Shown piece after piece: positions 1-64,000 of a stretch of DNA of 64,000 nt. Under the pieces are notes generated by a model that was not told where the DNA came from, searched no databases, and saw only the letters and a list, made by a program, of their open reading frames with translations. The stretch comes from Pseudomonadota bacterium (lineage in GTDB: Bacteria > Pseudomonadota > Alphaproteobacteria > Rhodobacterales > Rhodobacteraceae). The DNA is taken from the NCBI GenBank assembly GCA_038526275.1, contig JBCBGY010000001.1:16344-80343 (forward strand), written 5' to 3'. A program made the translations under genes and the position numbers. Within the stretch, counting starts at the first letter, position 1. Each line of letters begins with the position of its first letter.

Positions 1-1
1 G

Positions 2-997
2 TTGGGAGGCGTCTATATTGGCCTGGAGGACTGGCCCCGCACCGAACAGGTGATCCGCACGCTAAAGCGGGCCAACACAGAACGCGGCAACGCCATCGCC
101 GATCAACTGACCCTTGCAGTATTGCAAGCACAGGATCGCCAGGATGAGGTTCTGTCCTTCCTCGACGAACTTGCCTCGGAAGAGGGTGGCAATCTTGGCG
201 CCGAAATCGGTGTGCTGGATCTGCACCTGCAAAATGGCGAATTGGACAAGGCCGGCGAACATCTGGCCGGTCTGCTGGAACGCCGACCCGAGGATCGCGG
301 CCTTCGGTTCCTTGATGCCGTGCTGGAGGGCCTACAAGGGAATCCAGATGCGGCCATTGCCGGTTACCGAGAACTGTTGGCAGAGGACCCGGGCACAGAG
401 CGGATTTGGCTGGAACTGATCCGGTCGCTCAACGCCCAAGGGTTGGCTGACGAGGCTATGGCCGCTCTTCGCGACGGCATTGCCGCCAATCCCGAAGCCC
501 CCAACCTGCAATGGATGCTGGCAAGCCGTCTGGAAGCGGACGGCGACTTCGAGGGCGCCCTGAGTATCTATGAGGCGCTTTACGATCAGAATACCTCGAC
601 CAGCGTCATCGCCAATAACTTCGCCAGCCTATTGTCGACGCTGCGCGACGATCCGGAAAGCCTTGATCGCGCCTACCGCGTCGCCCGTCGCCTGCGGGAC
701 AGCGATTTCCCACCGTTTCAGGACACATATGGCTGGATTGCATACTTGCGGGGCGACCATGAAGAAGCCCTGCGACATCTGGAACCGGCTGCAAGAAGCC
801 TGGCCGAAGATCCGCAGGTGCAATACCATTTGGCGAAAACTTACATTGCCTTGAAGCAACCTGAAAAGGCCCGCCCGGTTCTGGAACGCGCCTTGGACAT
901 CGCAGGCGACGATCCGCGCCCCATCTTCGAAGATGCCCGCGAACAGCTGAACAAGCTCAGTTCCGCCGAAAGCACAGCTCCCACAGCCTCAGAGTGA
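2..997 (+). CDS. Tetratricopeptide-repeat protein of an exosortase/EPS locus (5'-truncated by window edge)
   Basis: Repeating helical TPR-like units (e.g. YGWIAYLRGDHEEALRHLE, QYHLAKTYIALKQPEKAR); lies upstream of wza-like and exosortase genes. Confidence 0.75.
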   Translation: MGGVYIGLEDWPRTEQVIRTLKRANTERGNAIADQLTLAVLQAQDRQDEVLSFLDELASEEGGNLGAEIGVLDLHLQNGELDKAGEHLAGLLERRPEDRGLRFLDAVLEGLQGNPDAAIAGYRELLAEDPGTERIWLELIRSLNAQGLADEAMAALRDGIAANPEAPNLQWMLASRLEADGDFEGALSIYEALYDQNTSTSVIANNFASLLSTLRDDPESLDRAYRVARRLRDSDFPPFQDTYGWIAYLRGDHEEALRHLEPAARSLAEDPQVQYHLAKTYIALKQPEKARPVLERALDIAGDDPRPIFEDAREQLNKLSSAESTAPTASE

Positions 998-1124
998 TGC
1001 GTAAAAACGACGATACCTGACCGGTTGTGGCGATTGGTCGAGAATTTTGGCCGAATACCTTCTCTACCCCGCCGCAATCGCTTATCCCGTAAACAAAGAC
1101 TAAACGATGCGGGTAGGGATCGAG

Positions 1125-1718
1125 ATGCGTAGCCTATGTTTTCTGCTGCTTTCGCTCTTTTTTGTGTCGGCCGCTGCCGCACAGAATTATGGCATCCAGC
1201 CAGGCGATAATCTTCAGATCGAGGTTGTTGAAGACAACACCTTGAACCGCTCGGTTCTTGTCACGCCTGACGGTCGGATAAGCTTCCCGCTGGCGGGCAC
1301 AGTCGACGTCGGCAACCGCACAGTTGAACAGGTCCGTCGTACGCTCATCAGCCGCCTGGCCCCGAACTTTGCCAACCCACCCACCGTGTTCGTTGCGGTG
1401 AGCCGGTTGGGCGAACGGCAACCGGAACCAGAAGCAGCGCTGGACACGATGACGATCTACCTTCTGGGAGAGGTCGAAAGCCCCGGCCCAAAACAGGTCG
1501 AATCCGGTCTGTCTATCCTGCAATTCCTGTCAACAAGCGGCGGATTTACCCGTTTCGCCGCGACCAAGCGCGTGCAAATCCGCCGGCGGGTTGGTCACAC
1601 CGAGAAACTGGTGAAGGTGAATTACCACGCCTTGGCACGGGGTGCGCGCCTTGTCCGCGATGTCATCCTGCACGATGGGGACGTCATCCTCGTCCCCGAA
1701 CGCCGCCTGTTCGAGTAA
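1125..1718 (+). CDS. Polysaccharide biosynthesis/export protein (Wza-like, Poly_export + SLBB)
   Basis: Signal peptide, then YGIQPGDNLQIEV...VTPDGRISFPLAG; SLBB-like GEVESPG...GGFTRFA; ends LHDGDVILVPE. Start set at ATG 1125 (alternative 1107). Confidence 0.9.
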   Translation: MRSLCFLLLSLFFVSAAAAQNYGIQPGDNLQIEVVEDNTLNRSVLVTPDGRISFPLAGTVDVGNRTVEQVRRTLISRLAPNFANPPTVFVAVSRLGERQPEPEAALDTMTIYLLGEVESPGPKQVESGLSILQFLSTSGGFTRFAATKRVQIRRRVGHTEKLVKVNYHALARGARLVRDVILHDGDVILVPERRLFE

Positions 1719-1722
1719 CCCG

Positions 1723-3102
1723 ATGAGGCTAAAGGACGCCCGTGGCAAGACATTGGGTCTGGCGCTGGTGATTGGGTCCGTGGGCGGTGTGATGGCGCAA
1801 GAGCGTCAACCACCTCCCGGCATCGAATACACGCTTGATGTCTCAACCGGCATTGTGACCAGCGATAACCTCGAGAACGTGGCCGACCCGAGCGGTCGTT
1901 CGACGTTTTCGCGGACGAACCTCACCTTCGGGGCACGCTCGCAAACGCGGACATCAAACCTGGCGCTTAGCTTCGGCGGTCGGCTGGAAGCCGGACACTT
2001 CGCCGAGGACGATGACACGACAACCCAGTTTGAAAACCCGTTCATCAACCTGTCCTACAGTCAGGAAGCGAAACGGGCCAATTTTACGTTCTTCGGCTCC
2101 TACCGCGAAACCGACATCAACCGCAGCCGCATCGTCGAGGACGAGTTCGAGAATGAAGACCTGATCGAGGATGACGGCACCCGGGCCGACACCGATCTGC
2201 GTTTTGGGATTGAGACCGACCCTGGCGGCACATGGGGCACCAGCCTCGACCTTCGCTATCGCACGCGGAGCTTTGACGGTGTCACCAGCGACGAACTGAC
2301 TGATACCGAACTCTTTTCCATCACCGCCGGTCTGCGGATGCTGGTAACCCCCACAACGACTGTCCGCCTGACGGCGTTCCAGTCGACCTTCACCGATGAT
2401 GACGAAGACAACACCGAGCAGAACACGTTCCGCTACGGGGGGTCAGTCAGCTATGACTTTACCCGAACGACCCGGTTCAATGCGGGCCTGTTCCATGTGC
2501 GCCTGGAAACCGATACCGATGACGACACCGATGTGGATGAGGGGCCGTCCTTCAATTTCGGCGTAGAACATGACCGACCCAACGGTGTGATCGCGGCGAA
2601 TTTTGCCAACAACGTTGTCCGCAACGGCCGGAGGCAAACCTTACGGGTGCGCCGCGACTACGAACTGAAACGCGGGGATCTGAGCTTTTCGGTCGGTGCG
2701 ACGCAGACCAACGGCAATGGGTGGGACCCGCTGTTTGGTGTCACCTACCAAGAAGATCTGAAGCGCGGCTCCTACCAGCTTCGACTCAGCCAGAACGGCC
2801 GGACCGATACTGATGGAGATTCGTTCACCAATACCCGGTTCAGCGCCAATTATCGGCATGATATCAATAGCATCTCCGGTCTGGAGCTTGATCTCGCCCT
2901 TACCGAAAGTGAAGCCGATGCCGAGGATGGCACAGACCGCCGCCGAACATCGTTCGGCGTGACCTACAGGCGGGATCTCACCCGCGACTGGCAGTTGCGC
3001 ACGGGCTATGAACATCGGGTAAGCCGGACCAATGACGAAGATACCCGCCGCACAAATACCTTATTCGCGACGATCAATCGCAGTTTTTCCCTGCGACCTT
3101 AG
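1723..3102 (+). CDS. Outer-membrane beta-barrel protein of EPS/exosortase locus
   Basis: Signal peptide, alternating beta-strand pattern, aromatic-rich C-terminal strand (TLFATINRSFSLRP); start placed at ATG 1723 just after the wza stop. Confidence 0.7.
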   Translation: MRLKDARGKTLGLALVIGSVGGVMAQERQPPPGIEYTLDVSTGIVTSDNLENVADPSGRSTFSRTNLTFGARSQTRTSNLALSFGGRLEAGHFAEDDDTTTQFENPFINLSYSQEAKRANFTFFGSYRETDINRSRIVEDEFENEDLIEDDGTRADTDLRFGIETDPGGTWGTSLDLRYRTRSFDGVTSDELTDTELFSITAGLRMLVTPTTTVRLTAFQSTFTDDDEDNTEQNTFRYGGSVSYDFTRTTRFNAGLFHVRLETDTDDDTDVDEGPSFNFGVEHDRPNGVIAANFANNVVRNGRRQTLRVRRDYELKRGDLSFSVGATQTNGNGWDPLFGVTYQEDLKRGSYQLRLSQNGRTDTDGDSFTNTRFSANYRHDINSISGLELDLALTESEADAEDGTDRRRTSFGVTYRRDLTRDWQLRTGYEHRVSRTNDEDTRRTNTLFATINRSFSLRP

Positions 3103-3216
3103 CGCTTGGTTAATGACACTCATGTGATCCCTTGTGCGGGTCGAAATCTTTAGCCTTTTGAGCTATGTGATCGACCGCGGGGGCGTCATCGAGCACCATT
3201 GTTGGGGACCGACGAG

Positions 3217-4800
3217 ATGAATGTGAATATTGCTGGCGTTCGGTCGGTTAATCCGCTGGGCCTTTTCTTCTTTTCCCTGCTTATGGTGGCCTCAGTCCCG
3301 ATTTTTTGGTTGGGATTTGAATCGCTTGCCCGTGCCTGGGCCACGCCGGAATACAGCCACGGGCCACTGATCCCGCTTATTTCGCTTTACCTCTTCATCC
3401 GAGAGCTTCGTAACTCTCCGCCGCTCGAGCCGGTCGTAACCGATCGGGCCCCGGGTGTCGTTGTGATCGTTGTGTCGCTGGCCATCGCCATTCTGGGCAA
3501 TATCGCGCGTATACCTGACATCGTGACCTATGCCTTCATCCTATGGACAGGCGGCGTTACGCTGACGGTTTTTGGTTGGAAACGCGGCATCACCCACTGG
3601 GCACCCGTTCTGCATCTGATCTTCATGTTGCCCCTGCCCCAGTTCTTGTACTGGCAGATGACCATCTTCCTCCAGGGCGTGTCGTCTGAACTGGGTGTGT
3701 GGTTTGTTCGTATGGCCGGTGTGTCGGTCTTCCTGGAAGGCAACATCATCGATCTGGGCGTCTTCAAACTGCAAGTGGCCGAGGCCTGTTCCGGCCTGCG
3801 TTACCTGTTCCCGATCCTCAGCTTTAGCTATCTGATGGCCATCCTCTACCGCGGGCCGATCTGGCATAAGGCGATCCTGTTGCTGTCCGCCGCGCCGTTG
3901 ACCGTGTTCATGAACTCGTTCCGCATCGGTGTTGTGGGCGTTGTGGTTAACTCCTACGGTATTGAGCATGCTGAAGGCTTCATGCACTTCTTCGAAGGCT
4001 GGATCATCTTTATCGCCTGCATTGCGATCCTGTTCCTGATGGCCATTTGCCTGCAGCGGCTGACACCAAACCCACTGCCCCTGTCGCAGGCCATCGATCT
4101 GGATTTCGAAGGTTTCGGCCCGATCATGGCCCGGATCGCTGGCATCAAGCTTTCCAAAGCGATGATTGCCGCTTGCGCCATCACTATCGCCATCACCTCT
4201 GCCTGGATCGTCTTCAAGCCGAATGGCGAGACAGTGCAGCTTGACCGTGACCCGTTTGTGCTGTTCCCAAATCGGATCGATGGCTGGGTTTCTGTTCGGA
4301 GCTCGCTGGAGCCAGAGGTCGAAGCGACGCTGGCTGCGGATGATTACCTGAACGCCACATTCTCCACTGCGGGTGAGCCGGCTGGTGTGAACATGTTCAT
4401 CGCCTACTATCACAACCAGACGGATGGTTCCGGCATCCATTCGCCCGAGGTCTGCCTGCCGGTGGGGGGCTGGGAAGTATTCAATCTGGCCGAGCACGAG
4501 GTGAGCTTTCCCGACTCAGTCTATGGCACGTTCAATGTGAACCGGGCGGTCATCGAAAAGGGCCTGTCACGGCAGCTGGTCTATTACTGGTTCGAACAGC
4601 GCGGCAAGCGGATGACCAACGACTTCGCCGCCAAGCTGAGCGTGGTCTATGACAGCCTGAGCGAAGGCCGCACCGACGGTTCGCTGATCCGTTTCGTCAC
4701 ACCGATTGCGCGTGGAGAAACCGAAGCGGAAGCCGAGGCCCGCATGCAACGCCTGATCGGGACGGTTCTTCCGAAGTTGCCTCGTTTCGTGCCGAACTGA
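3217..4800 (+). CDS. xrtD: Exosortase, XrtD (VPLPA-CTERM-specific) type, fused to C-terminal EpsI domain
   Basis: EYSHGPLIP, catalytic [22 protein letters not shown] motifs; EpsI domain with [12 protein letters not shown] and LVYYWF; subfamily assignment from sequence style and Rhodobacterales context. Confidence 0.85.
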
Positions 4801-4918
4801 CTTTTGGCGTAACGGTTGCCGGACCCGGCAGGTCTTGCCATCACCTTGCCCAAAATGTCACCGCAGAATGCGGTAATGAACTCGACAGTTCGCCTAATAC
4901 CTTACACATTTCCTTGGC

Positions 4919-6349
4919 ATGAACGAAGGTGCCAAGATGCGTGCCATGACTGATCGCAGCAGCGGCAACCCCGACAGGTTGGGCCTGGCCCTGCTGGTGG
5001 CCGTCATCGCCGTTTGCGCTGGTGCGGAACTCCTATTTCTTGCGGCGGACTGGGGGGTGCTCGACATCCCCCGCCTGCGCCAACGCGCCTATGATAACGG
5101 TGCGTTCCGTCCCCAACTGTTGCTGGGCACCTGGCGGCCGAACTATGCAGCGCAGCCCTGGACCATGTTTCTGACTTACGGCTTTCTGCATGGCGGGCCT
5201 ATCCATATGCTCGTAAATATGGCGACGCTTTGGTCCATCGGCCTACTGGTCCTGGACCGGATCGGGCCAAAAGGCTTGGCGTTACTTTATCTTGGCGCCC
5301 TACTAGGCGGCGCAGTCGCATATGGCGTGATTTCAGAATCGTTGCGCCTGATGGTGGGGGCATCTGGCGCACTATTTGGACTAGCCGGGGCCATGGTGAT
5401 CTGGCTTTGGGTCGACCGCGACCTGCATGCCGGCAACTTGCGGCTGATGTGGAACCTTTTGGGGTATCTGCTGGCGATGAACCTGGTCATGTACTGGGCG
5501 CTCGACGGTCAACTGGCCTGGGAAACCCACCTTGGGGGGTTCCTCGTGGGCTGCGGGTTGGGCTACACCCTCGATCGCCCGAGGAACGAACATTCCGAAG
5601 CAGAGATCGACCCGCCCGAACCGAGAAGGCTGACGTACCTCGTGGGCGACATACATGGCTGCTTCGCCCAACTCGACAACATGCTGGACCAAATCGCCCA
5701 ACATCGAAACGGACGCCCTGCGGATCTGGTCTTTCTCGGTGACTATGTCGACAGAGGTCCGGACAGCGCAGGAGTGTTGGAGCGCCTCATGGAACTGGAA
5801 CGTTCCCCCGACGTGACCTGCCTGATGGGCAATCACGACGTGATGATGCTGGGCTTCCTCGACGAACCTACCACAAAGGGTACCAGTTGGATGATCAATG
5901 GCGGCCAGGAAGCGCTGATCAGCTTTGGCCTCAATCCAATGGTCGCCGCACCCGATGCGGCCAGCCGGCAGACTCAACTGGCCCAAGGCCTGCGCGCCGC
6001 CATGCCCGACGGATTGGAAGACTGGATCAGAACAAGGCCGCTTTGGTGGCAAAGCGGCAATGTCATTGCTGCCCACGCTTTGACCATTCCTGATGCTCCG
6101 ATGTCGGAGCAAAGTGACGCAGTTCTGCTCTGGGCCAGGCCAAAGAAGGACACGCCGGCCCGATATGACGGCACTTGGGTCGTTCATGGTCATACAATTG
6201 TCCCAGAACCACGCATAACACCGGGATATATCGCTATTGATACAGGAGTATTCCGAACCGGTCGCCTGACTGCCGTGGTTTTAGGCGATGGACCAACACA
6301 GTTCCTGCAGGCAACAACCATGGTGGCATTCGCTGAGCAGACAGGATAA
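4919..6349 (+). CDS. Rhomboid intramembrane serine protease fused to a PPP-family (calcineurin-like) metallophosphoesterase
   Basis: One ORF: rhomboid motifs FLHGGPIHMLVN, GASG (Ser149), AWETHLGG (His204); then GDIHG, GDYVDRG, GNHD, HGHT, IDTG. Start uncertain (4919/4937/4946). Confidence 0.85.
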   Translation: MNEGAKMRAMTDRSSGNPDRLGLALLVAVIAVCAGAELLFLAADWGVLDIPRLRQRAYDNGAFRPQLLLGTWRPNYAAQPWTMFLTYGFLHGGPIHMLVNMATLWSIGLLVLDRIGPKGLALLYLGALLGGAVAYGVISESLRLMVGASGALFGLAGAMVIWLWVDRDLHAGNLRLMWNLLGYLLAMNLVMYWALDGQLAWETHLGGFLVGCGLGYTLDRPRNEHSEAEIDPPEPRRLTYLVGDIHGCFAQLDNMLDQIAQHRNGRPADLVFLGDYVDRGPDSAGVLERLMELERSPDVTCLMGNHDVMMLGFLDEPTTKGTSWMINGGQEALISFGLNPMVAAPDAASRQTQLAQGLRAAMPDGLEDWIRTRPLWWQSGNVIAAHALTIPDAPMSEQSDAVLLWARPKKDTPARYDGTWVVHGHTIVPEPRITPGYIAIDTGVFRTGRLTAVVLGDGPTQFLQATTMVAFAEQTG

Positions 6350-6381
6350 GCGCAGCTCAACAATCCGCCAAAGAGGTCTAA

Positions 6382-7794
6382 ATGATATACCCCGTCATTC
6401 TCTGTGGTGGTTCTGGCACCCGTTTGTGGCCCAGTTCCCGCAGATCCTACCCCAAGCAATTCACAGGCTTCTTTGGCGACGAGACCCTGTTTCAAGTCAC
6501 GCTGAAGCGCCTGACCGGGCCGGATTTCGGCCAGCCGCTGGTGATGACAAATGCCGACTTCCGGTTCATCGCAACCGAACAGTGCGAAGCCGTTGGATTG
6601 GCCGATGCGCGCGTTGTGATCGAGCCCGCATTGCGCAATACGGCCCCCGCCATTCTGGCAGCAGCCTTGTTGCTGGAAAACGAACCGGACGCCTTGATGC
6701 TGGTCGCCCCGTCCGACCATGTCATGACCGGAATTGACAGCTTTCTGGAAGCCGTCCGCGAAGGCGCCAAATCCGCCGCTGCAGGCAAGTTGGTCACCTT
6801 TGGTGTGACGCCGGATCGCCCTGAAACGGGTTACGGCTATCTCGAACTGGCCGCCCAACCTGACGGTCTGGCAGCATACCCCCTGACCAGCTTTACAGAA
6901 AAACCTGACCTGGAAACGGCTCAAGCCCTGCTGGCGGGCGGCAAACACCTGTGGAATGCGGGCCTGTTTCTGTTCCGGGTCCGCGACATCATCGCAGCGT
7001 TCGAGGCCCATGCACCAGATATGATGGCCCCCGTCCGAAAATCGGTGGAAACCGGCGAAACCGATTTGGGCTTTTTCCGTCTGGGCGAAGATGCCTATGC
7101 CGGTGCCCCATCGGACAGCATAGACTATGCGGTGATGGAAAAGGCCGACAATATTGCCGCCGTGCCCCTGACCAACGGCTGGTCAGACCTTGGCAGCTGG
7201 GATGCGCTCTGGGCTGCGTCGGATCCCGACTCAGACGGTATCGTAACGCAAGGGTCGGCCACCGCCGTCGACTGTGCGAATACGTTCCTGCGATCAGAAG
7301 AGGACAGTCTGCACCTGGTCGGAGTCGGTCTGAACAATGTCGTTGCCGTCGCCATGCGCGATGCTGTGCTCGTTGCCGACATGGAGAAGGCGCAGGATGT
7401 CAAGAAGGCAGTAACTCTGCTAAAACAATCTCAGGTTGAACAAGCGGAACACTATCCGCGTTTCCATAGACCATGGGGTTGGTATGAAACTTTGTGTCTG
7501 GGACAGCGTTTTCAGGTCAAGCGGATCATGGTGAAGCCGGGTGGTATCCTGTCATTACAAAGCCATGTCCATCGGTCGGAACACTGGATCGTCGTGGGCG
7601 GAACCGCAGAAGTTACCGTTGGTGAAGAGAAAAAACTGCTGACAGAAAACGAATCTGTCTACATTCCTCTGGGCGCCGTGCATCGCATGGCCAATCCTGG
7701 ACGGGTGCCCATGTACCTGATTGAGGTCCAAACAGGCACCTATCTGGGGGAAGATGACATTGTTCGTTACGAAGATGTTTACAATCGGGGCTAG
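6382..7794 (+). CDS. manC: Mannose-1-phosphate guanylyltransferase / mannose-6-phosphate isomerase
   Basis: PVILCGGSGTRLWP, PKQF, RNTAPAI, ETGYGY, EKPD, WNAG, SIDYAVME, WSDLGSW, C-terminal cupin RPWG...HRSEHW. Confidence 0.95.
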   Translation: MIYPVILCGGSGTRLWPSSRRSYPKQFTGFFGDETLFQVTLKRLTGPDFGQPLVMTNADFRFIATEQCEAVGLADARVVIEPALRNTAPAILAAALLLENEPDALMLVAPSDHVMTGIDSFLEAVREGAKSAAAGKLVTFGVTPDRPETGYGYLELAAQPDGLAAYPLTSFTEKPDLETAQALLAGGKHLWNAGLFLFRVRDIIAAFEAHAPDMMAPVRKSVETGETDLGFFRLGEDAYAGAPSDSIDYAVMEKADNIAAVPLTNGWSDLGSWDALWAASDPDSDGIVTQGSATAVDCANTFLRSEEDSLHLVGVGLNNVVAVAMRDAVLVADMEKAQDVKKAVTLLKQSQVEQAEHYPRFHRPWGWYETLCLGQRFQVKRIMVKPGGILSLQSHVHRSEHWIVVGGTAEVTVGEEKKLLTENESVYIPLGAVHRMANPGRVPMYLIEVQTGTYLGEDDIVRYEDVYNRG

Positions 7795-7873
7795 AAGCCC
7801 CGCGACCTTTGAACCCCTCTCGTCGATGCGCTAAGGCGCACGGTAGAACTGGCGCAGGAAAGCGAAGCACTAC

Positions 7874-9139
7874 ATGAAGGTCATAATTTTCGGGCTCGGC
7901 TATGTGGGATTTACGGCGGGATGCTGCATCTCGTCAGAAGGCCACCAGGTCATCGGCGTCGATGTGAGCCAGAAGAAAGTGGATGCGATCAATGGCGGCG
8001 AAGCCCCAATCGTAGAACCCAAGGTTGCAGAAATGTTGAGCGACGCTCAGTCCAAGGGACTGTTTATCGCCGACACGCAGATTGGCAGCTATCTTGAAGG
8101 GGCAGATCTGGCGATCGTCTGTGTGGGCACGCCGTCAGCCGCCGATGGATCGCACAACATGGCATATATTGCCGATGTGAGCCGCCAGATCGCCCGGGCC
8201 CTGGCAGAGGGCACGGGAAAGCTGACCATCGCTTACCGGTCGACCATTCGCCCGGGCACGATCGAAGAGCTGATCCTGCCCATCTTCCGCTCAATCCTTG
8301 GAGACGAGACCGACGAACGGGTATCGCTGGTCTATAACCCGGAATTCCTGCGCGAAGGTTCTGCTGTTAAGGACTATTTCGAACCGCCGAAGATCGTGAT
8401 TGGCACACATGACGGCCAACCGAACCCGGCCATGGAAACCCTGAACGCCAATATCACTGCGCCGACCTTCTATGTTGGCTTCCGCGAGGCCGAGGTAACA
8501 AAGTTCGTCGACAATACCTGGCACGCTGTGAAAGTGGCCTTCGCCAATGAGATTGGGCGGGTCTGCCTTCAGACCGGTATATCGGCCAAGAAGGTGCATG
8601 AGATCTTCGTCAGCGACACCAAGCTGAACATCTCCCCCTACTACATGCGTCCGGGGGGAGCCTTTGGCGGGTCCTGCTTGCCCAAGGATGTGCGGGCGCT
8701 GCAGTATATTGGGGCCGACACAGGGTCGAACCTGCACTTGGTGGACAGCCTGATCCGCTCGAATGAGGCCCACAAGCATGCTCTTTTCGCCCATGCCGTT
8801 GATGGGTTGAAAGAAGGGGCATCGGTTTTGATGGCGGGCTTGGCCTTTAAGGCCGGAACCGACGATCTGCGCGAAAGCCCGAATGTCGATCTTGCACGGA
8901 AACTGCTGGCTGCGGGCTACAAGCTGGACATTTTTGATCCAGCCATCGCTGCCGATATGCTTGTCGGCGCGAACCTTGGCTATGCATTCAGCCAGTTGCC
9001 GACATTGGAGCGCATCCTTGTTGACCGAGACACGGCGCGCAACGGCAGCTACGATCGGGTGATCTCGACCAACGCGACGGTAAAGCAGTTAGATTTGCCT
9101 GCCGAAACCGAAATCCTAGATTTGGGGACGCTGCCATAA
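7874..9139 (+). CDS. GDP-mannose 6-dehydrogenase-like nucleotide-sugar dehydrogenase (AlgD-like)
   Basis: FGLGYVG, CVGTPS, NPEFLREG, YYMRPGGAFGGSCLPKDVRAL, GLAFKAGTDDLRESP, close to AlgD wording; adjacent to manC. Confidence 0.85.
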   Translation: MKVIIFGLGYVGFTAGCCISSEGHQVIGVDVSQKKVDAINGGEAPIVEPKVAEMLSDAQSKGLFIADTQIGSYLEGADLAIVCVGTPSAADGSHNMAYIADVSRQIARALAEGTGKLTIAYRSTIRPGTIEELILPIFRSILGDETDERVSLVYNPEFLREGSAVKDYFEPPKIVIGTHDGQPNPAMETLNANITAPTFYVGFREAEVTKFVDNTWHAVKVAFANEIGRVCLQTGISAKKVHEIFVSDTKLNISPYYMRPGGAFGGSCLPKDVRALQYIGADTGSNLHLVDSLIRSNEAHKHALFAHAVDGLKEGASVLMAGLAFKAGTDDLRESPNVDLARKLLAAGYKLDIFDPAIAADMLVGANLGYAFSQLPTLERILVDRDTARNGSYDRVISTNATVKQLDLPAETEILDLGTLP

Positions 9140-10380
9140 TGGATGGAGTGATTGAAAGCCGAACCCCTCGCATGGATGCGGTCCGCGCCGAGCAGCCGCT
9201 TGCCGGACGAAAGGTGCTGATCGTTGTCGAAAACCTGCCCTTGCCGTTTGACCGCAGGGTTTGGCACGAATGCCGGACCCTGACTGCGGCGGGCGCTCTT
9301 GTCAGTGTGATCTGCCCCACCGGCAAGGGTTATGAAGCGCCTTACGAAGAGATCGACGGGGTGCATATCTATCGCCATAAATTGCCCTTCGACGCGTCTG
9401 GCGCGATCGGGTACTTGGTCGAATATGGCGCGGCGCTTTGGCACGAAATGCGTTTGGCCCTTCGAATCGCGCGAAAGCACGGGTTCGATACGATTCAGGG
9501 CTGCAATCCGCCTGACCTGATCTTCCTCGTCGCGTTGCCCTTCAAGCTGTTCGGCAAGCGCTACATCTTTGATCATCACGATATTAACCCAGAGCTCTAC
9601 GAGGCCAAGTTCAACGAGCGCGGCTTTTTCTGGCGGTTGATGATGACCTTCGAGAAGTGGACCTTCCGCACGGCAAAGGTCGTCATCTCGACCAACAATT
9701 CCTATCGCGACATTGCAATGACCCGTGGCGGCAAGAAGGCCGAAGACGTCTTCGTCGTGCGCTCCGGCCCCGACCTGACCCGCCTGCATGTCCTGCCGCC
9801 GAACGACAAATGGCGCAACGGGCGCAAGCATATGGTCGGCTATGTCGGGGTGATGGGCGCGCAGGAAGGATTAGATCTTCTGCTCGAAAGCGCGAAGGAC
9901 ATGATCCAGAACCGTGGGATCGATGTGCAATTCGTGCTGGTCGGTGGTGGCCCGTCCCTGGCAGAGCTTCAGGCGATGGCCGCGGATATGGGTCTGCAAG
10001 ACCACGTTACCTTTACCGGTCGCGCGCCGGATCAGGATTTGTTTGAGGTGCTGTCAACGGCGGATGTGTGCGTGAACCCGGATCGCGTGAACCCGATGAA
10101 CGACAAATCCACAATGAACAAGATTCTGGAATATATGGCCTTTTCAAAGCCGATCGTGCAGTTCGAAGTGGCCGAAGGGCGGTACTCCGCACAGGATGCC
10201 TCGCTTTACGCCGTGCCGAACGACACCAAGGACATGGCCGACAAGATTGCGGAACTGCTGGAAGATCCCGAAAGGCGCGCCAAAATGGGTCAGTTTGGGC
10301 GCGCCCGGGTCGAGGCGGAACTGAGCTGGGATCACCAGGTAGATACGCTCATCGCCGCCTATAAACGGGCCGCCGCTTAA
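9139..10380 (+). CDS. Glycosyltransferase family 4
   Basis: VENLPLPFDRRVW, HHDINPE, YVGVMGAQEG, KILEYMA (EX7E region); TAATG coupling to upstream gene. Confidence 0.9.
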   Translation: MDGVIESRTPRMDAVRAEQPLAGRKVLIVVENLPLPFDRRVWHECRTLTAAGALVSVICPTGKGYEAPYEEIDGVHIYRHKLPFDASGAIGYLVEYGAALWHEMRLALRIARKHGFDTIQGCNPPDLIFLVALPFKLFGKRYIFDHHDINPELYEAKFNERGFFWRLMMTFEKWTFRTAKVVISTNNSYRDIAMTRGGKKAEDVFVVRSGPDLTRLHVLPPNDKWRNGRKHMVGYVGVMGAQEGLDLLLESAKDMIQNRGIDVQFVLVGGGPSLAELQAMAADMGLQDHVTFTGRAPDQDLFEVLSTADVCVNPDRVNPMNDKSTMNKILEYMAFSKPIVQFEVAEGRYSAQDASLYAVPNDTKDMADKIAELLEDPERRAKMGQFGRARVEAELSWDHQVDTLIAAYKRAAA

Positions 10381-10643
10381 GACAGGCCCTGAATACCTGT
10401 GGCCGTCGTTCCCGTGGCCCAAACACGGCTCACGCGGATCGGGAACATGGAACCGGCCGCGATGTAGACCGTGCCCACGTCGCCTGTGCTGGTCGTCACG
10501 CGAACCGAACCGCTGCCTGACACGTTCAGCGCGCGGGTCATGTACGCCAAGTCATTGTCATTATTGGGTGTGATCGCTTCGATCCGTTCAGCGGGTGAGG
10601 TCGGGCTGGTAGCGAACTCTCTAAAGATGTCAGTGGTGCTCAT
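10377..10643 (-). CDS. 88-aa GTA head-spike base protein homologue (Rcc01079/GhsA-like family)
   Basis: MSTTDIFREF..SPTSPAERIEAITPNNDNDLAYMTRALNVSGSGSVRVTT...FPIRVSRVWATGTTATGIQGLS fits the family pattern (SPA..., TP.D..DL...TRAL.V...G, P.RV.RVWATGTTA); GGAG RBS upstream; it is the real 3' part of the 376-aa ORF call. Confidence 0.75.
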   Translation of the reverse strand: MSTTDIFREFATSPTSPAERIEAITPNNDNDLAYMTRALNVSGSGSVRVTTSTGDVGTVYIAAGSMFPIRVSRVWATGTTATGIQGLS

Positions 10644-10799
10644 GGACTGCTCCTGCACATGGGGTGATGGCGGTCTTTTAGGCGGCAAACCTCCCCACCC
10701 CCTTACCGAACCGTTCGGCGTACCCATGATCTCGCAACAGGCGCTGGCGACGGCGACGGGTTGAGCGTAGACTATCCCAAAATCAGGAGGCGCACTTTC

Positions 10800-11561
10800 A
10801 TGTCCACAATGCTGTTCAGCAATTTGCCCAATATCAGCCACTGGTCCGACCGGGTCGATCTGGCCGCAGCCTTCCGCTGGACGGCCCGGCTGAACATGCA
10901 CGAAGCCGTGGCAAACCATTTCAGCCTCGCGGTAAATGACAGCGGCACCAAATTCCTGATGAACCCCAATCAGGTGCATTTTTCGCGCATTCGCGCCTCT
11001 GATCTGCTGCTGATCGATGCTGAAGATCCCCAAACGCTCAACGCTGCCAATGCGCCCGACCCAACAGCCTGGGGGCTTCACGGTGCCTTGCATCGTAAGT
11101 GTCCCCATGCCCGTTGTGCCATGCATGTGCATTCGATTTTCGCCACTGTGCTGGCATCGCTCGAAGATAGCCGCCTGCCGCCCATCGATCAGAACTGCGC
11201 CATGTTCTACGACCGGTGCGTGATCGACGAAGAATATGGAGGACTGGCCTTCGAAGAAGAGGGCGAGCGCTGCGCCGAGCTTTTGCAGGATCCCAAGCAC
11301 AAGGTGCTGATCATGGGGAACCACGGCGTCATGGTCATTGGCGAAACTGTCGCTGACACGTTCAATCGGCTTTACTACTTTGAGCGCGCGGCGGAGACTT
11401 ACATCCGAGCCTTGCAAACCGGTCAGCGTCTGCGCGTCATTCCCAAAGATATTGCCGAAAAAACCGCGCAAGAGATCGAGGACTATCCCGACCAGGCCAC
11501 AAAGCACCTGTCCGAGTTGAAGCTCATTCTGGACGCCGAGGATCCAGACTACGCCAAATGA
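10800..11561 (+). CDS. Class II aldolase/adducin family protein
   Basis: NHFS, GLHGALH, MHVHS (Zn-binding His), MGNHG; AGGAGG RBS before ATG 10800. Confidence 0.85.
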   Translation: MSTMLFSNLPNISHWSDRVDLAAAFRWTARLNMHEAVANHFSLAVNDSGTKFLMNPNQVHFSRIRASDLLLIDAEDPQTLNAANAPDPTAWGLHGALHRKCPHARCAMHVHSIFATVLASLEDSRLPPIDQNCAMFYDRCVIDEEYGGLAFEEEGERCAELLQDPKHKVLIMGNHGVMVIGETVADTFNRLYYFERAAETYIRALQTGQRLRVIPKDIAEKTAQEIEDYPDQATKHLSELKLILDAEDPDYAK

Positions 11562-11574
11562 GCCCTAGGTTCGC

Positions 11575-12414
11575 ATGACCGGAACGCTCCTTTCCCTGGG
11601 CCACGGCTATTCTGCTCGGGCGGTGGCCAAGCTTTTGCAGCCGCTCGGGTGGCAGATTAGCGGCACCACGCGCTCCGCAGACAAAATAGCGGCCTTGAAG
11701 GCGACAGGGGTCACGCCTCTGATCGTGCCCGGTGATCCGCTGGATTTATCGGGTGTCACACATTTGTTGATCTCGGCCAGCCCCGATGCAGATGGCGACC
11801 CGTTCCTGCCGTTGATCAAAGAGGCTTTGGCGACACAGACTCCGCCTTGGATCGGCTATCTGTCCACGACGGGCGTTTACGGCGATCACCAGGGCCGATG
11901 GGTCGACGAAGAGACGCCCTGCACGCCCGGCAACCAGCGCGGCAAATGGCGGGTGCGGGCGGAGCAGCAATGGCTTGAACATGGCGCCCATATCTTTCGC
12001 CTTGCGGGCATCTACGGGCCGGGGCGCGGTCCATTTTCAAAGGTTCGCAATGGGACGGCACGGCGGATCATCAAGCCGGGCCAGGTGTTTGGCCGGATCC
12101 ATGTGGAAGACATTGCCCAGGTGGTTGTTGCGTCGATTGACCGGCCTAATCCCGGTCGGATCTACAATGTGTGTGACGACGAACCCGCCCCGCCGGAAGA
12201 CGTGCTGGGCTATGCAGCAGAACTTCTCGGCGTGCCACTGCCGCCCGAAGAAGATTTTGAGACCGCAGAGATGACCCCCATGGCCCGCAGTTTCTACGCT
12301 GAGAGCCGCAGGGTCCGAAATGACCGGATCAAATCAGAGCTTGGCGTGAGGCTGCGCTATCCGGATTACCGGTCCGGCCTTCAGGCTCTGCTGGCCGCCG
12401 AAGCCATCGCCTGA
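11575..12414 (+). CDS. NAD-dependent epimerase/dehydratase (atypical SDR, YeeZ-like)
   Basis: LGHGYSA, YLSTTGVYGD, FRLAGIYGPGR, RIHVEDI, YNVCDD. Confidence 0.85.
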   Translation: MTGTLLSLGHGYSARAVAKLLQPLGWQISGTTRSADKIAALKATGVTPLIVPGDPLDLSGVTHLLISASPDADGDPFLPLIKEALATQTPPWIGYLSTTGVYGDHQGRWVDEETPCTPGNQRGKWRVRAEQQWLEHGAHIFRLAGIYGPGRGPFSKVRNGTARRIIKPGQVFGRIHVEDIAQVVVASIDRPNPGRIYNVCDDEPAPPEDVLGYAAELLGVPLPPEEDFETAEMTPMARSFYAESRRVRNDRIKSELGVRLRYPDYRSGLQALLAAEAIA

Positions 12415-12488
12415 CACGCCCGCGCCTATTTGCGGAAAGAACCGCTGATGCGTCTTGCGAAGTTCCCCGCATGGCGAGATACTGCGCC

Positions 12489-14288
12489 ATGACGCAACGA
12501 TTTCCGTCTTGGCAAGACAGTGCCGCCGCATTGATCGCGACGGCCCATGGCGAAACAGCGGCCGATCTGGTCGTAACCGGCGGCAAAGTCGTTCTGGTTC
12601 AAACCCGTGAAATCCTCGACTGGCAGATCGCGGTCAAAGCTGGACGGTTCGCCTATGTCGGCCCGGATGCCAGCCATTGCATAGGTCCGGAGACAACACA
12701 GATCGACGCAGCTGGCCGTTACGTGATCCCAGGCTTCTGCGACGGCCACCTGCATATCGAAAGCGGCATGTTGACGCCTGCCGAATTCGCCCGTGCCGTC
12801 ATCCCCCACGGCACCACCACCCTTCTTACCGATCCCCATGAGATCGCGAATGTCCTGGGCCTCGCCGGGGTGCGCCTGATGCATGACGAGGCGGCGTTGC
12901 AGCCCATCAACATCTATACCCAGATGCCCTCCTGCGCCCCGTCAGCCCCAGGGTTGGAGACCACAGGCCACGAAATCACGCCAGCCGATGTGGCAGAAGC
13001 CATGTCCTGGCCTGGCATTATCGGGCTGGGCGAGATGATGAACTTTCCAGGCGTCATCCATCGTGACCCGAAGATGCTGGCCGAAATTGCAGCAACCCAG
13101 GCCGCAGGCAAAACCGTGGGCGGCCACTATGCCTCACCCGATCTTGGCCCCGCCTTTCATGCTTATGCCGCCGGTGGGCCTGCGGATGACCATGAGGGCA
13201 CCTGCGAGGCCGACGCGATTGCCCGGATGCGTCAGGGCATGCGCGCGATGATCCGTTTGGGCAGCGCCTGGTACGATGTGGAAAGCCAGATTACGGCGAT
13301 CACGGAACAGGGACTCGACCCCCGGAACATGATCCTGTGCACGGATGACTGCCATTCCGGCACGCTCGTCCATGACGGGCACATGGATCGGGTGGTGCGC
13401 CACGCCATCGATTGCGGTTGCCCGCCCTTGATCGCGCTGCAAATGGCCAGCGTGAACACCGCCACCCATTTCGGGCTGGAGCGCGAACTTGGCAGTATCG
13501 CGCCCGGACGCCGCGCCGACATGATCTTGACCTCTGATCTGACGACGTTGCCCATCGAACGGGTCATCGCGGGCGGAAAAACCGTGGCAGAGGCTGGTCA
13601 GATCACTACAGAGTGCCCGCACCTCGATTGGCCCGCGACAGCGCGACAAACCGTTCGAATGGCGCGACCTGTGACGGCCACGGATTTCGATATCCCTGCG
13701 CCGCCAGGGGCCCAAACGGTCACGGCACAGGTGATCGGCGTTGTCGAAAATCAGGCCCCGACCCAGGCCCTGACGGCAGAGATTGATGTTGAGGCTGGCA
13801 TGTTGGCCCCAAAAGGCGACGTGGCCCGGATTGCCCTGGTCGAACGGCACAAGGCCACGGGCGGCGTAACGAACGGCCTGGTGTCCGGTTTTGGCTACAC
13901 TACGTCGATGGCCCTGGCCTCGACCGTCGCCCATGACAGTCACCATATGATTGTGGTCGGCACGTCGCCGGGCGATATGGCTCTGGCCGCGAACCGGCTG
14001 GCGGAGGTCGGAGGCGGCGTAACCTTCTGGCAGGACGGTGCCGAACAGGCCTTGATCGAACTTCCAATCGCGGGGCTCATGTCTGACCGCCCGGCAGCCG
14101 AAGTCGCGGCCAAAGCCGACCAACTGGGCGCAGCCATGCGCGCCGCCGGATGCAGCCTGAACAATGCCTTCATGCAGCATTCGCTTCTGGCGCTCGTGGT
14201 GATCCCGGAACTCCGGATCTCTGATCTTGGCTTGGTCGATGTGAGGGAGTTCGCCCTGACAGATCTAGTTGTGGCGGAGGTGCCATGA
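12489..14288 (+). CDS. ade: Adenine deaminase
   Basis: PGFCDGHLHIES, DPHEIANV, EMMNFPG, DHE, CTDD, STVAHDSH motifs. Confidence 0.95.
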   Translation: MTQRFPSWQDSAAALIATAHGETAADLVVTGGKVVLVQTREILDWQIAVKAGRFAYVGPDASHCIGPETTQIDAAGRYVIPGFCDGHLHIESGMLTPAEFARAVIPHGTTTLLTDPHEIANVLGLAGVRLMHDEAALQPINIYTQMPSCAPSAPGLETTGHEITPADVAEAMSWPGIIGLGEMMNFPGVIHRDPKMLAEIAATQAAGKTVGGHYASPDLGPAFHAYAAGGPADDHEGTCEADAIARMRQGMRAMIRLGSAWYDVESQITAITEQGLDPRNMILCTDDCHSGTLVHDGHMDRVVRHAIDCGCPPLIALQMASVNTATHFGLERELGSIAPGRRADMILTSDLTTLPIERVIAGGKTVAEAGQITTECPHLDWPATARQTVRMARPVTATDFDIPAPPGAQTVTAQVIGVVENQAPTQALTAEIDVEAGMLAPKGDVARIALVERHKATGGVTNGLVSGFGYTTSMALASTVAHDSHHMIVVGTSPGDMALAANRLAEVGGGVTFWQDGAEQALIELPIAGLMSDRPAAEVAAKADQLGAAMRAAGCSLNNAFMQHSLLALVVIPELRISDLGLVDVREFALTDLVVAEVP

Positions 14289-14324
14289 TAGGCAGGCACA
14301 CCGGCTTTCAGAAAAGTTGACCCC

Positions 14325-15806
14325 ATGACCGTTCAGCCCATCGCACCTATCCTCACACCGCCCGATCAGAAGACGGCGAGTTTTACGTCCGCGTCCGAGG
14401 CGGTGGATCATCTGATCGCTCTCTATGCGGCGGCAACCGCCTTCCTGCGGGAGGGTTTTTCCAAGACGGTCGGCGGCGATCGGCCTGATTGCCGCTTCCG
14501 GGCGTTCTACCCGGAGATCCGGCTGAAAACGACAACCTTTGCCCGGATCGACAGTCGACTGGCCTTTGGCCATGTCGCATCGCCCGGCATCTATTCGACG
14601 ACAATCACGCAGCCGGACCTGTTCCGCCATTACCTGACTCAGCAGATCGGACTGTTGATCGAAAATCATGGCCTGCCCGTTGTGATTGGCCCCTCCGAGA
14701 CGCCAATCCCCGTGCATTTCGCCGTGGCCGAAGACGCCTCGATCACGGTACCTCAGGAAGGGGCCATGACCTTCCCGTTAAGGGACTTCTTCGATGTGCC
14801 GGATCTTGCCACCACACACGACGATATCGTGAACAATGCGGCCTATCTGCATGAAGATGGCTCCAGCCCGCTCGCGCCGTTCACGGCCCAACGGGTTGAC
14901 TATTCGCTGGCCCGCCTCAGCCACTACACCGCGACCCGCCCCGAATATTTCCAGAACCACGTTCTGTTTACCAACTACCAGTTCTACGTGGACGAATTCG
15001 AAAGCTACGCGCGGGACGCCCTCGCCGATCCGTCCAGCGGCTACGAGGCGTTCGTCGCTCCCGGAAACCAGGTGATCACGGCTGCGGACGGAGAACTGAA
15101 ACCGCTGGCCAAGCTGCCGCAAATGCCCAGCTACCACCTGACCCGTGCAAATGGCGACGGGGTGACCCTGGTCAATATCGGCGTCGGTCCGTCGAACGCC
15201 AAAACCGCGACCGACCATATCGCGGTCTTGCGGCCCCGCGCCTGGCTGATGGTCGGGCACTGCGCCGGACTGCGCAATACGCAAAGCCTGGGTGACTTCG
15301 TTCTGGCCCATGCCTATCTGCGCGAAGACCACGTGCTGGATGACGACCTGCCGATCTGGGTCCCGATCCCGGCGCTGGCAGAGATGCAAATAGCCCTCGA
15401 AGAGGCGGTGGCCGAGGTCACCCAGTTAGAAGGGTACGAACTGAAAAGCATCATGCGCACCGGCACCGTTGCCACAATCGACAACCGCAATTGGGAATTG
15501 CGGGACCAATCCGGCCCAGTGCAGCGCCTGAGCCAGTCCCGCGCCATTGCGCTCGATATGGAAAGTGCCACCATCGCGGCGAATGGCTTTCGGTTCCGTG
15601 TGCCATATGGCACGCTGCTGTGCGTTTCCGACAAGCCCTTGCATGGCGAATTGAAGCTTCCAGGCATGGCTTCGGACTTTTACAGGACCCAAGTTTCCCG
15701 CCACTTGTTGATCGGCATTCGCGCCATGGAACAGCTGCGGAGCATGCCGTTGGAGCGTTTGCACAGCCGAAAGCTACGCAGTTTCGACGAAACCGCGTTT
15801 TTATAG
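14325..15806 (+). CDS. amn: AMP nucleosidase
   Basis: QRVDYSLARLSHY, FTNYQFY, PQMPSYHL, NIGVGPSNAKTATDH, GHCAGLR, DMESAT, VSDKPLHGE. Confidence 0.95.
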   Translation: MTVQPIAPILTPPDQKTASFTSASEAVDHLIALYAAATAFLREGFSKTVGGDRPDCRFRAFYPEIRLKTTTFARIDSRLAFGHVASPGIYSTTITQPDLFRHYLTQQIGLLIENHGLPVVIGPSETPIPVHFAVAEDASITVPQEGAMTFPLRDFFDVPDLATTHDDIVNNAAYLHEDGSSPLAPFTAQRVDYSLARLSHYTATRPEYFQNHVLFTNYQFYVDEFESYARDALADPSSGYEAFVAPGNQVITAADGELKPLAKLPQMPSYHLTRANGDGVTLVNIGVGPSNAKTATDHIAVLRPRAWLMVGHCAGLRNTQSLGDFVLAHAYLREDHVLDDDLPIWVPIPALAEMQIALEEAVAEVTQLEGYELKSIMRTGTVATIDNRNWELRDQSGPVQRLSQSRAIALDMESATIAANGFRFRVPYGTLLCVSDKPLHGELKLPGMASDFYRTQVSRHLLIGIRAMEQLRSMPLERLHSRKLRSFDETAFL

Positions 15807-15954
15807 GCTGAAAAGCCACGCTCCGCTGCGGAAACGTGCGTGAATCCCCTTGATTTACTGGAGCCTCAGTCACAAAAGATTGAGACACCACCCTACATGG
15901 CGTGGCACGGCGGAAAATCACCCCAACAGGGGGGCAATAACGAGGAGACCAATA

Positions 15955-16242
15955 ATGGGCAAACCAATGACCAAGACTCAGCTTGTCGCTGCGCTCGCCG
16001 AAGAAATGGGGGCAGACAAGAAAAGTGCGGCCACCGCTTTGGACGCGATTTCAGGCATCATCACCAAAGAAGTCGCCGGCGGCGGCGCTGTGACATTACC
16101 AGGCGTGGGCAAGATTTACTGTCGTGAGCGGCCCGAGCGTGAAGTCCGGAACCCTGCGACAGGCGAGAAGATCAAGAAGGAAGCCGACAAGGTGGTCAAG
16201 ATGACCATCGCCAAGGCGCTGAAAGACAGCGTAAACGGCTGA
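15955..16242 (+). CDS. HU family DNA-binding protein
   Basis: MTKTQLVAALAE...LPGVGK...RPEREVRNPATGE; GAGGAG RBS before ATG 15955. Confidence 0.92.
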   Translation: MGKPMTKTQLVAALAEEMGADKKSAATALDAISGIITKEVAGGGAVTLPGVGKIYCRERPEREVRNPATGEKIKKEADKVVKMTIAKALKDSVNG

Positions 16243-16268
16243 CCCAACCTACAGATTGAGTTGACGTG

Positions 16269-16299
16269 GGGCTGCTGGAATGCAGCCCTTCAGTTTTTT
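16269..16299 (+). terminator. Intrinsic terminator after HU gene
   Basis: GGGCTGC-TGGAAT-GCAGCCC stem-loop followed by TTCAGTTTTTT. Confidence 0.7.
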
Positions 16300-16353
16300 G
16301 GGCAACGGTGCTCCAGACGGTCGGCTTGATCGGTCGACCCAGAGAGGCTTCTC

Positions 16354-17223
16354 ATGGACAGTCGTGCCGTTTTGGCTGGCCTGGTCTTTGTCATTATCTG
16401 GTCGTCCGCATTCAGTTCGGCCAGGATCATTGTGGCTGCCGCTTCGCCTCTGGGCGCTCTGTCTCTGCGCTTCTTTATCTCCGGATTGATCGCCGTTGCC
16501 ATTGCAAGATCCCTTGGCCAGTCTTGGCGGCTGACGGCCCCACAATGGCGCGCGACAATCATCTTCGGCGTGTGCCAAAACGCGCTTTATCTGGGTCTGA
16601 ACTTTCACGCGATGCAAACGATTGAGGCCTCGCTCGCCTCGATCATCGCATCAACCATGCCGTTGCTCGTCGCACTCTTGGGCTGGGCCTTCTTCCGGGA
16701 AAAACTGTCGGTCGTGGCGCTTGGCGGATTGTGCGCAGGTTTCGCGGGGGTGGCAATCATCATGGGCGGCAGACTGGCGGGTGAGGCAGATCTGTCCGGC
16801 ATCCTACTCTGTAGTCTGGGCGCGTTGGCCCTTTCTTTTGCAACCCTTGTCGTCCGCGACGCTATTTCCTCGGGCAGCCTGATGATGGTGATCGGACTGC
16901 AAATGCTGATCGGCTCCGCCACATTGGCTCTCGGATCATTGCTGACCGAAGAGTGGCGCTTGGACTGGTCCACAGCATTCGTGGTGGCGTTCGTTTATAC
17001 CACATTGGTGCCTGGCCTATTGGCGACATTCCTGTGGGTCTGGCTCGTTGAACGGATCGGCGCGATCAAAGCCGCCGCCTTCCACTTTCTAAACCCATTC
17101 TTCGGAGTGGCCATTGCCGCAGCCCTTCTTTCGGAACAGATCCGAACAGCCGATATCGTGGGCGTTATCATCATTATGATTGGGATTTTGGCGGTTCAAC
17201 TTTCGAAAACGCAAAAGACGTAA
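16354..17223 (+). CDS. DMT/EamA family transporter
   Basis: About 10 TM helices, IWSSAF, LRF, PLLVALLGW, FHFLNPFFGV. Confidence 0.9.
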   Translation: MDSRAVLAGLVFVIIWSSAFSSARIIVAAASPLGALSLRFFISGLIAVAIARSLGQSWRLTAPQWRATIIFGVCQNALYLGLNFHAMQTIEASLASIIASTMPLLVALLGWAFFREKLSVVALGGLCAGFAGVAIIMGGRLAGEADLSGILLCSLGALALSFATLVVRDAISSGSLMMVIGLQMLIGSATLALGSLLTEEWRLDWSTAFVVAFVYTTLVPGLLATFLWVWLVERIGAIKAAAFHFLNPFFGVAIAAALLSEQIRTADIVGVIIIMIGILAVQLSKTQKT

Positions 17224-17301
17224 TTCTCCCCACAGCTTTGTTATCGCCCGTTAGCGGTAACGGAGATGACAAATCACCCGACTGTCGGGCATGGAGCCGC
17301 C

Positions 17302-18015
17302 ATGGATTTACTTCTCGGATATGGCGCCGGTCTTTTGACCCTGATTAACCCTTGCGTGCTGCCGGTCTTGCCGATTGTGCTGGCCGGCGCGCTGCAGGCC
17401 AGTCGCTGGGGGCCTGTTGCCCTTGCGGCGGGCATGAGCCTGGCCTTCGTCACGCTGGGATTGGGGGTTGCCACACTGGGCCAATCCTTTGACATCGACG
17501 AAGAGATCGTTGCGCAAGTTGCAGCACTCCTGATGGTAGGCTTTGGTTTGGTGCTGCTGGTACCCCGCTTTTCCGCAAGTTTTGCCACCGCCACAGCAGG
17601 TATGGCCGCCGGTGCCGACGCCCGCATGGACCAGCTTGATACAACCAGCCTGCGTGGCCAGTTCCTCGGCGGTATGCTCCTGGGCGCCGTTTGGAGCCCA
17701 TGCGTGGGCCCGACCCTGGGCGCGGCCATATCCCTCGCCTTCAGCGGAGAAAGCCTGGGCTGGGCGGGTGCAATCATGTCCGCCTTCGCCCTCGGAGTCT
17801 CCACCATCATCCTGGCGCTCGGCTATGGCGCGCGTTCGGCGCTGCAACGGCGCAAGGCTTGGATGCATGCCGTCGCTATCCGCGCCCGCCCTATCCTAGG
17901 CATCGTATTCGTTCTGGTTGGTGTCGGTATCTTCTTCGGGGTGCATAAACTCTTGGAGATCTGGGCGCTCGACGTCCTGCCGATCTGGCTTCAAGACCTA
18001 TCTGTCGCGTTGTAA
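17302..18015 (+). CDS. Cytochrome c biogenesis CcdA/DsbD-type membrane protein
   Basis: LINPCVLPVLP and WSPCVGPTLG redox Cys motifs; GGAG RBS. Confidence 0.9.
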   Translation: MDLLLGYGAGLLTLINPCVLPVLPIVLAGALQASRWGPVALAAGMSLAFVTLGLGVATLGQSFDIDEEIVAQVAALLMVGFGLVLLVPRFSASFATATAGMAAGADARMDQLDTTSLRGQFLGGMLLGAVWSPCVGPTLGAAISLAFSGESLGWAGAIMSAFALGVSTIILALGYGARSALQRRKAWMHAVAIRARPILGIVFVLVGVGIFFGVHKLLEIWALDVLPIWLQDLSVAL

Positions 18016-18038
18016 CTTCACCCCTGAGGAGAAATTCA

Positions 18039-18446
18039 ATGAACCGCCGTCACTTCCTGGCACTGAGCTCTGCGGCTATTGTCATTCCATCCCTCGCCAA
18101 GGCCTCTGTCCTGACCTACTCGCCGGGTCTTGCGGACAAGCACCTTAAAGCTGGCGAAACCGTGTTTCTGGATTTCAAAGCAGAATGGTGCACGACCTGC
18201 CGTGCCCAGGAACGCGTGATCAACGCGTTGCGGTCCGAAAACCCGGCCTACGATCAAAGCATCACGTTTATCAACGTGGATTGGGACGACTATCGCAATG
18301 ATACGCTGACCAAGCGTTTGTCCATTCCCCGCCGCTCGACCCTGGTTGTGCTGAAAGGCGATGAGGAGATCGGGCGCATCGTGGCTGGCACCCGCAAGGC
18401 CGAAATCAAGGCCCTTATGGATAAGGCCTTGCAAGTCTCAGCCTAA
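18039..18446 (+). CDS. Exported thioredoxin family protein (partner of CcdA)
   Basis: Tat-like MNRRHFL signal, WCTTC active site. Confidence 0.88.
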   Translation: MNRRHFLALSSAAIVIPSLAKASVLTYSPGLADKHLKAGETVFLDFKAEWCTTCRAQERVINALRSENPAYDQSITFINVDWDDYRNDTLTKRLSIPRRSTLVVLKGDEEIGRIVAGTRKAEIKALMDKALQVSA

Positions 18447-18570
18447 AGCGTTTGGCCAAATACCTGAAACGAATATGCAGCGCGTCCCGAATTGGACGCG
18501 TTGATTGCAGGTGACTTGCTTCAGGTTCTTTCGCATAACCAATCGCAATTGAGCAGAGGGGTCTGGCCCC

Positions 18571-19029
18571 TCACCGCTCAATAGGCGTGCCATCACTTCG
18601 GGTGAAGGTTTTGCCATCGGCATCGTGGCGCAAGATCACATCGTGATCCGGGTAATGCACAACGCCATGGTCAAACCGCGTTCCCACGACCAAAAGAACG
18701 GCATCTTCCTCGGATCGGTTCTCCAGGCAATGGGCCGCCGGAACCCCTGCCTTCCAACCAGCCACGTCCCCGGCAAGAAGCACTGTTTCTTCGTCCTCCA
18801 CCAGAACCAACTCACCCGCCAACACATAGACCAATTCGTCTTCGGTTTCGTGCCAATGCCGATGCGACGAGCGTGAGCCCGGCGACAACCTTTCCAAGCG
18901 TGCACCAAACTGAGTAATCCCAACCACATCGCCCAGAACAATCTCGGCATAGGGCCCATCATCCTGACCGGTCAACGGGTTCGGTCCCGGTGCTTTTTCT
19001 GACCATGGCGGTAGATTGATCTTGGGCAT
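18571..19029 (-). CDS. Cupin domain protein
   Basis: LSPGSRSSHRHWHETEDELVYVLAGE, GWKAGVPAAHCLEN. Confidence 0.85.
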   Translation of the reverse strand: MPKINLPPWSEKAPGPNPLTGQDDGPYAEIVLGDVVGITQFGARLERLSPGSRSSHRHWHETEDELVYVLAGELVLVEDEETVLLAGDVAGWKAGVPAAHCLENRSEEDAVLLVVGTRFDHGVVHYPDHDVILRHDADGKTFTRSDGTPIER

Positions 19030-19039
19030 TCGATTTCCC

Positions 19040-19288
19040 TCACCCATCAAACAGAAAGTACCGCACGATCCCGTAGATATAGAGGGCTGAGAACAGGATG
19101 TTTACGTTCTTGAGCTGAGGTTCGGTCCTTAACCAACCACAGTAAACCCATATCAAACAAAACGGTAAGCCGGACAGCATTGCCGCCAACTGCCATCCCT
19201 GAACGATGGCAACTGTACTGACGATACCCAATGCGACGGCGCACCACTTTAACGGCTGCTCAAAGGCGGCCAGTTTTGAAAGGCGCAT
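19040..19288 (-). CDS. Small three-helix membrane protein, unknown function
   Basis: 82 aa with three hydrophobic segments. Confidence 0.55.
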   Translation of the reverse strand: MRLSKLAAFEQPLKWCAVALGIVSTVAIVQGWQLAAMLSGLPFCLIWVYCGWLRTEPQLKNVNILFSALYIYGIVRYFLFDG

Positions 19289-19377
19289 GAGTGTAGTCTC
19301 GCAAAAACAGCGCCGTTAACCCGGCGATCTGCCGATCATCCCTTTAGCAAAATCGGCCCTGTCGATCAAACCGGTCC

Positions 19378-19454
19378 TGGCGACCCCGACAGGATTTGAA
19401 CCTGTGACCTACCGCTTAGGAGGCGGTCGCTCTATCCAGCTGAGCTACGGGGCC
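19378..19454 (-). tRNA. tRNA-Arg (anticodon CCT)
   Basis: Reverse complement GGCCCCGTAGCTCAGCTGGATAGAGCGACCGCCTCCTAAGCGGTAGGTCACAGGTTCAAATCCTGTCGGGGTCGCCA: cloverleaf, TTCAA T-loop, encoded CCA. Confidence 0.97.
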
Positions 19455-19658
19455 TTAGACTTATCACTATTATCCCCTAAACCGACCGATATTCCAGTGG
19501 GTTGGCCAAGAAATCTGCCCGATTGCGATAGCGGCTAAGGACATAGCACGCGGGGCATGGCTTCACAATGTGCCTACTTTATGCTATCAGTCCTGCATCG
19601 TTGCGCACTTTTTAAGCTTCGACCCTAATATTGCGACCCATTTTCAGGTGGTATTGAA

Positions 19659-20798
19659 ATGAATGATCTTGTGAACACGGCCCAACGGGCCGTCCGTATT
19701 GCGCATACTGGTGATACGGAATTGGGCCCACTGAAGCTCCTTCCCGGAACTTGGGCCAATATCCAACCACAGCATCGGCTTGAAAAGCGGGATGGCACAA
19801 AAGATGCTTTCCGCGGAGCCGGTACGCTCGACGGTACGGGCCAAAGTCCGTTCGATGGACGTGGTTGGAACATCATCGCCTTGCCCTTCGCGCAAGAGGG
19901 CCAGTTCCGAAATTACCGGCTTCTCATGAACCAGTATAACGAAGTACTGAAGTTCTCGAAGGTCGACGACAACGTCCCAAATCGCGGCATCAGCAGCGAT
20001 CGACCCGCGCGCAACACTCCCCAGCGGATAGCAGCACTCGACTATGAACAAGCCATTGCGCAAATCGCTGCGGAAGACTTCGCCAATAGCGGCACCGCAG
20101 GCCCGGCCCTGCTGCCCATCCATCACGAACCCGGGCTGTTTCTACATATGAAGGAACAAACGATAGATGGGTTCAACATCGCGCGCCTCGCCACCATCCC
20201 CCACGGCAATGCGGCGAACGCGATCGGAAAATGGAGCGAAGAAACCCATGTGATCGATGGCCCGCCAACGATCGGCACGCTCAGTGCGTTTCCGGAAGGT
20301 GTGACAGATGATGTCGCTACCGCTGCAGGGAATGCCACAGGCGAACGGGATTATCTTCGCCCCTACAACCATTTCCTGCAAAACCCCTTCAAGGGCGTCA
20401 TCGGGGCGGCTGGATTTCCAGGCTTTGGGCCAGAAAACAGTAATCTGCTTCTTCAACTCGGCCTGCCGAATAACGTGGTCCGCACCACGATCCTAAAGAT
20501 GGATACCGACGATCTCGAGGCCGGGATCGTCAACATCCCCTTCATTGAACGCCAGGCAGACGCAGCCGTGATGCGCTCCACCTTTTGGATCATGGAACTG
20601 AGCGACACAGACGCCAATGGCGACCCAAAACTCGTCATGGCCTATTCCCAGTTTATCTTCCTGGATTTTTTCGACCGGGTCGATGGCAAGCCAGGCTTAA
20701 TCCGTTGGCCGCACGTCTCGATCAATATGATGGAAAAAATCGAAGACATCGACTCCGAAGCCGACGATCTGATGGTCATGTCCGCAGAAGACATATAA
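19659..20798 (+). CDS. Putative heme-binding beta-barrel protein (FMP-type peroxidase-associated/nitrobindin-like family)
   Basis: LGPLKLLPGTW...GWNIIALP...VPNRG...IHHEPGLFL...ATIPHG...WPHVS pattern recalled from that family; no signal peptide. Confidence 0.5.
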   Translation: MNDLVNTAQRAVRIAHTGDTELGPLKLLPGTWANIQPQHRLEKRDGTKDAFRGAGTLDGTGQSPFDGRGWNIIALPFAQEGQFRNYRLLMNQYNEVLKFSKVDDNVPNRGISSDRPARNTPQRIAALDYEQAIAQIAAEDFANSGTAGPALLPIHHEPGLFLHMKEQTIDGFNIARLATIPHGNAANAIGKWSEETHVIDGPPTIGTLSAFPEGVTDDVATAAGNATGERDYLRPYNHFLQNPFKGVIGAAGFPGFGPENSNLLLQLGLPNNVVRTTILKMDTDDLEAGIVNIPFIERQADAAVMRSTFWIMELSDTDANGDPKLVMAYSQFIFLDFFDRVDGKPGLIRWPHVSINMMEKIEDIDSEADDLMVMSAEDI

Positions 20799-20808
20799 AG
20801 ACCCAAAT

Positions 20809-20833
20809 GGTCGGATCACGCATTGATCCGACC
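20809..20833. terminator. Stem-loop after heme-binding protein gene
   Basis: GGTCGGATCA-CGCAT-TGATCCGACC perfect 10-bp stem. Confidence 0.55.
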
Positions 20834-20890
20834 GCCCCCCGCAAAGCACGGTCAGCGCACCTTGCCGCCTTTGCCCACATTGCTTTCTTA

Positions 20891-20990
20891 TTGGCCAAAA
20901 TACTTCCGCCGGAGGCACCGCGCGGCACGCGCGGCCACGCCCAACGCCGGAGTAGGCCACAAGGCCGACCGACGGGGGCGGGAGGGCTAC
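20891..20990 (+). repeat. Structured intergenic repeat (REP-like), copy A
   Basis: TTGGCCAAAA..CGCCGGAGGCA...CCCAACGC-29 nt-GGCGGGAGGGCTAC; shares motifs with copies at 24058, 59802 and 62481. Confidence 0.75.
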
Positions 20991-21051
20991 GTCCCCCCGC
21001 ACCGAAACGACATGCCCTGGCGTCCAGGTTTCGGTGGCACTGGTGTTTGGC

Positions 21052-21858
21052 TTAGTCTGGAACCTTGAAGGTGAGCGAGGCCCAAAGAGAATGCCAAACA
21101 GGCCCTGCTTCCGGATCATCATTGTCGGTTGGCCGCAAAACCACTGCATCGACCAGATATTCGTGCCCCGACTTCACGGGGAATGACGCGCGCCCGGCCG
21201 CGTCCGTCCGGTGCAAGGAAACGGTCACCGCGCCATCAGGGGCCCGTTCGAACAGTTCGACCTGCGCATCGCCGCGCGGTTCCAAATCGTACAGCACATC
21301 AACAATCATGCCGTCAGACAGATCGTCGGTATAGGGGTTCGTCACCGCAACGATTTCGGTCTCTAAACCCACCGAACCGTCCCGGCCCGCCCCATCGCCG
21401 ACAGCGATCAGGCTCTTCGCAAACCGGCGATAGCTTTCCTTAAAGCCGGTTTCCGGCAGACCCCGATCCCGGTGCTGCTCAAAGACACCTGCAAAGTCCT
21501 TATGCCTGACAAAGTTCTGAAATTTGGCCCACTCGGTGTAGGTCAACGTACTGTCCGTTGTCTCATGCACCAACACCAACAACCCGTTCTCAGGGGCCGG
21601 CATATTGACAGCAGGCCGATCCCCCATCCGGGCAGGCACTTCGGTTTCTTCGCCCGCAATGACATAGTCGAACCGTTCCGTTCTAAACCCGATATAGGCA
21701 TAGCCCGGGCCCTTGAAATTTTCTCCAACGCGCAGCTCTGCGGTGATGGTCTCTTCTGGCAAAACGGAATAGGTGTCCGGCGAAATCCAAAATTCGTGGG
21801 CAAAAGCCGGGCCACAGAAGGCCAGGCCAAGGATCGGGGGGAATAGAATGGCACGCAT
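21052..21858 (-). CDS. DUF4198 domain periplasmic protein (Ni/Co-uptake associated)
   Basis: Signal peptide then HEFWISP; LRVGENFKG, RRFAKSL, GLETEIV, RTDAAGRASF, HSLWASLTF. Confidence 0.8.
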   Translation of the reverse strand: MRAILFPPILGLAFCGPAFAHEFWISPDTYSVLPEETITAELRVGENFKGPGYAYIGFRTERFDYVIAGEETEVPARMGDRPAVNMPAPENGLLVLVHETTDSTLTYTEWAKFQNFVRHKDFAGVFEQHRDRGLPETGFKESYRRFAKSLIAVGDGAGRDGSVGLETEIVAVTNPYTDDLSDGMIVDVLYDLEPRGDAQVELFERAPDGAVTVSLHRTDAAGRASFPVKSGHEYLVDAVVLRPTDNDDPEAGPVWHSLWASLTFKVPD

Positions 21859-23050
21859 GAATGCACTCCTTCAATCGACGCCAAAGCAGACTTTTCTGGC
21901 GATCCTGTCAATTGCCCTTTGGCTGAGCACCGTCTCAGGCTTGTCAGCACATGAGGTACGCCCGTCTGTGGCAGATGTCGATGTCTCCGACACTCACGTT
22001 ACCATGACCATCCGCCTCACAGCCGAAGCTCTGCTCGCCGGAGTAGACCTTTCAGCGGTCGAAGACACAAACGAGGCGCCAGAAGCGGCAGACTATGACC
22101 GGTTTCGGGCCCTACCCGCAGATCAACTGGCCGAACAGTTCCGCGAAAACTGGCCCGACCTCGCGGAGCGGTTCAACCTGCGGGCTGGAGAAACCCGATT
22201 GTTCCCCACACTCGAAAGTGTGGAGGTTATCGACGAGCCTGACCTGGACCTTCCGCGTGAAACAGCCCTGACACTTCTTGCGCCCTTGCCTGAAGACGAC
22301 AGCGCCGTAACAGTGGCCTGGGATGCCGCTCTCGGTGCCCTTGTGGTCCGGCAAGTCGAAGGCGGGGAGGACGCCTATACCGGCTATCTTGAGAATGGCG
22401 AAAAAAGTGAGCCGCTCCCCCGACAAGGCGCATTGGCAGAAGGGGTCGGCACCGTCATCGGGCGTTATCTGATCCTCGGTTTCGAACATATTGTGCCCAA
22501 AGGGCTCGATCACATTCTATTCGTCTTGGGCCTGTTCTTTTTCGCGCTGAAACTCGGGCCAATCCTTTGGCAGGTCTCGGCCTTCACACTGGCTCATACC
22601 GTAACGCTGGCCCTGGCAAGCCTGGGCTATGTCTCGCTGCCCGGCTCAATCGTGGAGCCGCTCATTGCCGCATCAATCGTGTATGTCGCGGTGGAAAACC
22701 TGCTCAAGCCGGATCTTGGCTGGTGGCGTACAGCACTTGTTTTCGGATTTGGCCTGCTCCACGGGCTGGGCTTTGCCAGCGTCCTGGCCGATATTGGCTT
22801 AGAACCTGCCCGGTTCGTCACGGGTCTGATTGCGTTCAATGTCGGGGTGGAATTGGGCCAGCTTGCCGTGATCGCTGTGGCCCTTTTGATCGTGTTGACG
22901 GCGCAACGTGTATTGCAGCGGGACGGAATGCCCGGCGTCGGCCTGACCCTTGGAGTTGAGGATACTGTCTACCGAGCAATTTCTGTCGCGGGGTCGCTTA
23001 TCATCGCTGCAGCGGGTCTGTGGTGGGTGATTGAGCGTACTCTTCTCTGA
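21848..23050 (+). CDS. HupE/UreJ family protein (periplasmic domain + HupE_UreJ-type membrane domain)
   Basis: Signal peptide then HEVRP; GFEHI..GLDHILF, AFTLAHTVTL, FGLLHGLGFA, FNVGVELGQL. Confidence 0.85.
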   Translation: MARMNALLQSTPKQTFLAILSIALWLSTVSGLSAHEVRPSVADVDVSDTHVTMTIRLTAEALLAGVDLSAVEDTNEAPEAADYDRFRALPADQLAEQFRENWPDLAERFNLRAGETRLFPTLESVEVIDEPDLDLPRETALTLLAPLPEDDSAVTVAWDAALGALVVRQVEGGEDAYTGYLENGEKSEPLPRQGALAEGVGTVIGRYLILGFEHIVPKGLDHILFVLGLFFFALKLGPILWQVSAFTLAHTVTLALASLGYVSLPGSIVEPLIAASIVYVAVENLLKPDLGWWRTALVFGFGLLHGLGFASVLADIGLEPARFVTGLIAFNVGVELGQLAVIAVALLIVLTAQRVLQRDGMPGVGLTLGVEDTVYRAISVAGSLIIAAAGLWWVIERTLL

Positions 23051-23117
23051 CGCCACAGTTGCATTTCCCGATTGCCCGGGCCTTAGTTCTTGAAACAGAA
23101 CCTGGGGAGACAGACGA

Positions 23118-24044
23118 ATGACAGCAAAGACCGCACTGTCGGCAACCATTTTGGCGCTGACGGCCGGCATGGCCGGCGCCGCCTGCGACACCATTTCCTT
23201 TTCCGATGTGGGCTGGACCGACATCACCGCCACAACCGCCACAACGACGGTTGTGCTAAAGGCGCTGGGATATGAGACCGACGTCAAGGTTCTGTCGGTT
23301 CCGGTCACCTATACGTCCATGGCTGCAGGGGACATCGACATATTCCTGGGCAATTGGATGCCCACGATGGAGGCGGATATCGCGCCTTATCGGGAGGCAG
23401 GCACCGTTGATACGGTTCGAGCCAATCTGGAAGGTGCAAAATACACCCTGGCCACCAATGCCGCGGGCGCAGCGCTCGGCATTAAGGACTTTGCCGACAT
23501 CGCCGCCCATGCGGACGCGTTGGAGCAGACAATTTACGGTATTGAGCCCGGCAATGATGGCAACCGTCTGATCATGGATATGATTTCCGCCGATGCGTTC
23601 GGACTGACCGGCTTTGAGGTGAAGGAAAGTTCCGAGCAAGGGATGTTGGCGCAAGTTGCCCGCGCCACATCGCGAGAGGAACCGATCGTGTTTCTCGGAT
23701 GGGAGCCACATCCCATGAATGCGAATTTTGAGCTGACTTACCTGACCGGCGGCGACGCCTATTTTGGCCCCAACCTGGGGGGCGCAACCGTATATACCAA
23801 CACCCGCGCGGGCTTCAGCGACGACTGCCCGAACGTTGGTAAGCTTCTGGGAAATTTGGAATTTTCTCTGGCCATGGAAAACGAGATCATGGGTGCCATT
23901 CTGAATGACGGGGCTGACCCGGAAGATGCGGCCACCGCTTGGATCCAGGCCAATTCAGACGCGGTGATGGGTTGGCTGGACGGGGTCACCACCCTTGATG
24001 GAAGCGCTGCGACAGATGCCGTAAAGGAAGCGTTAGGCTTGTAG
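23118..24044 (+). CDS. choX: Choline ABC transporter substrate-binding protein (orphan)
   Basis: SDVGWTDIT, FLGNWMPTM, GIEPGNDGN, SSEQGML, FLGWEPHPMN. Confidence 0.88.
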   Translation: MTAKTALSATILALTAGMAGAACDTISFSDVGWTDITATTATTTVVLKALGYETDVKVLSVPVTYTSMAAGDIDIFLGNWMPTMEADIAPYREAGTVDTVRANLEGAKYTLATNAAGAALGIKDFADIAAHADALEQTIYGIEPGNDGNRLIMDMISADAFGLTGFEVKESSEQGMLAQVARATSREEPIVFLGWEPHPMNANFELTYLTGGDAYFGPNLGGATVYTNTRAGFSDDCPNVGKLLGNLEFSLAMENEIMGAILNDGADPEDAATAWIQANSDAVMGWLDGVTTLDGSAATDAVKEALGL

Positions 24045-24057
24045 GCGGCCCACACCC

Positions 24058-24159
24058 GTGGCTCTCCCGCCCCCGGTTGTCGGCCTTGCGGCCTTCACCG
24101 GCGTTGGGCCCGGCAGGCGCGCTGCGCGCGCCTGTGCCTCCGGCGGGTTTTTTGGCCAA
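24058..24159 (-). repeat. Structured intergenic repeat (REP-like), copy B
   Basis: Reverse complement TTGGCCAAAAAACCCGCCGGAGGCACAGGCGCG..CGCGCCTGCCGGGCCCAACGC-29 nt-GGCGGGAGAGCCAC. Confidence 0.75.
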
Positions 24160-24274
24160 CAAGAGAGGGCAGAGCGCATTGCTAAAACATACCGCCGCAA
24201 ACCTGATTGACGCTGCCTGAAATCAAGGAAGCTTAACGCGTCAGGTCATATGCGATGTTTTGGATGCGTCCTCT

Positions 24275-24817
24275 TCACTTGCGAGATGCGGCCTCGCGAA
24301 GCTCGGCCATCAATTCGGTGAGAAGTTTCACATAGAGTTCGCCTTTCAGGAGCCCCTGATCGTCGAACTCTTTAGCAGCAGCCGCGACCATGACTTCGGG
24401 ACCTGGCAGCAAGCGGGGGCGGAAGGGTGTCAGGCAGAGACGCAGGGCATATTGAGCCCGTGCCCCCCCTGCCCGTCCCGCCGCAGCGGACATGATTGCA
24501 ACCGGTTTATCGCGCCACGGCGCCCCTTCCACCCTGCTGACCCAGTCCAGCGCATTCTTCAGAACACCAGAAATGGATTGATTATATTCCGGCGTTGAAA
24601 TGACAACAGCGTTCGCATCAGAAATGCTGTGTGCGAGTTCCGTCACGGCCAGCGGAATGCCCGAGCTTTCTTCTAGATCCCCATCATAAAGAGGAAGGTT
24701 GAGGGAATGCGTATCAAAATAGTCTGCACCCCAGATCCGGCCCGCCTCCTGGACGAGCTTGCGATTGAACGAATTTGATCGCAGCGAGCCACTGAGACCC
24801 AACAATTTCAATGACAT
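24275..24817 (-). CDS. NADPH-dependent FMN reductase
   Basis: GLSGSLRSNSFN, STPEYNQSISGVLKNALDW, SAAAGRAGG; start at MSLKLL. Confidence 0.92.
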   Translation of the reverse strand: MSLKLLGLSGSLRSNSFNRKLVQEAGRIWGADYFDTHSLNLPLYDGDLEESSGIPLAVTELAHSISDANAVVISTPEYNQSISGVLKNALDWVSRVEGAPWRDKPVAIMSAAAGRAGGARAQYALRLCLTPFRPRLLPGPEVMVAAAAKEFDDQGLLKGELYVKLLTELMAELREAASRK

Positions 24818-25651
24818 TCCTGCTCTCCAGTTCGGGTTCGCTTGGTCTACCTGCGGCTTTCTCGTTGCTATACAAGTCAGGTTGCGGCCCGTCACGCCTT
24901 GGGTCGGGGCTGCATTGCACATTTTCCTGTACGCTCGGTTTCTAAGCATCGCATTGGCTCCGGGCCAGTCGGTTTCGGCGGGAACCTGCCGCGATTGCGG
25001 GCGGCGTCAGAAATGATCTGGATCGTTCCGAAAACACCTGCAGATATGGGCGCACCTTTATGCTGTTCCGTAAAGCGCCCTTTGCTTCAAGGTTGCGCAA
25101 AAATTCTTATGGAAGCGTATAAAGTGTATATCTTTCAATACGTTACCCGAATCACTTGCACGCCCACCCAGATGGCCAACGGATTGCTGTCCAAATCGCC
25201 CGAACAATAGCGGGAGATGGATTTTCATTGGTGACGGGCCGGAGGCAATAACGGCCCAAATCGTGCTCATCATTTACCCTGCCGCAGATGCAGCGTTAGC
25301 TGCCCATCATAGGGAGCGCCCCAGCCGTTTGGGTGAATGGTCATCTGATGGCAACCGGGGCACGTGGCCATGTCGGCAAGGACAAATGAGAACAAGCAAG
25401 ATTACCTTTCCTGAACGAAATGGCATTCTTTACCCCGCGACCGAGCCGTCGGACTCTGAGCGCGGCGCGTGTTACCTCTGTGCGAGTTACGGACGTTTTT
25501 CCGAATTTTTCAATCAATACAGTCAGACATTTTTTGCAGGCCAGGTTGGATCGGCTTAGCCGTCCGGGACCACTTTGGCTTCAGATTTGATCAACACCGG
25601 CCTGTGGGGCTGATCCCCAAGCTTCGCGCCCTCGCAAGTCGGTCGTTGAGG

Positions 25652-25681
25652 GAGCCGGACCAATTACGGGTCCGGCTCTTT
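25652..25681. terminator. Strong hairpin; U-run on the + strand side
   Basis: GAGCCGGACC-AATTACG-GGTCCGGCTC-TTT. Confidence 0.6.
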
Positions 25682-26046
25682 CAGTTCGTGCCGGATTTTG
25701 GAATGACCGAACGGGGTAAAAAGGCCTCGATGGCCGCCGAGGCCACGATTGAGATGGTCCCATTGTCTGGATTGGTGATCTGCAGGCCACCCAATACAGC
25801 TGTCACACTCGCCCGCCCCCGAGGCAGAGTGGCGGTCAGCTGTTCCAGATCAACTGCGGATGGATCAGGGACCGCCACGGTAACGTGCACCCGCATCTCA
25901 TCGTGACTTATCCCTAAGGTCTCAAAGAGCGGAATCGAGGAATGACGCATGGCATCCTCAATGGCCCGCGCGGCCGCTTTGGTATGATCCTGACCATAAA
26001 GGTCGTTGCCCATCCCCATTTCTATGATGAAACGCTGGTCCGTCAT
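25681..26046 (-). CDS. Lin0512 family protein
   Basis: IIEMGMGNDLYGQDHTKAAARAIEDAMRHSS. Confidence 0.85.
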   Translation of the reverse strand: MTDQRFIIEMGMGNDLYGQDHTKAAARAIEDAMRHSSIPLFETLGISHDEMRVHVTVAVPDPSAVDLEQLTATLPRGRASVTAVLGGLQITNPDNGTISIVASAAIEAFLPRSVIPKSGTN

Positions 26047-26384
26047 GTCCCGACCTCCAAAGCAACATGAATAGCGACATTGGCCATTACTGTTGGCGGC
26101 CCGTTCGGGCGGGGAATGTCCAGACCGCCAGCGACCACGTCAAATCCGATCTGGCCGTAAGGAAAAATGTCGAGCAGTGCTTCGGTATCGACCGCGTCAG
26201 GCTGTTGCACGCCGATCTGGACAGTGATTTGCATCGCTTCTTTCGGTTGATCGAAAAGCTCTGCCAGGTTGATCGAATTGTGCCAAAGCGCGTCTTCTAT
26301 GGCGCGGCGGGCCGCCTGGGTATAGTCCTGCCGCCGCAGCGACGCACCCATCCCAAATTCCGTTAGCAATCGTCTCACTGCCAT
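26043..26384 (-). CDS. Lin0512 family protein (second paralogue)
   Basis: LTEFGMGASLRRQDYTQAARRAIEDALWHNS; 4-nt overlap with the downstream paralogue. Confidence 0.8.
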   Translation of the reverse strand: MAVRRLLTEFGMGASLRRQDYTQAARRAIEDALWHNSINLAELFDQPKEAMQITVQIGVQQPDAVDTEALLDIFPYGQIGFDVVAGGLDIPRPNGPPTVMANVAIHVALEVGT

Positions 26385-26465
26385 CGTTGCAATCCCCTTG
26401 TCTCTCGCTCGGTTTTCACGGGCAAGCGCGACGAAGTCCACAGACCGATGTGAGAAAAACAGGGC

Positions 26466-26497
26466 AAAAAAATGCGCCGGCAAAGCTGCCAGCGCAT
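26466..26497 (-). terminator. Intrinsic terminator of the nuclease gene
   Basis: Minus strand ATGCGCTGGCA-GCTT-TGCCGGCGCAT followed by a T run. Confidence 0.8.
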
Positions 26498-26520
26498 TCG
26501 TAGGTCTAGAGATGCCCGCT

Positions 26521-29500
26521 TCAGGCGATGTCTTCGGGCAAGGCTGTGATGAACTCAATATCGTCCACCAACTCATTCACATCAGCGACGCCACGCACCT
26601 GAAGCGTGTCGCCATTGCCAAAGGTGAACTGGGTGAAGATGCGACCGACCTGATCGGCGAACTGATCCACCACTTCCTGGGCCGTTAGATCGGCATTGTC
26701 CCAAAGCTCCGTGTTGAAGAGGATCGTGTCGACATCATTTTCGAAATCCAAAACGAGGTCGCGGTCCGAATCCCGTTCATAGTAGAACGTGTCGCCGCCA
26801 GCCCGACCAAGCAACAGATCATTCCCGGTGCCACCGTCGAGGAAATCTTCGTTGTTGCCGCCATCCAAGCGGTCTGCACCCTCTCCACCGAAGAGACTGT
26901 CATTTCCATTGCCGCCGCGCAGATCGTCGATGCCTTCGCCACCGAACAGTTGGTCAACACCCATTCCGGCCGCGAGGATGTCGTTTCCAGCACCCCCTGC
27001 AAGAAAATCGTCACCTTGGCGGCCCCGGATAACGTTGTTGCCATCACTGCCGAAGATCACGTCAGCCGCGGTCGTGCCGCGAACATCTGCGTTTGTCGTC
27101 CCTTGCAGCGTGAATTCGGTGACACCCGCGTCCAGGAAGAAGTTGGCATAGAACGGCGCATCAGCAATGACGGTCAAATCCTGATCGGCGACAGAGGTTT
27201 GGCCGATACCGCCGATGGCATCCGGCTCGTTTACAACGATGGCATTGCCGTCTTGAGCAGCATTCAAAGCCAGGTCGAAATCGCCAAAGGCTCCGATCTG
27301 CTGTTGCAGATCCGGCGAGGCGAATACGGACACGAACACGGTCGGTTCATCCGGTCCCAGATCGAGGCCGATGATGACCGGGTCGTGGTCCGAATTGCGG
27401 AACGGGACCGAGCCGTCAAAGATGGACGCGTCCCTGCCAAATTCCAGATTGTAGTCCAGCGCGTCCGGCTCGTCTGCATTGACATGCCATTCGGTGGCGC
27501 CAGTGACCTGATCCAACAGGCCCGCATTGGCCAGCGCATAGTCGAGCGTACCGGTCAGACCGTCAAAGACGAAGCTGTAGGCATCCTCACCCACAAACTG
27601 TTCGGCCAGATCCGTGAAGCCCTGGCTTTCCAGATAGGTGATCGGGTCTTCGTTGGCATAGGCATTCAGGTCACCGAGGATCAGAATGTCTTCATCACCG
27701 GAACCGGTCGGGTCCCCGGCGAGCCAGGCTTCCAATTCAATAGCGGCCTTTGTACGGGTGTCGTTCCAAAATCCTTGGCCGTCCAACTGATCGCTGTCCG
27801 GATCTGCCGCGTCGCCAGCGGTCAGACCGCTGCTGCCTTTGGATTTGAAGTGGTTGACGGATGCAGTGAAGCTTTCGCGGGTCTCAATCTCTTGGAAGGT
27901 CTGGGCCAAAGCTGCGCGGTTGCGGCCACCATCGGTGGTACTGTTGGGATCGATGAACGCTTCGGTGTCCAGCACCGCCGCGTCTCCGACCAGGGTCGTA
28001 GAGGTGGTGTCGTAGATGAAGCCCACGGCGATTGCGTCGCCGCCCACAAATTCCGACGTTGTCGTAGTTTGGCCAGACGGGCGCACCCAATCGTAGATCG
28101 TGCCACCGAGCGACGCGTTCACCGCATCGACCAGCTCCTGGATCGCAACGCCAGACCCGATGACATTACCTGTGCCGGTCGGGGCATCGCCGCCGGTGGC
28201 AAAGTCGTTTTCCAACTCGACCAGGCCCACAACGTCGGCATCCATTGCGACCAGGGCTTGCACCAGCTTATCGAGTTGCCGGTTATATTCCTCATCGAAG
28301 GCAGGCGTCGGGTCGGCATTCTGCGGATTGGCATCTGCACCGCGCGGGTCCAGACCATTCGGGCCAGAGCCCTCGTCCGCATCTGGGAACTCGTCCAGCG
28401 TCGTGAAGAAGTTCAGAACGTTCAGGCTGGCGACCTTGTAGTCTGACCCCACATCCTCGGGCGCGTCCTCGCGTTCATTGACCTTGTCGAACGTGTTCTC
28501 GCCGTCCTGCGTCGCGCGCACCCGCCAGGTGGCGCCGGAAGCTGCGTCGCCCGCCCATTGGTAGCTCAACACGCCAGACAGATCGTCGATCGTGTCGCCC
28601 ATGCGGATGTCTGTGGCGGTGCTAAAGGTCGGGCCGAACCCATCAAGGTTGCCGATAGCGGCGTTCTGTTCGCTTAGGCCATCGTCATAGGTGATGGTGC
28701 GGCTGCCAACCTCTTCCAGATAGGCGGCGAAGCTTGCAGCATCCGGGTCGTTGAACTGCGTGAACTGTTCCGGACGATCGCCCTCGGTCAGCTTGATCTC
28801 GTTGAACCGGTCAAGCTGGAACATCTCGGTAATGGTCAACGTGTCGGCGAACGTGACCAGCATGCCCTCAAACGCTTCGAGATCGGGCTGAAAATCGCCG
28901 TCCTGGCTCAGCGTCGTGCTGCTGGAGGGCAGATCGATCGTGGCCGCCGTGGGCAGCGTATTGCCAGAAGAGATGATGGTAATGTCGGTGATCGTATCAA
29001 GCTGCGTCTCGCCAAAGAACTCGTCGACCGTGCCGGTGATCTGAACTTTGTCGCCGACATTGACGTCGGTGATGAAGTCGCCGTTCTCGAAGACGAAGAT
29101 ACCTTCCGACGTGGCAACATCACCATCGGCGTCCGCATCCTCTTCCTGGATATAGAAGCCCCGCAAGTCACGGCTATCATCCGCGTCACCATCCTGGAAA
29201 TCGCCCACAACGATGGCTTCGACCGTCACAACCTGATCGTCGAGCAGGTTCTGGTCTTCGGTGCCCTGGATTTCGTGGATCTTGGTAAGCGCAACCTCGT
29301 CGCTGGTGATCGTGCCTTCGCCCGTATCATCTGCGATCTCGACGCCGTTCGTTGCGTTTGACAGAGCCACGGTAAAGGTCTCGTCCGCCTCTACATCCGT
29401 GTCGTCGATCAGATCCACTGTGACCTGCTGCGTTTCGCCTGCAGTACCGGCAAAAATCAGCGTCCCCGACGTTGCAACATAGTCGCTGCCAGCCAGTGCG

Positions 29501-30831
29501 GTGCCGTCGACGGTGGTGAAATCGACCTGAGTACCACCGGTCACATCGGCAGACAGGGTAACGTCGAACGTTGCCGTACCGTCGGTTTCCGAAACCGTCA
29601 CATCGCTGATCTGAAGGCTGGGCGTGACAGTGCCGCCGCTTGTACCGGTGACCAACACATTGTCGATGGCCACATCTTCGTCGCCGGCATTCAACTGGTA
29701 GGTCAGGCGCAGATCCAGCGTGGAACCAGTGCCAGCAATATCGGCCAGGAAGGTTTGGAACGTGTCCGTCAATTCCGTGCCATCACCGTCGCCATCGAAG
29801 TCGGTATCAACCGCCGGAACGGCGTTGAACGCATCACCATCCGGCACTGACTCAAAGTGCAGCAGGTTCTGAAAGCCGCCACCATCGATCTGGTAGTCGA
29901 TGTGGAAGAAGTCGGTCAGATCCCAGTCTTCCGCACTGTCGCCTGCGGTATCTTCCGCCACATCAATGGCGAACTGCAGATCGGTCAGGCCAGCAATATC
30001 CAGGCCCGTGAAATCCATGGTCACGGGCAATGCTGCCCCTTCCCCGTCAAGGTCCTGAGCGGCGAAGAACGTGCCATCTGCATCGAGCAGGTCGTACCCG
30101 GTACCGATGTTCGTCGTTCCATCAGTGCGGATGAAGAAGTCGAAGAACCCGTCCGAGAATTCCGGTGTCGATACGGTGTAGGCGACGTCAGCGTCTTCGA
30201 AATCCTCCAGCACCACGACGGTGGGGCCAGCTTCGGTGCCCTCCACCACGAAGTTATCGAACGCTATATCTTCGTCACCTGCATTCAGGCTGAACGTAGC
30301 CCGCACGTCCAGAGTCGAACCCAAGCCAGCAATGGCCGCAGTGAAGGTCTGGAAAGCATTGGTCAGTTCGGTGCCATCACCGTCGCCATCGAAGTCGGTA
30401 TCAACAGCGGGAACGGCGTTGAACGCATCACCATCCGGGACAGACTCAAAGTGCAGCAGGCTTTGATAGCCGCCGCCATCGATTTGAAAATCGATATGGA
30501 CAAAATCGCTCAGATCCCAGTCTTCATTGCCGTCGCTGGAATCATCTTCTGCCGCGTCGACCGAGAATGACAGATCGGTGAAGCTGGAAATGTCGATTCC
30601 GGTGAAATCCAGCGTTACCGGCAGAGCAGCGCCTTCGCCGTCGATATCCTGGGCCGCGAAGTAGGCGCCGTCATTTCCGGTAATCTCGTAGGTTCCGCTG
30701 ATCGTTGTGCCCACCAGCGCGCCAACCCGGGAAAAGAAGTCAAAGCTTCCATCGGAAAATTCTGGGGTGCTGGTCGAGTACCGCGTGCCGTTTCCGTCTG
30801 TTGTAAAGCTTTCTGTGAAGATGACCGTCAT
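26521..30831 (-). CDS. ExeM/NucH family extracellular endonuclease: duplicated N-terminal domain, Calx-beta, OB-fold, EEP nuclease, RTX Ca-binding repeats
   Basis: VASLNVLNFF, VGLVELEN, GGDAIAVGFIY, VNHFKSKG, ILGDLNAY, TLDYAL, SDHDPV; Calx-beta DVTVSETDGTATFDVTLS; GGxGxD repeats near C-terminus; start at MTVIF. Confidence 0.9.
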   Translation of the reverse strand: MTVIFTESFTTDGNGTRYSTSTPEFSDGSFDFFSRVGALVGTTISGTYEITGNDGAYFAAQDIDGEGAALPVTLDFTGIDISSFTDLSFSVDAAEDDSSDGNEDWDLSDFVHIDFQIDGGGYQSLLHFESVPDGDAFNAVPAVDTDFDGDGDGTELTNAFQTFTAAIAGLGSTLDVRATFSLNAGDEDIAFDNFVVEGTEAGPTVVVLEDFEDADVAYTVSTPEFSDGFFDFFIRTDGTTNIGTGYDLLDADGTFFAAQDLDGEGAALPVTMDFTGLDIAGLTDLQFAIDVAEDTAGDSAEDWDLTDFFHIDYQIDGGGFQNLLHFESVPDGDAFNAVPAVDTDFDGDGDGTELTDTFQTFLADIAGTGSTLDLRLTYQLNAGDEDVAIDNVLVTGTSGGTVTPSLQISDVTVSETDGTATFDVTLSADVTGGTQVDFTTVDGTALAGSDYVATSGTLIFAGTAGETQQVTVDLIDDTDVEADETFTVALSNATNGVEIADDTGEGTITSDEVALTKIHEIQGTEDQNLLDDQVVTVEAIVVGDFQDGDADDSRDLRGFYIQEEDADADGDVATSEGIFVFENGDFITDVNVGDKVQITGTVDEFFGETQLDTITDITIISSGNTLPTAATIDLPSSSTTLSQDGDFQPDLEAFEGMLVTFADTLTITEMFQLDRFNEIKLTEGDRPEQFTQFNDPDAASFAAYLEEVGSRTITYDDGLSEQNAAIGNLDGFGPTFSTATDIRMGDTIDDLSGVLSYQWAGDAASGATWRVRATQDGENTFDKVNEREDAPEDVGSDYKVASLNVLNFFTTLDEFPDADEGSGPNGLDPRGADANPQNADPTPAFDEEYNRQLDKLVQALVAMDADVVGLVELENDFATGGDAPTGTGNVIGSGVAIQELVDAVNASLGGTIYDWVRPSGQTTTTSEFVGGDAIAVGFIYDTTSTTLVGDAAVLDTEAFIDPNSTTDGGRNRAALAQTFQEIETRESFTASVNHFKSKGSSGLTAGDAADPDSDQLDGQGFWNDTRTKAAIELEAWLAGDPTGSGDEDILILGDLNAYANEDPITYLESQGFTDLAEQFVGEDAYSFVFDGLTGTLDYALANAGLLDQVTGATEWHVNADEPDALDYNLEFGRDASIFDGSVPFRNSDHDPVIIGLDLGPDEPTVFVSVFASPDLQQQIGAFGDFDLALNAAQDGNAIVVNEPDAIGGIGQTSVADQDLTVIADAPFYANFFLDAGVTEFTLQGTTNADVRGTTAADVIFGSDGNNVIRGRQGDDFLAGGAGNDILAAGMGVDQLFGGEGIDDLRGGNGNDSLFGGEGADRLDGGNNEDFLDGGTGNDLLLGRAGGDTFYYERDSDRDLVLDFENDVDTILFNTELWDNADLTAQEVVDQFADQVGRIFTQFTFGNGDTLQVRGVADVNELVDDIEFITALPEDIA
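29645..30831 (-). repeat. Tandem intragenic duplication (~594 nt period) at the nuclease N-terminus
   Basis: LLHFESVPDGDAFNAVPAVDTDFDGDGDGTELT occurs twice; DNA near 29777 and 30371 is near-identical. Confidence 0.9.
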
Positions 30832-30998
30832 CGCCCTGTCCTTGCAAACGCCGACTAATTTTACGTGGAGGTACGACATCCGCGAGCAAAACAAGATCTT
30901 GCCTGACGGATTTCCCCCCTGACCCGGTCCATATGGGATTTAGCGGGCGGGGAATATTCATAGTTTTATGACGCTGCGTTAATACCCCAGCAGTTTGA

Positions 30999-31646
30999 TT
31001 AACTGCTCTCTTGAATATCAATTACCGCGCCGCCCGCCGCGCGGGCATCTTCGATATCATGGGTGACCATCAGGGTCGGCAAGCCCCGTTGCTGTGCATA
31101 GTCAAAAACCAGCCTTCGGATCTGCATCCGTCGATCGGTATCCAAGCGCGAAAAGGCTTCGTCCAGCAGGAGCGCCTTTGGCTCAGACAAGAGCATGCGC
31201 ATCAGGGCCACACGAGCCTTTTGACCACCCGACAGGGTCGCAGGGTCGCGATCGGCAAATCCAGCGAGCCCTATCTCTTCCAGGGCGTTTTCAATGCGGG
31301 CGCGCCGCTTGGCCCGCCCCCGCACGGACGGGGCCAGTCCGAATGCCAGGTTTTCCCCGACCGAAAGGTGCGGGAATAGCAAATCGTCCTGAAAGAGGAT
31401 GCCTATGCGCCGCTTTTCAGTCGGCCAGTCGGTAATGTCCTGACCATCCAGGATGATCCGGCCAGAGGCGTTGAAGTCGCGGCCAAGCGTGCCAATGAGC
31501 AAGGACAGCAGGGTGGATTTGCCAGAGCCCGACGGTCCCATAACGGTCAGGACTTCTCCTGGCGGCACATGCCGATCCAGTTCCACCAGGATCCTTGCAT
31601 CTTGGGCCACGCAGATCTTTTGCAGGGCCAACCCGCAATCAGGCAT
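30999..31646 (-). CDS. ABC transporter ATP-binding protein (YnjD-like)
   Basis: GPSGSGKS, FQDDLLFPHL, LSGGQ, LLLDEAF, VTHD. Confidence 0.88.
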   Translation of the reverse strand: MPDCGLALQKICVAQDARILVELDRHVPPGEVLTVMGPSGSGKSTLLSLLIGTLGRDFNASGRIILDGQDITDWPTEKRRIGILFQDDLLFPHLSVGENLAFGLAPSVRGRAKRRARIENALEEIGLAGFADRDPATLSGGQKARVALMRMLLSEPKALLLDEAFSRLDTDRRMQIRRLVFDYAQQRGLPTLMVTHDIEDARAAGGAVIDIQESS

Positions 31647-33324
31647 GACGCAGCCCCCGCCGATGGCGCCAGACGACAGCGGGTATCAAGATCGCCGCGG
31701 CAAAAGGCAAAAGGGCGGCCAGGGTTTGGGCCAAGCTGTAGACCCCGATGGCGCGGCGATCCCCGCCCGCCGCCAGCGCCAGGGCTTCGGTCGTCAGGGT
31801 CTGGACCCGGCCACCGCCGATCAAGAGCGTCGGCAAATACTGCCCTACCGATACGGCAAATCCTACGGCGAAGGCTGTCAGGATCGGGCGCACGAGCATC
31901 GGCAGCCGCACCCGCCAAAGGATCCGGTCCGGCCCAGCGCCCAGCGCCTTGGCAATCGTGCCATAGCGCGGGTCCCAGGCGCGAAACGGGTCCGCCAGTG
32001 ACAGAAAGACATAGGGCAAAACAAAAACCAGGTGGGCGGCGATGACGGGCCCTCGCCCATTCTCGGCCCCCGTGCTGAGCAAAAGGGCCTGCAAACCGGG
32101 GAGAAAGGCCGTTTGAGGAACGAGGAGCGGAAGGTAGAGGATGACAAACCCCCACCACCCCATGCGGAGCCCCCGGCGCTGTTCGGTTTCCAGACAACCC
32201 AAGGTCAGGATCAAGGCAAGTGCGGTGGCCCATGAGGCGATGAGCGTGGTTTCGATCAAAGCGTCCCATAGGCCGGGGCCGTGGCGCATCCAACTGCGCA
32301 GTGTCAGCCCGTTTGGTAGCGCATCGGGATACGTCCAGAACCCGGCCACGGACCAGACGGCGAGACCAAGCAGCCCAGCCAGAACCAACGCGGTACTGAC
32401 GACGCCTATCAGCAGGCCAAGCCTTCGCAATACCCTGTCAAAGTGCCCACGCCTGCCGTTCCAGACCACACGATGCCCCAAAGCACCGGCCAATCGCTCG
32501 CAGAGCCACCAAAAGGTCAATGCGCCGAGCACCAGCCCAAACTGCGCGACAGCCCCCGCAGCGGCTTGCAAGCGCAAGGCCAGGTCTGGATCGCTCATCC
32601 AACGCACGATCTGGACGGATAAGGTTGGTGGCGTATTCGGGCCAAGGATCAGGGCCACATCGACCACCGACATCGAATAGGCCAGGACGACATATACGGG
32701 CAGGCGGATCTGCGCATAAATGCTTGGAAACACGGTGCACAGCCACCCCGTAACCCGACCATAACCCAGACTGCGCGCGACCGTCAGCGCCCGCGCGCCA
32801 TCGCTTTGCGCCAGCGCCGCCAGCGTCATGAGCATCAGAAAAGGGACTTCCTTCGCCACCAATCCGGCGACCATGGCGAGCCCCCAGGGATCTTGCAGGA
32901 TCAGCACGTCGGGCGGCTGGGTCCATCCGGTGCCCCACGGTGATACGAGCCGCACCAACCATCCGGACGGTGCGATCAGAAAGGCCAGCCCGAAAGCTGC
33001 GGCCGCATGTGGCACAGATAAGAGCGGCGACAAGACACGCTCCAGCCAGCGAAAGGCGCGTGTGCCGACCCATCCAGCCGTGATCAGCGCGACAATGGCC
33101 AGGGATAGTGACGTGGCGAGGGTTCCGGTAAAGACGCTCAGGAACACTGCGCTGCCAAATCCCGGCCACAGCCAAAGGTCGCGGAACGGCTGCAAGGTCA
33201 CGTCAGTCTGACCGACCGCCGGGAAAAAGCCGAATGCAGGCAGCAAAGTTCCAGCCAAACCCGCGGCAACCGGCCCGATCATAGCGATCAGCGTTACCGT
33301 GGGCAGCCAGGGGAGCGCGCGCAT
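31639..33324 (-). CDS. ABC transporter double permease (YnjC-like)
   Basis: LSVPHAAAAFG, KEVPF, ARSLGY, YSMSVVD, FAVSVGQYLPTL. Confidence 0.85.
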   Translation of the reverse strand: MRALPWLPTVTLIAMIGPVAAGLAGTLLPAFGFFPAVGQTDVTLQPFRDLWLWPGFGSAVFLSVFTGTLATSLSLAIVALITAGWVGTRAFRWLERVLSPLLSVPHAAAAFGLAFLIAPSGWLVRLVSPWGTGWTQPPDVLILQDPWGLAMVAGLVAKEVPFLMLMTLAALAQSDGARALTVARSLGYGRVTGWLCTVFPSIYAQIRLPVYVVLAYSMSVVDVALILGPNTPPTLSVQIVRWMSDPDLALRLQAAAGAVAQFGLVLGALTFWWLCERLAGALGHRVVWNGRRGHFDRVLRRLGLLIGVVSTALVLAGLLGLAVWSVAGFWTYPDALPNGLTLRSWMRHGPGLWDALIETTLIASWATALALILTLGCLETEQRRGLRMGWWGFVILYLPLLVPQTAFLPGLQALLLSTGAENGRGPVIAAHLVFVLPYVFLSLADPFRAWDPRYGTIAKALGAGPDRILWRVRLPMLVRPILTAFAVGFAVSVGQYLPTLLIGGGRVQTLTTEALALAAGGDRRAIGVYSLAQTLAALLPFAAAILIPAVVWRHRRGLRHA

Positions 33325-33328
33325 GGCG

Positions 33329-34531
33329 CTACTCGGCGACCCCAAACCGCTGGGTCCAATCCGCGCTGATCCGGGTCATCCAGCTGGGATGCGGCTCTGG
33401 CTGCGCTGGCCCCAGCTCGGCCGGTGTCAGTGTCGCGATACCGAGGTCGAGCGCTTCAAAGGCGGCGCGATCCGACTCATCAAGCTTGGCCATGTCCAGA
33501 ACCGTCCCATATCCCAAAACGTTCGGATCCTGGGCGCGGGCCTGCGCTTCAGGCGAAAGCAGGAAGTTCGCCACGACCATCGCTCCGGCCTTTGATCCGC
33601 TATTGTACGGGATGGCCACGAAGCTCGCATTGCCCAATGTTCCCTTGTCCAGCACGAAGGTGCGGGCGGTTTCGGGCAGTTGGAAGTTCGCGATGGCCGT
33701 CGACGCCTCGCCAGGGCTAAAAGAAATCGCCAGGTCGATCTCACCGTCGGCAATCAACTGTAGCTGCCGCGGCCCTGTCTGCGGATAGGCCCGACCTTGC
33801 CGCCAAAGGTTTGGGGTCAGTTCCTCCAGAAACGCCCAGAGCGGCGCGGTCACAGCGTCGTAATCCGCATCATCGACAGACCCTTGCAAGGCGGCGGTAT
33901 CTTCGGTGAGATCAATGAGCGCCTGTTTCAGGAAAGTCGCCCCGAGAAAATCCGGTGGCTGCGGAAAGGTGAACCGTCCAGGATTGGCCTTCGCCCATTC
34001 CAGCAATGCGGGCATGGATCCGAGGCGTTGTGGCAGGCGGGCGGTGTCGTGGATGAACACAACCTGCGCCATGGCCCACGGGCTTTCATACCCTTCAACC
34101 GGAACAGTGAAATCGGTCTGAACCGTCTTGCCGTCCACGTCGACAAATTGCCAGTTCGGCAAGTCTTCGGCGAAGGGACCAAAGAGCAAGTTGGCCTCTT
34201 TCATCGCTGCAAAGTTGGCCCCATTGATCCAGATCAGATCAATTGCCCCGTCGTCGTCGGTGCCGGCGGTCTTTTCCGCCAAGACACGGCTGACGGCATC
34301 GGCAGTGTCGGCGAGTTTCACATGTTCCAGCGTCACGCCATGGGCCTGCTGCACGTTTGACCCGACCCAGGCGATGAAGTCATTGGTGGTGGTCGACCCG
34401 CCCCATGCATTCCAGTAAACGGTCTGGCCCCTTGCTTCTGCCAGAACGGCATCCCAATCCTGTGGCTTTGGCTCAGCGACCGCGCCGTTGGCGACCAATG
34501 TGGCCAAGGCGGCTGCAATCAGACGTTTCAT
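33329..34531 (-). CDS. ABC transporter substrate-binding protein (YnjB-like)
   Basis: GQTVYWNAWGG, DLIWINGANF, ESPWAMAQ, PGRFTFPQPPDFLG, FLLSPEAQ. Confidence 0.85.
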   Translation of the reverse strand: MKRLIAAALATLVANGAVAEPKPQDWDAVLAEARGQTVYWNAWGGSTTTNDFIAWVGSNVQQAHGVTLEHVKLADTADAVSRVLAEKTAGTDDDGAIDLIWINGANFAAMKEANLLFGPFAEDLPNWQFVDVDGKTVQTDFTVPVEGYESPWAMAQVVFIHDTARLPQRLGSMPALLEWAKANPGRFTFPQPPDFLGATFLKQALIDLTEDTAALQGSVDDADYDAVTAPLWAFLEELTPNLWRQGRAYPQTGPRQLQLIADGEIDLAISFSPGEASTAIANFQLPETARTFVLDKGTLGNASFVAIPYNSGSKAGAMVVANFLLSPEAQARAQDPNVLGYGTVLDMAKLDESDRAAFEALDLGIATLTPAELGPAQPEPHPSWMTRISADWTQRFGVAE

Positions 34532-34555
34532 ATTGGGCTTTCCTATCTCGCGCTG

Positions 34556-35176
34556 TCAGTTTTGACTTACACCGGGAAAGACGCGACGTGCCAGCAAGAT
34601 CCTTGCGCTTGCCGTCACAAAACAGAGCGTTCCAAAAATCCAAGCCAGGGACGAAAACCATCCGGGCAAAAGGCACAGAACAACGAAAAACACAATGGTT
34701 TCTGTGCCTTCCAGCAGCCCTCCGGTGAAGTAGAGGGACTTTACCCCCCGTGCATGGGTTTGCATCTTGGCCTTTTCCGCCAGCACCGCGTAGCCCAGAA
34801 ACGTTGTGCCATTGAAGTAGAAACTGGTTAGAAGAAAGGCCCCCGCCGCGCCGTTTGCAGCAGGGTCAGACAGTACAAAGGCCAAAGGAACAGCACCGTA
34901 GAACAGGAAATCGGCGGCGATATCCAGAAAGCCTCCGAAATCAGTTTTCTGCGTTGCGCGGGCCACGGCGCCGTCCAGGCCGTCTGCAACACGACTGGCC
35001 AACAGAAAGATCAAGGCAATGCCAAACCTTTCCAAGCAGATGAATGCCGCGGCGGCCAGGCCCAGGACAAGACCCGCAAGGGTTACCTGATTAGCCGAGA
35101 TGCCCTTCGCCGCAATCCGCGCGCCCAACCAGTTTAGCGGCGGATCAATGAGCTTACGCGCGCTGGCATCCAGCAT
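34556..35176 (-). CDS. CDP-alcohol phosphatidyltransferase family protein (YnjF-like)
   Basis: ANQVT, DGLDGAVAR...GGFLDIAAD motif, GGLLEGTET. Confidence 0.88.
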   Translation of the reverse strand: MLDASARKLIDPPLNWLGARIAAKGISANQVTLAGLVLGLAAAAFICLERFGIALIFLLASRVADGLDGAVARATQKTDFGGFLDIAADFLFYGAVPLAFVLSDPAANGAAGAFLLTSFYFNGTTFLGYAVLAEKAKMQTHARGVKSLYFTGGLLEGTETIVFFVVLCLLPGWFSSLAWIFGTLCFVTASARILLARRVFPGVSQN

Positions 35177-35274
35177 GACCTATCCATCCCTCGACGTCTC
35201 GGACCTTGTCATTGCGCGTTCAAGGGAACAAGGCAACTGCGCCCTTCGTCACTTAACGCCAAGTTGAGGAAGGA

Positions 35275-38200
35275 TCAGACCGACGCCGCAGGGAAACTTA
35301 CGGTCCCGTATACATATTGGACGAGCCCAGGCGCTCCGCCGAACGCGGTTCCAGACATGATGATTGGGGCTTCGACACCGTCCTGCCCAACGAAACGGGC
35401 ATTGTAGGTATAGGCACCGTCGGACCAGGTGGCGGCGTTCAAGCGCGCAAGATCTGCGCGATCATCTGGATGGATCCGCTGTAGCAAGTCATCAAACTTC
35501 GGGTGGTTGTCCGCGTCAAAACCGAAGAACGCCGCAAGGTTATCGCTGACATACCCTTCATCGTTGGCCGCGTCATAGTAGTAAAAGCCCATAGGCACAT
35601 CCGGGCCCAAAGTTTCCCATTGCTCCCTGAGAAGTTCATGCTGGAAGTCGGCAGTGAGGTCTTTGTTGATCCCGACCAAGTGCCGGGTTTTGCCACGGCT
35701 GTCCGTCACCGAAGTGCCGTAGACTTCGATAGGTGCGATCACTCCGTCTGTGCGGCGGACACTGCCGCGAAACTGCAGGGGACGACCCCGTTCAATGCAA
35801 CCGTCAATGGCATTTTCCAGTCGTGCCCTGTCTTCTGGCAAGAACATGTCCAGCATTGTATCCAGGCCGGGGTTGGTCTCATGTCGGCCCAGTCTATGCA
35901 GGCTGAACATGCCGTCGGACCATGTCATCTTGTTCTTGTCCGCCGACAGGGTCCAATGGGCGATCCCAAAACTGTCTTCGACCAGTTTCATCCCCTGGGC
36001 CAATTCCTGCTGTGCAAAATACTCGGCAGTCCGGTCGATCTCTGACACTATGATCATCGCACCCTGAAGCGTGTCGTCTTCGCCATAAAATGGGGCGCAC
36101 CGCAGCGAGATCGTCACGCGCTCAATCTCGAAGGTAATCTCTTGCATGCGCCGAAGCCGGATCGCATCGCTGGCCAAATCCGTCAGTGACGGGAAACCGC
36201 TGGGTAGGAAGCACTGGCTGAGATGAACACGGTTTTCAATCTGGCCAGGTATCTTGAAGCGTGACTTGGCCTCTTCACTCGTGCGACGGATCTGCAGCGC
36301 GCTGTCGACCACAATGATCAATGAAGGGGCATGGCGGAGCATGGAATTCTGTTCCCGCGACAGCTCCTCCAGTTCCGATGAATTGACCAACAGTTCCTCA
36401 TTAAGTGTGATCAATTCCTCATTGGTCGATTGCAGCTCTTCGTTCGACGTCTCCAGTTCTTCGTTGGCAGCTTGCAACTCTTCGTTGGTTGACGCCATTT
36501 CTTCGTTGGCGGACTGCAGTTCTTCGTTGGTTGCCTGCAGTTCTTCGGTGGTATGTTGAAGGACTTCGCGCAATCGACTGACTTCGGCCTGCATTTGCTG
36601 TAGCACCTGTTTGTCAATGTCTTCTGCGTCGGCGAGGTCTTCCAGGTTGGTCGGCTTCTTTTCGTCTACATCGAACGTCAGCAGCACATAGCGCTCGCTG
36701 GTTTCCTTCACGTTCAGCGGCAAGGCCTCCATAGTCACCGCAATACCACTATTTCCATCGTCAATCCAATGAGTTAACCCCATGCGACGATGCCCTTTGC
36801 GCAATGCAAGAGAGCAAAGCGTCGGCGCCTCCTCTCGCAGGGGCCGCAACAAAAGGTTGAGCGTCAAGCTAAGTTGCGTCTCCTCCGAGAGTTCCACGAC
36901 GTCGCTGAAGCTGCCAAAAACGCGCAGGATGTTCATATCCGCGTCGAGCAATAAGGACCGCTCGCCATGGGCTCTGGCCAAGGCATCGAACAAATATTGC
37001 TGGCTGGAATCCTGCTCTTTCTGGCTATACCCCGTGCGCCGGATGTCGGGTTCCGACGAAAAGGCCGTGAGCTTCTTTCGTGCATCTGTTCGGCCAATGA
37101 TGCGTTTGCGGAAGATCTTATGTTCATTCGAAAGGACTTCAAAATCCGGCTGCGATGCGCCCAACTGTTCGGAGCCGCCGAGAAACAAAATGCCGTGCCG
37201 GTTCAGCGCGTAATGCACCCGGTGGAGCACACGTTCCTGCAACCGACTGTTGAAGTAGATCATAATGTTGCGCAGGCTCACCAGGTCGATATTGCTGAAC
37301 GGCGGATCCTGAAAAACGTTATGATTGGAAAAAAGGAGCGTGCCTTTCAGAGCTGGTATGGCGACAATATGATCTTCACGCCGCTGAAAATACTTATCAA
37401 CCAGGTCGTCGGGAATGTCGTTGGCTGCAGAAATCGGGAACACGCCCTTCCGGGCAATTTCCAATGCTTGGCCATCAATATCGGTGGCAAAGACTTGTAA
37501 GGCTTTTTGGTTCAGAACGTCTGGTCCACCCATCGCCTCCACGACAAGGATCGCGACGGAATATGCCTCTTCACCTGTGGCGCATCCGGCGACCCATATC
37601 CGAAAAGGGCGATCACGGACCTGTTCCACCACGCCCTGCAATTCGTCCCCCAAACGATTGAACGATGAAGGATCCCGAAAAAACCTTGTGACTGATATCA
37701 GGAGATCTTTGAAAAGAGCATCGACTTCGGCGACATTGCTTCGACAATGCTCGACGTAGTCATCATAGTCGGTGATCCCCAAGGCCACCATGCGCCGCTG
37801 GACCCGGCGATTGACGGTAGATTCCTTGTAGTCCCGGAAATCAATCCGCGTGCGCGCCAACAAGATGTGCATGAGGTCAGACATCCGGCTCGTGGCCGCA
37901 TGTATGCCCTTAAGCGTTTCCAAGTCACGGGGATACGCCAAGATCTTGCCGAGGTGCTTCCCGATTTCTTGTGGAGTTAGAACCAGATCAATACACCCAG
38001 TTGACGCCGCAGAACTGGGCATGCCGTCATACTTGGCGCTGCTGACATCCTGAGCGATGGTTATCCCACCCGCTTCCCGAATGGCCTGAATGCCCGAGCT
38101 GCCGTCATTGCCCGTACCGGACAGAACAATCCCCAAAGATTGCTCGCCACGCTCTGCGGCGAGCGCACTAAAAAGCCTGTCGGCAGATGGGCTTGGCGTG

Positions 38201-38523
38201 GCGAAACGCCCGGAAGGGGTCACAAGTCGCAGACGCCCATTTTCCAGAATTGCGTCATAGCTTGGTGGGATCACATAGATCGTGTCTGGCTCGGGCGATA
38301 CATCATTTTCAAGCTCTGCAACCGCAAGATTGGTTTCCCGTCCGATCAAAGCATGGATCATGCTTTTGTGGTTGGGCGACATATGCTGAGCGACGATATA
38401 ACTGGCCCCGGAATCCGACGGCAAAGCCCTGACCAATTGTGTCAGCGCTTCCAATCCCCCTGCGGACGAACCGATTCCGATCAGAAACCTATCGTCATTG
38501 CCTTTGCTCGAATCGTCTTTCAT
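35275..38523 (-). CDS. CheB methylesterase-CheR methyltransferase-coiled coil-PAS hybrid
   Basis: CheB triad GSSAGG/QHM/SGTGNDG; CheR ISVTRFFRD, AGCATGEEAYS, ATDID, RNIMIYF; EELQSxNEE heptads; C-terminal PAS/PAC-like repeats. Confidence 0.9.
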   Translation of the reverse strand: MKDDSSKGNDDRFLIGIGSSAGGLEALTQLVRALPSDSGASYIVAQHMSPNHKSMIHALIGRETNLAVAELENDVSPEPDTIYVIPPSYDAILENGRLRLVTPSGRFATPSPSADRLFSALAAERGEQSLGIVLSGTGNDGSSGIQAIREAGGITIAQDVSSAKYDGMPSSAASTGCIDLVLTPQEIGKHLGKILAYPRDLETLKGIHAATSRMSDLMHILLARTRIDFRDYKESTVNRRVQRRMVALGITDYDDYVEHCRSNVAEVDALFKDLLISVTRFFRDPSSFNRLGDELQGVVEQVRDRPFRIWVAGCATGEEAYSVAILVVEAMGGPDVLNQKALQVFATDIDGQALEIARKGVFPISAANDIPDDLVDKYFQRREDHIVAIPALKGTLLFSNHNVFQDPPFSNIDLVSLRNIMIYFNSRLQERVLHRVHYALNRHGILFLGGSEQLGASQPDFEVLSNEHKIFRKRIIGRTDARKKLTAFSSEPDIRRTGYSQKEQDSSQQYLFDALARAHGERSLLLDADMNILRVFGSFSDVVELSEETQLSLTLNLLLRPLREEAPTLCSLALRKGHRRMGLTHWIDDGNSGIAVTMEALPLNVKETSERYVLLTFDVDEKKPTNLEDLADAEDIDKQVLQQMQAEVSRLREVLQHTTEELQATNEELQSANEEMASTNEELQAANEELETSNEELQSTNEELITLNEELLVNSSELEELSREQNSMLRHAPSLIIVVDSALQIRRTSEEAKSRFKIPGQIENRVHLSQCFLPSGFPSLTDLASDAIRLRRMQEITFEIERVTISLRCAPFYGEDDTLQGAMIIVSEIDRTAEYFAQQELAQGMKLVEDSFGIAHWTLSADKNKMTWSDGMFSLHRLGRHETNPGLDTMLDMFLPEDRARLENAIDGCIERGRPLQFRGSVRRTDGVIAPIEVYGTSVTDSRGKTRHLVGINKDLTADFQHELLREQWETLGPDVPMGFYYYDAANDEGYVSDNLAAFFGFDADNHPKFDDLLQRIHPDDRADLARLNAATWSDGAYTYNARFVGQDGVEAPIIMSGTAFGGAPGLVQYVYGTVSFPAASV
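36411..36560 (-). repeat. 21-nt (heptad) coding repeat forming the CheBR coiled coil
   Basis: EELQATN-EELQSAN-EEMASTN-EELQAAN-EELETSN-EELQSTN-EELITLN. Confidence 0.85.
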
Positions 38524-38744
38524 TCGCTGGACCGGTCGGACTGAAGTCCGCAGTGCCGACCGATTGCGGAAAGGACACAGCCTGCGGCTGCCTGCAAGCG
38601 TGGCATTTGCCCATTCGACCCCACACCCGTCTCCGTAAACAGAACCCTAACGTTTGATCACCGAATTAGGGGAAGAAGACTTAACAAAAGGTAAACTTGG
38701 TGGGGACTTGGATCATCAGGCGAGGCTTGGCCGAAAACCGACAC

Positions 38745-39503
38745 CTATTCAGCTGCGTGCACGGCGACCGTCCTTGGGCCCGAAACAGCTTCTTGCGCGC
38801 GCCCAAAGGTACGAAAATCATCCGCCAGCTTGCGGCGCAAGGCTGCGGTGATGTCAGACGGAAGGTGCAAGTCGGGAGATTCAGAAGCACCGCTCCGGGC
38901 ATCGAAGCCCAACTGCAGTTTCGCCCGTTGTACGATGTCCGCGGCCCATTGAATGCGACTGGAACGATACATCGCCTTCGGCGATACATTGGTGACGGGT
39001 AAGTGCAATGGAACACCCAACGTGCGGGAAAGGTGCGTGACAAGCAGGTCAACCTGCTCATAGGGCACGATCCAGTCGACACCGTTTTGTCCCTCGCTAT
39101 TGCGCACGAAGTCGAACTGCGTACCACCAGGGTCCGCGTAGGCTGGCGGACGCGGAGACAGGTAGGCGCGCACAAAATCGGGGAAAGAAATTCCGCCGGT
39201 ACTGTTCCGAGCCTCCGCCGTTCTCACTGAGCGCAAATCGGACCGCGCCCGAAAACGATACCAGCTATAAAGCCACGCTGTTGGCTCCCGCATCAGGCAA
39301 ATCGTTTGGAACGATGTTTGTGGGCAGGTCTCTCGGAGATATGGTTTGATGAAAGCCTCGAACTGCCGGAAGTTCGTATGCCTTACCTGCGGTGGACCAG
39401 ACAAAGACAAGTCCATGTGCGGCCGGAGCATTGTCTCCAATGCTGTTGATGCACATTTCGGGGTCAATAGCAGAACAATGCCATGGCGCGCGCTGATCAG
39501 CAA
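38745..39503 (-). CDS. Sulfotransferase-like P-loop protein
   Basis: TPKCASTALE (5'-PSB-like) and MREPTAWLYSWY (3'-PB-like); TTG start. Confidence 0.6.
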   Translation of the reverse strand: MLISARHGIVLLLTPKCASTALETMLRPHMDLSLSGPPQVRHTNFRQFEAFIKPYLRETCPQTSFQTICLMREPTAWLYSWYRFRARSDLRSVRTAEARNSTGGISFPDFVRAYLSPRPPAYADPGGTQFDFVRNSEGQNGVDWIVPYEQVDLLVTHLSRTLGVPLHLPVTNVSPKAMYRSSRIQWAADIVQRAKLQLGFDARSGASESPDLHLPSDITAALRRKLADDFRTFGRAQEAVSGPRTVAVHAAE

Positions 39504-39796
39504 AGTGCGAATCTCCCGGCGAATATGGCGTTAGCCGCCGATCCAAAAATACCGTCTCACTCCAGCAAGTGCCACCTGAGCCACGATGAGCCTGCTTGAA
39601 AGGTATTTTCATGCCGAACGCTGGGCCGCAGACGATCCAAATCTCGCCAAAAGCCTGAAGATTGCCCAAATTCAAACCGTTGCGCCGTGAAATGGGGCTG
39701 AGTTGTACCGTTGCCGTCGGCCGCAATTCAGCAAGATTTGTCCGATCCTTCTGGGTCATACCGAAACCCGTGCAACACAGATCAAACCAAAGAGCC

Positions 39797-40630
39797 ATGA
39801 CAAGTTACGAAGAACGAATAGTCCGCGTTATCAGTTACATCTATGACAATCCCGCCGGGGATTTGTCACTCGACCGGTTGGCCGAAGTGGCAGCCATGTC
39901 ACGGTTTCATTGGCACAGAGTGTTTCATGGGATGACTGGGCAAACCTGCGCGCAGGCCACCCGGCGCATCCGCCTTCATCGCGGTGCCTGCCATCTGGTG
40001 CAATCCGACGACAAAGTGGCTGAGATTGCCAAATGCTGCGGCTATGAAAACAGTCAAAGCTTCGTTCGGGCCTTCCGCGACGAATATGGCATGACCCCTG
40101 CGGCCTTTCGGGCCCGGGGGGCGTTGCCAAAAAAAGAGTCTCCAAATCAGCAAGGAAATCAGCAAATGTTCCCCGTGGAAATCCTGGAACAGCCGGCCCG
40201 CCGCCTGGCCGCGTTGCCCCACCAAGGCACTTACATGACCATTGGCAAGAAGTTTGAAACGCTTGGCACAATCATCTCCAGTCGAAATTTGTGGCATCAT
40301 GCCAATGGCATGGTTGGGGTCTATTGGGACGATCCCGATGCGGTGGCCGAAGACCAGTTGCGCAGTCATGCCGGCGCCGCCGTTGACGAAGCGATGGACA
40401 TCGCGGAACCGCTGACCGAGCTTCGGCTGAAAGGGGGCCGCTACGCCGTGATGCATTACAAGGGCCATTATTCCGGCCTGAAGAGCGCCTATCAGTACAT
40501 GTACGGTACATGGTTGCCGCAATCGGGCGCAGAGCTTGGCGACCAACCCCCGATCGAAGTGTATCTCAATTCCCCGGCAGATACCGCCCCCGACGATCTG
40601 CTAACGGAGGTCTGCGTTTCCGTCACATAG
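39797..40630 (+). CDS. AraC family regulator with GyrI-like effector domain
   Basis: LAEVAAMSRFHWHRVF, RRIRLHR, GYENSQSFVRAFR; C-terminal HYKGHY..YQYMYGTWLPQSG. Confidence 0.92.
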   Translation: MTSYEERIVRVISYIYDNPAGDLSLDRLAEVAAMSRFHWHRVFHGMTGQTCAQATRRIRLHRGACHLVQSDDKVAEIAKCCGYENSQSFVRAFRDEYGMTPAAFRARGALPKKESPNQQGNQQMFPVEILEQPARRLAALPHQGTYMTIGKKFETLGTIISSRNLWHHANGMVGVYWDDPDAVAEDQLRSHAGAAVDEAMDIAEPLTELRLKGGRYAVMHYKGHYSGLKSAYQYMYGTWLPQSGAELGDQPPIEVYLNSPADTAPDDLLTEVCVSVT

Positions 40631-40672
40631 AGGAATAGTTTTGGGGCTCTTACGGGGGCGCCGGGAACGGCA

Positions 40673-41374
40673 TCACGTCTCCACCTCCACGCAAGGCGGT
40701 AGCGCCGCATCGTAGCGCGCGAGGCCTTCTCGACCGGCGTCTGTCAACGCGTAGACGCCGCGGCTGACCCGGTCGAACCAACCATAGTGATCCGCCGCCA
40801 TGATTCGAGTGGCCGCCGCAACGCCGGTTGCCTTGGCGATCACGGCTCCGCGCGATGGTCCTTCTGCGGCCAAAAATGCCGCACATCGCAAGGCGTCTTG
40901 GCGATAGGCCGTGACCAGGCCGGATCGCGTTGCGCCGCCCTGGTTAGGGTCGCCTTCTCGGCGGGCAAACTCCCTCAGCAAACGGCTGCGGCGGACCTTC
41001 GACTGGCGCGGCCGAAAGGGTGCCGGATCGCAATGAACCTCAACCAACCCATCGGACAGCCGGACGGTGATCAGCCCAAGGCCGAGACGGCGCGCCAGCG
41101 CCCCGTTGTCCTTCAAGGCCTTCAGAAAGGGCCGCCCTCGCCCACGGGGCACAGCAACGTAGACCCAATCGGTGATTGCCTGTCGCGCGATAGCTTGGTG
41201 AAAAAGCGACAGGGCAAAACCGGTCTTGAGTTCCACAATGACCGGATCATCGTTGTCCCGGCAGGCCACCACGTCTGCCGCACCAACCTCTGCTTTGACC
41301 TCATAGCCTTGTCTTTCGAGGAAGGCTTTGACCGGCGGATAGAGGTCGGTTTCGCGGGGTTTTGCAGACGCCAT
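40673..41374 (-). CDS. DUF2161 family putative PD-(D/E)XK protein
   Basis: ETDLYPPVKAFLE.QGYEVKAEV...DVVA...VIVELK; VTAYRQDAL; C-terminal HTH-like NHYGWF-type segment. Confidence 0.8.
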   Translation of the reverse strand: MASAKPRETDLYPPVKAFLERQGYEVKAEVGAADVVACRDNDDPVIVELKTGFALSLFHQAIARQAITDWVYVAVPRGRGRPFLKALKDNGALARRLGLGLITVRLSDGLVEVHCDPAPFRPRQSKVRRSRLLREFARREGDPNQGGATRSGLVTAYRQDALRCAAFLAAEGPSRGAVIAKATGVAAATRIMAADHYGWFDRVSRGVYALTDAGREGLARYDAALPPCVEVET

Positions 41375-41397
41375 GCCCCGTCATAGCGTGGTCGGGG

Positions 41398-42354
41398 TCA
41401 CGCGCCAATCAACTCCGACTGGGCCACGATCACCTCTGCCTGCTTGATCGACGCGATATCGACCAGGCGCCCCTTGTAAACCGTCGCTCCCGCGCCGTCG
41501 GCTTTCGCTTTTTCCATGGCCGCGAGGATCTCACGGGCTTCGGTCACGGCCTCTTCGGACGGGGTGAACACTTCGTTGGCCAGGGCCACCTGTTTTGGAT
41601 GGATCGCCCATTTGCCGACCATGCCAAGGGTGGCAGAACGCCGGGCCTGTGCGCGGAAACCTTCATCATCGCTGAAATCTCCGAATGGGCCATCCACTGG
41701 AAGCACACCATGGGTCCGGCACGCGGCCACAATCGCAGCTTGGGCCCAGTGCCAGGGGTCAGACCAGTATTGCTGATCGCCACGCTGCATATAGTAGTGT
41801 TCCTGCGTCCCGCCGATGCCGGTGGTCTGCATCCCCATAGAGGCCGCAAAGTCCGCCGCGCCAAGGCTCATGGCCTGCAAACGCGGCGAGGCCGACGCAA
41901 TCTCCTCCACATGGGCAATGCCCGCCGCACTTTCGATAATCACCTCAAAACTGATCGGTTTGGTGCGACCCTTTGCAGCCTCAATCGCTGTGACCAACGC
42001 ATCGACGGCATAAAGATCACCTGCACACCCCACCTTCGGGATCATGATCTGATCCAAACGGTCGCTGGCCTGTTCCAGCAGGTCCACCACATCCCGGTAC
42101 CAGTAGGGCGTATCCAGCCCGTTGATACGCACGCTCAGCGTTTTGGCACCCCAATCCACGTCGCCAATCGCTTCGATGATGTTGGCGCGGGCCTGGGGTT
42201 TGTCATCGGGCGCGACGCTGTCTTCCAGATCCAAGTTGATCACATCCGCAGCACTCGCCGCCATCTTCTCAAACAGGGCCGTTCGCGAGCCGGGCCCAAA
42301 AAGCTGGCAACGGTTCGGGCGGGCGGGCGCAGGAGGTTGGAGGCGAAAGCTCAT
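41398..42354 (-). CDS. mcl1: L-malyl-CoA/beta-methylmalyl-CoA lyase
   Basis: MSFRLQP..PARPNRCQLFGPGS..DLEDSVAPDDK..VRINGLDTP..GAADFAASMG..DGPFGDF..GKWAIHP, close to Rhodobacter Mcl1. Confidence 0.9.
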   Translation of the reverse strand: MSFRLQPPAPARPNRCQLFGPGSRTALFEKMAASAADVINLDLEDSVAPDDKPQARANIIEAIGDVDWGAKTLSVRINGLDTPYWYRDVVDLLEQASDRLDQIMIPKVGCAGDLYAVDALVTAIEAAKGRTKPISFEVIIESAAGIAHVEEIASASPRLQAMSLGAADFAASMGMQTTGIGGTQEHYYMQRGDQQYWSDPWHWAQAAIVAACRTHGVLPVDGPFGDFSDDEGFRAQARRSATLGMVGKWAIHPKQVALANEVFTPSEEAVTEAREILAAMEKAKADGAGATVYKGRLVDIASIKQAEVIVAQSELIGA

Positions 42355-42466
42355 GAATTCTTCCGGTACGTATGTTACAAAAATCTCAATCTTGGAGATA
42401 TATAATTACGTGAGCGCCGACAAGGCTGATTTTGCAATTGCAGAAAAATTGACCTACTTTGGGCCC

Positions 42467-42898
42467 ATGTCGTCGTCGCAGGATACCGGTCCATCAAAAG
42501 GTGTAGCCCGTACCAATGGCGGAATTCTTAAGGCAGTACTGATCTGCAAAATCGCATTAACTCTGCTGTTTTGGGCGCTGCCGCTGCTGGTGTTTCCGAG
42601 CACTTTGCTGGGATTCTTCATTACGCCGCTGCCGGAACCATTGATCTACCTGCGGCTCCTGGGTTTGGCATATCTGGCCCTGACAGTGGCCTATATCGGC
42701 GGTCTGGTTGAGGCTTTTCGGGGTGGGTTCCCAATGACGACAGTGCTGATGGGTTTGGTCAGCAATGGAGGCGCAGCCATATTGCTGCTCGTCTATCTTC
42801 TGTCAGAAGCCGTTCAACCTGTGCTGTGGGTCAGTTGGGTGGTCGTCACCTTAATCACGTGCGGCCTTTTGCACGTGCTTTTCAATCGGCGGGGCTAA
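42467..42898 (+). CDS. Hypothetical four-helix membrane protein
   Basis: Four hydrophobic segments; start placed at ATG 42467. Confidence 0.55.
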
Positions 42899-43515
42899 GC
42901 CACGGCACTGTTCATAGCCGCATCAAATGCCTGAACAATGTCGCGGGCCCGAACCGCCACATCGGACGGGGCCATGCCAGGCGCGTAAAGCGCTGAACCG
43001 ATGCCGAACCCATCGGCACTGGCCTTGACCCAATCGCCAAAGTTGGCCGGGCCAGCCCCGCCCACCGCATAAACCTGCGTGCCCTCTGGCAGAACCGCAC
43101 GTAACGCCTGCAAACCGCCGGGGCCAGCCATGCTGCCGGGAAAGAGCTTCAGACCATCGGCCCCTGCAGCCAACGCCGTGAAGGCTTCGGTTGGCGTGAA
43201 GATCCCGGGCCAGCTTTCAAGGCCCAGCGCCTTGGTTGCGCGAATAACCTCCGGCACGCAATTGGGCGAGACGATCAACTGCCCGCCCGACTGGTAGACA
43301 TGGGCCACTTGTTCTGCCGTCAGCACCGTGCCCGCACCGATCTGCGCGGTGTCTCCAAAGGCCTTCACTATGGCCTCGATGCTATCGAGCGGATCCGGCG
43401 AGTTTAGCGGCACCTCGATCCGCGTGATCCCGGCTCTGATCAAGGCCTCGGCCACAGGCAGCGCGTCGGCTGGGGTGATGCCCCGAAGGATGGCAATCAG
43501 GGCACGGTGGCTCAT
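42895..43515 (-). CDS. dgoA: 2-dehydro-3-deoxy-6-phosphogalactonate aldolase
   Basis: [34 protein letters not shown]. Confidence 0.92.
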
Positions 43516-44423
43516 TCCGTGGTCTCCGTCATCAGGGCGCGGGCCTTGATCAGGCCCCGAATGGTCATCGCCTCAGCATCAGCAATCGTCGCTTGGACGC
43601 CTTGCAGCCCCAGGGCCGCGGCATAGTGATCGGCGATGGATCTGGCACCAATCAGAGCAACCTCTTGACCCAGCCAATAGGGGCGCGCCGCGGCCAATTC
43701 GGCCCCGATCAGGCAACCGGACAGGCGGGACGCCGCAGCGGTCGGCGCGAGATCGTTCAGCAACGCCTCTGCGCGCAAGCCAAACAGGCGTGCGGCAATC
43801 TTTTCTGGCCGCGACAAGGCATCAGACACACCGTCCGCGAAAGCCACCGCATCCCACCCATCTGTCGCCATCGAAAAGCGCAAGACCGTGTGGTGGGCGA
43901 GTGCAGCATAAAGCTCACCCGTCATAAAGGTTTGAAAACTTACGATTTCGCCAGCGCTAACGTGGACCCACTTGGAATGGCTGCCCGGCAAGCAGATCAC
44001 CCCGTCAAAATTGGGGTTCAGCGCCAGAAAGCCCGCGATCTGCGTTTCCTCGCCGCGCATGACGTCCGCCGGTTGGGTCTGCTTCACCCCCCCGATCACA
44101 CGCACCAGAAGCCGAGGATCGCGGCAGGGCGCCAACGTTAACGTCCCATCGTCCAATGGCGGGCAGGGCACAGCGCGGTAAGCCGCTTCAACCCAACCCT
44201 GACGGGCGCCCACCATGCCACAGGCAATAACCATGGTCTGAGAGGAGCCGATCCCGTCGCCGACCAGATCCAGAAGCGCTGATTCAAAGGCATCTGCCGC
44301 CAAGGTCGCCATGCCCTGTTCCGACGAACGCTGCCACAGAACAGTGTTCGAGGCAGAAAGCCCCCAAACCCGCAGGCGCGAGGTGCCCCAATCGACGGCG
44401 ATCCAGTGGGCCTGTTCAGTCAT
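43512..44423 (-). CDS. dgoK: 2-dehydro-3-deoxygalactonokinase
   Basis: [45 protein letters not shown]. Confidence 0.92.
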
Positions 44424-45184
44424 CCTGTAACGACCACCCCGCCATCAATCACCATGGCCTGGCCCGTCATCATCCGGCTGGTATCTGACGCCAGGAACAG
44501 CACGCCACCGACGATGTCTTCAGGTTTCAGATGCTCCTTCAGGCAGGCGCGCTGCAGATGGGCCGCCAGAGCTTCGGGCGTGGCCCATTTATCCATCTGA
44601 CGGTCGGTCAGGACCCAGCCGGGCATGATCGCATTGGCCCGGATGCGCTCAGGGCCAAATTCACGGGCAAAGCTGCGGGTCATCCCATTGATCCCGGCAT
44701 TGGCCGAGGTGTAGGCCGGGTAATCGCCCATACCCATCATGTAGCTGATCGACGAGAAGTTGATGATCGAACCGCCCCCAGCTTTGCGCATGTCGGGGAT
44801 AACGGCCTGCGAGGCGAAGAAGTAGGCCTTCAGATTGATGGCCTGAGCCCAATCCCAAAAGGCTTCATCAACCTCTTCAGTCCTGTGGCGGTCGTCATTG
44901 GCTGCATTATTGACCAACACAGTAATCGGCCCATGGGCCTCACCAGCTTTCGCAACCGCATCTTTCAAAGCGGCGATGTCGGTGATGTCGCACGGCAGAA
45001 ATAGGGGGCGGTTGCCCGTCTCATCGGCCATCCTGTCACAAAATGCGGTGGCATCAGACCGCTGGACAAACGCAACCTGGGCACCCTGGCGCAGAAACCC
45101 TTCGGTCAAGGCCGCGCCGATGCCGGAACCACCACCAGTGATGAACACGGATTTCCCTGCCAGATCTGAAAAGGTGGCGGTCAT
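44420..45184 (-). CDS. SDR oxidoreductase, probable D-galactose 1-dehydrogenase
   Basis: TGGGSGIG, NNAANDDRH, YTSANAG; operon context. Confidence 0.75.
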   Translation of the reverse strand: MTATFSDLAGKSVFITGGGSGIGAALTEGFLRQGAQVAFVQRSDATAFCDRMADETGNRPLFLPCDITDIAALKDAVAKAGEAHGPITVLVNNAANDDRHRTEEVDEAFWDWAQAINLKAYFFASQAVIPDMRKAGGGSIINFSSISYMMGMGDYPAYTSANAGINGMTRSFAREFGPERIRANAIMPGWVLTDRQMDKWATPEALAAHLQRACLKEHLKPEDIVGGVLFLASDTSRMMTGQAMVIDGGVVVTG

Positions 45185-45197
45185 CAGGCTTTCCTTG

Positions 45198-47291
45198 TCA
45201 TAGTTTGGTTCCTTCGATCACCCACATCGTTTCCGGCGGTGACCATGGCAGCGTAACGCCTTGCTGCATCAGCCAAGCTCCCGGCAGGTCGACCGGCCCG
45301 GACTTCAACTGCGGTGTGCCGCGCGACAGGGTATGGATCTCGTCGCGATTGGCCAAATCAACCCGATAGATCGCGTCTGGATCCAATCGCGTCAGGCGCA
45401 GCGGGCGCGGCGTGATCTGGGCAGAGGTCGCGGCCTTGCCCGCGAACGCCACAAATCGGGCGCCGTCCTGGCTCAAATGCTGTTCGGCCAGCACAGCCGG
45501 ATCCGCACTGTCGAGCCGCAAAATATCCGCCGCGATCAACCAGTCCCGGTTGGTCTTCCACCAGGCCGTGACCTTGCGCAGAACGGCTTCTTCCCGGTCC
45601 GTCAGTTCACGCGGGTCCATTTCAAACCCCATATGCCGCTGGGCTGCGACCCAGGCGCGGAAGGCGATATCAAGCGTCCTGCCGGATGTGTGACAGTGCC
45701 GCGGGCCCACATGGCTGCCGGTCACCGCAAGCGGCAGGAACAGGGCCGCATCGTGCTGGATCCTCAGGCGTTCCAGAGCATCGTTGCTATCAGACAGCCA
45801 AACCCTTTGGGTCCGACTGAGAATGCCGTAATCGATGCGCCCACCGCCAGAGGCACAGCTTTCGATCTCGACCTGCGGGAAAGCTGCGCGCAGCCTATCA
45901 ATCAGATCATAGGTCCCACGGCATTGCGCGGCATCAGATACCGGCAGAACCCGGTTATGGTCCCATTTGATATAATCGATGTCATGGGCGTGCAGGATCG
46001 CGCCAATCACCTGAAACAGATGATCCCGCACATCGTCCCGCGCCATATCTAAGACCAACTGCTGCCGACCCAGCGGCTGACTTGCCGGGCCCAGTACCCA
46101 CTCAGGATGTGTTCTCTGCAGGTCGGAGTCCGGGTTGACCATCTCTGGCTCGAACCACAGCCCAAAGCTCATCCCGCATGTGTGGACATGGTCAATCAGC
46201 GGGCCAAGCCCGTCGGGATATTTGCGCGGGTCCACCTGCCAATCGCCCAGCGACGTGGTATCGCTGTCCCGCCGCCCGAACCAACCGTCGTCCAAAACGA
46301 AACGTTCCGCGCCCAGATCCGCCGCGCGGTCGGCAATCTCGCACAGAGCGTCAAGACTATGGTCGAAATAGACGGTTTCCCAGCAATTGTAATGCACGGG
46401 TCGCGACGCTTTCGGCCAAGTCACAATGCGGTCTCGCACGTGGCGCTGGAACGCAGTGGCACAACCATTCGAACCCTCGCTGGAATAGCTCAGGTAAAGC
46501 GGCGCGGTTTCAAAACGGGTACCTAGAGCCTGCTCAGATCCCGCAGCATGGCCAAACTGCACCTGTCGACGACCATCGGGCAGTTCCTCCGCCACCATCC
46601 GATGCCCGCCCGACCATCCATAGTGAAAAGCCCAGACCTCGCCTTTTGTGTTGGTCGCGCCGCGCGCTGGAATCAGGAGGCCCGGAAAATGTTCGTGCCC
46701 CGTCCGGCCCGTCGGATTTTCGCGCAACCTGCCACCGGCAGACCACGGGATGTGGTTCAGTTGAAACTCACCACACCAGCGGCCAGCCACATCCATCATC
46801 TCATCAGAAAGCTGCGGCCCGGGCATGGCGGGCGCCGCCAGCCAGATCACGCGAACCGGATCCTCAGCTTGCAGTTCCGCCCGCGCCTCAAGGATGCCGC
46901 CTTGCAAGGCGAAATGCGCGCGATAGATCAAGCGGTTCGCCTGATCACGGTAAGTGAGCGTCAGGGTGTCACCCTGTTCCTCCGCATTTTGGAAAGAGAA
47001 AAGCGGCCGGATCGGCGCACCATCAGCCGTTTGCACGATCAATCCCGGCTGTCCGGGAAAAGTGCGGGACGTCTCAGGGCAAATCGAAAGCTCAGGCGCC
47101 TCGTCCAACATCCCGCCGGTCACGTCGGGTTGCTGCGCTGCAAGCAGCGTCTCGACCGAAACATCCGGCATCGGCCCACCCCAATGGACCACCTGCGGCA
47201 GGCGACCGTCCCGCGCAGCCAGGATCAGGCACTGTTGGTCATTCTGTAACCGCCAACCTTGCAAGGTCTGTGCCATTGTCCCATCCGGCAT
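45198..47291 (-). CDS. Alpha-galactosidase (GH36)
   Basis: PVHYNCWE, RFVLDDGWFG, FGLWFEPEMV, YIKWDHNR, IESCASGGGRID, WLSDSND. Confidence 0.93.
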   Translation of the reverse strand: MPDGTMAQTLQGWRLQNDQQCLILAARDGRLPQVVHWGGPMPDVSVETLLAAQQPDVTGGMLDEAPELSICPETSRTFPGQPGLIVQTADGAPIRPLFSFQNAEEQGDTLTLTYRDQANRLIYRAHFALQGGILEARAELQAEDPVRVIWLAAPAMPGPQLSDEMMDVAGRWCGEFQLNHIPWSAGGRLRENPTGRTGHEHFPGLLIPARGATNTKGEVWAFHYGWSGGHRMVAEELPDGRRQVQFGHAAGSEQALGTRFETAPLYLSYSSEGSNGCATAFQRHVRDRIVTWPKASRPVHYNCWETVYFDHSLDALCEIADRAADLGAERFVLDDGWFGRRDSDTTSLGDWQVDPRKYPDGLGPLIDHVHTCGMSFGLWFEPEMVNPDSDLQRTHPEWVLGPASQPLGRQQLVLDMARDDVRDHLFQVIGAILHAHDIDYIKWDHNRVLPVSDAAQCRGTYDLIDRLRAAFPQVEIESCASGGGRIDYGILSRTQRVWLSDSNDALERLRIQHDAALFLPLAVTGSHVGPRHCHTSGRTLDIAFRAWVAAQRHMGFEMDPRELTDREEAVLRKVTAWWKTNRDWLIAADILRLDSADPAVLAEQHLSQDGARFVAFAGKAATSAQITPRPLRLTRLDPDAIYRVDLANRDEIHTLSRGTPQLKSGPVDLPGAWLMQQGVTLPWSPPETMWVIEGTKL

Positions 47292-47294
47292 GGC

Positions 47295-48143
47295 TTACTT
47301 CACGGCTCCAAGGGTCAGTCCTGCGATGAAATGCTTCTGCATGATGAAGAACATCGCCACCGGTGGCAGCGCCGCCACGATGCTGCCCGCACTCATCAGG
47401 TGGTACGCGGCCCGGTATTGCGCGTTAAAGCTGGTGATCCCGGCGGTCACAGGCTGGCTTTCCACGCCTTGCGTCAGCACGACGGCCCAGAAATAGTCAT
47501 TCCAGATGAAGGTGAAGACCAACACCGCCATTGCCGCCAGCGCAGGCTTCATCAACGGCAGAACCACAAACCAAAAGATCCGCCATTCCGCCACGCCTTC
47601 GACCCGCGCTGCTTCGATCAACTCATAGGGCAAGGCACGGATAAAGTTCCGCATGAACAGCGTGCAGAACCCTGTCTGAAAAGCGATATGGAACAGAACC
47701 AGGCCCGGGATCGTGTTATAAAGCCCCAAATCCAGCGTCAGCTCCCGCACAGGCACCATGAGGATCTGAAACGGTACGAAATTGCCCGCCACAAACATAA
47801 AGAAGATCCACAGATTGGCCCGGAACCGATAAATCCCCAGCGCAAAACCTGTCATCGACGACAGAACAACGCATCCCACCACGGTCGGCACCGTGATGAA
47901 GACCGAGTTCAACAAGTAACGCGGCATATCGCTTTCGAAGAACACTCGGGCATAGTTGGCGAATCCGTTAAATTCGGACGGCCACCCCCAATAGTTTCCT
48001 TGCGAAAAATCGCCTTCCGGCTTGACCGAGAAAATCGCCACCGCGATCAGCGGTAAAAGCCAGAAAAGAAGCGCCAGCGGCAAAAGCCCCTGGTAGGTCA
48101 ATTGCCAGGATCGTGGCGTGTTCTCAATCGGGGTAGGAAACAT
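47295..48143 (-). CDS. Carbohydrate ABC transporter permease
   Basis: EAA loop LPYELIEAARVEG, FIWNDYFW, QKHFIAGL. Confidence 0.92.
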   Translation of the reverse strand: MFPTPIENTPRSWQLTYQGLLPLALLFWLLPLIAVAIFSVKPEGDFSQGNYWGWPSEFNGFANYARVFFESDMPRYLLNSVFITVPTVVGCVVLSSMTGFALGIYRFRANLWIFFMFVAGNFVPFQILMVPVRELTLDLGLYNTIPGLVLFHIAFQTGFCTLFMRNFIRALPYELIEAARVEGVAEWRIFWFVVLPLMKPALAAMAVLVFTFIWNDYFWAVVLTQGVESQPVTAGITSFNAQYRAAYHLMSAGSIVAALPPVAMFFIMQKHFIAGLTLGAVK

Positions 48144-48502
48144 CAGGACTGCCCTTCCCGTTCTGGCAAAGCCTTTCGGACCTTGGCGGGCAGTTTCGCG
48201 CGGATCAGATCGTAAGAGGCAAGGATGCGGTGCCGCAACTCGCCCGCGTCCGTTTCCTCCGGAAGCAAGATCCAGGATTTGTGCATGTAAGGCGCCTTGG
48301 AACCTACACCGGCGTCTATCAGCAAGGCAGCCGTTTCGACGTCGGGCGTTTTGACCGACACACCCATGGTGACCGCCCCAATGCCGGCAAACATCTTCTC
48401 TCCCACTTTCCAGACCTCATGCCCGCCGCCCCAAGGGTCAGAGACCTCAGCCCCCGGCAAGGTGCCGCAAATCTCCGCAACACGGGTGCGAAACGCATTC
48501 AT
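48143..48502 (-). CDS. MmcQ/YjbR family protein
   Basis: LPGAEVSDPWGGGHEVWKVGEKMFA..KAPYMHKSWI..LASYDLIRAKLP; overlaps both neighbours. Confidence 0.8.
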   Translation of the reverse strand: MNAFRTRVAEICGTLPGAEVSDPWGGGHEVWKVGEKMFAGIGAVTMGVSVKTPDVETAALLIDAGVGSKAPYMHKSWILLPEETDAGELRHRILASYDLIRAKLPAKVRKALPEREGQS

Positions 48503-49431
48503 CGCCGGCCCTCCTGCTCCTCGCGGAACATCGACCACAAGAAGTAGGCGATGAAGCAAAGCATGATCAAAAACAGAACCACGGCGATTGCGGCGCCATA
48601 ACCCATCCGGAAGCCATATTCCGACAATGCCACCTCGAACATGTAAAAGCTGAGAACCCGACTTTCCCCAAACGGTCCGCCATTTGTCATGATCGAAATC
48701 AGATCGAACGACCGCAATGCGCCAATGATCGTGACCACGAAGGCAATGAAAGTGGCCGGACGAAGCTGCGGCAATATGATGTACCAAAGCATCCGCGCGC
48801 CTTTGGCCCCATCCAGCCGCCCCGCCTCGATCTGCTCAGGATCCACCGCATTCAAGCCGGTCAGATAAAGGATCATGCAGTAGGCCGTCTGCGGCCAAAG
48901 CCCCGCCGCAATGATCCCGTATGTCACGTATCTTTCATCGCCCAGCACATTCAGCGGCCCCATCCCGAAAAGACCCAGAAAACTGTTCAGCAGCCCGAAG
49001 GTCGGATCATAGAACCAGGTGAAGACCAACCCGACCACGACCTGTGAAATGACGAACGGAAAGAAAAACAACGACTTGTAAAGCCGGATCCCGGTGACGG
49101 TCTGGTTCAAAAACAGCGCTATGAACAAACCCGCCGGAATGGCCAGAAGATACAAAAGCAACCAAATCAGATTATTGCGCAGCGACACATAAAACGCATC
49201 ATCATCCAGCAATTCGCCGTAATTCTCCATCCCGACATAGGTGGCCTCGCCGAGCCCGTCCCATCGAAAGAGCGACAGGTTAAAGCTCTGAAAGATCGGG
49301 AAAATCACGTAAAATGCAAAAAACAGCACACCCGGCGCCAAGAATAGCCAAGGTGTCAACGCAATCTCATTGCGACGAAACCAGCTTCGGGTGGCAGGGG
49401 TCACCGCGCTACTTATTGTCGTCTCGGCCAT
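48499..49431 (-). CDS. Carbohydrate ABC transporter permease
   Basis: YKSLFFFPFVIS, EAA loop EQIEAGRLDGA, LRSFDLI. Confidence 0.92.
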   Translation of the reverse strand: MAETTISSAVTPATRSWFRRNEIALTPWLFLAPGVLFFAFYVIFPIFQSFNLSLFRWDGLGEATYVGMENYGELLDDDAFYVSLRNNLIWLLLYLLAIPAGLFIALFLNQTVTGIRLYKSLFFFPFVISQVVVGLVFTWFYDPTFGLLNSFLGLFGMGPLNVLGDERYVTYGIIAAGLWPQTAYCMILYLTGLNAVDPEQIEAGRLDGAKGARMLWYIILPQLRPATFIAFVVTIIGALRSFDLISIMTNGGPFGESRVLSFYMFEVALSEYGFRMGYGAAIAVVLFLIMLCFIAYFLWSMFREEQEGRR

Positions 49432-49492
49432 CGCACTACCAACTCTCAGGGTCGCTCTGAAACAGGGCCCAGCGCTTGGGCTGGGCGGCGAC

Positions 49493-49549
49493 GGGGGCAA
49501 GCGTGGAACGCGCGCCCCCGGACATGGCGTAAGGGGGCTCTGCCCCCTT
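49493..49549. repeat. Two GC-rich hairpins (REP-like) between SBP and permease genes
   Basis: GGGGGC..GCCCCC at 49493-49519 and AAGGGGGC-TCT-GCCCCCTT at 49531-49549; related GAGGGG-TCTGG-CCCCTC at 18556-18572. Confidence 0.55.
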
Positions 49550-49557
49550 GCATTTTC

Positions 49558-50823
49558 TTAGTAGATCCGGCCGCGGGCTTTCTCCAAACGGTCGAGGATC
49601 CGATCAAGGTTGTCAGGCTTGACCATAAACTCCTGGAAGCCTTCCATGGCAACCTTTGCCATCTCAGCCGGAGCATCCCGGTCAAAGAACTGTGCCACAC
49701 CACCGGGGCTATTGGACGACAGCATCTCAAAACCCTCGTTCAGGAACTTGTCGTTGTCCACGGAAGATGAGGCATTGACCGGAAGCTGACCCAGATTCTC
49801 ACCGTTATTGATCAGCGTCTGATTGTCCGCGGACACCACGAATTTCAAAAACTCCCGTGCCGCTTCTTTGTTGGCGGCATTGGCAGGAATGTGAAACGTG
49901 TCGGTCGGCGCATCTTCCGCCAGTTCAACATCCGCGTTGATCGCCGGGAACTGATGGAAATCAAGCTTGCTGTCATCCAGCCCACCATCGCGCAGCGGCG
50001 CCACGGCGAAGTTGCCTTTCAGGATCGCACCCGCACTACCATCCACGATGAACGGCAAGGATTCCTGCCAGCTATAGGCAGTATGATTGTCCACGAACGC
50101 ACCCATATCGATCAGTTCGCGCCAGTTGGCAAAGGTCTCTTTTACCTTGTCGTCGGTCCAGGGAACTTCGCCATTGGTCAGTGCGGCATGGAAATCATAG
50201 CCATGGGTCCGCATGTTCAGATAGTCAAACCAGCCACCAGCGGTCCAAAGGAACTTGGTGCCAATCGTAAAGCACTTGCGACCTGAATCGAGCATCGCCT
50301 GGCAGTTCGCTTTGAACGTCTCCCAGTCGGCGGGCTCTTCCAGACCAAGCTCCTCATAGATATCTTTGCGATAGTAGACGCCCCACTGATAGTAGGTATA
50401 GGGCACACCCCATTGCTTACCATCGAGAGTCATCGCTCCCTTGGTCGATGCCAGGTTCTCCGCGATCTCTGGCTCAGCCCAAAGGTCGGACACATCCTCA
50501 AAAAGTCCAGCTTCCACGTAAGGCCGCATTCGGTTAGCAGCGTACCAGTTGGCGACATCAGGGGGATTAGCTGTCAGGAAGTTGCGGATCTGCGTCTTGT
50601 AGGCTTCCCGGTCGATCACGGTCAGTTCGATGTTCAAGTCGGGATGCAATGCACCAAACCGTTCGACCATACCTTCCATCACGGCGCGCGGTGCCGGGTT
50701 CGACATGTCGGAGAAGATCTTCAAATCGCCAGACAGTTTGGCATGGCTGTCTGCATGGGCGCTACCGGCCAGCAATGCCGCAGCAGCAAGCGCCGCGAAC
50801 GACGCTTTCACTTTGAATGTCAT
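49558..50823 (-). CDS. Carbohydrate (alpha-galactoside) ABC transporter substrate-binding protein
   Basis: Signal peptide, DREAYKTQIRNFL, GVPYTYYQWG, QFFDRD; GGAGGA RBS. Confidence 0.9.
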   Translation of the reverse strand: MTFKVKASFAALAAAALLAGSAHADSHAKLSGDLKIFSDMSNPAPRAVMEGMVERFGALHPDLNIELTVIDREAYKTQIRNFLTANPPDVANWYAANRMRPYVEAGLFEDVSDLWAEPEIAENLASTKGAMTLDGKQWGVPYTYYQWGVYYRKDIYEELGLEEPADWETFKANCQAMLDSGRKCFTIGTKFLWTAGGWFDYLNMRTHGYDFHAALTNGEVPWTDDKVKETFANWRELIDMGAFVDNHTAYSWQESLPFIVDGSAGAILKGNFAVAPLRDGGLDDSKLDFHQFPAINADVELAEDAPTDTFHIPANAANKEAAREFLKFVVSADNQTLINNGENLGQLPVNASSSVDNDKFLNEGFEMLSSNSPGGVAQFFDRDAPAEMAKVAMEGFQEFMVKPDNLDRILDRLEKARGRIY

Positions 50824-50851
50824 GTGGTCCTCCCTGGGTCGCATCATTTTT

Positions 50852-50870
50852 AGTTCCATTATTCGGAACT
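50852..50870. promoter_or_regulatory. Palindromic operator candidate for the divergent IclR regulator
   Basis: AGTTCC-ATTATTC-GGAACT inverted repeat in the SBP/IclR divergent promoter. Confidence 0.5.
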
Positions 50871-50977
50871 TAGTTTTGCATATTGAAATTCTAAATGCGA
50901 CTCGCCTATGTTTGTCAACAGGGGTCTTCATTGGTTGGTTGCCGAATTCGACCCAAGGGTAATGCGGGGAAGCGTGG

Positions 50978-51793
50978 ATGGCGTCCAGTGACGGGACGGT
51001 GGGAAAGGCCTTGGAGGTATTGGACCTCGTCGCTTCCTTTCATCGGCCCGTTCGGTTTTCCGATCTGCTGGAACGGTCCGACCACCCCAAAGCCACGCTC
51101 TACCGTCTGGTGCAGACACTTACCAATCAGGGCATGCTAAGCCACGACCCTGATACGGGAAACTATTCCCTCGGTATTCGATTGGTCCGGCTCGCCCATG
51201 CAGCCTGGCACACCGGTTCGCTTGCCCCCCGCGCCCGTCCGCATCTGGACGCACTGGCACAAGCCGCCGGTGAAACCGTCCATCTGGCGCAACTCGACAA
51301 TGCCCAGGTGCTCTATGTGGATAAACGCTATGGCCGCGATGCGGTGGAAATGTACAGCCAGGCCGGTAAGGTCGGACCGGCCTTTTGCACCGGTGTCGGC
51401 AAGGCGATGCTGGCCTGGCTGCCGGAAAGCCAGCTTCAACAGCTTCTACCACAGCAATCCTTTCACCGTTTCACCCCGTCCACGCTCACATCCGAGGCGG
51501 ACTTGCGCACGGAGCTGTTGGCCATACGCGACAGGGGCTTCGCCTATGACCGCGAAGAACACGAACCCGGTATCATCTGCGTCGCAGTCCCAATTCTTGG
51601 CCCCACGGATCGGGTGTTAGGTGCCATAAGCGTCACCGGTTCGACGGGGCGCACCGATCTCAAAACACTGGAAGCCCTGCTTCCCAAACTACAAAACACG
51701 GCCAAGCGCATTGCGGAGGAAGCCACGACGTGGACATTCCCTGTGCCGCATGAAAGCTTGGAACAACGGGAGGAAGTGAAATGTCCGGTGTGA
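50978..51793 (+). CDS. IclR family transcriptional regulator
   Basis: GTVGKALEVL..PKATLYRLVQTL; GETVHLA; CTGVGKAML; YDREEHEPG. Confidence 0.92.
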   Translation: MASSDGTVGKALEVLDLVASFHRPVRFSDLLERSDHPKATLYRLVQTLTNQGMLSHDPDTGNYSLGIRLVRLAHAAWHTGSLAPRARPHLDALAQAAGETVHLAQLDNAQVLYVDKRYGRDAVEMYSQAGKVGPAFCTGVGKAMLAWLPESQLQQLLPQQSFHRFTPSTLTSEADLRTELLAIRDRGFAYDREEHEPGIICVAVPILGPTDRVLGAISVTGSTGRTDLKTLEALLPKLQNTAKRIAEEATTWTFPVPHESLEQREEVKCPV

Positions 51794-52839
51794 CGCTGGA
51801 AGGGGTGGTGAAACGCTATGGCGACATACAGGTCATACACGGCGTAAATCTCGACATTGCAGATGGGGAGTTTTGCGTCTTCGTGGGCCCATCGGGCTGC
51901 GGCAAATCCACATTGTTGCGCATGGTGGCCGGTCTGGAAAAGACGACCGAGGGTCAGATCCACATTGGCGCCCGCGATGTGACGACCATGGATCCGTCCG
52001 AGCGTGGTGTTGCCATGGTCTTTCAAACCTATGCGCTTTACCCGCACATGTCTGTTGCCCAGAATATGGGGTTCGGTCTGAAAATGACTGGCCATGCCAA
52101 GGCCGAGATCGATGAAAAGGTGGCCAAGGCCAGCGAGATCCTGAAGCTGGACGAATATCTGGATCGCAAACCCAAAGCGCTGTCTGGCGGGCAGCGGCAG
52201 CGTGTCGCCATTGGCCGCGCCATCGTGCGAGGACCGGAAGTCTTTCTTTTCGACGAGCCTTTGTCGAACCTGGACGCAGAGCTGCGCGTGGAAATGCGTG
52301 TGGAAATCGCCCGGCTCCATAAGGAGCTGGGTGTCACGATGATCTATGTCACCCATGACCAGGTGGAGGCGATGACGCTCGCCGACAAAATTGTAGTGCT
52401 TCGCGCCGGCAAGATCGAACAGGTCGGCGCCCCCATGGATCTTTACCGCGACCCCGACAACAAATTCGTGGCCGGTTTCATTGGCAGCCCGGCCATGAAC
52501 TTCGTGGCGGGCAAGGTCAACGGCGTGGCCATTGATGCGCCAGGCGGCGGCGGGGCGATTACTTTGCCGCAGAAGCTGCCTGAAAGCGGTCGACCGGTTT
52601 CCGTTGGGTTGCGGCCCGAACATCTGCAGGTCGACCCTTCGGGCGACACGCATCTTGTCGAACTGACAGAGGCCCTGGGCGGCGTGTCATATGCCTATCT
52701 GACGGCAAGCACTGGCGAAAAGTTGATCGTCGAAGAGCGAGGGGCCAATCGGTCCCGCGCCGGAGAACGCGTCGGTCTTACGATCACGCCAGAGGAAGCC
52801 ATGCTGTTCGATGCGGATACCGGCCTGAGGTTGCGCTAA
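51781..52839 (+). CDS. Carbohydrate ABC transporter ATP-binding protein (MalK/UgpC-like)
   Basis: GPSGCGKS, FQTYALYPHM, LSGGQRQR, DEPLSNLD, YVTHDQ. Confidence 0.95.
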   Translation: MSGVTLEGVVKRYGDIQVIHGVNLDIADGEFCVFVGPSGCGKSTLLRMVAGLEKTTEGQIHIGARDVTTMDPSERGVAMVFQTYALYPHMSVAQNMGFGLKMTGHAKAEIDEKVAKASEILKLDEYLDRKPKALSGGQRQRVAIGRAIVRGPEVFLFDEPLSNLDAELRVEMRVEIARLHKELGVTMIYVTHDQVEAMTLADKIVVLRAGKIEQVGAPMDLYRDPDNKFVAGFIGSPAMNFVAGKVNGVAIDAPGGGGAITLPQKLPESGRPVSVGLRPEHLQVDPSGDTHLVELTEALGGVSYAYLTASTGEKLIVEERGANRSRAGERVGLTITPEEAMLFDADTGLRLR

Positions 52840-52903
52840 GCCGTAGCAGCCTGCGAACAGATCAAATTCAACGTGCAATCTGCAAAACGCCTTGGGCAGA
52901 GCG

Positions 52904-53905
52904 TCAGCGGATGCGGGCCACGACGTAATCCGCCAGATCCAGTAACATGGTCTTGAGGTCATGGTCGGGCAAAGTGCTCAATGCCGCCTTGGCCTTGTCC
53001 GCCCAGGCCACGGCTTCCGTTCGGGTAGCCGCCATGGTGCCATGCCGGTCCAGCAGACCAAGCGCGTGATCCAGATCACCTTCGTGCTGATCGCCCTGTT
53101 CAATCACCCGCCGCCAGAAGGTTCGTTCCTCATCATCGGCCAAGGCGACCGCCTTGATCACCGGCATCGTCAACTTCCGCTCGCGGAAGTCGTCTCCCAC
53201 ATTCTTGCCCGTGGCTTGGGCGTCACCGCCATAGTCCAGCAGGTCATCCACAATCTGGAAGCTGATCCCTAGTGCATCGCCATAGGTTCGAAGGGCATCA
53301 ACCTGTGCGTCCGGCACACCGGCAATGACACCGCCAACCTCTGTCGCAGCGGAGAATAAGGCGGCGGTCTTGCCGCGTATGACCTTCAGGTAAATCGCTT
53401 CGTCGGTCGCAAGATCCTGCGACGCCGTCAGCTGCAACACTTCGCCTTCGGCAATTGTGGCCGCCGCATTGGACAGAATATCGAGCACCCGCAAGCTGCC
53501 AGTCTCAACCATCAACTGGAAGCTGCGCGCAAACAGGTAGTCACCCACCAACACGCTCGATTTGTTGTCCCAAAGCAGGTTGGCCGTGGGCCGCCCGCGT
53601 CGCTGGCCGCTTTCATCAACGACATCGTCGTGCAGCAGCGTGGCGGTGTGAATGAATTCAACCGTGGCCGCCAAATGGATATGATACTGCCCCTCATAGC
53701 CACACATCCGCGCCGTGGCGAGCGTCAGCATCGGGCGCAACCGCTTGCCGCCGGCCTCGACCAGATGAGCGGAAACTTCAGGGATGCGCGGGGCATGCTC
53801 AGAAGCCATCCGCTCTCGAATAAGATCATTTACGGCACCCAAATCTTCGGCCAACACCTCGGCCAGGCGCTCGTGTGGTTTCTCGCTGGTATGGTCCAGG
53901 CCCAT
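52904..53905 (-). CDS. Polyprenyl diphosphate synthase (IspB/DdsA-like)
   Basis: GGKRLRP, LLHDDVVDES..RRG, GKT, FQIVDDLLD. Confidence 0.93.
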   Translation of the reverse strand: MGLDHTSEKPHERLAEVLAEDLGAVNDLIRERMASEHAPRIPEVSAHLVEAGGKRLRPMLTLATARMCGYEGQYHIHLAATVEFIHTATLLHDDVVDESGQRRGRPTANLLWDNKSSVLVGDYLFARSFQLMVETGSLRVLDILSNAAATIAEGEVLQLTASQDLATDEAIYLKVIRGKTAALFSAATEVGGVIAGVPDAQVDALRTYGDALGISFQIVDDLLDYGGDAQATGKNVGDDFRERKLTMPVIKAVALADDEERTFWRRVIEQGDQHEGDLDHALGLLDRHGTMAATRTEAVAWADKAKAALSTLPDHDLKTMLLDLADYVVARIR

Positions 53906-53951
53906 CACTTCACTCGACATTCTGGGGACAAAGCCCTTAAGTCTTTGGGTT

Positions 53952-54179
53952 ATGAGGGAAGTCTTACGCACAACCGATCCGACGATCATCGCTTATGCCC
54001 AGGCTTTGCTCTCGGGCGAGGATATAGACTGCTTCACCATTGACGTCCATATGAGCGTGCTGGAAGGGAGCATTGGCGTTTTGCCGCGGCGGCTGATGGT
54101 TCGAACCCAAGATCTGTTCATCGCCAGAGCAATCCTGACCGACAACAATATCTCTGTCACCGAAGATCCGCAGGTTTGA
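53952..54179 (+). CDS. DUF2007 domain protein
   Basis: MREVLRTTDPTIIAYAQALL..D.HMSVLEGSIGVLPRRLMV. Confidence 0.8.
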   Translation: MREVLRTTDPTIIAYAQALLSGEDIDCFTIDVHMSVLEGSIGVLPRRLMVRTQDLFIARAILTDNNISVTEDPQV

Positions 54180-54922
54180 TGGAACTGACCCGGGACGCGT
54201 TTCTTGGCGGACGCCTGAACCTGTGGCAACCGCGCGACGGCTACCGGGCTGGCGTGGACCCGGTCCTGCTCGCCGCCGCCTGTGACGCCCGTGCTGGACA
54301 GTCAGTGTTGGAGTTGGGGTGCGGTGTGGGCACGGCGATCCTGTGCCTGGGCGCGCGGGTTCCCGATATCCGACGGGTCGGGATCGAATTGCAACCTGGA
54401 CTGGCCGAACTCGCCCGTCGCAATGCTGACGAAAACCAGATCCCCTGCACCATTCATGATGGAGATTTGGCAACGATGCCGCCGGATCTGCAGGCAGAAA
54501 GTTTTGATCACGTTATTGCAAACCCGCCCTACTTTCTAAGGACGGCGGGCGATCCTGCCGAAAACGCGTCCCGAGAAACCGCGCTTGGCGAAACAACGCC
54601 ACTGGCTGTTTGGATCGACGCCGCCCGTCGTCGTCTAAAGGCGAAAGGCTACCTGACCCTGATCCACAGACCCGACCGAATGGTCGAGTTGTGCAACTGT
54701 TTGGCGGGTTTCGGAGACGTCCGGATCCGTCCGATCGCACCACGGGTCGATCGGGACGCCAGCCTGATCCTGATCCGGGCCAGAAAGGGCGCGAAAGCCC
54801 AAAGCCGCCTCTTGGCACCGATCATCATGCATGACGGTGCAAACCATGTTTCCGATAGCGATGATTATTCAGAAACTGCCCGTCAAATTTTACGCGAAGG
54901 TAAATCGCTACCGGCCTTCTAG
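54176..54922 (+). CDS. tRNA1(Val) A37 N6-methyltransferase family (TrmN6/YfiC-like)
   Basis: LWQPRDGYRAGVDPVLLA, ELGCGVG, DHVIANPPYF. Confidence 0.85.
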   Translation: MMELTRDAFLGGRLNLWQPRDGYRAGVDPVLLAAACDARAGQSVLELGCGVGTAILCLGARVPDIRRVGIELQPGLAELARRNADENQIPCTIHDGDLATMPPDLQAESFDHVIANPPYFLRTAGDPAENASRETALGETTPLAVWIDAARRRLKAKGYLTLIHRPDRMVELCNCLAGFGDVRIRPIAPRVDRDASLILIRARKGAKAQSRLLAPIIMHDGANHVSDSDDYSETARQILREGKSLPAF

Positions 54923-55062
54923 CGCAGTACACAGCCTGGTAATTAAGGTATCTTCAACGATTGAGCCGTCAGTCTGAAACAGACCGGTCAAGTAACGTGT
55001 AGGTGACACGACTCGGAAAGTGTGTTGGGATCGGGCTGTTTGAAACGACGAGAGGAGCAAAG

Positions 55063-55230
55063 ATGTCAGTTAGTGCGCATATCCAGGAACTTCGCAAAAA
55101 ACATCAAACTCTCTCAGAGCAGGTCGAACAAGAACAACGAAGCCCGGGTACAGACGCCCTGCGGATCGCCGAACTGAAGAAGCGGAAATTGCAAATTAAG
55201 GAAGAGATTACCCGCTTGTCACAGGCCTGA
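55063..55230 (+). CDS. DUF465/YdcH family protein
   Basis: MSVSAHIQELRKKHQTL..IAELKKRKLQIKEEI; GAGGAG RBS. Confidence 0.85.
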   Translation: MSVSAHIQELRKKHQTLSEQVEQEQRSPGTDALRIAELKKRKLQIKEEITRLSQA

Positions 55231-55244
55231 GTGCGATGATTGCC

Positions 55245-55268
55245 GGACCGCGGATACAACCGCGGTCC
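55245..55268. terminator. Hairpin between convergent DUF465 and phaB
   Basis: GGACCGCGG-ATACAA-CCGCGGTCC. Confidence 0.6.
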
Positions 55269-55283
55269 AACATTGATCTGTTC

Positions 55284-56009
55284 TTAGGCGAGGTACTGCC
55301 CGCCATTGGCCGACAGGGTCGAACCCGTGATAAAGGCCGCATCGTCCGACGTTAGGAACGTCACGGCACGGGCGATTTCATCGGCTTCGCCCAAGCGGCC
55401 TACCGGGATCTGCGGCAGGATTGTTTCGTTCATGACCTTTTCAGGGATCGTCTGCATCATCTCCGTGTTGATGTAGCCGGGGCAAACGACGTTTACCGTG
55501 ATACCTGCGCGGGCGCCTTCCTGGGCCAAAGCCTTGGTGAAGCCGATATCGCCCGCTTTAGATGCCGCATAGTTGGCTTGGGCAAACTGACCCTTCTGTC
55601 CGTTGATCGAAGAGATCGTGACAACCCGACCGAACTTGCGTTCTCGCATGCCGGACCAGACATTGTGGGTCATATTGAACACGCCCGTCAGGTTGGTGTC
55701 GATGACCTGCTGCCATTGTTCCGGGGTCATGCGGTGGAATGGCGCGTCGCGGGTGATACCGGCATTGTTAACCAGAATCTCCACAGGGCCTAAATCCCCT
55801 TCGACGGTCGCGATACCCGACTTACAGGCCTCGTAATCGCCGACAGACCATTTGTATGTCTTGATCCCGGTCTCACCGGTGAACTTGGCCGCAGCTTCGT
55901 CGTTCCCGCCATAGGTTGCGGCAACAGAGTGGCCTTCAGCCGCCAGCGCCTTGGCAATGGCCGCGCCAATACCCCGCGAACCACCGGTTACCAGTGCAAC
56001 ACGTCCCAT
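55284..56009 (-). CDS. phaB: Acetoacetyl-CoA reductase
   Basis: TGGSRGIG, NNAGITRD, SSINGQKGQFAQANYAASKAG; follows phaA. Confidence 0.93.
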   Translation of the reverse strand: MGRVALVTGGSRGIGAAIAKALAAEGHSVAATYGGNDEAAAKFTGETGIKTYKWSVGDYEACKSGIATVEGDLGPVEILVNNAGITRDAPFHRMTPEQWQQVIDTNLTGVFNMTHNVWSGMRERKFGRVVTISSINGQKGQFAQANYAASKAGDIGFTKALAQEGARAGITVNVVCPGYINTEMMQTIPEKVMNETILPQIPVGRLGEADEIARAVTFLTSDDAAFITGSTLSANGGQYLA

Positions 56010-56105
56010 CGAAGTCCTCCTTGATGATCTTTTGTTGTGCCGGTTCCCGAAGAACCGGTTGCTGGGCGGGCCGCATGTTGGCGGCCCATTGAGTTTGTGG
56101 TCGGA

Positions 56106-57281
56106 TCAGTCGCGTTCGACGCAGAGCGCAACGCCCATGCCGCCGCCGATGCACAAGGTGGCCAGACCCTTTTTGGCGTCCCGCCGCTTCATCTCAAACA
56201 GCAGCGTATTCAGCACGCGGCAACCGGAGGCGCCGATCGGATGGCCAATGGCAATGGCGCCGCCATTGACGTTCACGATCTCGGGATCCCAGCCCATATC
56301 TTTGTTCACTGCGCAGGCCTGGGCTGCGAAAGCCTCGTTCGCCTCGATAAGATCCAGATCAGAAACCTTCCAGCCAGCCTTGTCCAAGGCCTTGCGCGAC
56401 GCATAGACCGGGCCAACGCCCATGATCGACGGATCTAGTCCGGCAGTCGCGTAGCTCACAATCCGGCCAAGCGGTTCGATCCCGCGCTGTTCGGCATTGT
56501 CCGCGGTCATCAGCACGACCGCAGCCGCGCCGTCATTCAGACCGCTGGCATTGGCCGCAGTGACCGAACCTTCCTTCGCGAAAGCGGGACGCAGCTTCAT
56601 CATGGCCTCAATCGTCGCACCGTGGCGGATATACTCATCGCTATCGACGGTGATGTCGCCTTTGCGATGTTTGACGATGAAGGGAATGATTTCATCGGCG
56701 AACTTGCCGGCCTTCTGAGCCTCTTCAGCCTTGTTCTGCGACTTGACGGCGAAATCGTCCTGCATGTCGCGGCTGATCTGCCACTGCTCGGCCACGTTTT
56801 CCGCCGTTTGCCCCATGTGATAGCCATTGAACGCATCCCACAGGCCATCGCGGATCATCGTATCGATATATTTCAGATCACCCATCTTCTGGCCCTGGCG
56901 CAGGGCAGCGGCATGGGGCGCAAGGCTCATGCTCTCCTGACCGCCGGCCACCACAACGTCCGCATCACCCAGCTGGATATGCTGAGCACCAATGGCCACG
57001 GCGCGCAAACCCGATCCGCAAACCTGGTTAATGCCCCAGGCCGCGCTCTCCTTCGGCAGGCCAGCATTGATATGGGCCTGCCGCGCGGGGTTTTGCCCCT
57101 GCGCTGCCGTGAGAACCTGACCGAGGATGGTTTCCGAAACCTCCCCTTTTTCTATGCCGGCCCGCTCGACCACACCTTCTAGAACAGCAGCACCCAGTTC
57201 ATGGGCGGGGGTATTTCCGAAAGACCCCAGAAAACTGCCGACTGCTGTGCGTCCGGCCGATGCGATGACGACGTTGGTCAT
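56106..57281 (-). CDS. phaA: Acetyl-CoA C-acetyltransferase (beta-ketothiolase)
   Basis: [38 protein letters not shown]. Confidence 0.95.
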
Positions 57282-57410
57282 GTGTGGCTCCTCTACCAGA
57301 ATAACGGGAATGATAGCGCGACTCGCGCAGCTTGGCCCCCGGTTCAGCCCGTAGTTAAGGCAGGCCGTAAGGTCAGCGCAACCCGATCACTGGTATGCAA
57401 GCACCTACGA

Positions 57411-58268
57411 TCAATAGCCCCCGGACGCGGCTTTTAACAAACGGCCTGTTCCTTGACTGCCTTCGTCCGGCAGTTCTGCGGGCATTCCATGCAGGTAGCC
57501 CTGTAAGCAGTCGATCCCAAGGTCAGACGCCGCAAGGGATTCGCCGGCGGTTTCGACACCTTCTGCCACAGTCAAAAGGTCGAAATGACGGGCCAAGCTC
57601 AGAAGTGAGGAGACAATTGCGCGATTGTCCGGGTCTTTGTCCAAATCCCGGATGAAGAACTTGTCGATCTTCAGAATGTCAAAACGGAAATCCCGGAACT
57701 GACGAAGAGAAGTGCATCCGGCCCCGAAATCGTCCAAAGCGAAGCTCACGCCATAGGCCTGCAATTGCTCCATGAAAATGGCCGTAACATCAGGGGTTTC
57801 CATGGCCGAGCTTTCCGTGATCTCCAGGATCAGGCGGTCGCAAACCGTTGGATCACCGCCGATACCGTCCTGGAACGCATCTAGCCACGCCGCATGACCG
57901 ATGGACCGCGCCGACATATTGATCGAAAGACGCACATCTGGCCGTTCCTGCAAAGCCCGCAGGCCCAGACGGATCGCAGTACAGTCGATCTCGCGCCCAA
58001 GCGGATGTGCATCGCAAAGATCCATGAAATGTCCGGCAGGAATGGTCTGGCCCGTTTCATCACGAATTCGAATCAACCCCTCATAAAAGGCTACCCGATC
58101 AGGACGGCGGCTATCGAATACAGGTTGAAACAGCAAAAACGCATCGTCCCGAGCCAAGGCGGCTTCCACCTTATCAAGGACCTGGCGCTGTCGTTGTGCC
58201 ACCGTATCAGAAATTTCGAGGGGAAGGAGCGGATCGCGGAAAGAGGGGTCAGTAAACATTCGGCTCAC
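57411..58268 (-). CDS. Stand-alone EAL-domain c-di-GMP phosphodiesterase
   Basis: FQPV, EGLIR (EAL variant), SINMS, LEITES, LDDFGAG, LKIDK, VAEGVE, QGY. Confidence 0.88.
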   Translation of the reverse strand: MSRMFTDPSFRDPLLPLEISDTVAQRQRQVLDKVEAALARDDAFLLFQPVFDSRRPDRVAFYEGLIRIRDETGQTIPAGHFMDLCDAHPLGREIDCTAIRLGLRALQERPDVRLSINMSARSIGHAAWLDAFQDGIGGDPTVCDRLILEITESSAMETPDVTAIFMEQLQAYGVSFALDDFGAGCTSLRQFRDFRFDILKIDKFFIRDLDKDPDNRAIVSSLLSLARHFDLLTVAEGVETAGESLAASDLGIDCLQGYLHGMPAELPDEGSQGTGRLLKAASGGY

Positions 58269-58380
58269 TCATATAACGTGTTCTCACATTGTTCTTGCTA
58301 GCGGTCGATGGTAAACAGTTGGTAAATTTTCGGGGTTCGTTCTGGCTTTTTGGAACGCCGCAGGGAAGGAAAACCAAATC

Positions 58381-58959
58381 ATGGAACGCTGCGGTTGGGT
58401 CGGGCAGGAAGAGATTTACATTGAATACCACGACACGGAATGGGGCGTGCCGGAATACGATAGTCGGGCACTATGGGAAAAGTTGATCCTGGATGGCTTT
58501 CAAGCGGGCCTTTCGTGGATAACAATATTGAAAAAGCGCGAAAATTTTCGTGAAGCCTTTGCCGGTTTTGAGCCAAGAGTTATCGCGGACTGGGGTGAAG
58601 AAGAGGTTGAAACCCTGCTTCAAAACCCGGGCATCGTTCGCCATCGCGGCAAAATCGAAGCGACAATAGGCAATGCCAAGGGCTGGATTCAGATCGAGGA
58701 AAGGGTCGGCTTCAACAAATTTCTGTGGGATTACATGGATGGCAAGCCCCTGCAGAACAGTTGGCAAACGCTGGATGACGTTCCGGCGCAAACGCCCCTT
58801 TCAGCGAAAATATCCAAAGATCTCAAGGCCGAAGGCTTTCGGTTCTGCGGCCCCACCATTGTTTACGCGTTCATGCAGGCGACCGGCATGGTGAACGATC
58901 ACCTTGTCACATGTCCGCGCCACGCCGAGGTCGCAAAACTTGCGAAAAGCGCCGGATGA
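58381..58959 (+). CDS. tag: DNA-3-methyladenine glycosylase I
   Basis: RCGW..YHDTEWG, LDGFQAGLSW, RHRGKI, FCGPTIVYAFMQATGMVNDH..C. Confidence 0.95.
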   Translation: MERCGWVGQEEIYIEYHDTEWGVPEYDSRALWEKLILDGFQAGLSWITILKKRENFREAFAGFEPRVIADWGEEEVETLLQNPGIVRHRGKIEATIGNAKGWIQIEERVGFNKFLWDYMDGKPLQNSWQTLDDVPAQTPLSAKISKDLKAEGFRFCGPTIVYAFMQATGMVNDHLVTCPRHAEVAKLAKSAG

Positions 58960-59122
58960 CGGAGATTTCGCACCTGCAGCGAAAGAACTGAGACAAGCGC
59001 CCCCAGTTTTTACCCCAACTTAACCCGAATAGCATTTCTGGCGACCTGTGCCTCGCGCCATTCGCGGCACGCAGTTGCAACCCAAGCCCGCCGCTCACGG
59101 TGGATTTCAGGAGTAATGCTCT

Positions 59123-59797
59123 ATGTCCTTGAGAATGCTGGCCGCAGTTGCGGCAACCGTGTGTGCGACAACGGCCTCGGCCAAAACCCTGGTCTTCACC
59201 GAAACTGTCAATATTCAGTCGACCGATTGGACAGAGATCCTCTCAATCAAGCAGTTCAATCCTTTGCAGGGTACGTTGTTTGGCGTCACGGTCAGCTTGG
59301 AAGGCACGGTTGAAGGTGCCGCCGCCGCCGAAAGCCATGATCAGGAACCAGCTACAATTACCCTCGATCTATCCTCCCTGCTTTCTGTCTCCAACGATGC
59401 GCTCGGCGAAATCGTCACTGTCGAACCTTTGGTGCAGTCCTCCTTTGATGCTGACGCCTTTGATGGCGTCTACGACTTCAACGGGCCGTCGGGCACCTCA
59501 TTCGGCGGTCTCTCCGCTATGGAGATGGCCTACGCGATGTTGACGCCAGGCGACCTGGCCCTTTTCGTTGGCAGCGGCGACGTAGAATTTACCGTAACGG
59601 CGCAAGGCCAGTCCTCTGCCTCCGGCCCTGGCAATCTCGCAACCCTGTTCAGCACCCAGGCGTCGGCCGTCCTGAATGTGACATACGATTTCTCACCCCT
59701 GCCTATCGCACTTGTCCCAACGCCTGGCTCGGGTGCGCTGGCCCTCGGCGGCGTTGGAATGCTGGTCCTGGCGCGCAGGCGCCGCGCCAAGGCGTAA
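59123..59797 (+). CDS. Choice-of-anchor E-like surface protein with PEP-CTERM-type sorting signal
   Basis: Signal peptide; TDW..LSIKQFNP..GTL..V..SLEG core; C-terminus VPTPG + hydrophobic helix + RRRRAK. Confidence 0.75.
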   Translation: MSLRMLAAVAATVCATTASAKTLVFTETVNIQSTDWTEILSIKQFNPLQGTLFGVTVSLEGTVEGAAAAESHDQEPATITLDLSSLLSVSNDALGEIVTVEPLVQSSFDADAFDGVYDFNGPSGTSFGGLSAMEMAYAMLTPGDLALFVGSGDVEFTVTAQGQSSASGPGNLATLFSTQASAVLNVTYDFSPLPIALVPTPGSGALALGGVGMLVLARRRRAKA

Positions 59798-59801
59798 GTT
59801 T

Positions 59802-59879
59802 CAGGCGCGGTCACGCGCCTGCCGGGCCCAACGCGGACGATGGCGGCTTTGCCGCATGAGGCCGTGGCGGGAGAGCCAC
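59802..59879 (+). repeat. Structured intergenic repeat (REP-like), copy C
   Basis: CAGGCGCG..CGCGCCTGCCGGGCCCAACGC-31 nt-GGCGGGAGAGCCAC. Confidence 0.75.
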
Positions 59880-59900
59880 CGTCCCGTACTGGATCAAACC

Positions 59901-60458
59901 TTAGCTTTGGCCAACCAACGCATTGAGGATCGCGATGGCACTGTCGCTGTCCCACTCCGCATCCCCACGCAACCGGGCGATCTCGTTCCCAGCCGGGTCC
60001 AGTATAACGGTGATGGGGAGCCCAAGAACGGCCATCTGCCGGGCAAGTGCCTGTTTTGGGTCACGATAAAGTGGCAGGTTATCGACATTAATTTCGTCGA
60101 AAAACCGCTTCATACCAGTGAGCGAATTGCGCCCGGTCGCAATGGTCACAACTTCGACGGGCTTTCCTTCCATCTCGCGTGCCAAGTTTGACAGCATGGG
60201 CATTTCGTGACGGCAAGGGGCGCACCAGGTGGCCCAGAAGTTCAGCACCACATAGCTTCCCTCGAACTTCGACAATTGATGCGGGGCGTCGGCTTCATCA
60301 ACGAAGGTCACATCCAACGGGGCCGGCTGCGGATCACTGACGAAATTAAGCTTCTTCATATCCCCTGTGCGCAGGGCCTCGATCTGGGCCATATCCGCTG
60401 TGGCACCGTTTGCACCAAGCGCAAGGGCGATATAAAGGATCGCGGATCTGAGCTTCAT
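59901..60458 (-). CDS. TlpA-family thiol:disulfide oxidoreductase
   Basis: [25 protein letters not shown]; start at MKLRS. Confidence 0.92.
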
Positions 60459-60489
60459 CTCGTTTCCTTTCCGGGAGCTTTCGCCCGCC

Positions 60490-61896
60490 ATGACCAATAG
60501 CAGTGACGCGCCAGACGGCGCAAACCAGATGTGGGGCGGTCGTTTCGCCGCCGGTCCCGATGCCATCATGGAGGCCATCAACGCCTCCATCGGTTTCGAC
60601 CAGCGCCTGGCGCGTCAGGATATCGAAGGTTCCCGCGCCCATGCAGCAATGCTCGCCCATCAGGGTATTGTGACGTCTAATGATGCAGAAGCAATCCGGG
60701 AAGGGCTGCTCACTGTCTTGTCAGAGATCAAGGCCGGAAAGTTTGTTTTCGATGCGGGTCTCGAAGACATCCACATGAATGTGGAAGCGCGGCTCACGGA
60801 GCTTATTGGCCCCGCAGCGGGGCGTTTGCACACGGCCCGTTCGAGGAACGACCAGATCGCGACGGATTTTCGCCTTTGGGTGCGGGACCAATGCGATGCG
60901 GCGATCGCCGGGATTGAGGCCCTGATGAAGGCTCTGCTGATCCAGGCCGAAGCCGGTGCCGACTGGGTCATGCCCGGTTTCACCCATCTTCAGGTCGCGC
61001 AACCGGTAACATGGGGCCATCACATGTTGGCCTATGTCGAGATGCTTTCCCGCGATGCCTCGCGCTTTCGGGATGCCAGGGCAAGGATGAACGAATCTCC
61101 CTTGGGCGCCGCAGCACTGGCCGGAACCTCGTTTCCCATCGACCGGGAAATGACCGCCAAAGCCCTGGGGTTCGACCGGCCTGCGGCCAATTCGCTTGAT
61201 GCGGTCAGCGACCGGGATTTCGCCATGGAGTTTCTGGCGGCGTCCGCGATTTGTGCCAGCCACCTTAGCCGGTTGTCCGAAGAACTGGTGATCTGGTCCT
61301 CGGCCCAGTTCCGGTTCGTGACCTTGTCAGACCGCTTTTCTACTGGCTCTTCGATCATGCCACAGAAGAAAAACCCTGATGCCGCCGAGTTGATCCGCGC
61401 CAAGATCGGGCGCATCACCGGGGCGTTGGTCGCCTTGCTGACGGTGATGAAAGGACTGCCCCTGACCTATTCCAAGGACATGCAGGAAGATAAGGAAGTG
61501 GTCTTCGATGCCGCCGACACTTTGATGCTGAGCCTTGCCGCGATGACGGGCATGGTCGGCGATATGTCAGCCAATCGCGATGCTCTGGCGATGGCTGCCA
61601 GCGCCGGTTTCTCGACGGCTACCGATTTGGCCGATTGGCTGGTGCGCACGCTGGACTTGCCGTTCCGAGAAGCCCATCATGTCACCGGATCACTGGTCGG
61701 GCTGGCCGAGGTCGGTAATGTGGACCTTCCGGATTTGACCCTTGAGCAGATGCAATCCGTAGAGCCGCGCATCACAGCTGATGTTTATTCAGTTCTTGGA
61801 GTGGAAAATTCCGTCGCGAGCCGTACGTCCTATGGCGGAACAGCACCCGCAAATGTGCGCGTGCAGATTGCCCGCTGGACGGAGACTTTGGCATGA
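60490..61896 (+). CDS. argH: Argininosuccinate lyase
   Basis: [42 protein letters not shown]. Confidence 0.97.
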
Positions 61897-62075
61897 GGCG
61901 GATTGGATCTCTTTTGATCGTAATAGGGCTCGCTGGATGCGGTGTGGACGGTGAACCGACCCGCCCGGAGGTCACGACAACGCTTGGTATCGGGGTCGGA
62001 TCGGATGGTCAGGTCAAGACCCGGGCGCAAACCCGTCTCGATTCAGGTGGCTTTGGGGTCAGCCTGGGCCTGTGA
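61893..62075 (+). CDS. Small lipoprotein (LptM/LppL-like candidate)
   Basis: Lipobox LAGC followed by GVDGEPTRP; lies between argH and lysA. Confidence 0.55.
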
Positions 62076-62401
62076 CAAGCGGTTTCATGCGGTACATCTA
62101 TCTGGGGCTTGCCATCTGGGGCGCGATCCATCCGATGTACTACTTTGTCAGTTGGTTCAATGCGAATGGCTGGTCTCTGACCGGGCTCATCGACAGCTGG
62201 TATGTGCACGACGGAACGACCGGCCTAGTCTGGGATCTGACGATTGCTGCCCTTGCGTTAACCCTCTGGATCATGGTTGAGGCGATCAGCCGCAAGGATT
62301 GGCTCTCCCTGGTTGCCGTACCAGCCATTTATGGCATTGGCGTCAGCTGCGGCCTGCCCCTTTACTTGTTTCTTCGCTGCAGACGTCAATCCGCCGACTG
62401 A
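62072..62401 (+). CDS. DUF2834 domain membrane protein
   Basis: YLGLAIWGAIHP..WDLTIAA..IGVSCGLPLYLFLR. Confidence 0.8.
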   Translation: MTSGFMRYIYLGLAIWGAIHPMYYFVSWFNANGWSLTGLIDSWYVHDGTTGLVWDLTIAALALTLWIMVEAISRKDWLSLVAVPAIYGIGVSCGLPLYLFLRCRRQSAD

Positions 62402-62480
62402 GGTAGCCGCTATTAAATTGAGGCGCTTGCGCGCCACGCCATTCTCCATCTGGGACATCGAACAAACCATCAAAAAGCGC

Positions 62481-62560
62481 CAGCCGCGCGCCGCGCGCGC
62501 GGCCGGGCCCAACGCAGGGGGCCCGCGGCTATGCCGCGTCGCCCACTGGGGCGGGAGAGC
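62481..62560 (+). repeat. Structured intergenic repeat (REP-like), copy D
   Basis: CAGCCGCGCG..CGCGCGGCCGGGCCCAACGC-34 nt-GGCGGGAGAGC. Confidence 0.7.
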
Positions 62561-62644
62561 TTCCGGTCTGTCTGCGCGCAACAGACGATTGCACCGCTCC
62601 CTCCGTCTGGTATCAGGCGCAGGTTGACCAATGGAGTGCCGGGT

Positions 62645-63910
62645 TTGGACCATTTTCTCTACCGCCACCGAAAGTTGCATGCCGAAGATGTCGCGATCAC
62701 CGACATTGCCAAAGCAGTCGGTACGCCATTCTATTGCTACTCCACAGCTACGCTCCAGAGGCACTACGGATTGTTTGAAGAGGCGCTCGAGGGTCTCGAC
62801 CACACGATTTGCTACGCGATGAAGTCAGCATCAAACCAAGCTCTATTGACCTTTCTCGCCAGTCTCGGCGCGGGGATGGATGTGGTTTCGGGCGGCGAAT
62901 ATGCCCGAGCGAAAGCGGCAGGCGTATCGGGAGACCGTATTGTCTTCTCCGGCGTGGGCAAAACGGAAAGCGAAATGCGTCTCGCGTTGAATGGGGGCGT
63001 TCGCCAGTTCAACATCGAGAGCGAACCCGAAATGGAACGGTTGAACCAGGTGGCTAGTGCCATGGGGAAGACAGCGCCCATCACCATTCGCGTAAATCCC
63101 GACGTCGATGCGCGTACGCATGAAAAGATCTCCACCGGTAAGAAGGAAGACAAGTTCGGCATCCCGATCAGCCGGGCCAGGGAAGTGTATGCCCGAGCGG
63201 CTCAACTGCCCGGTTTGCGGATTGTCGGGATCGACGTCCATATTGGCAGTCAGCTGACAGATTTGGAGCCATTTGAGCAGGCCTATCGTAAGGTCGCCGA
63301 TCTGACTCTGGCCCTGCGCGCGGATGGTCACGAAATCTCGCGCCTCGATCTGGGGGGCGGCCTAGGTATACCTTATGCACGTTCCAATGAAGCGCCGCCA
63401 TTGCCGCTCGAATATGGGGCCATGATCAAGCGAACGGTCGGCCATCTGGGCTGTGAGGTTGAGATCGAGCCGGGACGTCTTATCTCTGGCAATGCAGGCA
63501 TTATGGTATCGCAGGTGATTTACGTGAAATCCGGAGAAGATCGCGACTTCTTGATCCTCGACGGCGCCATGAACGACCTGATCCGGCCGGCCATGTATGG
63601 CGCCTATCACGACATCGTCCCAGTGGCAGAGCCGCGCCCGGGTTTGCCGCAGGCCACCTACGATATTGTCGGGCCGGTTTGTGAATCAGGCGACACATTT
63701 GCGAAATCTCGCGAAATGCCGCCCGTCACAGCGGGTGATTTGGTGGCATTTCGCTCTGCGGGTGCCTATGGCGCGGTCATGGCCTCGGAATATAACTCCA
63801 GGCCCTTGATCCCAGAGGTGCTTGTGCGCGACGATCAATTCGCCGTCATTCGCCATCGACCTACCTATGATGAGATGATCGCGCGCGATACAGTTCCGGA
63901 ATGGCTGTAG
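62645..63910 (+). CDS. lysA: Diaminopimelate decarboxylase
   Basis: YAMKSASN, DVVSGGE, FSGVGK, IRVNPDV, KFGI, HIGSQ, DLGGGLG, EPGR, GPVCESGD, GAYG..YNSRP; TTG start after GGAG. Confidence 0.95.
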   Translation: MDHFLYRHRKLHAEDVAITDIAKAVGTPFYCYSTATLQRHYGLFEEALEGLDHTICYAMKSASNQALLTFLASLGAGMDVVSGGEYARAKAAGVSGDRIVFSGVGKTESEMRLALNGGVRQFNIESEPEMERLNQVASAMGKTAPITIRVNPDVDARTHEKISTGKKEDKFGIPISRAREVYARAAQLPGLRIVGIDVHIGSQLTDLEPFEQAYRKVADLTLALRADGHEISRLDLGGGLGIPYARSNEAPPLPLEYGAMIKRTVGHLGCEVEIEPGRLISGNAGIMVSQVIYVKSGEDRDFLILDGAMNDLIRPAMYGAYHDIVPVAEPRPGLPQATYDIVGPVCESGDTFAKSREMPPVTAGDLVAFRSAGAYGAVMASEYNSRPLIPEVLVRDDQFAVIRHRPTYDEMIARDTVPEWL

Positions 63911-63930
63911 CTCAACCCTAGAGGTACTTT

Positions 63931-64000
63931 ATGGACTCCAAGGCCAACCAAACCGACAAGACACCGGAAGACGACGCCGAGGCCAGCGCAGCCCGTCGGG
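63931..64000 (+). CDS. Start of a gene running off the window (identity not determinable)
   Basis: GAGG RBS then ATG GAC TCC AAG..., open to the window end. Confidence 0.35.
   Translation, partial: MDSKANQTDKTPEDDAEASAARR

Follow-up and report, generated by a model that had tools for sequence, protein, structure and literature searches.

A gene for a rhomboid protease fused to a PPP-family phosphatase in an XrtD/exopolysaccharide operon of a marine alphaproteobacterium

Within the 64-kb stretch of marine alphaproteobacterial DNA analysed here (the window), a rhomboid protease and a PPP-family phosphatase appear as one polypeptide in an operon for exopolysaccharide (EPS) export. Is this fusion real, and what could the two enzymes be doing together? 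The original prediction described a single unbroken ORF with both domains complete. The ORF calls and the Pfam scan agree, giving 476 aa with Rhomboid and Metallophos, a sub-threshold FBPase_2 match and nothing else (Table 1). The start at 4919 needs a minor correction, the true start probably being ATG 4937, with GAAGG 7 nt upstream, or ATG 4946, the NCBI start in the 467-aa MAG copies.

Table 1. Coordinates of the fused gene, its parts and the neighbouring EPS genes in the window
Feature	Coordinates	Strand	Evidence
PrsT-like TPR protein gene, 3' part only (truncated at the window edge); first in the export module	2..997	+	TPR Pfam families
Short Wza-like polysaccharide export protein (Poly_export + SLBB)	1107..1718	+	PF02563, PF10531
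Outer-membrane beta-barrel protein	1642..3102 (ORF limits; start probably just after 1718)	+	PF13505 OMP_b-brl
XrtD exosortase with fused EpsI domain	3199..4800	+	TIGR04152, 673.5 bits (cut-off 400); PF09721 + PF11984
Fused rhomboid-PPP phosphatase gene	4919..6349	+	476-aa ORF; start probably at 4937 or 4946
Rhomboid core, six TM helices, residues 21-218	4979..5572	+	Pfam, hydropathy, motifs, subfamily alignment, AF2 model
Cytoplasmic Pro/Glu-rich linker, residues 219-238, ~20 aa	5573..5632	+	Junction comparison with L170, L171, L003
PPP-family metallophosphatase domain, residues 239-463	5633..6307	+	Pfam, AF2 model, PDB sequence matches
ManC, mannose-1-phosphate guanylyltransferase / mannose-6-phosphate isomerase	6382..7794	+	TIGR01479, 585 bits
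Nucleotide-sugar dehydrogenase	7874..9139	+	TIGR03026, 370 bits
GT4 glycosyltransferase, last EPS-operon gene within the window	9139..10380	+	PF13692, PF00534

The fusion proved genuine, as had been proposed. We found the same ORF, identical or near-identical, in four independent assemblies, and a fused orthologue of 68% identity in a second species, the cultured Actibacterium sp. 188UL27-1 (WP_239479839.1, 466 aa), in the same XrtD...ManC context. The single ORF might reflect a mistake in sequencing or assembly that lost a stop or shifted the frame between two neighbouring genes, or else a gene decaying into a pseudogene after a recent deletion of neutral or harmful effect. Homologues are nearly all separate, and the genes of the closest split relatives overlap by 4 bp, so that a small deletion (the stop codon and the first ~12-15 phosphatase codons) would merge them. 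Such an origin is contradicted by the amino-acid differences among the four assemblies and by the isolate of the other species, and neither fused orthologue has lost a catalytic residue. The linker has diverged (37% identity to L003) and gained or lost a codon with the frame kept, through a one-codon in-frame indel. Both halves are under purifying selection, with dN/dS of ~0.13 for the rhomboid and ~0.11 for the phosphatase. Artefact or decay is effectively refuted, and we consider it extremely improbable.

The architecture had been described as uncharacterised, and it is also very rare. Searches of 5.8 billion protein clusters and 1.84 billion representatives gave no further fused protein among the best matches; the self-match was the only fused protein among the 120 best of 648 matches, and each of the top 150 matches from the 1.84 billion representatives covers one half only. 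No rhomboid with such a C-terminal enzymatic domain was found in the literature searched. The GenBank gene call for the fused protein is truncated and is the cluster representative in protein databases, which hides the fusion from routine architecture searches.

In the rhomboid half, PF01694 matches residues 81-218 at 92.3 bits (gathering score 22.6, E 4e-26), and hydropathy places TM segments at 21-43, 82-105, 118-138, 143-165, 174-195 and 200-218. The motif positions of the original prediction were borne out for both halves: the rhomboid catalytic dyad is formed by Ser149 in GASG (codon 5363-5365, TM4) and His204 (5528-5530, TM6), accompanied by WR of the L1 loop (72-73) and H96xxxN100 in TM2. 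The catalytic residues, HxxxN and WR are invariant in a 23-member subfamily alignment, which also revealed an L1-loop signature, WxPNYxxQP, and an invariant TM1 Glu (Glu37 here) as subfamily hallmarks. In mixed MAFFT alignments of the whole fusion with stand-alone halves, unrelated halves were forced together; the domains were aligned and modelled separately. The AF2 model of the rhomboid domain (pLDDT 88.2) was matched by Foldseek to GlpG or iRhom in all of the top 31 PDB hits (probability 1.00, target TM 0.65-0.70, E ~1e-3), and a sequence-only PDB search with this half gave no match at 1e-3.

Like the rhombosortase RrtA (TIGR03902) and GlpG, the window rhomboid has the features of a six-TM serine protease with a GxSG/His dyad, HxxxN, WR and a GlpG-like fold, and it shares with rhombosortases a cell-surface sorting/export context. 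However, it falls below both cut-offs (29.3 bits versus 84 for the rhombosortase model, 16 bits versus 250 for GlpG), has its own L1 signature and TM1 Glu, and is devoid of GlpG's N-terminal cytoplasmic domain. The stand-alone rhomboid of the homologous locus L170 reached 39.6 bits with the rhombosortase model (cut-off 84). We know of no link of the window rhomboid to GlyGly-CTERM, and in the loci examined the sorting signals near rhomboids are VPLPA-CTERM, not GlyGly-CTERM. By its sequence, this half is a six-TM rhomboid of a distinct subfamily with its catalytic residues intact.

In the phosphatase half, PF00149 matches residues 241-428 (53.4 bits vs gathering score 21.5, E 6e-14). The metal motifs GDIHG (243-247, 5645-5659), GDYVDRG (274-280, 5738-5758) and GNHD (304-307, 5828-5839) are followed by the downstream His ligands H386 and HGH (423-425, 6185-6193), the latter within HGHT 423-426, and the metal motifs and His ligands alike are invariant across the phosphatase-family alignment. 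The separately modelled domain (AF2 pLDDT 91.9) found lambda PP, ApaH-like 2qjc, RLPH2, PnkP, ApaH, PP1, PP5 and PP2A as its best folds, all with probability 1.00. It remained below the curated cut-offs for ApaH (73.8 vs 176), PrpA (46.3 vs 326), PrpB (42.3 vs 332), PrpE (55.6 vs 340) and PnkP (60.7 vs 750). The motifs and alignments identify this half as a PPP enzyme with intact catalytic motifs, from an alphaproteobacterial EPS/capsule family, the CCNA_00167 type described below.

A basic N-terminus and the six hydrophobic segments give the rhomboid an N-in/C-in topology with a cytoplasmic C-terminal end of TM6, in agreement with the proposal that the phosphatase faces the cytoplasm. The claim that the linker offers no separate phosphatase start also held, residues 215-241 being free of in-frame ATG, GTG or TTG; of the nearest start-type codons, GTG210 and TTG214 fall within TM6 and GTG242 comes one residue ahead of GDIHG. 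Release of the phosphatase by self-cleavage, another idea of the original prediction, is topologically implausible. GlpG structures show that a rhomboid active site is open towards the periplasm, on the other side of the membrane from the linker, which lies in the cytoplasm after the His-bearing helix.

The junction comparison suggests that the linker consists of the rhomboid tail and the native spacer of the phosphatase. The fusion dropped the rhomboid stop codon and the basic-hydrophobic N-terminal peptide of the phosphatase (~12-15 aa) and kept the Pro-rich spacer, so the phosphatase hangs from the cytoplasmic end of TM6 by a flexible linker of ~20 aa. In 179 stand-alone phosphatases the first 16 residues carry a mean net charge of +2.8, with only a modest excess of amphipathicity (0.56 vs 0.47 in shuffles), and no TM segment or signal peptide was found in this set. 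The basic peptide is absent from the fused proteins and the rhomboid stands in its place. Long N-terminal extensions of some phosphatase matches (P0191 and others) were also inspected; they conceal neither a rhomboid nor a TM anchor and look like miscalled starts.

The gene calls from Pfam and NCBIfam confirmed that the fused gene belongs to an XrtD/EPS operon, with XrtD upstream (TIGR04152) and ManC downstream (TIGR01479). The first gene of the export module gave a partial match to TIGR02917 PrsT (116 bits, below cut-off) and is syntenic with TPR genes of 809-838 aa in L002, L003, L170 and L171. The Wza-like gene, 3.2 kb upstream of the fused gene, has the XrtA/PEP-CTERM export protein as its best NCBIfam match, below cut-off, and the L170 orthologue of the beta-barrel protein weakly matches TIGR03016, a PEP-CTERM-associated OMP. 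Genes beyond GT4 are housekeeping (Aldolase_II, adenine deaminase, AMP nucleosidase). Counts in a promoter/terminator scan of the operon were at or below shuffle expectation.

No BY-kinase gene was detected within the 64-kb window. Homologous loci have a tyrosine autokinase, a chain-length determinant and a PEP-CTERM ATPase divergently upstream, the BY-kinase being found there in L001, L090, L093, L096 and L101. By comparison with these loci, the BY-kinase gene of the window locus would lie upstream of the TPR gene, shortly beyond the window edge.

The original prediction would have been refuted by homologues that are always separate and unlinked. They are separate almost always; they are not unlinked. 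The rhomboid and phosphatase genes overlap by 4 bp (ATGA) in L170 and L171, are adjacent in L014, and have one gene between them in L002 and two in L004. This linkage, often with overlap, argues for a functional pair. We read the fusion as a probable lineage-specific merger of a conserved, often translationally coupled pair in Rhodobacterales PEP-CTERM/XrtD-type EPS export loci.

The place of the rhomboid subfamily is directly after a TPR - Wza-like - OMP (- XrtD) module, and the rhomboid follows a Bac_transf-TPR-Wza-OMP series in L084, L090, L091, L093, L095, L096, L097, L098, L101, L170 and L171. It follows the TPR-Wza-OMP export module more tightly than it follows XrtD. The specific link to XrtD in the original prediction was weakened: L170 and L171 have the pair but no XrtD within 8 kb of it, and in L090, L093, L096 and L101 the rhomboid has none within 8-10 kb.

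These loci bear on the possibility that the rhomboid clears or processes VPLPA-CTERM anchors, either as stubs left by XrtD or as an alternative release route, with the phosphatase regulating the same pathway. XrtD lies immediately upstream in the window, L002, L003, L004, L014 and L098; two textbook VPLPA-CTERM genes are directly beside the stand-alone rhomboid of L084, and others were found within 10 kb in L014, L088 and L094. VPLPA-CTERM helices are oriented N-out/C-in and contain small or helix-breaking residues (PAAG...GLGG) of the kind that rhomboids favour, which would suit cleavage, and the best NCBIfam match of the subfamily is rhombosortase rather than GlpG, though the 29 bits are far from the cut-off of 84. 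Opposed to this possibility, besides that low score, are the rhomboids and pairs that follow an OMP gene with no nearby XrtD, the lack of any VPLPA-CTERM substrate ORF in the 64-kb window, and a VPLPA-CTERM density near rhomboids that is not clearly above that of control loci. We regard anchor processing as the joint task of the two halves as rather unlikely. Among the substrate candidates encoded beside stand-alone rhomboids, L090_521 and L101_484 are probably spurious wrong-frame ORFs, and the C-termini of the RTX-like L084_478 and L093_542 lack a TM signal. The literature search found no biological paper on XrtD.

The neighbours of the phosphatase family point to the polysaccharide export machinery, the family taking the 'Wzb position' next to genes for Wzc tyrosine autokinase and Wza. 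Among 80 phosphatase-family loci examined by tblastn, Wzc/BY-kinase was found within 10 kb in 30, Wza in 24, Bac_transf in 18 and BTLCP in 11, and about half had no EPS gene within this distance. In an annotated plasmid of P. pseudonitzschiae (L172), the phosphatase gene is between Wza and a 'polysaccharide biosynthesis tyrosine autokinase'. The family is also present on 43 Rhizobium and 80 Sinorhizobium replicons.

A genetic precedent is CCNA_00167 of the Caulobacter crescentus capsule export cluster, called a 'Wzb-like metallophosphatase' by literature annotation rather than by assay (Ardissone et al. 2014, PMC4241560); its in-frame deletion leaves the cells without a capsule, and a copy in trans complements this defect (PMC4241560). 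Locus L066 of Caulobacter sp. Root655 reproduces the published cluster gene for gene (Wzc, Wzy, pssY, hvyA BTLCP, metallophosphatase, Wza), and its phosphatase, the syntenic counterpart of CCNA_00167, shares 38% identity with the window domain across residues 14-242 of 253 (tblastn, E 8e-31). The CCNA_00167 type shares with the window protein the PPP-type family and a Wzy/Wzc/Wza-type polysaccharide locus, with the capsule requirement known for CCNA_00167. It differs as a soluble stand-alone protein of ~260 aa with a basic N-peptide, adjoining Wza and BTLCP (HvyA), whereas the window protein has a six-TM rhomboid instead of the N-peptide and an XrtD-type locus.

Rhizobium leguminosarum PssZ (WP_026230739.1), a Ser/Thr phosphatase of 263 aa from the Pss-I EPS region with an EPS-deficient mutant (PMC6071215, PMC6628131), can be compared by its published description. 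GDYVDRG, GNHD, a close metal-ligand spacing (43/76/107/186/225) and the EPS locus are common to both; PssZ differs in being stand-alone, in its description as a Ser/Thr phosphatase and in its first motif, SDVHG. Wzb (LMW-PTP) and CpsB (PHP) have the same proposed job, resetting the tyrosine autokinase, and the same wza-wzb-wzc position. Their folds are unrelated to that of the window domain, a binuclear-metal PPP enzyme with no LMW-PTP or PHP domain, which would thus be no more than an analogue in function. The Pfam gene tables of the sampled loci contained neither an LMW-PTP nor a PHP phosphatase.

Arabidopsis RLPH2, a bona fide Tyr phosphatase (PMC12817480), is a 'bacterial-like' PPP and among the closest solved structures (PDB 5vjv; sequence E 9e-10, Foldseek TM 0.66). 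By analogy, the PPP branch that includes RLPH2 can be phosphotyrosine-specific. The specificity is not transferable to the window enzyme, as RLPH2 is only 21% identical, eukaryotic and cytosolic, with a different C-terminal region. The literature searched held no substrate assay for any member of the phosphatase family.

The phosphatase could instead hydrolyse a small phosphorylated molecule of membrane polysaccharide synthesis, with the rhomboid providing membrane placement; examples would be a nucleotide such as Ap4A, the PAP that sulfotransferases produce, a sugar phosphate or a lipid-linked phosphate. Its top NCBIfam partial score is for symmetrical Ap4A hydrolase (73.8 bits), followed by PnkP and PrpE; all are far below cut-off, and these best matches make a non-protein substrate possible. 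ApaH-like 2qjc and ApaH are among the nearest folds, some loci contain sulfotransferase genes (in L002 one lies exactly between rhomboid and phosphatase), and in Jannaschia (P0033) a phosphatase of this family is joined to a GT2 glycosyltransferase in one protein. However, the partial matches fall mainly in the N-terminal half, which is the shared metal-binding part. In the genomic neighbourhoods, Wzc tyrosine kinases and Wza predominate as partners rather than sulfotransferases, and there is no sulfotransferase beside the fused gene in the window operon. A small-molecule substrate seems improbable to us.

The dephosphorylation of EPS machinery, as originally suggested, fits the Wzc/Wza linkage of the phosphatase family and the Caulobacter genetics. 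We favour, with a probability of roughly 60%, the reading that the fusion of this conserved pair yields a membrane-tethered, cytoplasm-facing phosphatase that resets the tyrosine autokinase of the locus, carried on an active, trans-acting rhomboid. The phosphatase would remove phosphates from the C-terminal tyrosine cluster of the BY-kinase, driving the phosphorylation cycle needed for Wzc-type polymerisation and export. In the split state, the phosphatase may be docked by its N-terminal peptide, either at the membrane or on the rhomboid; fusion would turn this docking into a covalent tether. The rhomboid would act in trans as a protease, cutting a single-pass membrane protein that belongs to this machinery; the chain-length determinant and VPLPA-CTERM proteins are candidate substrates.

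The fusion suggests that membrane tethering matters for the action of the phosphatase. It also adds weight to the view that in many alphaproteobacteria a PPP-family enzyme stands in for Wzb or CpsB. The fused gene is also present in a cultured isolate, Actibacterium sp. 188UL27-1, which makes genetics and biochemistry feasible.

To our knowledge, few bacterial rhomboids have been given a physiological role, Providencia AarA/TatA and the predicted rhombosortases being examples. In this marine alphaproteobacterium a rare, real fusion gives an unusually clear clue to the working partner of one. For the rhomboid subfamily, a fixed address in EPS loci and a fixed neighbour (a phosphatase that is overlapping, adjacent or fused) provide a concrete, testable pathway and partner. 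More tentatively, the subfamily may be a dedicated, hitherto unrecognised core component of the Rhodobacterales PEP-CTERM/XrtD-type export machine, in a physical complex with the BY-kinase phosphatase. Its intramembrane cuts, in a part of the machine such as the chain-length determinant or in a cargo anchor such as a VPLPA-CTERM tail, may be coupled mechanistically to the tyrosine phosphorylation cycle that gates export. If this is true, the fusion would be a Rosetta stone for the complex and would provide a physiological pathway for a bacterial rhomboid.

We detected a single unbroken reading frame (ORF listing and raw sequence) that joins a rhomboid domain to a PPP-type phosphatase domain, as had been claimed, both well above their Pfam gathering thresholds. 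The catalytic residues of the rhomboid are at the predicted positions (GASG with Ser149, codon 5363-5365, and His204, 5528-5530), accompanied by the further motifs WR (72-73) and H96xxxN100, and the predicted metal motifs are GDIHG 243, GDYVDRG 274, GNHD 304 and HGHT 423. Hydropathy and the AlphaFold model indicated six TM helices and an N-terminus that is basic, which places both ends of the protein in the cytoplasm, as originally proposed, and the phosphatase on the cytoplasmic side. The gene product is a single polypeptide in which a six-TM rhomboid and a phosphatase, each intact, are connected by a cytoplasmic linker of ~20 aa, and this location of the linker makes the suggested self-release of the phosphatase by its own rhomboid topologically implausible. 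The linker region (residues ~215-241) lacks in-frame ATG and GTG, as claimed, and also TTG; the closest start-like codons are GTG210 and TTG214 inside TM6 and GTG242, immediately preceding the first metal motif. Judged by sequence, the true start is likely ATG 4937 (GAAGG 7 nt upstream) or ATG 4946 (the NCBI call, 467 aa), and the choice leaves the fusion unaffected. The gene lies between xrtD and manC, confirming the original observation, and the upstream XrtD carries a fused EpsI domain (TIGR04152, 673.5 bits; cut-off 400).

Location of the fusion gene, its domains and the VPLPA-CTERM genes adjoining a stand-alone rhomboid in L084
Feature	Location	Strand	Description
Fusion ORF	4919-6349	+	476 aa, one unbroken frame
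Rhomboid (PF01694)	residues 81-218		92 bits
Metallophos (PF00149)	residues 241-428		53 bits
L084 VPLPA-CTERM gene	10855-11697	-	
L084 VPLPA-CTERM gene	12112-13482	-	

Elsewhere the window encodes a 1456-aa protein (26521-30894, minus strand) with Calx-beta, Exo_endo_phos (endonuclease/exonuclease/phosphatase) and RTX repeats at the C-terminus, probably secreted as a T1SS substrate, and a 1081-aa CheB methylesterase - CheR methyltransferase - PAS fusion (35275-38523, minus strand).

The fusion is genuine. Its 90%-identity cluster contains four proteins, each from an independent assembly (two NCBI MAGs, two from Logan), all fused and with few amino-acid differences among them. The cultured isolate Actibacterium sp. 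188UL27-1 has a fused orthologue, WP_239479839.1 (466 aa, L003 10001-11401), with 68% identity overall (rhomboid 76%, phosphatase 63%) and the same context, XrtD ... fusion - ManC - dehydrogenase - GT4. An additional 149-aa HD_4 (RelA/SpoT-like HD) gene is located between XrtD and the fusion in Actibacterium (L003 9443-9892); in the window, just 118 bp (4801-4918) separate the two. Between the two orthologues dN/dS is ~0.13 for the rhomboid and ~0.11 for the phosphatase, with dS near saturation, and the linker has 37% identity and a one-codon indel with the frame still open. Independent fused copies, low dN/dS and the open linker effectively exclude an assembly artefact or a decaying gene. The original GenBank annotation (P0002/P0124) comprises a 285-aa 'phosphatase' only, with its start Met inside TM6; RefSeq has the 466-aa fusion. 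The fusion is missing from the protein-cluster match list because the 90% cluster is represented by this partial call, which conceals the fused architecture in routine database searches.

The fused architecture is very rare, with two clusters in the databases searched. Among the best 120 of 648 matches in 5.8 billion protein clusters, the self-match alone had both domains, and in an exhaustive phmmer search of 1.84 billion representatives the best 150 matches covered residues ~14-229 or ~213-476, none both. A further fused relative would score above those 150. No additional fusion was detected in 80 phosphatase-family genome loci among the matches listed, 12 rhomboid-subfamily metagenome loci or the other contexts examined. 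Literature searches returned no description of a rhomboid-phosphatase architecture, in agreement with the claim that no such protein has been characterised. In the suggested architecture and synteny checks, the fusion occurs in an XrtD locus in a second species; almost all other homologues are separate but linked, often with a 4-bp overlap.

In relatives the two halves form a conserved gene pair. The loci with the closest stand-alone phosphatases (L170 and L171, 52% and 50% identity, respectively) have the rhomboid gene ending 4 bp after the phosphatase ATG (ATGA overlap), an arrangement typical of translational coupling. The genes are adjacent with a 361-bp gap in Sulfitobacter (L014), separated by a sulfotransferase gene in A. 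ureilyticum (L002) and by two opposite-strand genes in Albidovulum (L004). The junction comparison showed that the fused proteins retain the rhomboid through TM6 and 'LD(R/A)P' and then run straight into the Pro-rich spacer of the phosphatase (…HSEAEIDPPEPRRLTYLVGDIHG vs stand-alone MKRLARIFRRDAAPHEEEGPMPQPERLTFLVGDIHG), without the rhomboid stop codon and phosphatase residues 1 to 12-15. In 179 stand-alone members this N-terminal peptide is a family hallmark, rich in Leu/Phe/Arg/Lys (mean net charge +2.8), with no TM segment or signal peptide and with amphipathicity only modestly above shuffled controls; we infer that it is a membrane or partner tether, made covalent by the fusion. The fused gene arose from a coupled gene pair in an EPS export locus, and selection maintains it.

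The 3' end of the fused gene (window 6330-6349, GAGCAGACAGGATAA, …EQTG*) resembles that of the L170 stand-alone rhomboid (7985-8004, GAGCAGACAGGATGA, …EQTG*), where AGGA is the Shine-Dalgarno sequence of the overlapping phosphatase, and the final 13 nt before the stop (GAGCAGACAGGAT) are identical. The Actibacterium fusion terminates in …AQTG*, and stand-alone phosphatases have other endings. The match may be due to chance, or it may be a relic of insertion of the phosphatase coding region before the last codons of the rhomboid, rather than of a simple deletion.

According to an alignment of 23 members (A3), the rhomboid half belongs to a distinct subfamily with invariant catalytic dyad, HxxxN and L1-loop motif WxPNYxxQP. 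A glutamate in the middle of TM1 (Glu37, window 5027-5029) is also invariant within A3, and this residue and the loop motif are possible substrate- or partner-recognition features. The fold is shared with GlpG, but the NCBIfam score is far below the GlpG cut-off, and the rhombosortase score is likewise far below its cut-off. In a very consistent arrangement, subfamily genes directly follow Bac_transf - TPR - Wza-like - OMP, sometimes with XrtD between (L084, L090, L091, L093, L095, L096, L097, L098, L101, L170, L171); the remaining members are inside other polysaccharide loci (L001/L086, L088). The member in L088/L089, within a locus for GT2, UGDH, Alg13/14-like and deacetylase proteins, had no exosortase within 10 kb, and is probably plasmid-borne because the contig carries Rep3 and ParAB.

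The specific connection to XrtD was weakened: XrtD is upstream in the window, but the rhomboid also occurs in loci with no XrtD detected within 8-10 kb (L090, L093, L096, L101, L170, L171), so that its association with the export module is closer than that with XrtD. In L090, L093 and L101, selected genes downstream of the rhomboid were scanned with Pfam and revealed no exosortase domain. Those loci argue against the proposal that the rhomboid acts on stubs left by XrtD, as does the lack of any VPLPA-CTERM ORF in the 64-kb window. The stand-alone rhomboid in L084 does directly adjoin genes for two proteins whose tails are textbook VPLPA-CTERM (...IPLPAAGWLLI[TS]GLGGLA[AM]LRRRRK), and such genes are also within 10 kb of the rhomboid in L014, L088 and L094 (one each in the latter two), but their density near rhomboids has no clear excess over control loci, and we consider this role unlikely.

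The phosphatase half is a PPP-family enzyme with every metal motif present, modelled with pLDDT 92; its nearest folds are lambda phosphatase, an ApaH-like enzyme, Arabidopsis RLPH2, PnkP, ApaH and PP1/PP5, and it is below the cut-off of every curated NCBIfam equivalog. That its substrate is a small molecule appears quite improbable, and RLPH2 is a precedent for a PPP enzyme acting on phosphotyrosine (PMC12817480). The Caulobacter sp. Root655 locus (L066), whose phosphatase has 38% identity to the window domain, is a gene-for-gene copy of the C. crescentus capsule cluster (Wzc-like kinase, Wzy-like polymerase, pssY, BTLCP hvyA, metallophosphatase, Wza), in which in-frame deletion of the 'Wzb-like metallophosphatase' CCNA_00167 abolishes the capsule and is complemented in trans (PMC4241560). 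R. leguminosarum PssZ, a 263-aa PPP enzyme of the Pss-I EPS region whose loss abolishes EPS (PMC6071215, PMC6628131), is alike in motifs and ligand spacing and probably belongs to the same family. Among the 80 family loci in the matches listed, tblastn detected within 10 kb Wzc/BY-kinase in 30, Wza in 24 and a priming transferase in 18. On a Pseudosulfitobacter plasmid (PGAP) the phosphatase gene is between Wza and a 'polysaccharide biosynthesis tyrosine autokinase', the classical wzb position.

A BTLCP gene (HvyA-like transglutaminase-like cysteine protease) is ~0.8-2 kb from the phosphatase in 11/80 loci among the matches listed (L017, L018, L032, L038, L043, L046, L058, L064, L065, L066, L071; Bradyrhizobium, Caulobacter, Hyphomonadaceae), a conserved pairing parallel to that with the rhomboid, since a protease adjoins the phosphatase in both. 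In Jannaschia sp. S6380 (P0033, 628 aa) a family member is fused N-terminally to a GT2 glycosyltransferase with C-terminal TM segments, a second, independent fusion that links the family to membrane-associated polysaccharide synthesis.

In homologous XrtD-type loci, genes for a tyrosine autokinase, chain-length determinant and PEP-CTERM ATPase are divergently upstream of the TPR gene; by analogy, the BY-kinase gene of this locus would be just outside the window, out of view because the window begins inside the TPR gene. We propose, with a probability of about 0.6, that the phosphatase would act as the functional counterpart of Wzb on this kinase, that the fusion would hold it at the inner membrane beside the machinery in place of the peptide tether, and that the rhomboid would remain active on a substrate in trans.

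Both domain families, and genetics of the phosphatase family, were already known; the fused architecture, the conserved rhomboid-phosphatase pair and the EPS-locus-specific rhomboid subfamily are new. With them, the long-standing question of the role of bacterial rhomboids becomes a hypothesis that can be tested directly in an organism amenable to culture.

Follow-up and report, generated by a model that had tools for sequence, protein, structure and literature searches.

The window, that is, the whole stretch of 64,000 nucleotides analysed here, contains an EPS locus whose genes are transcribed towards a short gene for a head spike base protein on the opposite strand (Table 1). The locus encodes an exosortase, ManC and a GDP-mannose 6-dehydrogenase-like enzyme, with the spike base gene at its end, and thus agrees with the mannuronate/exosortase glycan context named in the original prediction. 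The dehydrogenase-like enzyme finds its best PDB match in GDP-mannose 6-dehydrogenase (1mfz, E 1.9e-93), whereas UDP-glucose dehydrogenases are matched at 1e-57. The EPS genes share about 80% identity with those of Actibacterium ureilyticum (Rhodobacterales), and the GT4/GT1 protein shares 82% amino acid identity with its orthologue in that species. No GTA, GTA regulator or prophage genes were found in the 64-kb window. A candidate PEP-CTERM exosortase substrate is encoded elsewhere in it, at 59123-59797.

Table 1. Features of the EPS locus and of the spike base gene, in window positions
Feature	Position	Strand	Basis or remark
TPR protein, Wza-like polysaccharide export protein and outer-membrane beta-barrel	2..3102	+	Pfam TPR, Poly_export/SLBB, OMP_b-brl
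Exosortase (EpsH) fused to EpsI/DUF3485	3199..4800	+	Pfam E 5.5e-64 and 1.6e-51
Rhomboid domain fused to metallophosphoesterase	4919..6349	+	Pfam Rhomboid, Metallophos
ManC, mannose-1-phosphate guanylyltransferase / mannose-6-phosphate isomerase	6382..7794	+	Pfam NTP_transferase, MannoseP_isomer
GDP-mannose 6-dehydrogenase-like enzyme (AlgD-like)	7874..9139	+	Pfam UDPG_MGDP_dh; best PDB 1mfz
GT4/GT1 glycosyltransferase, 413 aa, last EPS gene	9139..10380	+	Pfam Glycos_transf_1, Glyco_transf_4
TTAA forming both convergent stops (spike base and GT4), 4-bp overlap	10377..10380	.	Direct sequence reading
Spike base CDS, Rcc01079/GhsA family, fibre-less clade, 88 aa	10377..10643	-	Profile, PDB, AF2 and Foldseek matches
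RBS AGGAG of the spike base gene, 6 nt upstream of the ATG	10650..10654	-	Direct sequence reading
Class II aldolase, divergent from the spike base gene	10761..11561	+	Pfam Aldolase_II E 4e-42

The gene reads on the minus strand as 88 codons, from an ATG (reverse complement of 10641-10643) to a TAA (reverse complement of 10377-10379), and the GT4 gene ends with a TAA at 10378-10380, the TTAA being common to both. This 4-bp convergent overlap is also kept in a homologue with 77% amino acid identity (L085) and in four further loci (L081-L084). In a longest-ORF listing, the gene is merged into a 376-aa minus-strand ORF (10377-11507), which is spurious and antisense to the class II aldolase gene. 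The original prediction had described an 88-aa gene with its own ribosome-binding site, masked in the ORF track by such an antisense call and sharing its stop with the GT4 gene, and the sequence reads in just this way; however, its description of the gene as hidden concerns only an artefact of the longest-ORF track, as ordinary gene callers already call it. Thus, the identical 88-aa protein is called as a gene, with the same neighbours, in four assemblies (an NCBI MAG and three Logan assemblies), the sequencing runs listed being metagenomic DNA plus one of unknown kind, with no RNA run among them.

Between 9900 and 11000, a sigma-70 promoter scan gave no promoter-like site and a terminator scan gave one terminator-like site, at chance level and inside the aldolase gene. 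The upstream regions of the window's clade could not be aligned and share no motif indicative of a conserved promoter or operator. An inverted repeat (CCGAAC-c-GTTCGG, 10706-10718) was considered as an operator and discarded, as the 77%-identical homologue lacks it.

Family membership, fold and reality of the gene

The window protein belongs to the Rcc01079/GhsA spike base family (NCBIfam NF048002). It reaches 102.5 bits with the equivalog HMM of this family, for which the cutoff is 28 (E 1.1e-29), its residues 5-87 aligning with profile positions 1-84 of 85, and phmmer against PDB retrieves the "Head spike base Rcc01079" of entry 6tb9 over residues 5-84 (E 4.8e-13). The AF2 model (pLDDT 88.4, six strands) is that of a single-domain, six-stranded jellyroll superposable on the RcGTA spike base, with a Foldseek probability of 1.00 and TM scores of 0.77/0.80 against 6tb9; the spike base of phage Carin1 (8cjz, chain h) follows with a TM score of 0.67, and Foldseek gave nothing significant beyond these two. 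The family match, which the original prediction had stated together with a proposal to compare profiles and structures with Rcc01079, is therefore borne out at both levels, and the gene is an ordinary member of a known curated family. For a wider comparison, relatives were collected in 325 species-representative genomes and 80 loci were kept, nearly all from Rhodobacterales, the window being the 81st. In the 81 aligned chromosomal sequences and in Rcc01079, the C-terminal ATGTTA (A76-T-G-T-T-A81) is invariant.

The gene is real and under purifying selection. Compared with the 77%-identical homologue, its dN/dS is 0.13, and 45 of the 71 nucleotide differences fall at third codon positions. Because the ORF is short and overlaps other open frames, such as a plus-strand ORF at 10471-10764 with a GC3 of 0.69, it might have been suspected of being open by chance or of being a pseudogene in decay. 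Nevertheless, the low dN/dS with its strong third-position excess, an HMM score of 102 bits, the presence of the ribosome-binding site and an ORF that stays intact in the fetched loci leave this explanation a negligible probability, the score and the dN/dS having effectively refuted it already. Moreover, a GGAG-type ribosome-binding site precedes the homologues in nearly all of the 80 loci.

Family members also occur in 383 IMG/VR contigs, where they lie in head modules beside major capsid, portal and connector genes. Since the family is found in such modules, descent is likely to have run from phage capsid decoration to the GTA. The original prediction had offered as an alternative that the GTA borrowed the fold from a non-GTA role at the cell surface, but this idea fits poorly with the abundance of the family in viral head modules and with the protein itself (MSTTDIFREF...ATGIQGLS), which lacks a signal peptide, a membrane segment and a PEP-CTERM tail. 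The viral relatives could also suggest that the gene serves the capsid of a resident prophage rather than a GTA, or is all that survives of a decayed prophage. Extra rcc01079 homologues of R. capsulatus are indeed located in prophages, and L055/L087 has a prophage-type context with an adjacent lysozyme gene. However, the 64 kb hold no phage genes, the same chromosomal arrangement is found under purifying selection in the 77%-identical homologue, and the window protein is closer to chromosomal copies, with identities of up to 60%, than to any viral copy (56% for the best), all of which makes either prophage reading improbable. The capsid decorated would most probably be that of the cell's own RcGTA-like GTA, encoded elsewhere in the genome, because the DNA of the window belongs to a marine Rhodobacterales bacterium and carries no other phage gene. 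Hynes et al. 2016 (PMC5026251) examined 21 Rhodobacterales genomes and found RcGTA-like clusters in every one.

Fibre partners and the fibre-less clade

In RcGTA, the N-terminus of the fibre Rcc01080 bears an alternating motif that plugs into the base pentamer. In about half or more of the 80 loci, the gene downstream of the base gene starts with an alternating Leu/Gly-type anchor like that of Rcc01080; with a strict definition of the pattern, the downstream gene carries it in 39 of 80 loci compared with 14 of 762 background ORFs. In these fibre-linked loci, the downstream gene starts at the stop of the base gene or within a few bases of it, and the fibre N-termini alternate hydrophobic and small residues (MIGIGLDIS, MPGLGLGLG or MGLGLGIGLGL). 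The fibre bodies, on the other hand, are highly variable, ranging from 144 to 1657 aa. Neither the fibres nor the conserved third genes (clusters c7 and c23) received a name from Pfam, NCBIfam or the PDB sequence search, and the one fibre compared with PDB (L025) matched in FN3 repeats only.

No spike-fibre partner adjoins the gene in the window, as the original prediction had stated. What follows it on the minus strand is only GT4 antisense sequence, and the search that it had proposed for an Rcc01080-like fibre, carried out here on ORF N-termini over the whole 64 kb, found the anchor motif only at internal start codons of ordinary genes. The window protein is in a conserved fibre-less clade, which would comprise bases that lost their adjacent fibre gene. 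Cultured strains in which the gene likewise has no fibre partner include Actibacterium ureilyticum LS-811, Rhodovulum sp. 12E13 and Rhodovulum iodosum. The N-terminal segment of the window protein differs from the fibre-linked consensus: the pair G13-L14 is replaced by S/T-P in this clade (S-P in the window protein), and R37, T58 and V85 are also changed in most members. These substitutions could reflect altered contacts with the capsid or the fibre, or a changed role. The dN/dS of the fibre-less clades (0.1-0.3) is similar to that of the fibre-linked copies (0.23); in most of the pairs compared, dS is saturated.

That the fibre-less clade is under purifying selection, and has substitutions of its own at positions conserved elsewhere, might be taken to mean that it was co-opted for a non-capsid role tied to polysaccharide synthesis, for instance as a small protein of the cytoplasm that binds sugars or has a regulatory part in the exosortase EPS pathway. 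The position of the gene would suit such a role in 10 loci, where a divergent exosortase gene flanks it on one side and a GT2 gene on the other, and in L040, where its neighbours are GT4 and Wzx genes, in both cases inside the EPS locus. Against this, the invariant ATGTTA and the fold are retained, the protein is devoid of a signal peptide, membrane segment or PEP-CTERM tail, no precedent is known, and the fibre-less bases of phage head modules indicate that capsids can be decorated without a fibre. Co-option seems, for these reasons, improbable. In many viral contigs, a fibre-less base lies inside the head module with connector genes directly after it, and the window protein, as a capsid component, may likewise cap the penton on its own or receive a fibre whose gene lies elsewhere.

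Linkage to surface-polysaccharide loci

Head spike genes are linked to surface-polysaccharide loci across the Rhodobacterales, the window being one instance. With neighbour genes chosen by homology-supported ORF selection, at least two polysaccharide genes were found within 10 kb in 55 of the 81 chromosomal loci, the window being counted among the 81, and the arrangements number at least 14; the same was seen in 0 of 80 viral loci. A polysaccharide gene lies within 1.5 kb in 43 of the 81. The recurrent neighbour families are nearly all polysaccharide ones, including GT4, Wzy, exosortase, GT2, Wzx, WecG, Bac_transf and Poly_export, among others. The proposal that spike and glycan-synthesis genes stay linked is thus upheld by the comparison, and it is this order-wide linkage that is of interest here rather than the gene itself, which is one more annotated family member. 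The literature search found no paper that connects GTAs to exosortase loci, and none that mentions the PDB code 8CJZ.

Control by CtrA was also considered. CtrA sites (TTAA-N7-TTAA or half-sites) are absent from the 200 bp upstream of the window gene, and a TTAA occurs in the same interval in 32 of the 54 fibre-linked loci and in 10 of the 26 that are fibre-less, not clearly above chance. A putative ctrA beside the base gene in three loci (L033, L037 and L052) was rejected, the product being an OmpR-family response regulator with no CtrA among its 25 best NCBIfam matches.

Most likely, the linkage would be due to exchange and selection acting jointly on spike and glycan type. A linkage without function would arise, instead, if the spike base gene hitch-hiked at the island border of EPS loci, these being hot spots of recombination and horizontal transfer; this alternative addresses the reason for the linkage and leaves the identity of the gene aside. 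It would explain why the gene lies at breakpoints, inverted relative to L040, and why L033, L037 and L052, from the same clade, have it beside the core genes of the window with no EPS genes within 10 kb; frequent horizontal exchange of the locus was also inferred by Hynes 2016 (PMC5026251). Nevertheless, the association holds across the 14 or more immediate arrangements and for fibre-linked and fibre-less copies alike, other phage-derived families are not recurrent in these neighbourhoods, and rcc01079-80 is not only immediately upstream of the capsule genes in R. capsulatus but co-regulated with them. Hitch-hiking alone is thus considered rather unlikely, and joint exchange and selection of spike and glycan type is preferred.

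With moderate confidence, the gene is regarded as a functional capsid-vertex spike base gene, most probably for an RcGTA-like GTA of the host itself, whose position at the EPS edge reflects the order-wide linkage. More tentatively, and as a single proposal, a receptor-and-ligand cassette could exist throughout the Rhodobacterales, in which a conserved base and an adjacent hypervariable fibre, the latter keeping solely its N-terminal five-point anchor, lie within EPS loci of the exosortase or Wzy type. In that case, GTA particles would show a preference for cells whose glycan is of the same type as that of the producer, the fibre-less clade, still under selection, would provide a bare penton cap or have taken a new role, and the published lack of rcc01080 counterparts elsewhere in the order would be due to divergence of the fibre body and not to absence of the fibre. 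If spike modules travel with the polysaccharide locus, the pairing of GTA donors and recipients would be encoded as a linked pair, which, if true, bears on gene flow in marine roseobacters. In addition, the conserved N-terminal anchor offers a simple rule for finding GTA or phage head fibres missed by homology searches, and the fibre-less clade is a natural test of the base acting alone. These ideas are testable with strains in culture, among them Actibacterium ureilyticum and several species of Rhodovulum.

Comparison with known systems

The closest reference is RcGTA, whose spike base (about 85 residues) sits as a pentamer on each capsid penton, held by N-terminal arms; the window protein would be expected to form a similar pentamer. 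Rcc01079 and the window protein are alike in length (84 and 88 aa), in sequence (42% identity in the structural alignment), in the six-stranded jellyroll and in the ATGTTA motif, and both genes lie away from a head-tail cluster (none is present in the 64 kb of the window) and directly beside surface-polysaccharide genes. They differ in several respects, however. In RcGTA, the rcc01080 fibre gene follows rcc01079, whereas the window gene has no adjacent fibre gene; rcc01079 is upstream of the capsule genes, whereas the window gene is convergent with the last glycosyltransferase gene; the glycan locus of the window is of the exosortase/GDP-mannuronate type, unlike the capsule genes of R. capsulatus; and the conserved GLESPA has become SPTSPA in the window protein. 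Particle association and control by CtrA/GafA are features of the RcGTA protein that the window protein may or may not share.

The spike bases of phages, including Carin1 (8CJZ chain h), RcapNL gp29 and those of the 383 IMG/VR contigs, have the same family and fold as the window protein, as does the "GTA-like head spike base protein" of Pseudanabaena phage Pan1. Many viral copies are, like the window copy, without a fibre, but they lie beside head genes and never beside EPS genes, whereas the window copy stands alone in the chromosome next to an EPS locus. Finally, the base-plus-fibre modules of other Rhodobacterales (for example, L001, L009, L016, L022, L029 and L061) contain orthologous bases with 45-60% identity that are also EPS-linked; these modules, like that of phage RcapNL, have an anchor-bearing fibre gene, whereas the clade of the window has none.

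The spike-base gene and its surroundings

At the edge of an exosortase/GDP-mannuronate surface-polysaccharide (EPS) locus in a marine member of Rhodobacterales, the window carries an 88-codon gene (protein N-terminus MSTTDIFREF, C-terminus ATGIQGLS) whose proposed likeness to the Rcc01079/GhsA head-spike base of gene transfer agents (GTAs) was confirmed by both profile and structure. NCBIfam equivalog NF048002 ('spike base protein, RCAP_Rcc01079 family') matches it over the full length with 102.5 bits (cutoff 28); Pfam has no model for the protein. Phmmer against PDB sequences found 'Head spike base Rcc01079' (6tb9, 6tba, 6tsu, 6tui; E 4.8e-13, residues 5-84) and the 8cjz 'Spike Base Protein' (E 5.6e-4). 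Moreover, an AlphaFold2 model from 14 sequences (mean pLDDT 88.4, six strands) has only two significant Foldseek matches in the PDB, the capsid entry 6tb9 of RcGTA, the Rhodobacter capsulatus GTA (probability 1.00, TM 0.77/0.80), and chain h of the Carin1 phage capsid 8cjz (TM 0.67).

The base gene is genuine and under selection, a fibre-less member of the Rcc01079 family. As originally predicted, it has its own ribosome-binding site, and its stop codon and that of the GT4 gene both lie within TTAA at 10377-10380. The prediction also called it hidden, which is true of a mechanical ORF list that fuses it into a 376-aa minus-strand ORF (10377-11507), the remainder of which is antisense to the aldolase gene, but not of public annotation, since NCBI MAG GCA_039819825.1 and three Logan assemblies of marine metagenomes all have the identical 88-aa protein called as a gene, each time within an unchanged neighbourhood. 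Against the closest homologue with DNA available (L085, 77% amino acid identity), third codon positions account for 45 of 71 nucleotide differences, dN/dS is 0.13 and the base and GT4 genes still overlap convergently by 4 bp; the ORF is intact in all related loci fetched, nearly always preceded by a GGAG-type ribosome-binding site. The base gene is separated from the aldolase gene by 117 bp, within which lies a perfect inverted repeat, CCGAAC-c-GTTCGG (10706-10718), which is not conserved in L085.

Features of the window and of recurrent neighbour clusters
Feature	Position	Strand	Remarks
EPS locus	1-10380	+	exosortase type
TPR protein		+	EPS locus
Wza-like export protein		+	EPS locus
Outer-membrane barrel		+	EPS locus
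Exosortase EpsH fused to EpsI/DUF3485		+	EPS locus
Rhomboid domain-calcineurin-like metallophosphoesterase fusion	4919-6349	+	EPS locus
ManC		+	EPS locus
Dehydrogenase		+	EPS locus; GDP-mannose 6-dehydrogenase nearest in PDB
GT4/GT1 glycosyltransferase, 413 aa	9139-10380	+	last EPS gene; TAA at 10378-10380
Spike base ORF, 88 codons	10377-10643	-	ATG = reverse complement of 10641-10643, TAA = reverse complement of 10377-10379
Ribosome-binding site AGGAG	10650-10654	-	6 nt before base ATG
Class II aldolase gene	10761-11561	+	Pfam E 4e-42
RTX-repeat protein, 1457 aa	26521-30894	-	
Choice-of-anchor E protein, 224 aa	59123-59797	+	
Cluster c7	L036:11136-13328		
Cluster c7	L028:14605-16563	-	
Cluster c7	L049:13109-15352		
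Cluster c23	L004:12184-15069		

The label 'mannuronate/exosortase' given to this glycan context is reasonable, since the best solved relative of the dehydrogenase is GDP-mannose 6-dehydrogenase 1mfz (E 1.9e-93, versus 1e-57 for UDP-glucose dehydrogenases) and the locus is of the exosortase type. Its genes share about 80% identity with their counterparts in Actibacterium ureilyticum (Rhodobacterales), and the sequencing runs in which the region occurs are metagenomes from marine, algal and plastisphere sources. The other flank of the base gene carries the aldolase, adenine deaminase and AMP nucleosidase genes along with others for housekeeping and transport. Among the ORFs examined across the 64-kb window there are no GTA or prophage genes, and no ORF N-terminus anywhere in it bears the anchor of Rcc01080-like (GhsB) fibres, in line with the reported lack of an adjoining spike-fibre partner.

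Rhomboid and metallophosphoesterase are separate genes of similar size in other loci (clusters c32 and c25), and their fusion may be particular to the lineage of the window. The choice-of-anchor E protein has a signal peptide and ends in VPTP, a hydrophobic helix and RRRRAKA, resembling a PEP-CTERM sorting tail; the exosortase, whose gene lies 55 kb away, probably acts on it. The RTX protein combines Calx-beta and endonuclease/exonuclease/phosphatase domains with RTX calcium-binding repeats.

Linkage of spike bases with polysaccharide loci

Scanning a single genome for each species gave 325 loci with genes for base relatives, the best 80 of which, nearly all from Rhodobacterales, were used (L001-L080). 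Neighbouring ORFs with homology support were clustered, ranked by recurrence and annotated only afterwards. In these loci plus the window, the recurrent families are almost exclusively polysaccharide genes: GT4 (31 loci), Wzy_C (25), exosortase (24), two GT2 clusters (24 and 18), two clusters of Wzx-type flippases (19 and 8), WecG (14), Bac_transf, outer-membrane barrel and TPR (12 each), Poly_export (11) and acyltransferase 3 (10), followed by ManC, UGD, pyruvyl-, sulfo- and GumK-type transferases, AsnB and epimerases. The expectation that spike and glycan-synthesis genes stay linked is thus borne out, with at least two polysaccharide genes within 10 kb of the base in 55 of the 81 loci; at least one lies within 1.5 kb in 43. 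None of these families occurs in 80 viral loci carrying the base family.

The immediate arrangements are of at least 14 types (exosortase< base> GT2>; Wzy< base> fibre>; GT4< base> fibre>; base> fibre> GumK<; ParA-like> base> Wzx<; Epim< base> ManC>, among others), so the association is not one inherited layout counted repeatedly, although species are still non-independent samples. In R. capsulatus, rcc01079-80 lie immediately upstream of the capsule genes rcc01081-86 and are co-regulated with them (PMC5026251; PMC10218006). The position of the window base reflects a general linkage of head-spike genes with surface-glycan loci; no published report of such order-wide linkage was found in a partial coverage of the literature, hence its novelty is not proven. 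The gene itself adds to a known family, and what merits following is the linkage, together with the anchor rule and the clade without fibres.

Two families of large proteins (650-1100 aa; clusters c7 and c23, with examples in the table) recur beside base or fibre, often in third place behind the fibre gene. Neither Pfam nor NCBIfam gave a match for the representatives tested, nor did the PDB for the c7 protein compared with it; these proteins may belong to the spike module as an additional component, or else to the glycan locus.

The fibre-less clade and the origin of the base

In a neighbour-joining tree, the window protein groups with L040, L037, L033, L052 and L056, next to a group whose base gene is flanked by a divergent exosortase gene on one side and a GT2 gene on the other. 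All 18 sequences of this clade lack the fibre partner, and purifying selection is equally strong (median dN/dS 0.12-0.31, versus 0.23 for fibre-linked bases), with dS often saturated and less saturated pairs at 0.1-0.25. Positions conserved elsewhere have changed in the clade (G13-L14 to T/S-P, R37 to L/T, T58 to D, V85 to R); the window protein has S13-P14 but retains R37 and T58. The base is inverted within the EPS locus in L040, and in L033, L037 and L052 it adjoins the core genes of the window with no EPS gene within 10 kb; the gene thus sits at rearrangement breakpoints.

Relatives with up to 56% identity occur in 383 IMG/VR viral contigs, where the gene is part of the head module and has portal proteins, gp6-like connectors and major capsid proteins (of two Pfam types) as neighbours. 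Of 50,697 sequenced phage records, RcapNL and Pseudanabaena phage Pan1 are the only matches. The head-module position points to phage capsid decoration as the ancestral state and argues against the alternative that GTAs borrowed the fold from a non-GTA cell-surface role. Many viral copies have no fibre, connector genes coming straight after them, which shows that a fibre-less base is a normal working state. Most likely, at moderate confidence, the window base caps the pentons of the organism's own GTA capsid, where it would act alone or with a fibre encoded elsewhere.

Late genes require CtrA~P and GafA (PMC9638019). In L028 and L044 the intergenic region between the divergent exosortase and base genes contains a complete CtrA-type site (TTAA-N7-TTAA), some 195 bp upstream of the base; the site is absent from the window and most other fibre-less loci.

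Downstream fibres and the RcGTA head spike

RcGTA carries eleven head spikes, each formed by an Rcc01079 pentamer, which grips the capsid penton through its N-termini, and one Rcc01080, whose residues 2-10 (I-A-L-G-L-G-L-G-L) fit as a five-point star into the pentamer's hydrophobic pockets (PMC7296036). Among 21 Rhodobacterales genomes, Hynes et al. found an RcGTA-like cluster in all 21, rcc01079 homologues in nine, extra rcc01079 copies in prophages, and no rcc01080 homologue elsewhere in the order (PMC5026251).

In most of the 80 loci, the next gene begins right at the stop codon of the base or only a few nucleotides from it. Taken as ORFs starting -6 to +50 from that stop, these partners open with an alternating hydrophobic/small motif (MIGIGLDIS, MSISIALSL, MPGLGLGLG, MSGIGLGVGLG, MISLALALG, MLGLAVGM), which fits a strict anchor pattern in 39 of 80, versus 14 of 762 other ORFs, and is recognizable by eye in about 52-55. 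Their bodies (186-1657 aa in bacteria; 144-1657 aa with RcapNL included) match no named family, except for FN3 repeats in one. The genes after the base in L021 (10317) and L042 (10287) start with MKHGHSHSIG and MQYGYSYGSS, keeping the alternation with His or Tyr in place of Leu; they may be variant anchors paired with altered base pockets.

Thus the base-plus-fibre module appears widespread with the anchor as its only conserved part, and head fibres seem to be widespread in Rhodobacterales, although the literature reports no rcc01080 homologues there. In phage RcapNL (L086), the base gene carries the annotation 'tail fiber protein' and overlaps the next gene, which encodes 144 aa (4252-4686) and starts MGLGLGIGLGLS, the same layout as in the bacterial base-plus-fibre loci. 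The N-terminal motif that the downstream genes share resembles the anchor with which Rcc01080 plugs into its pentameric base.
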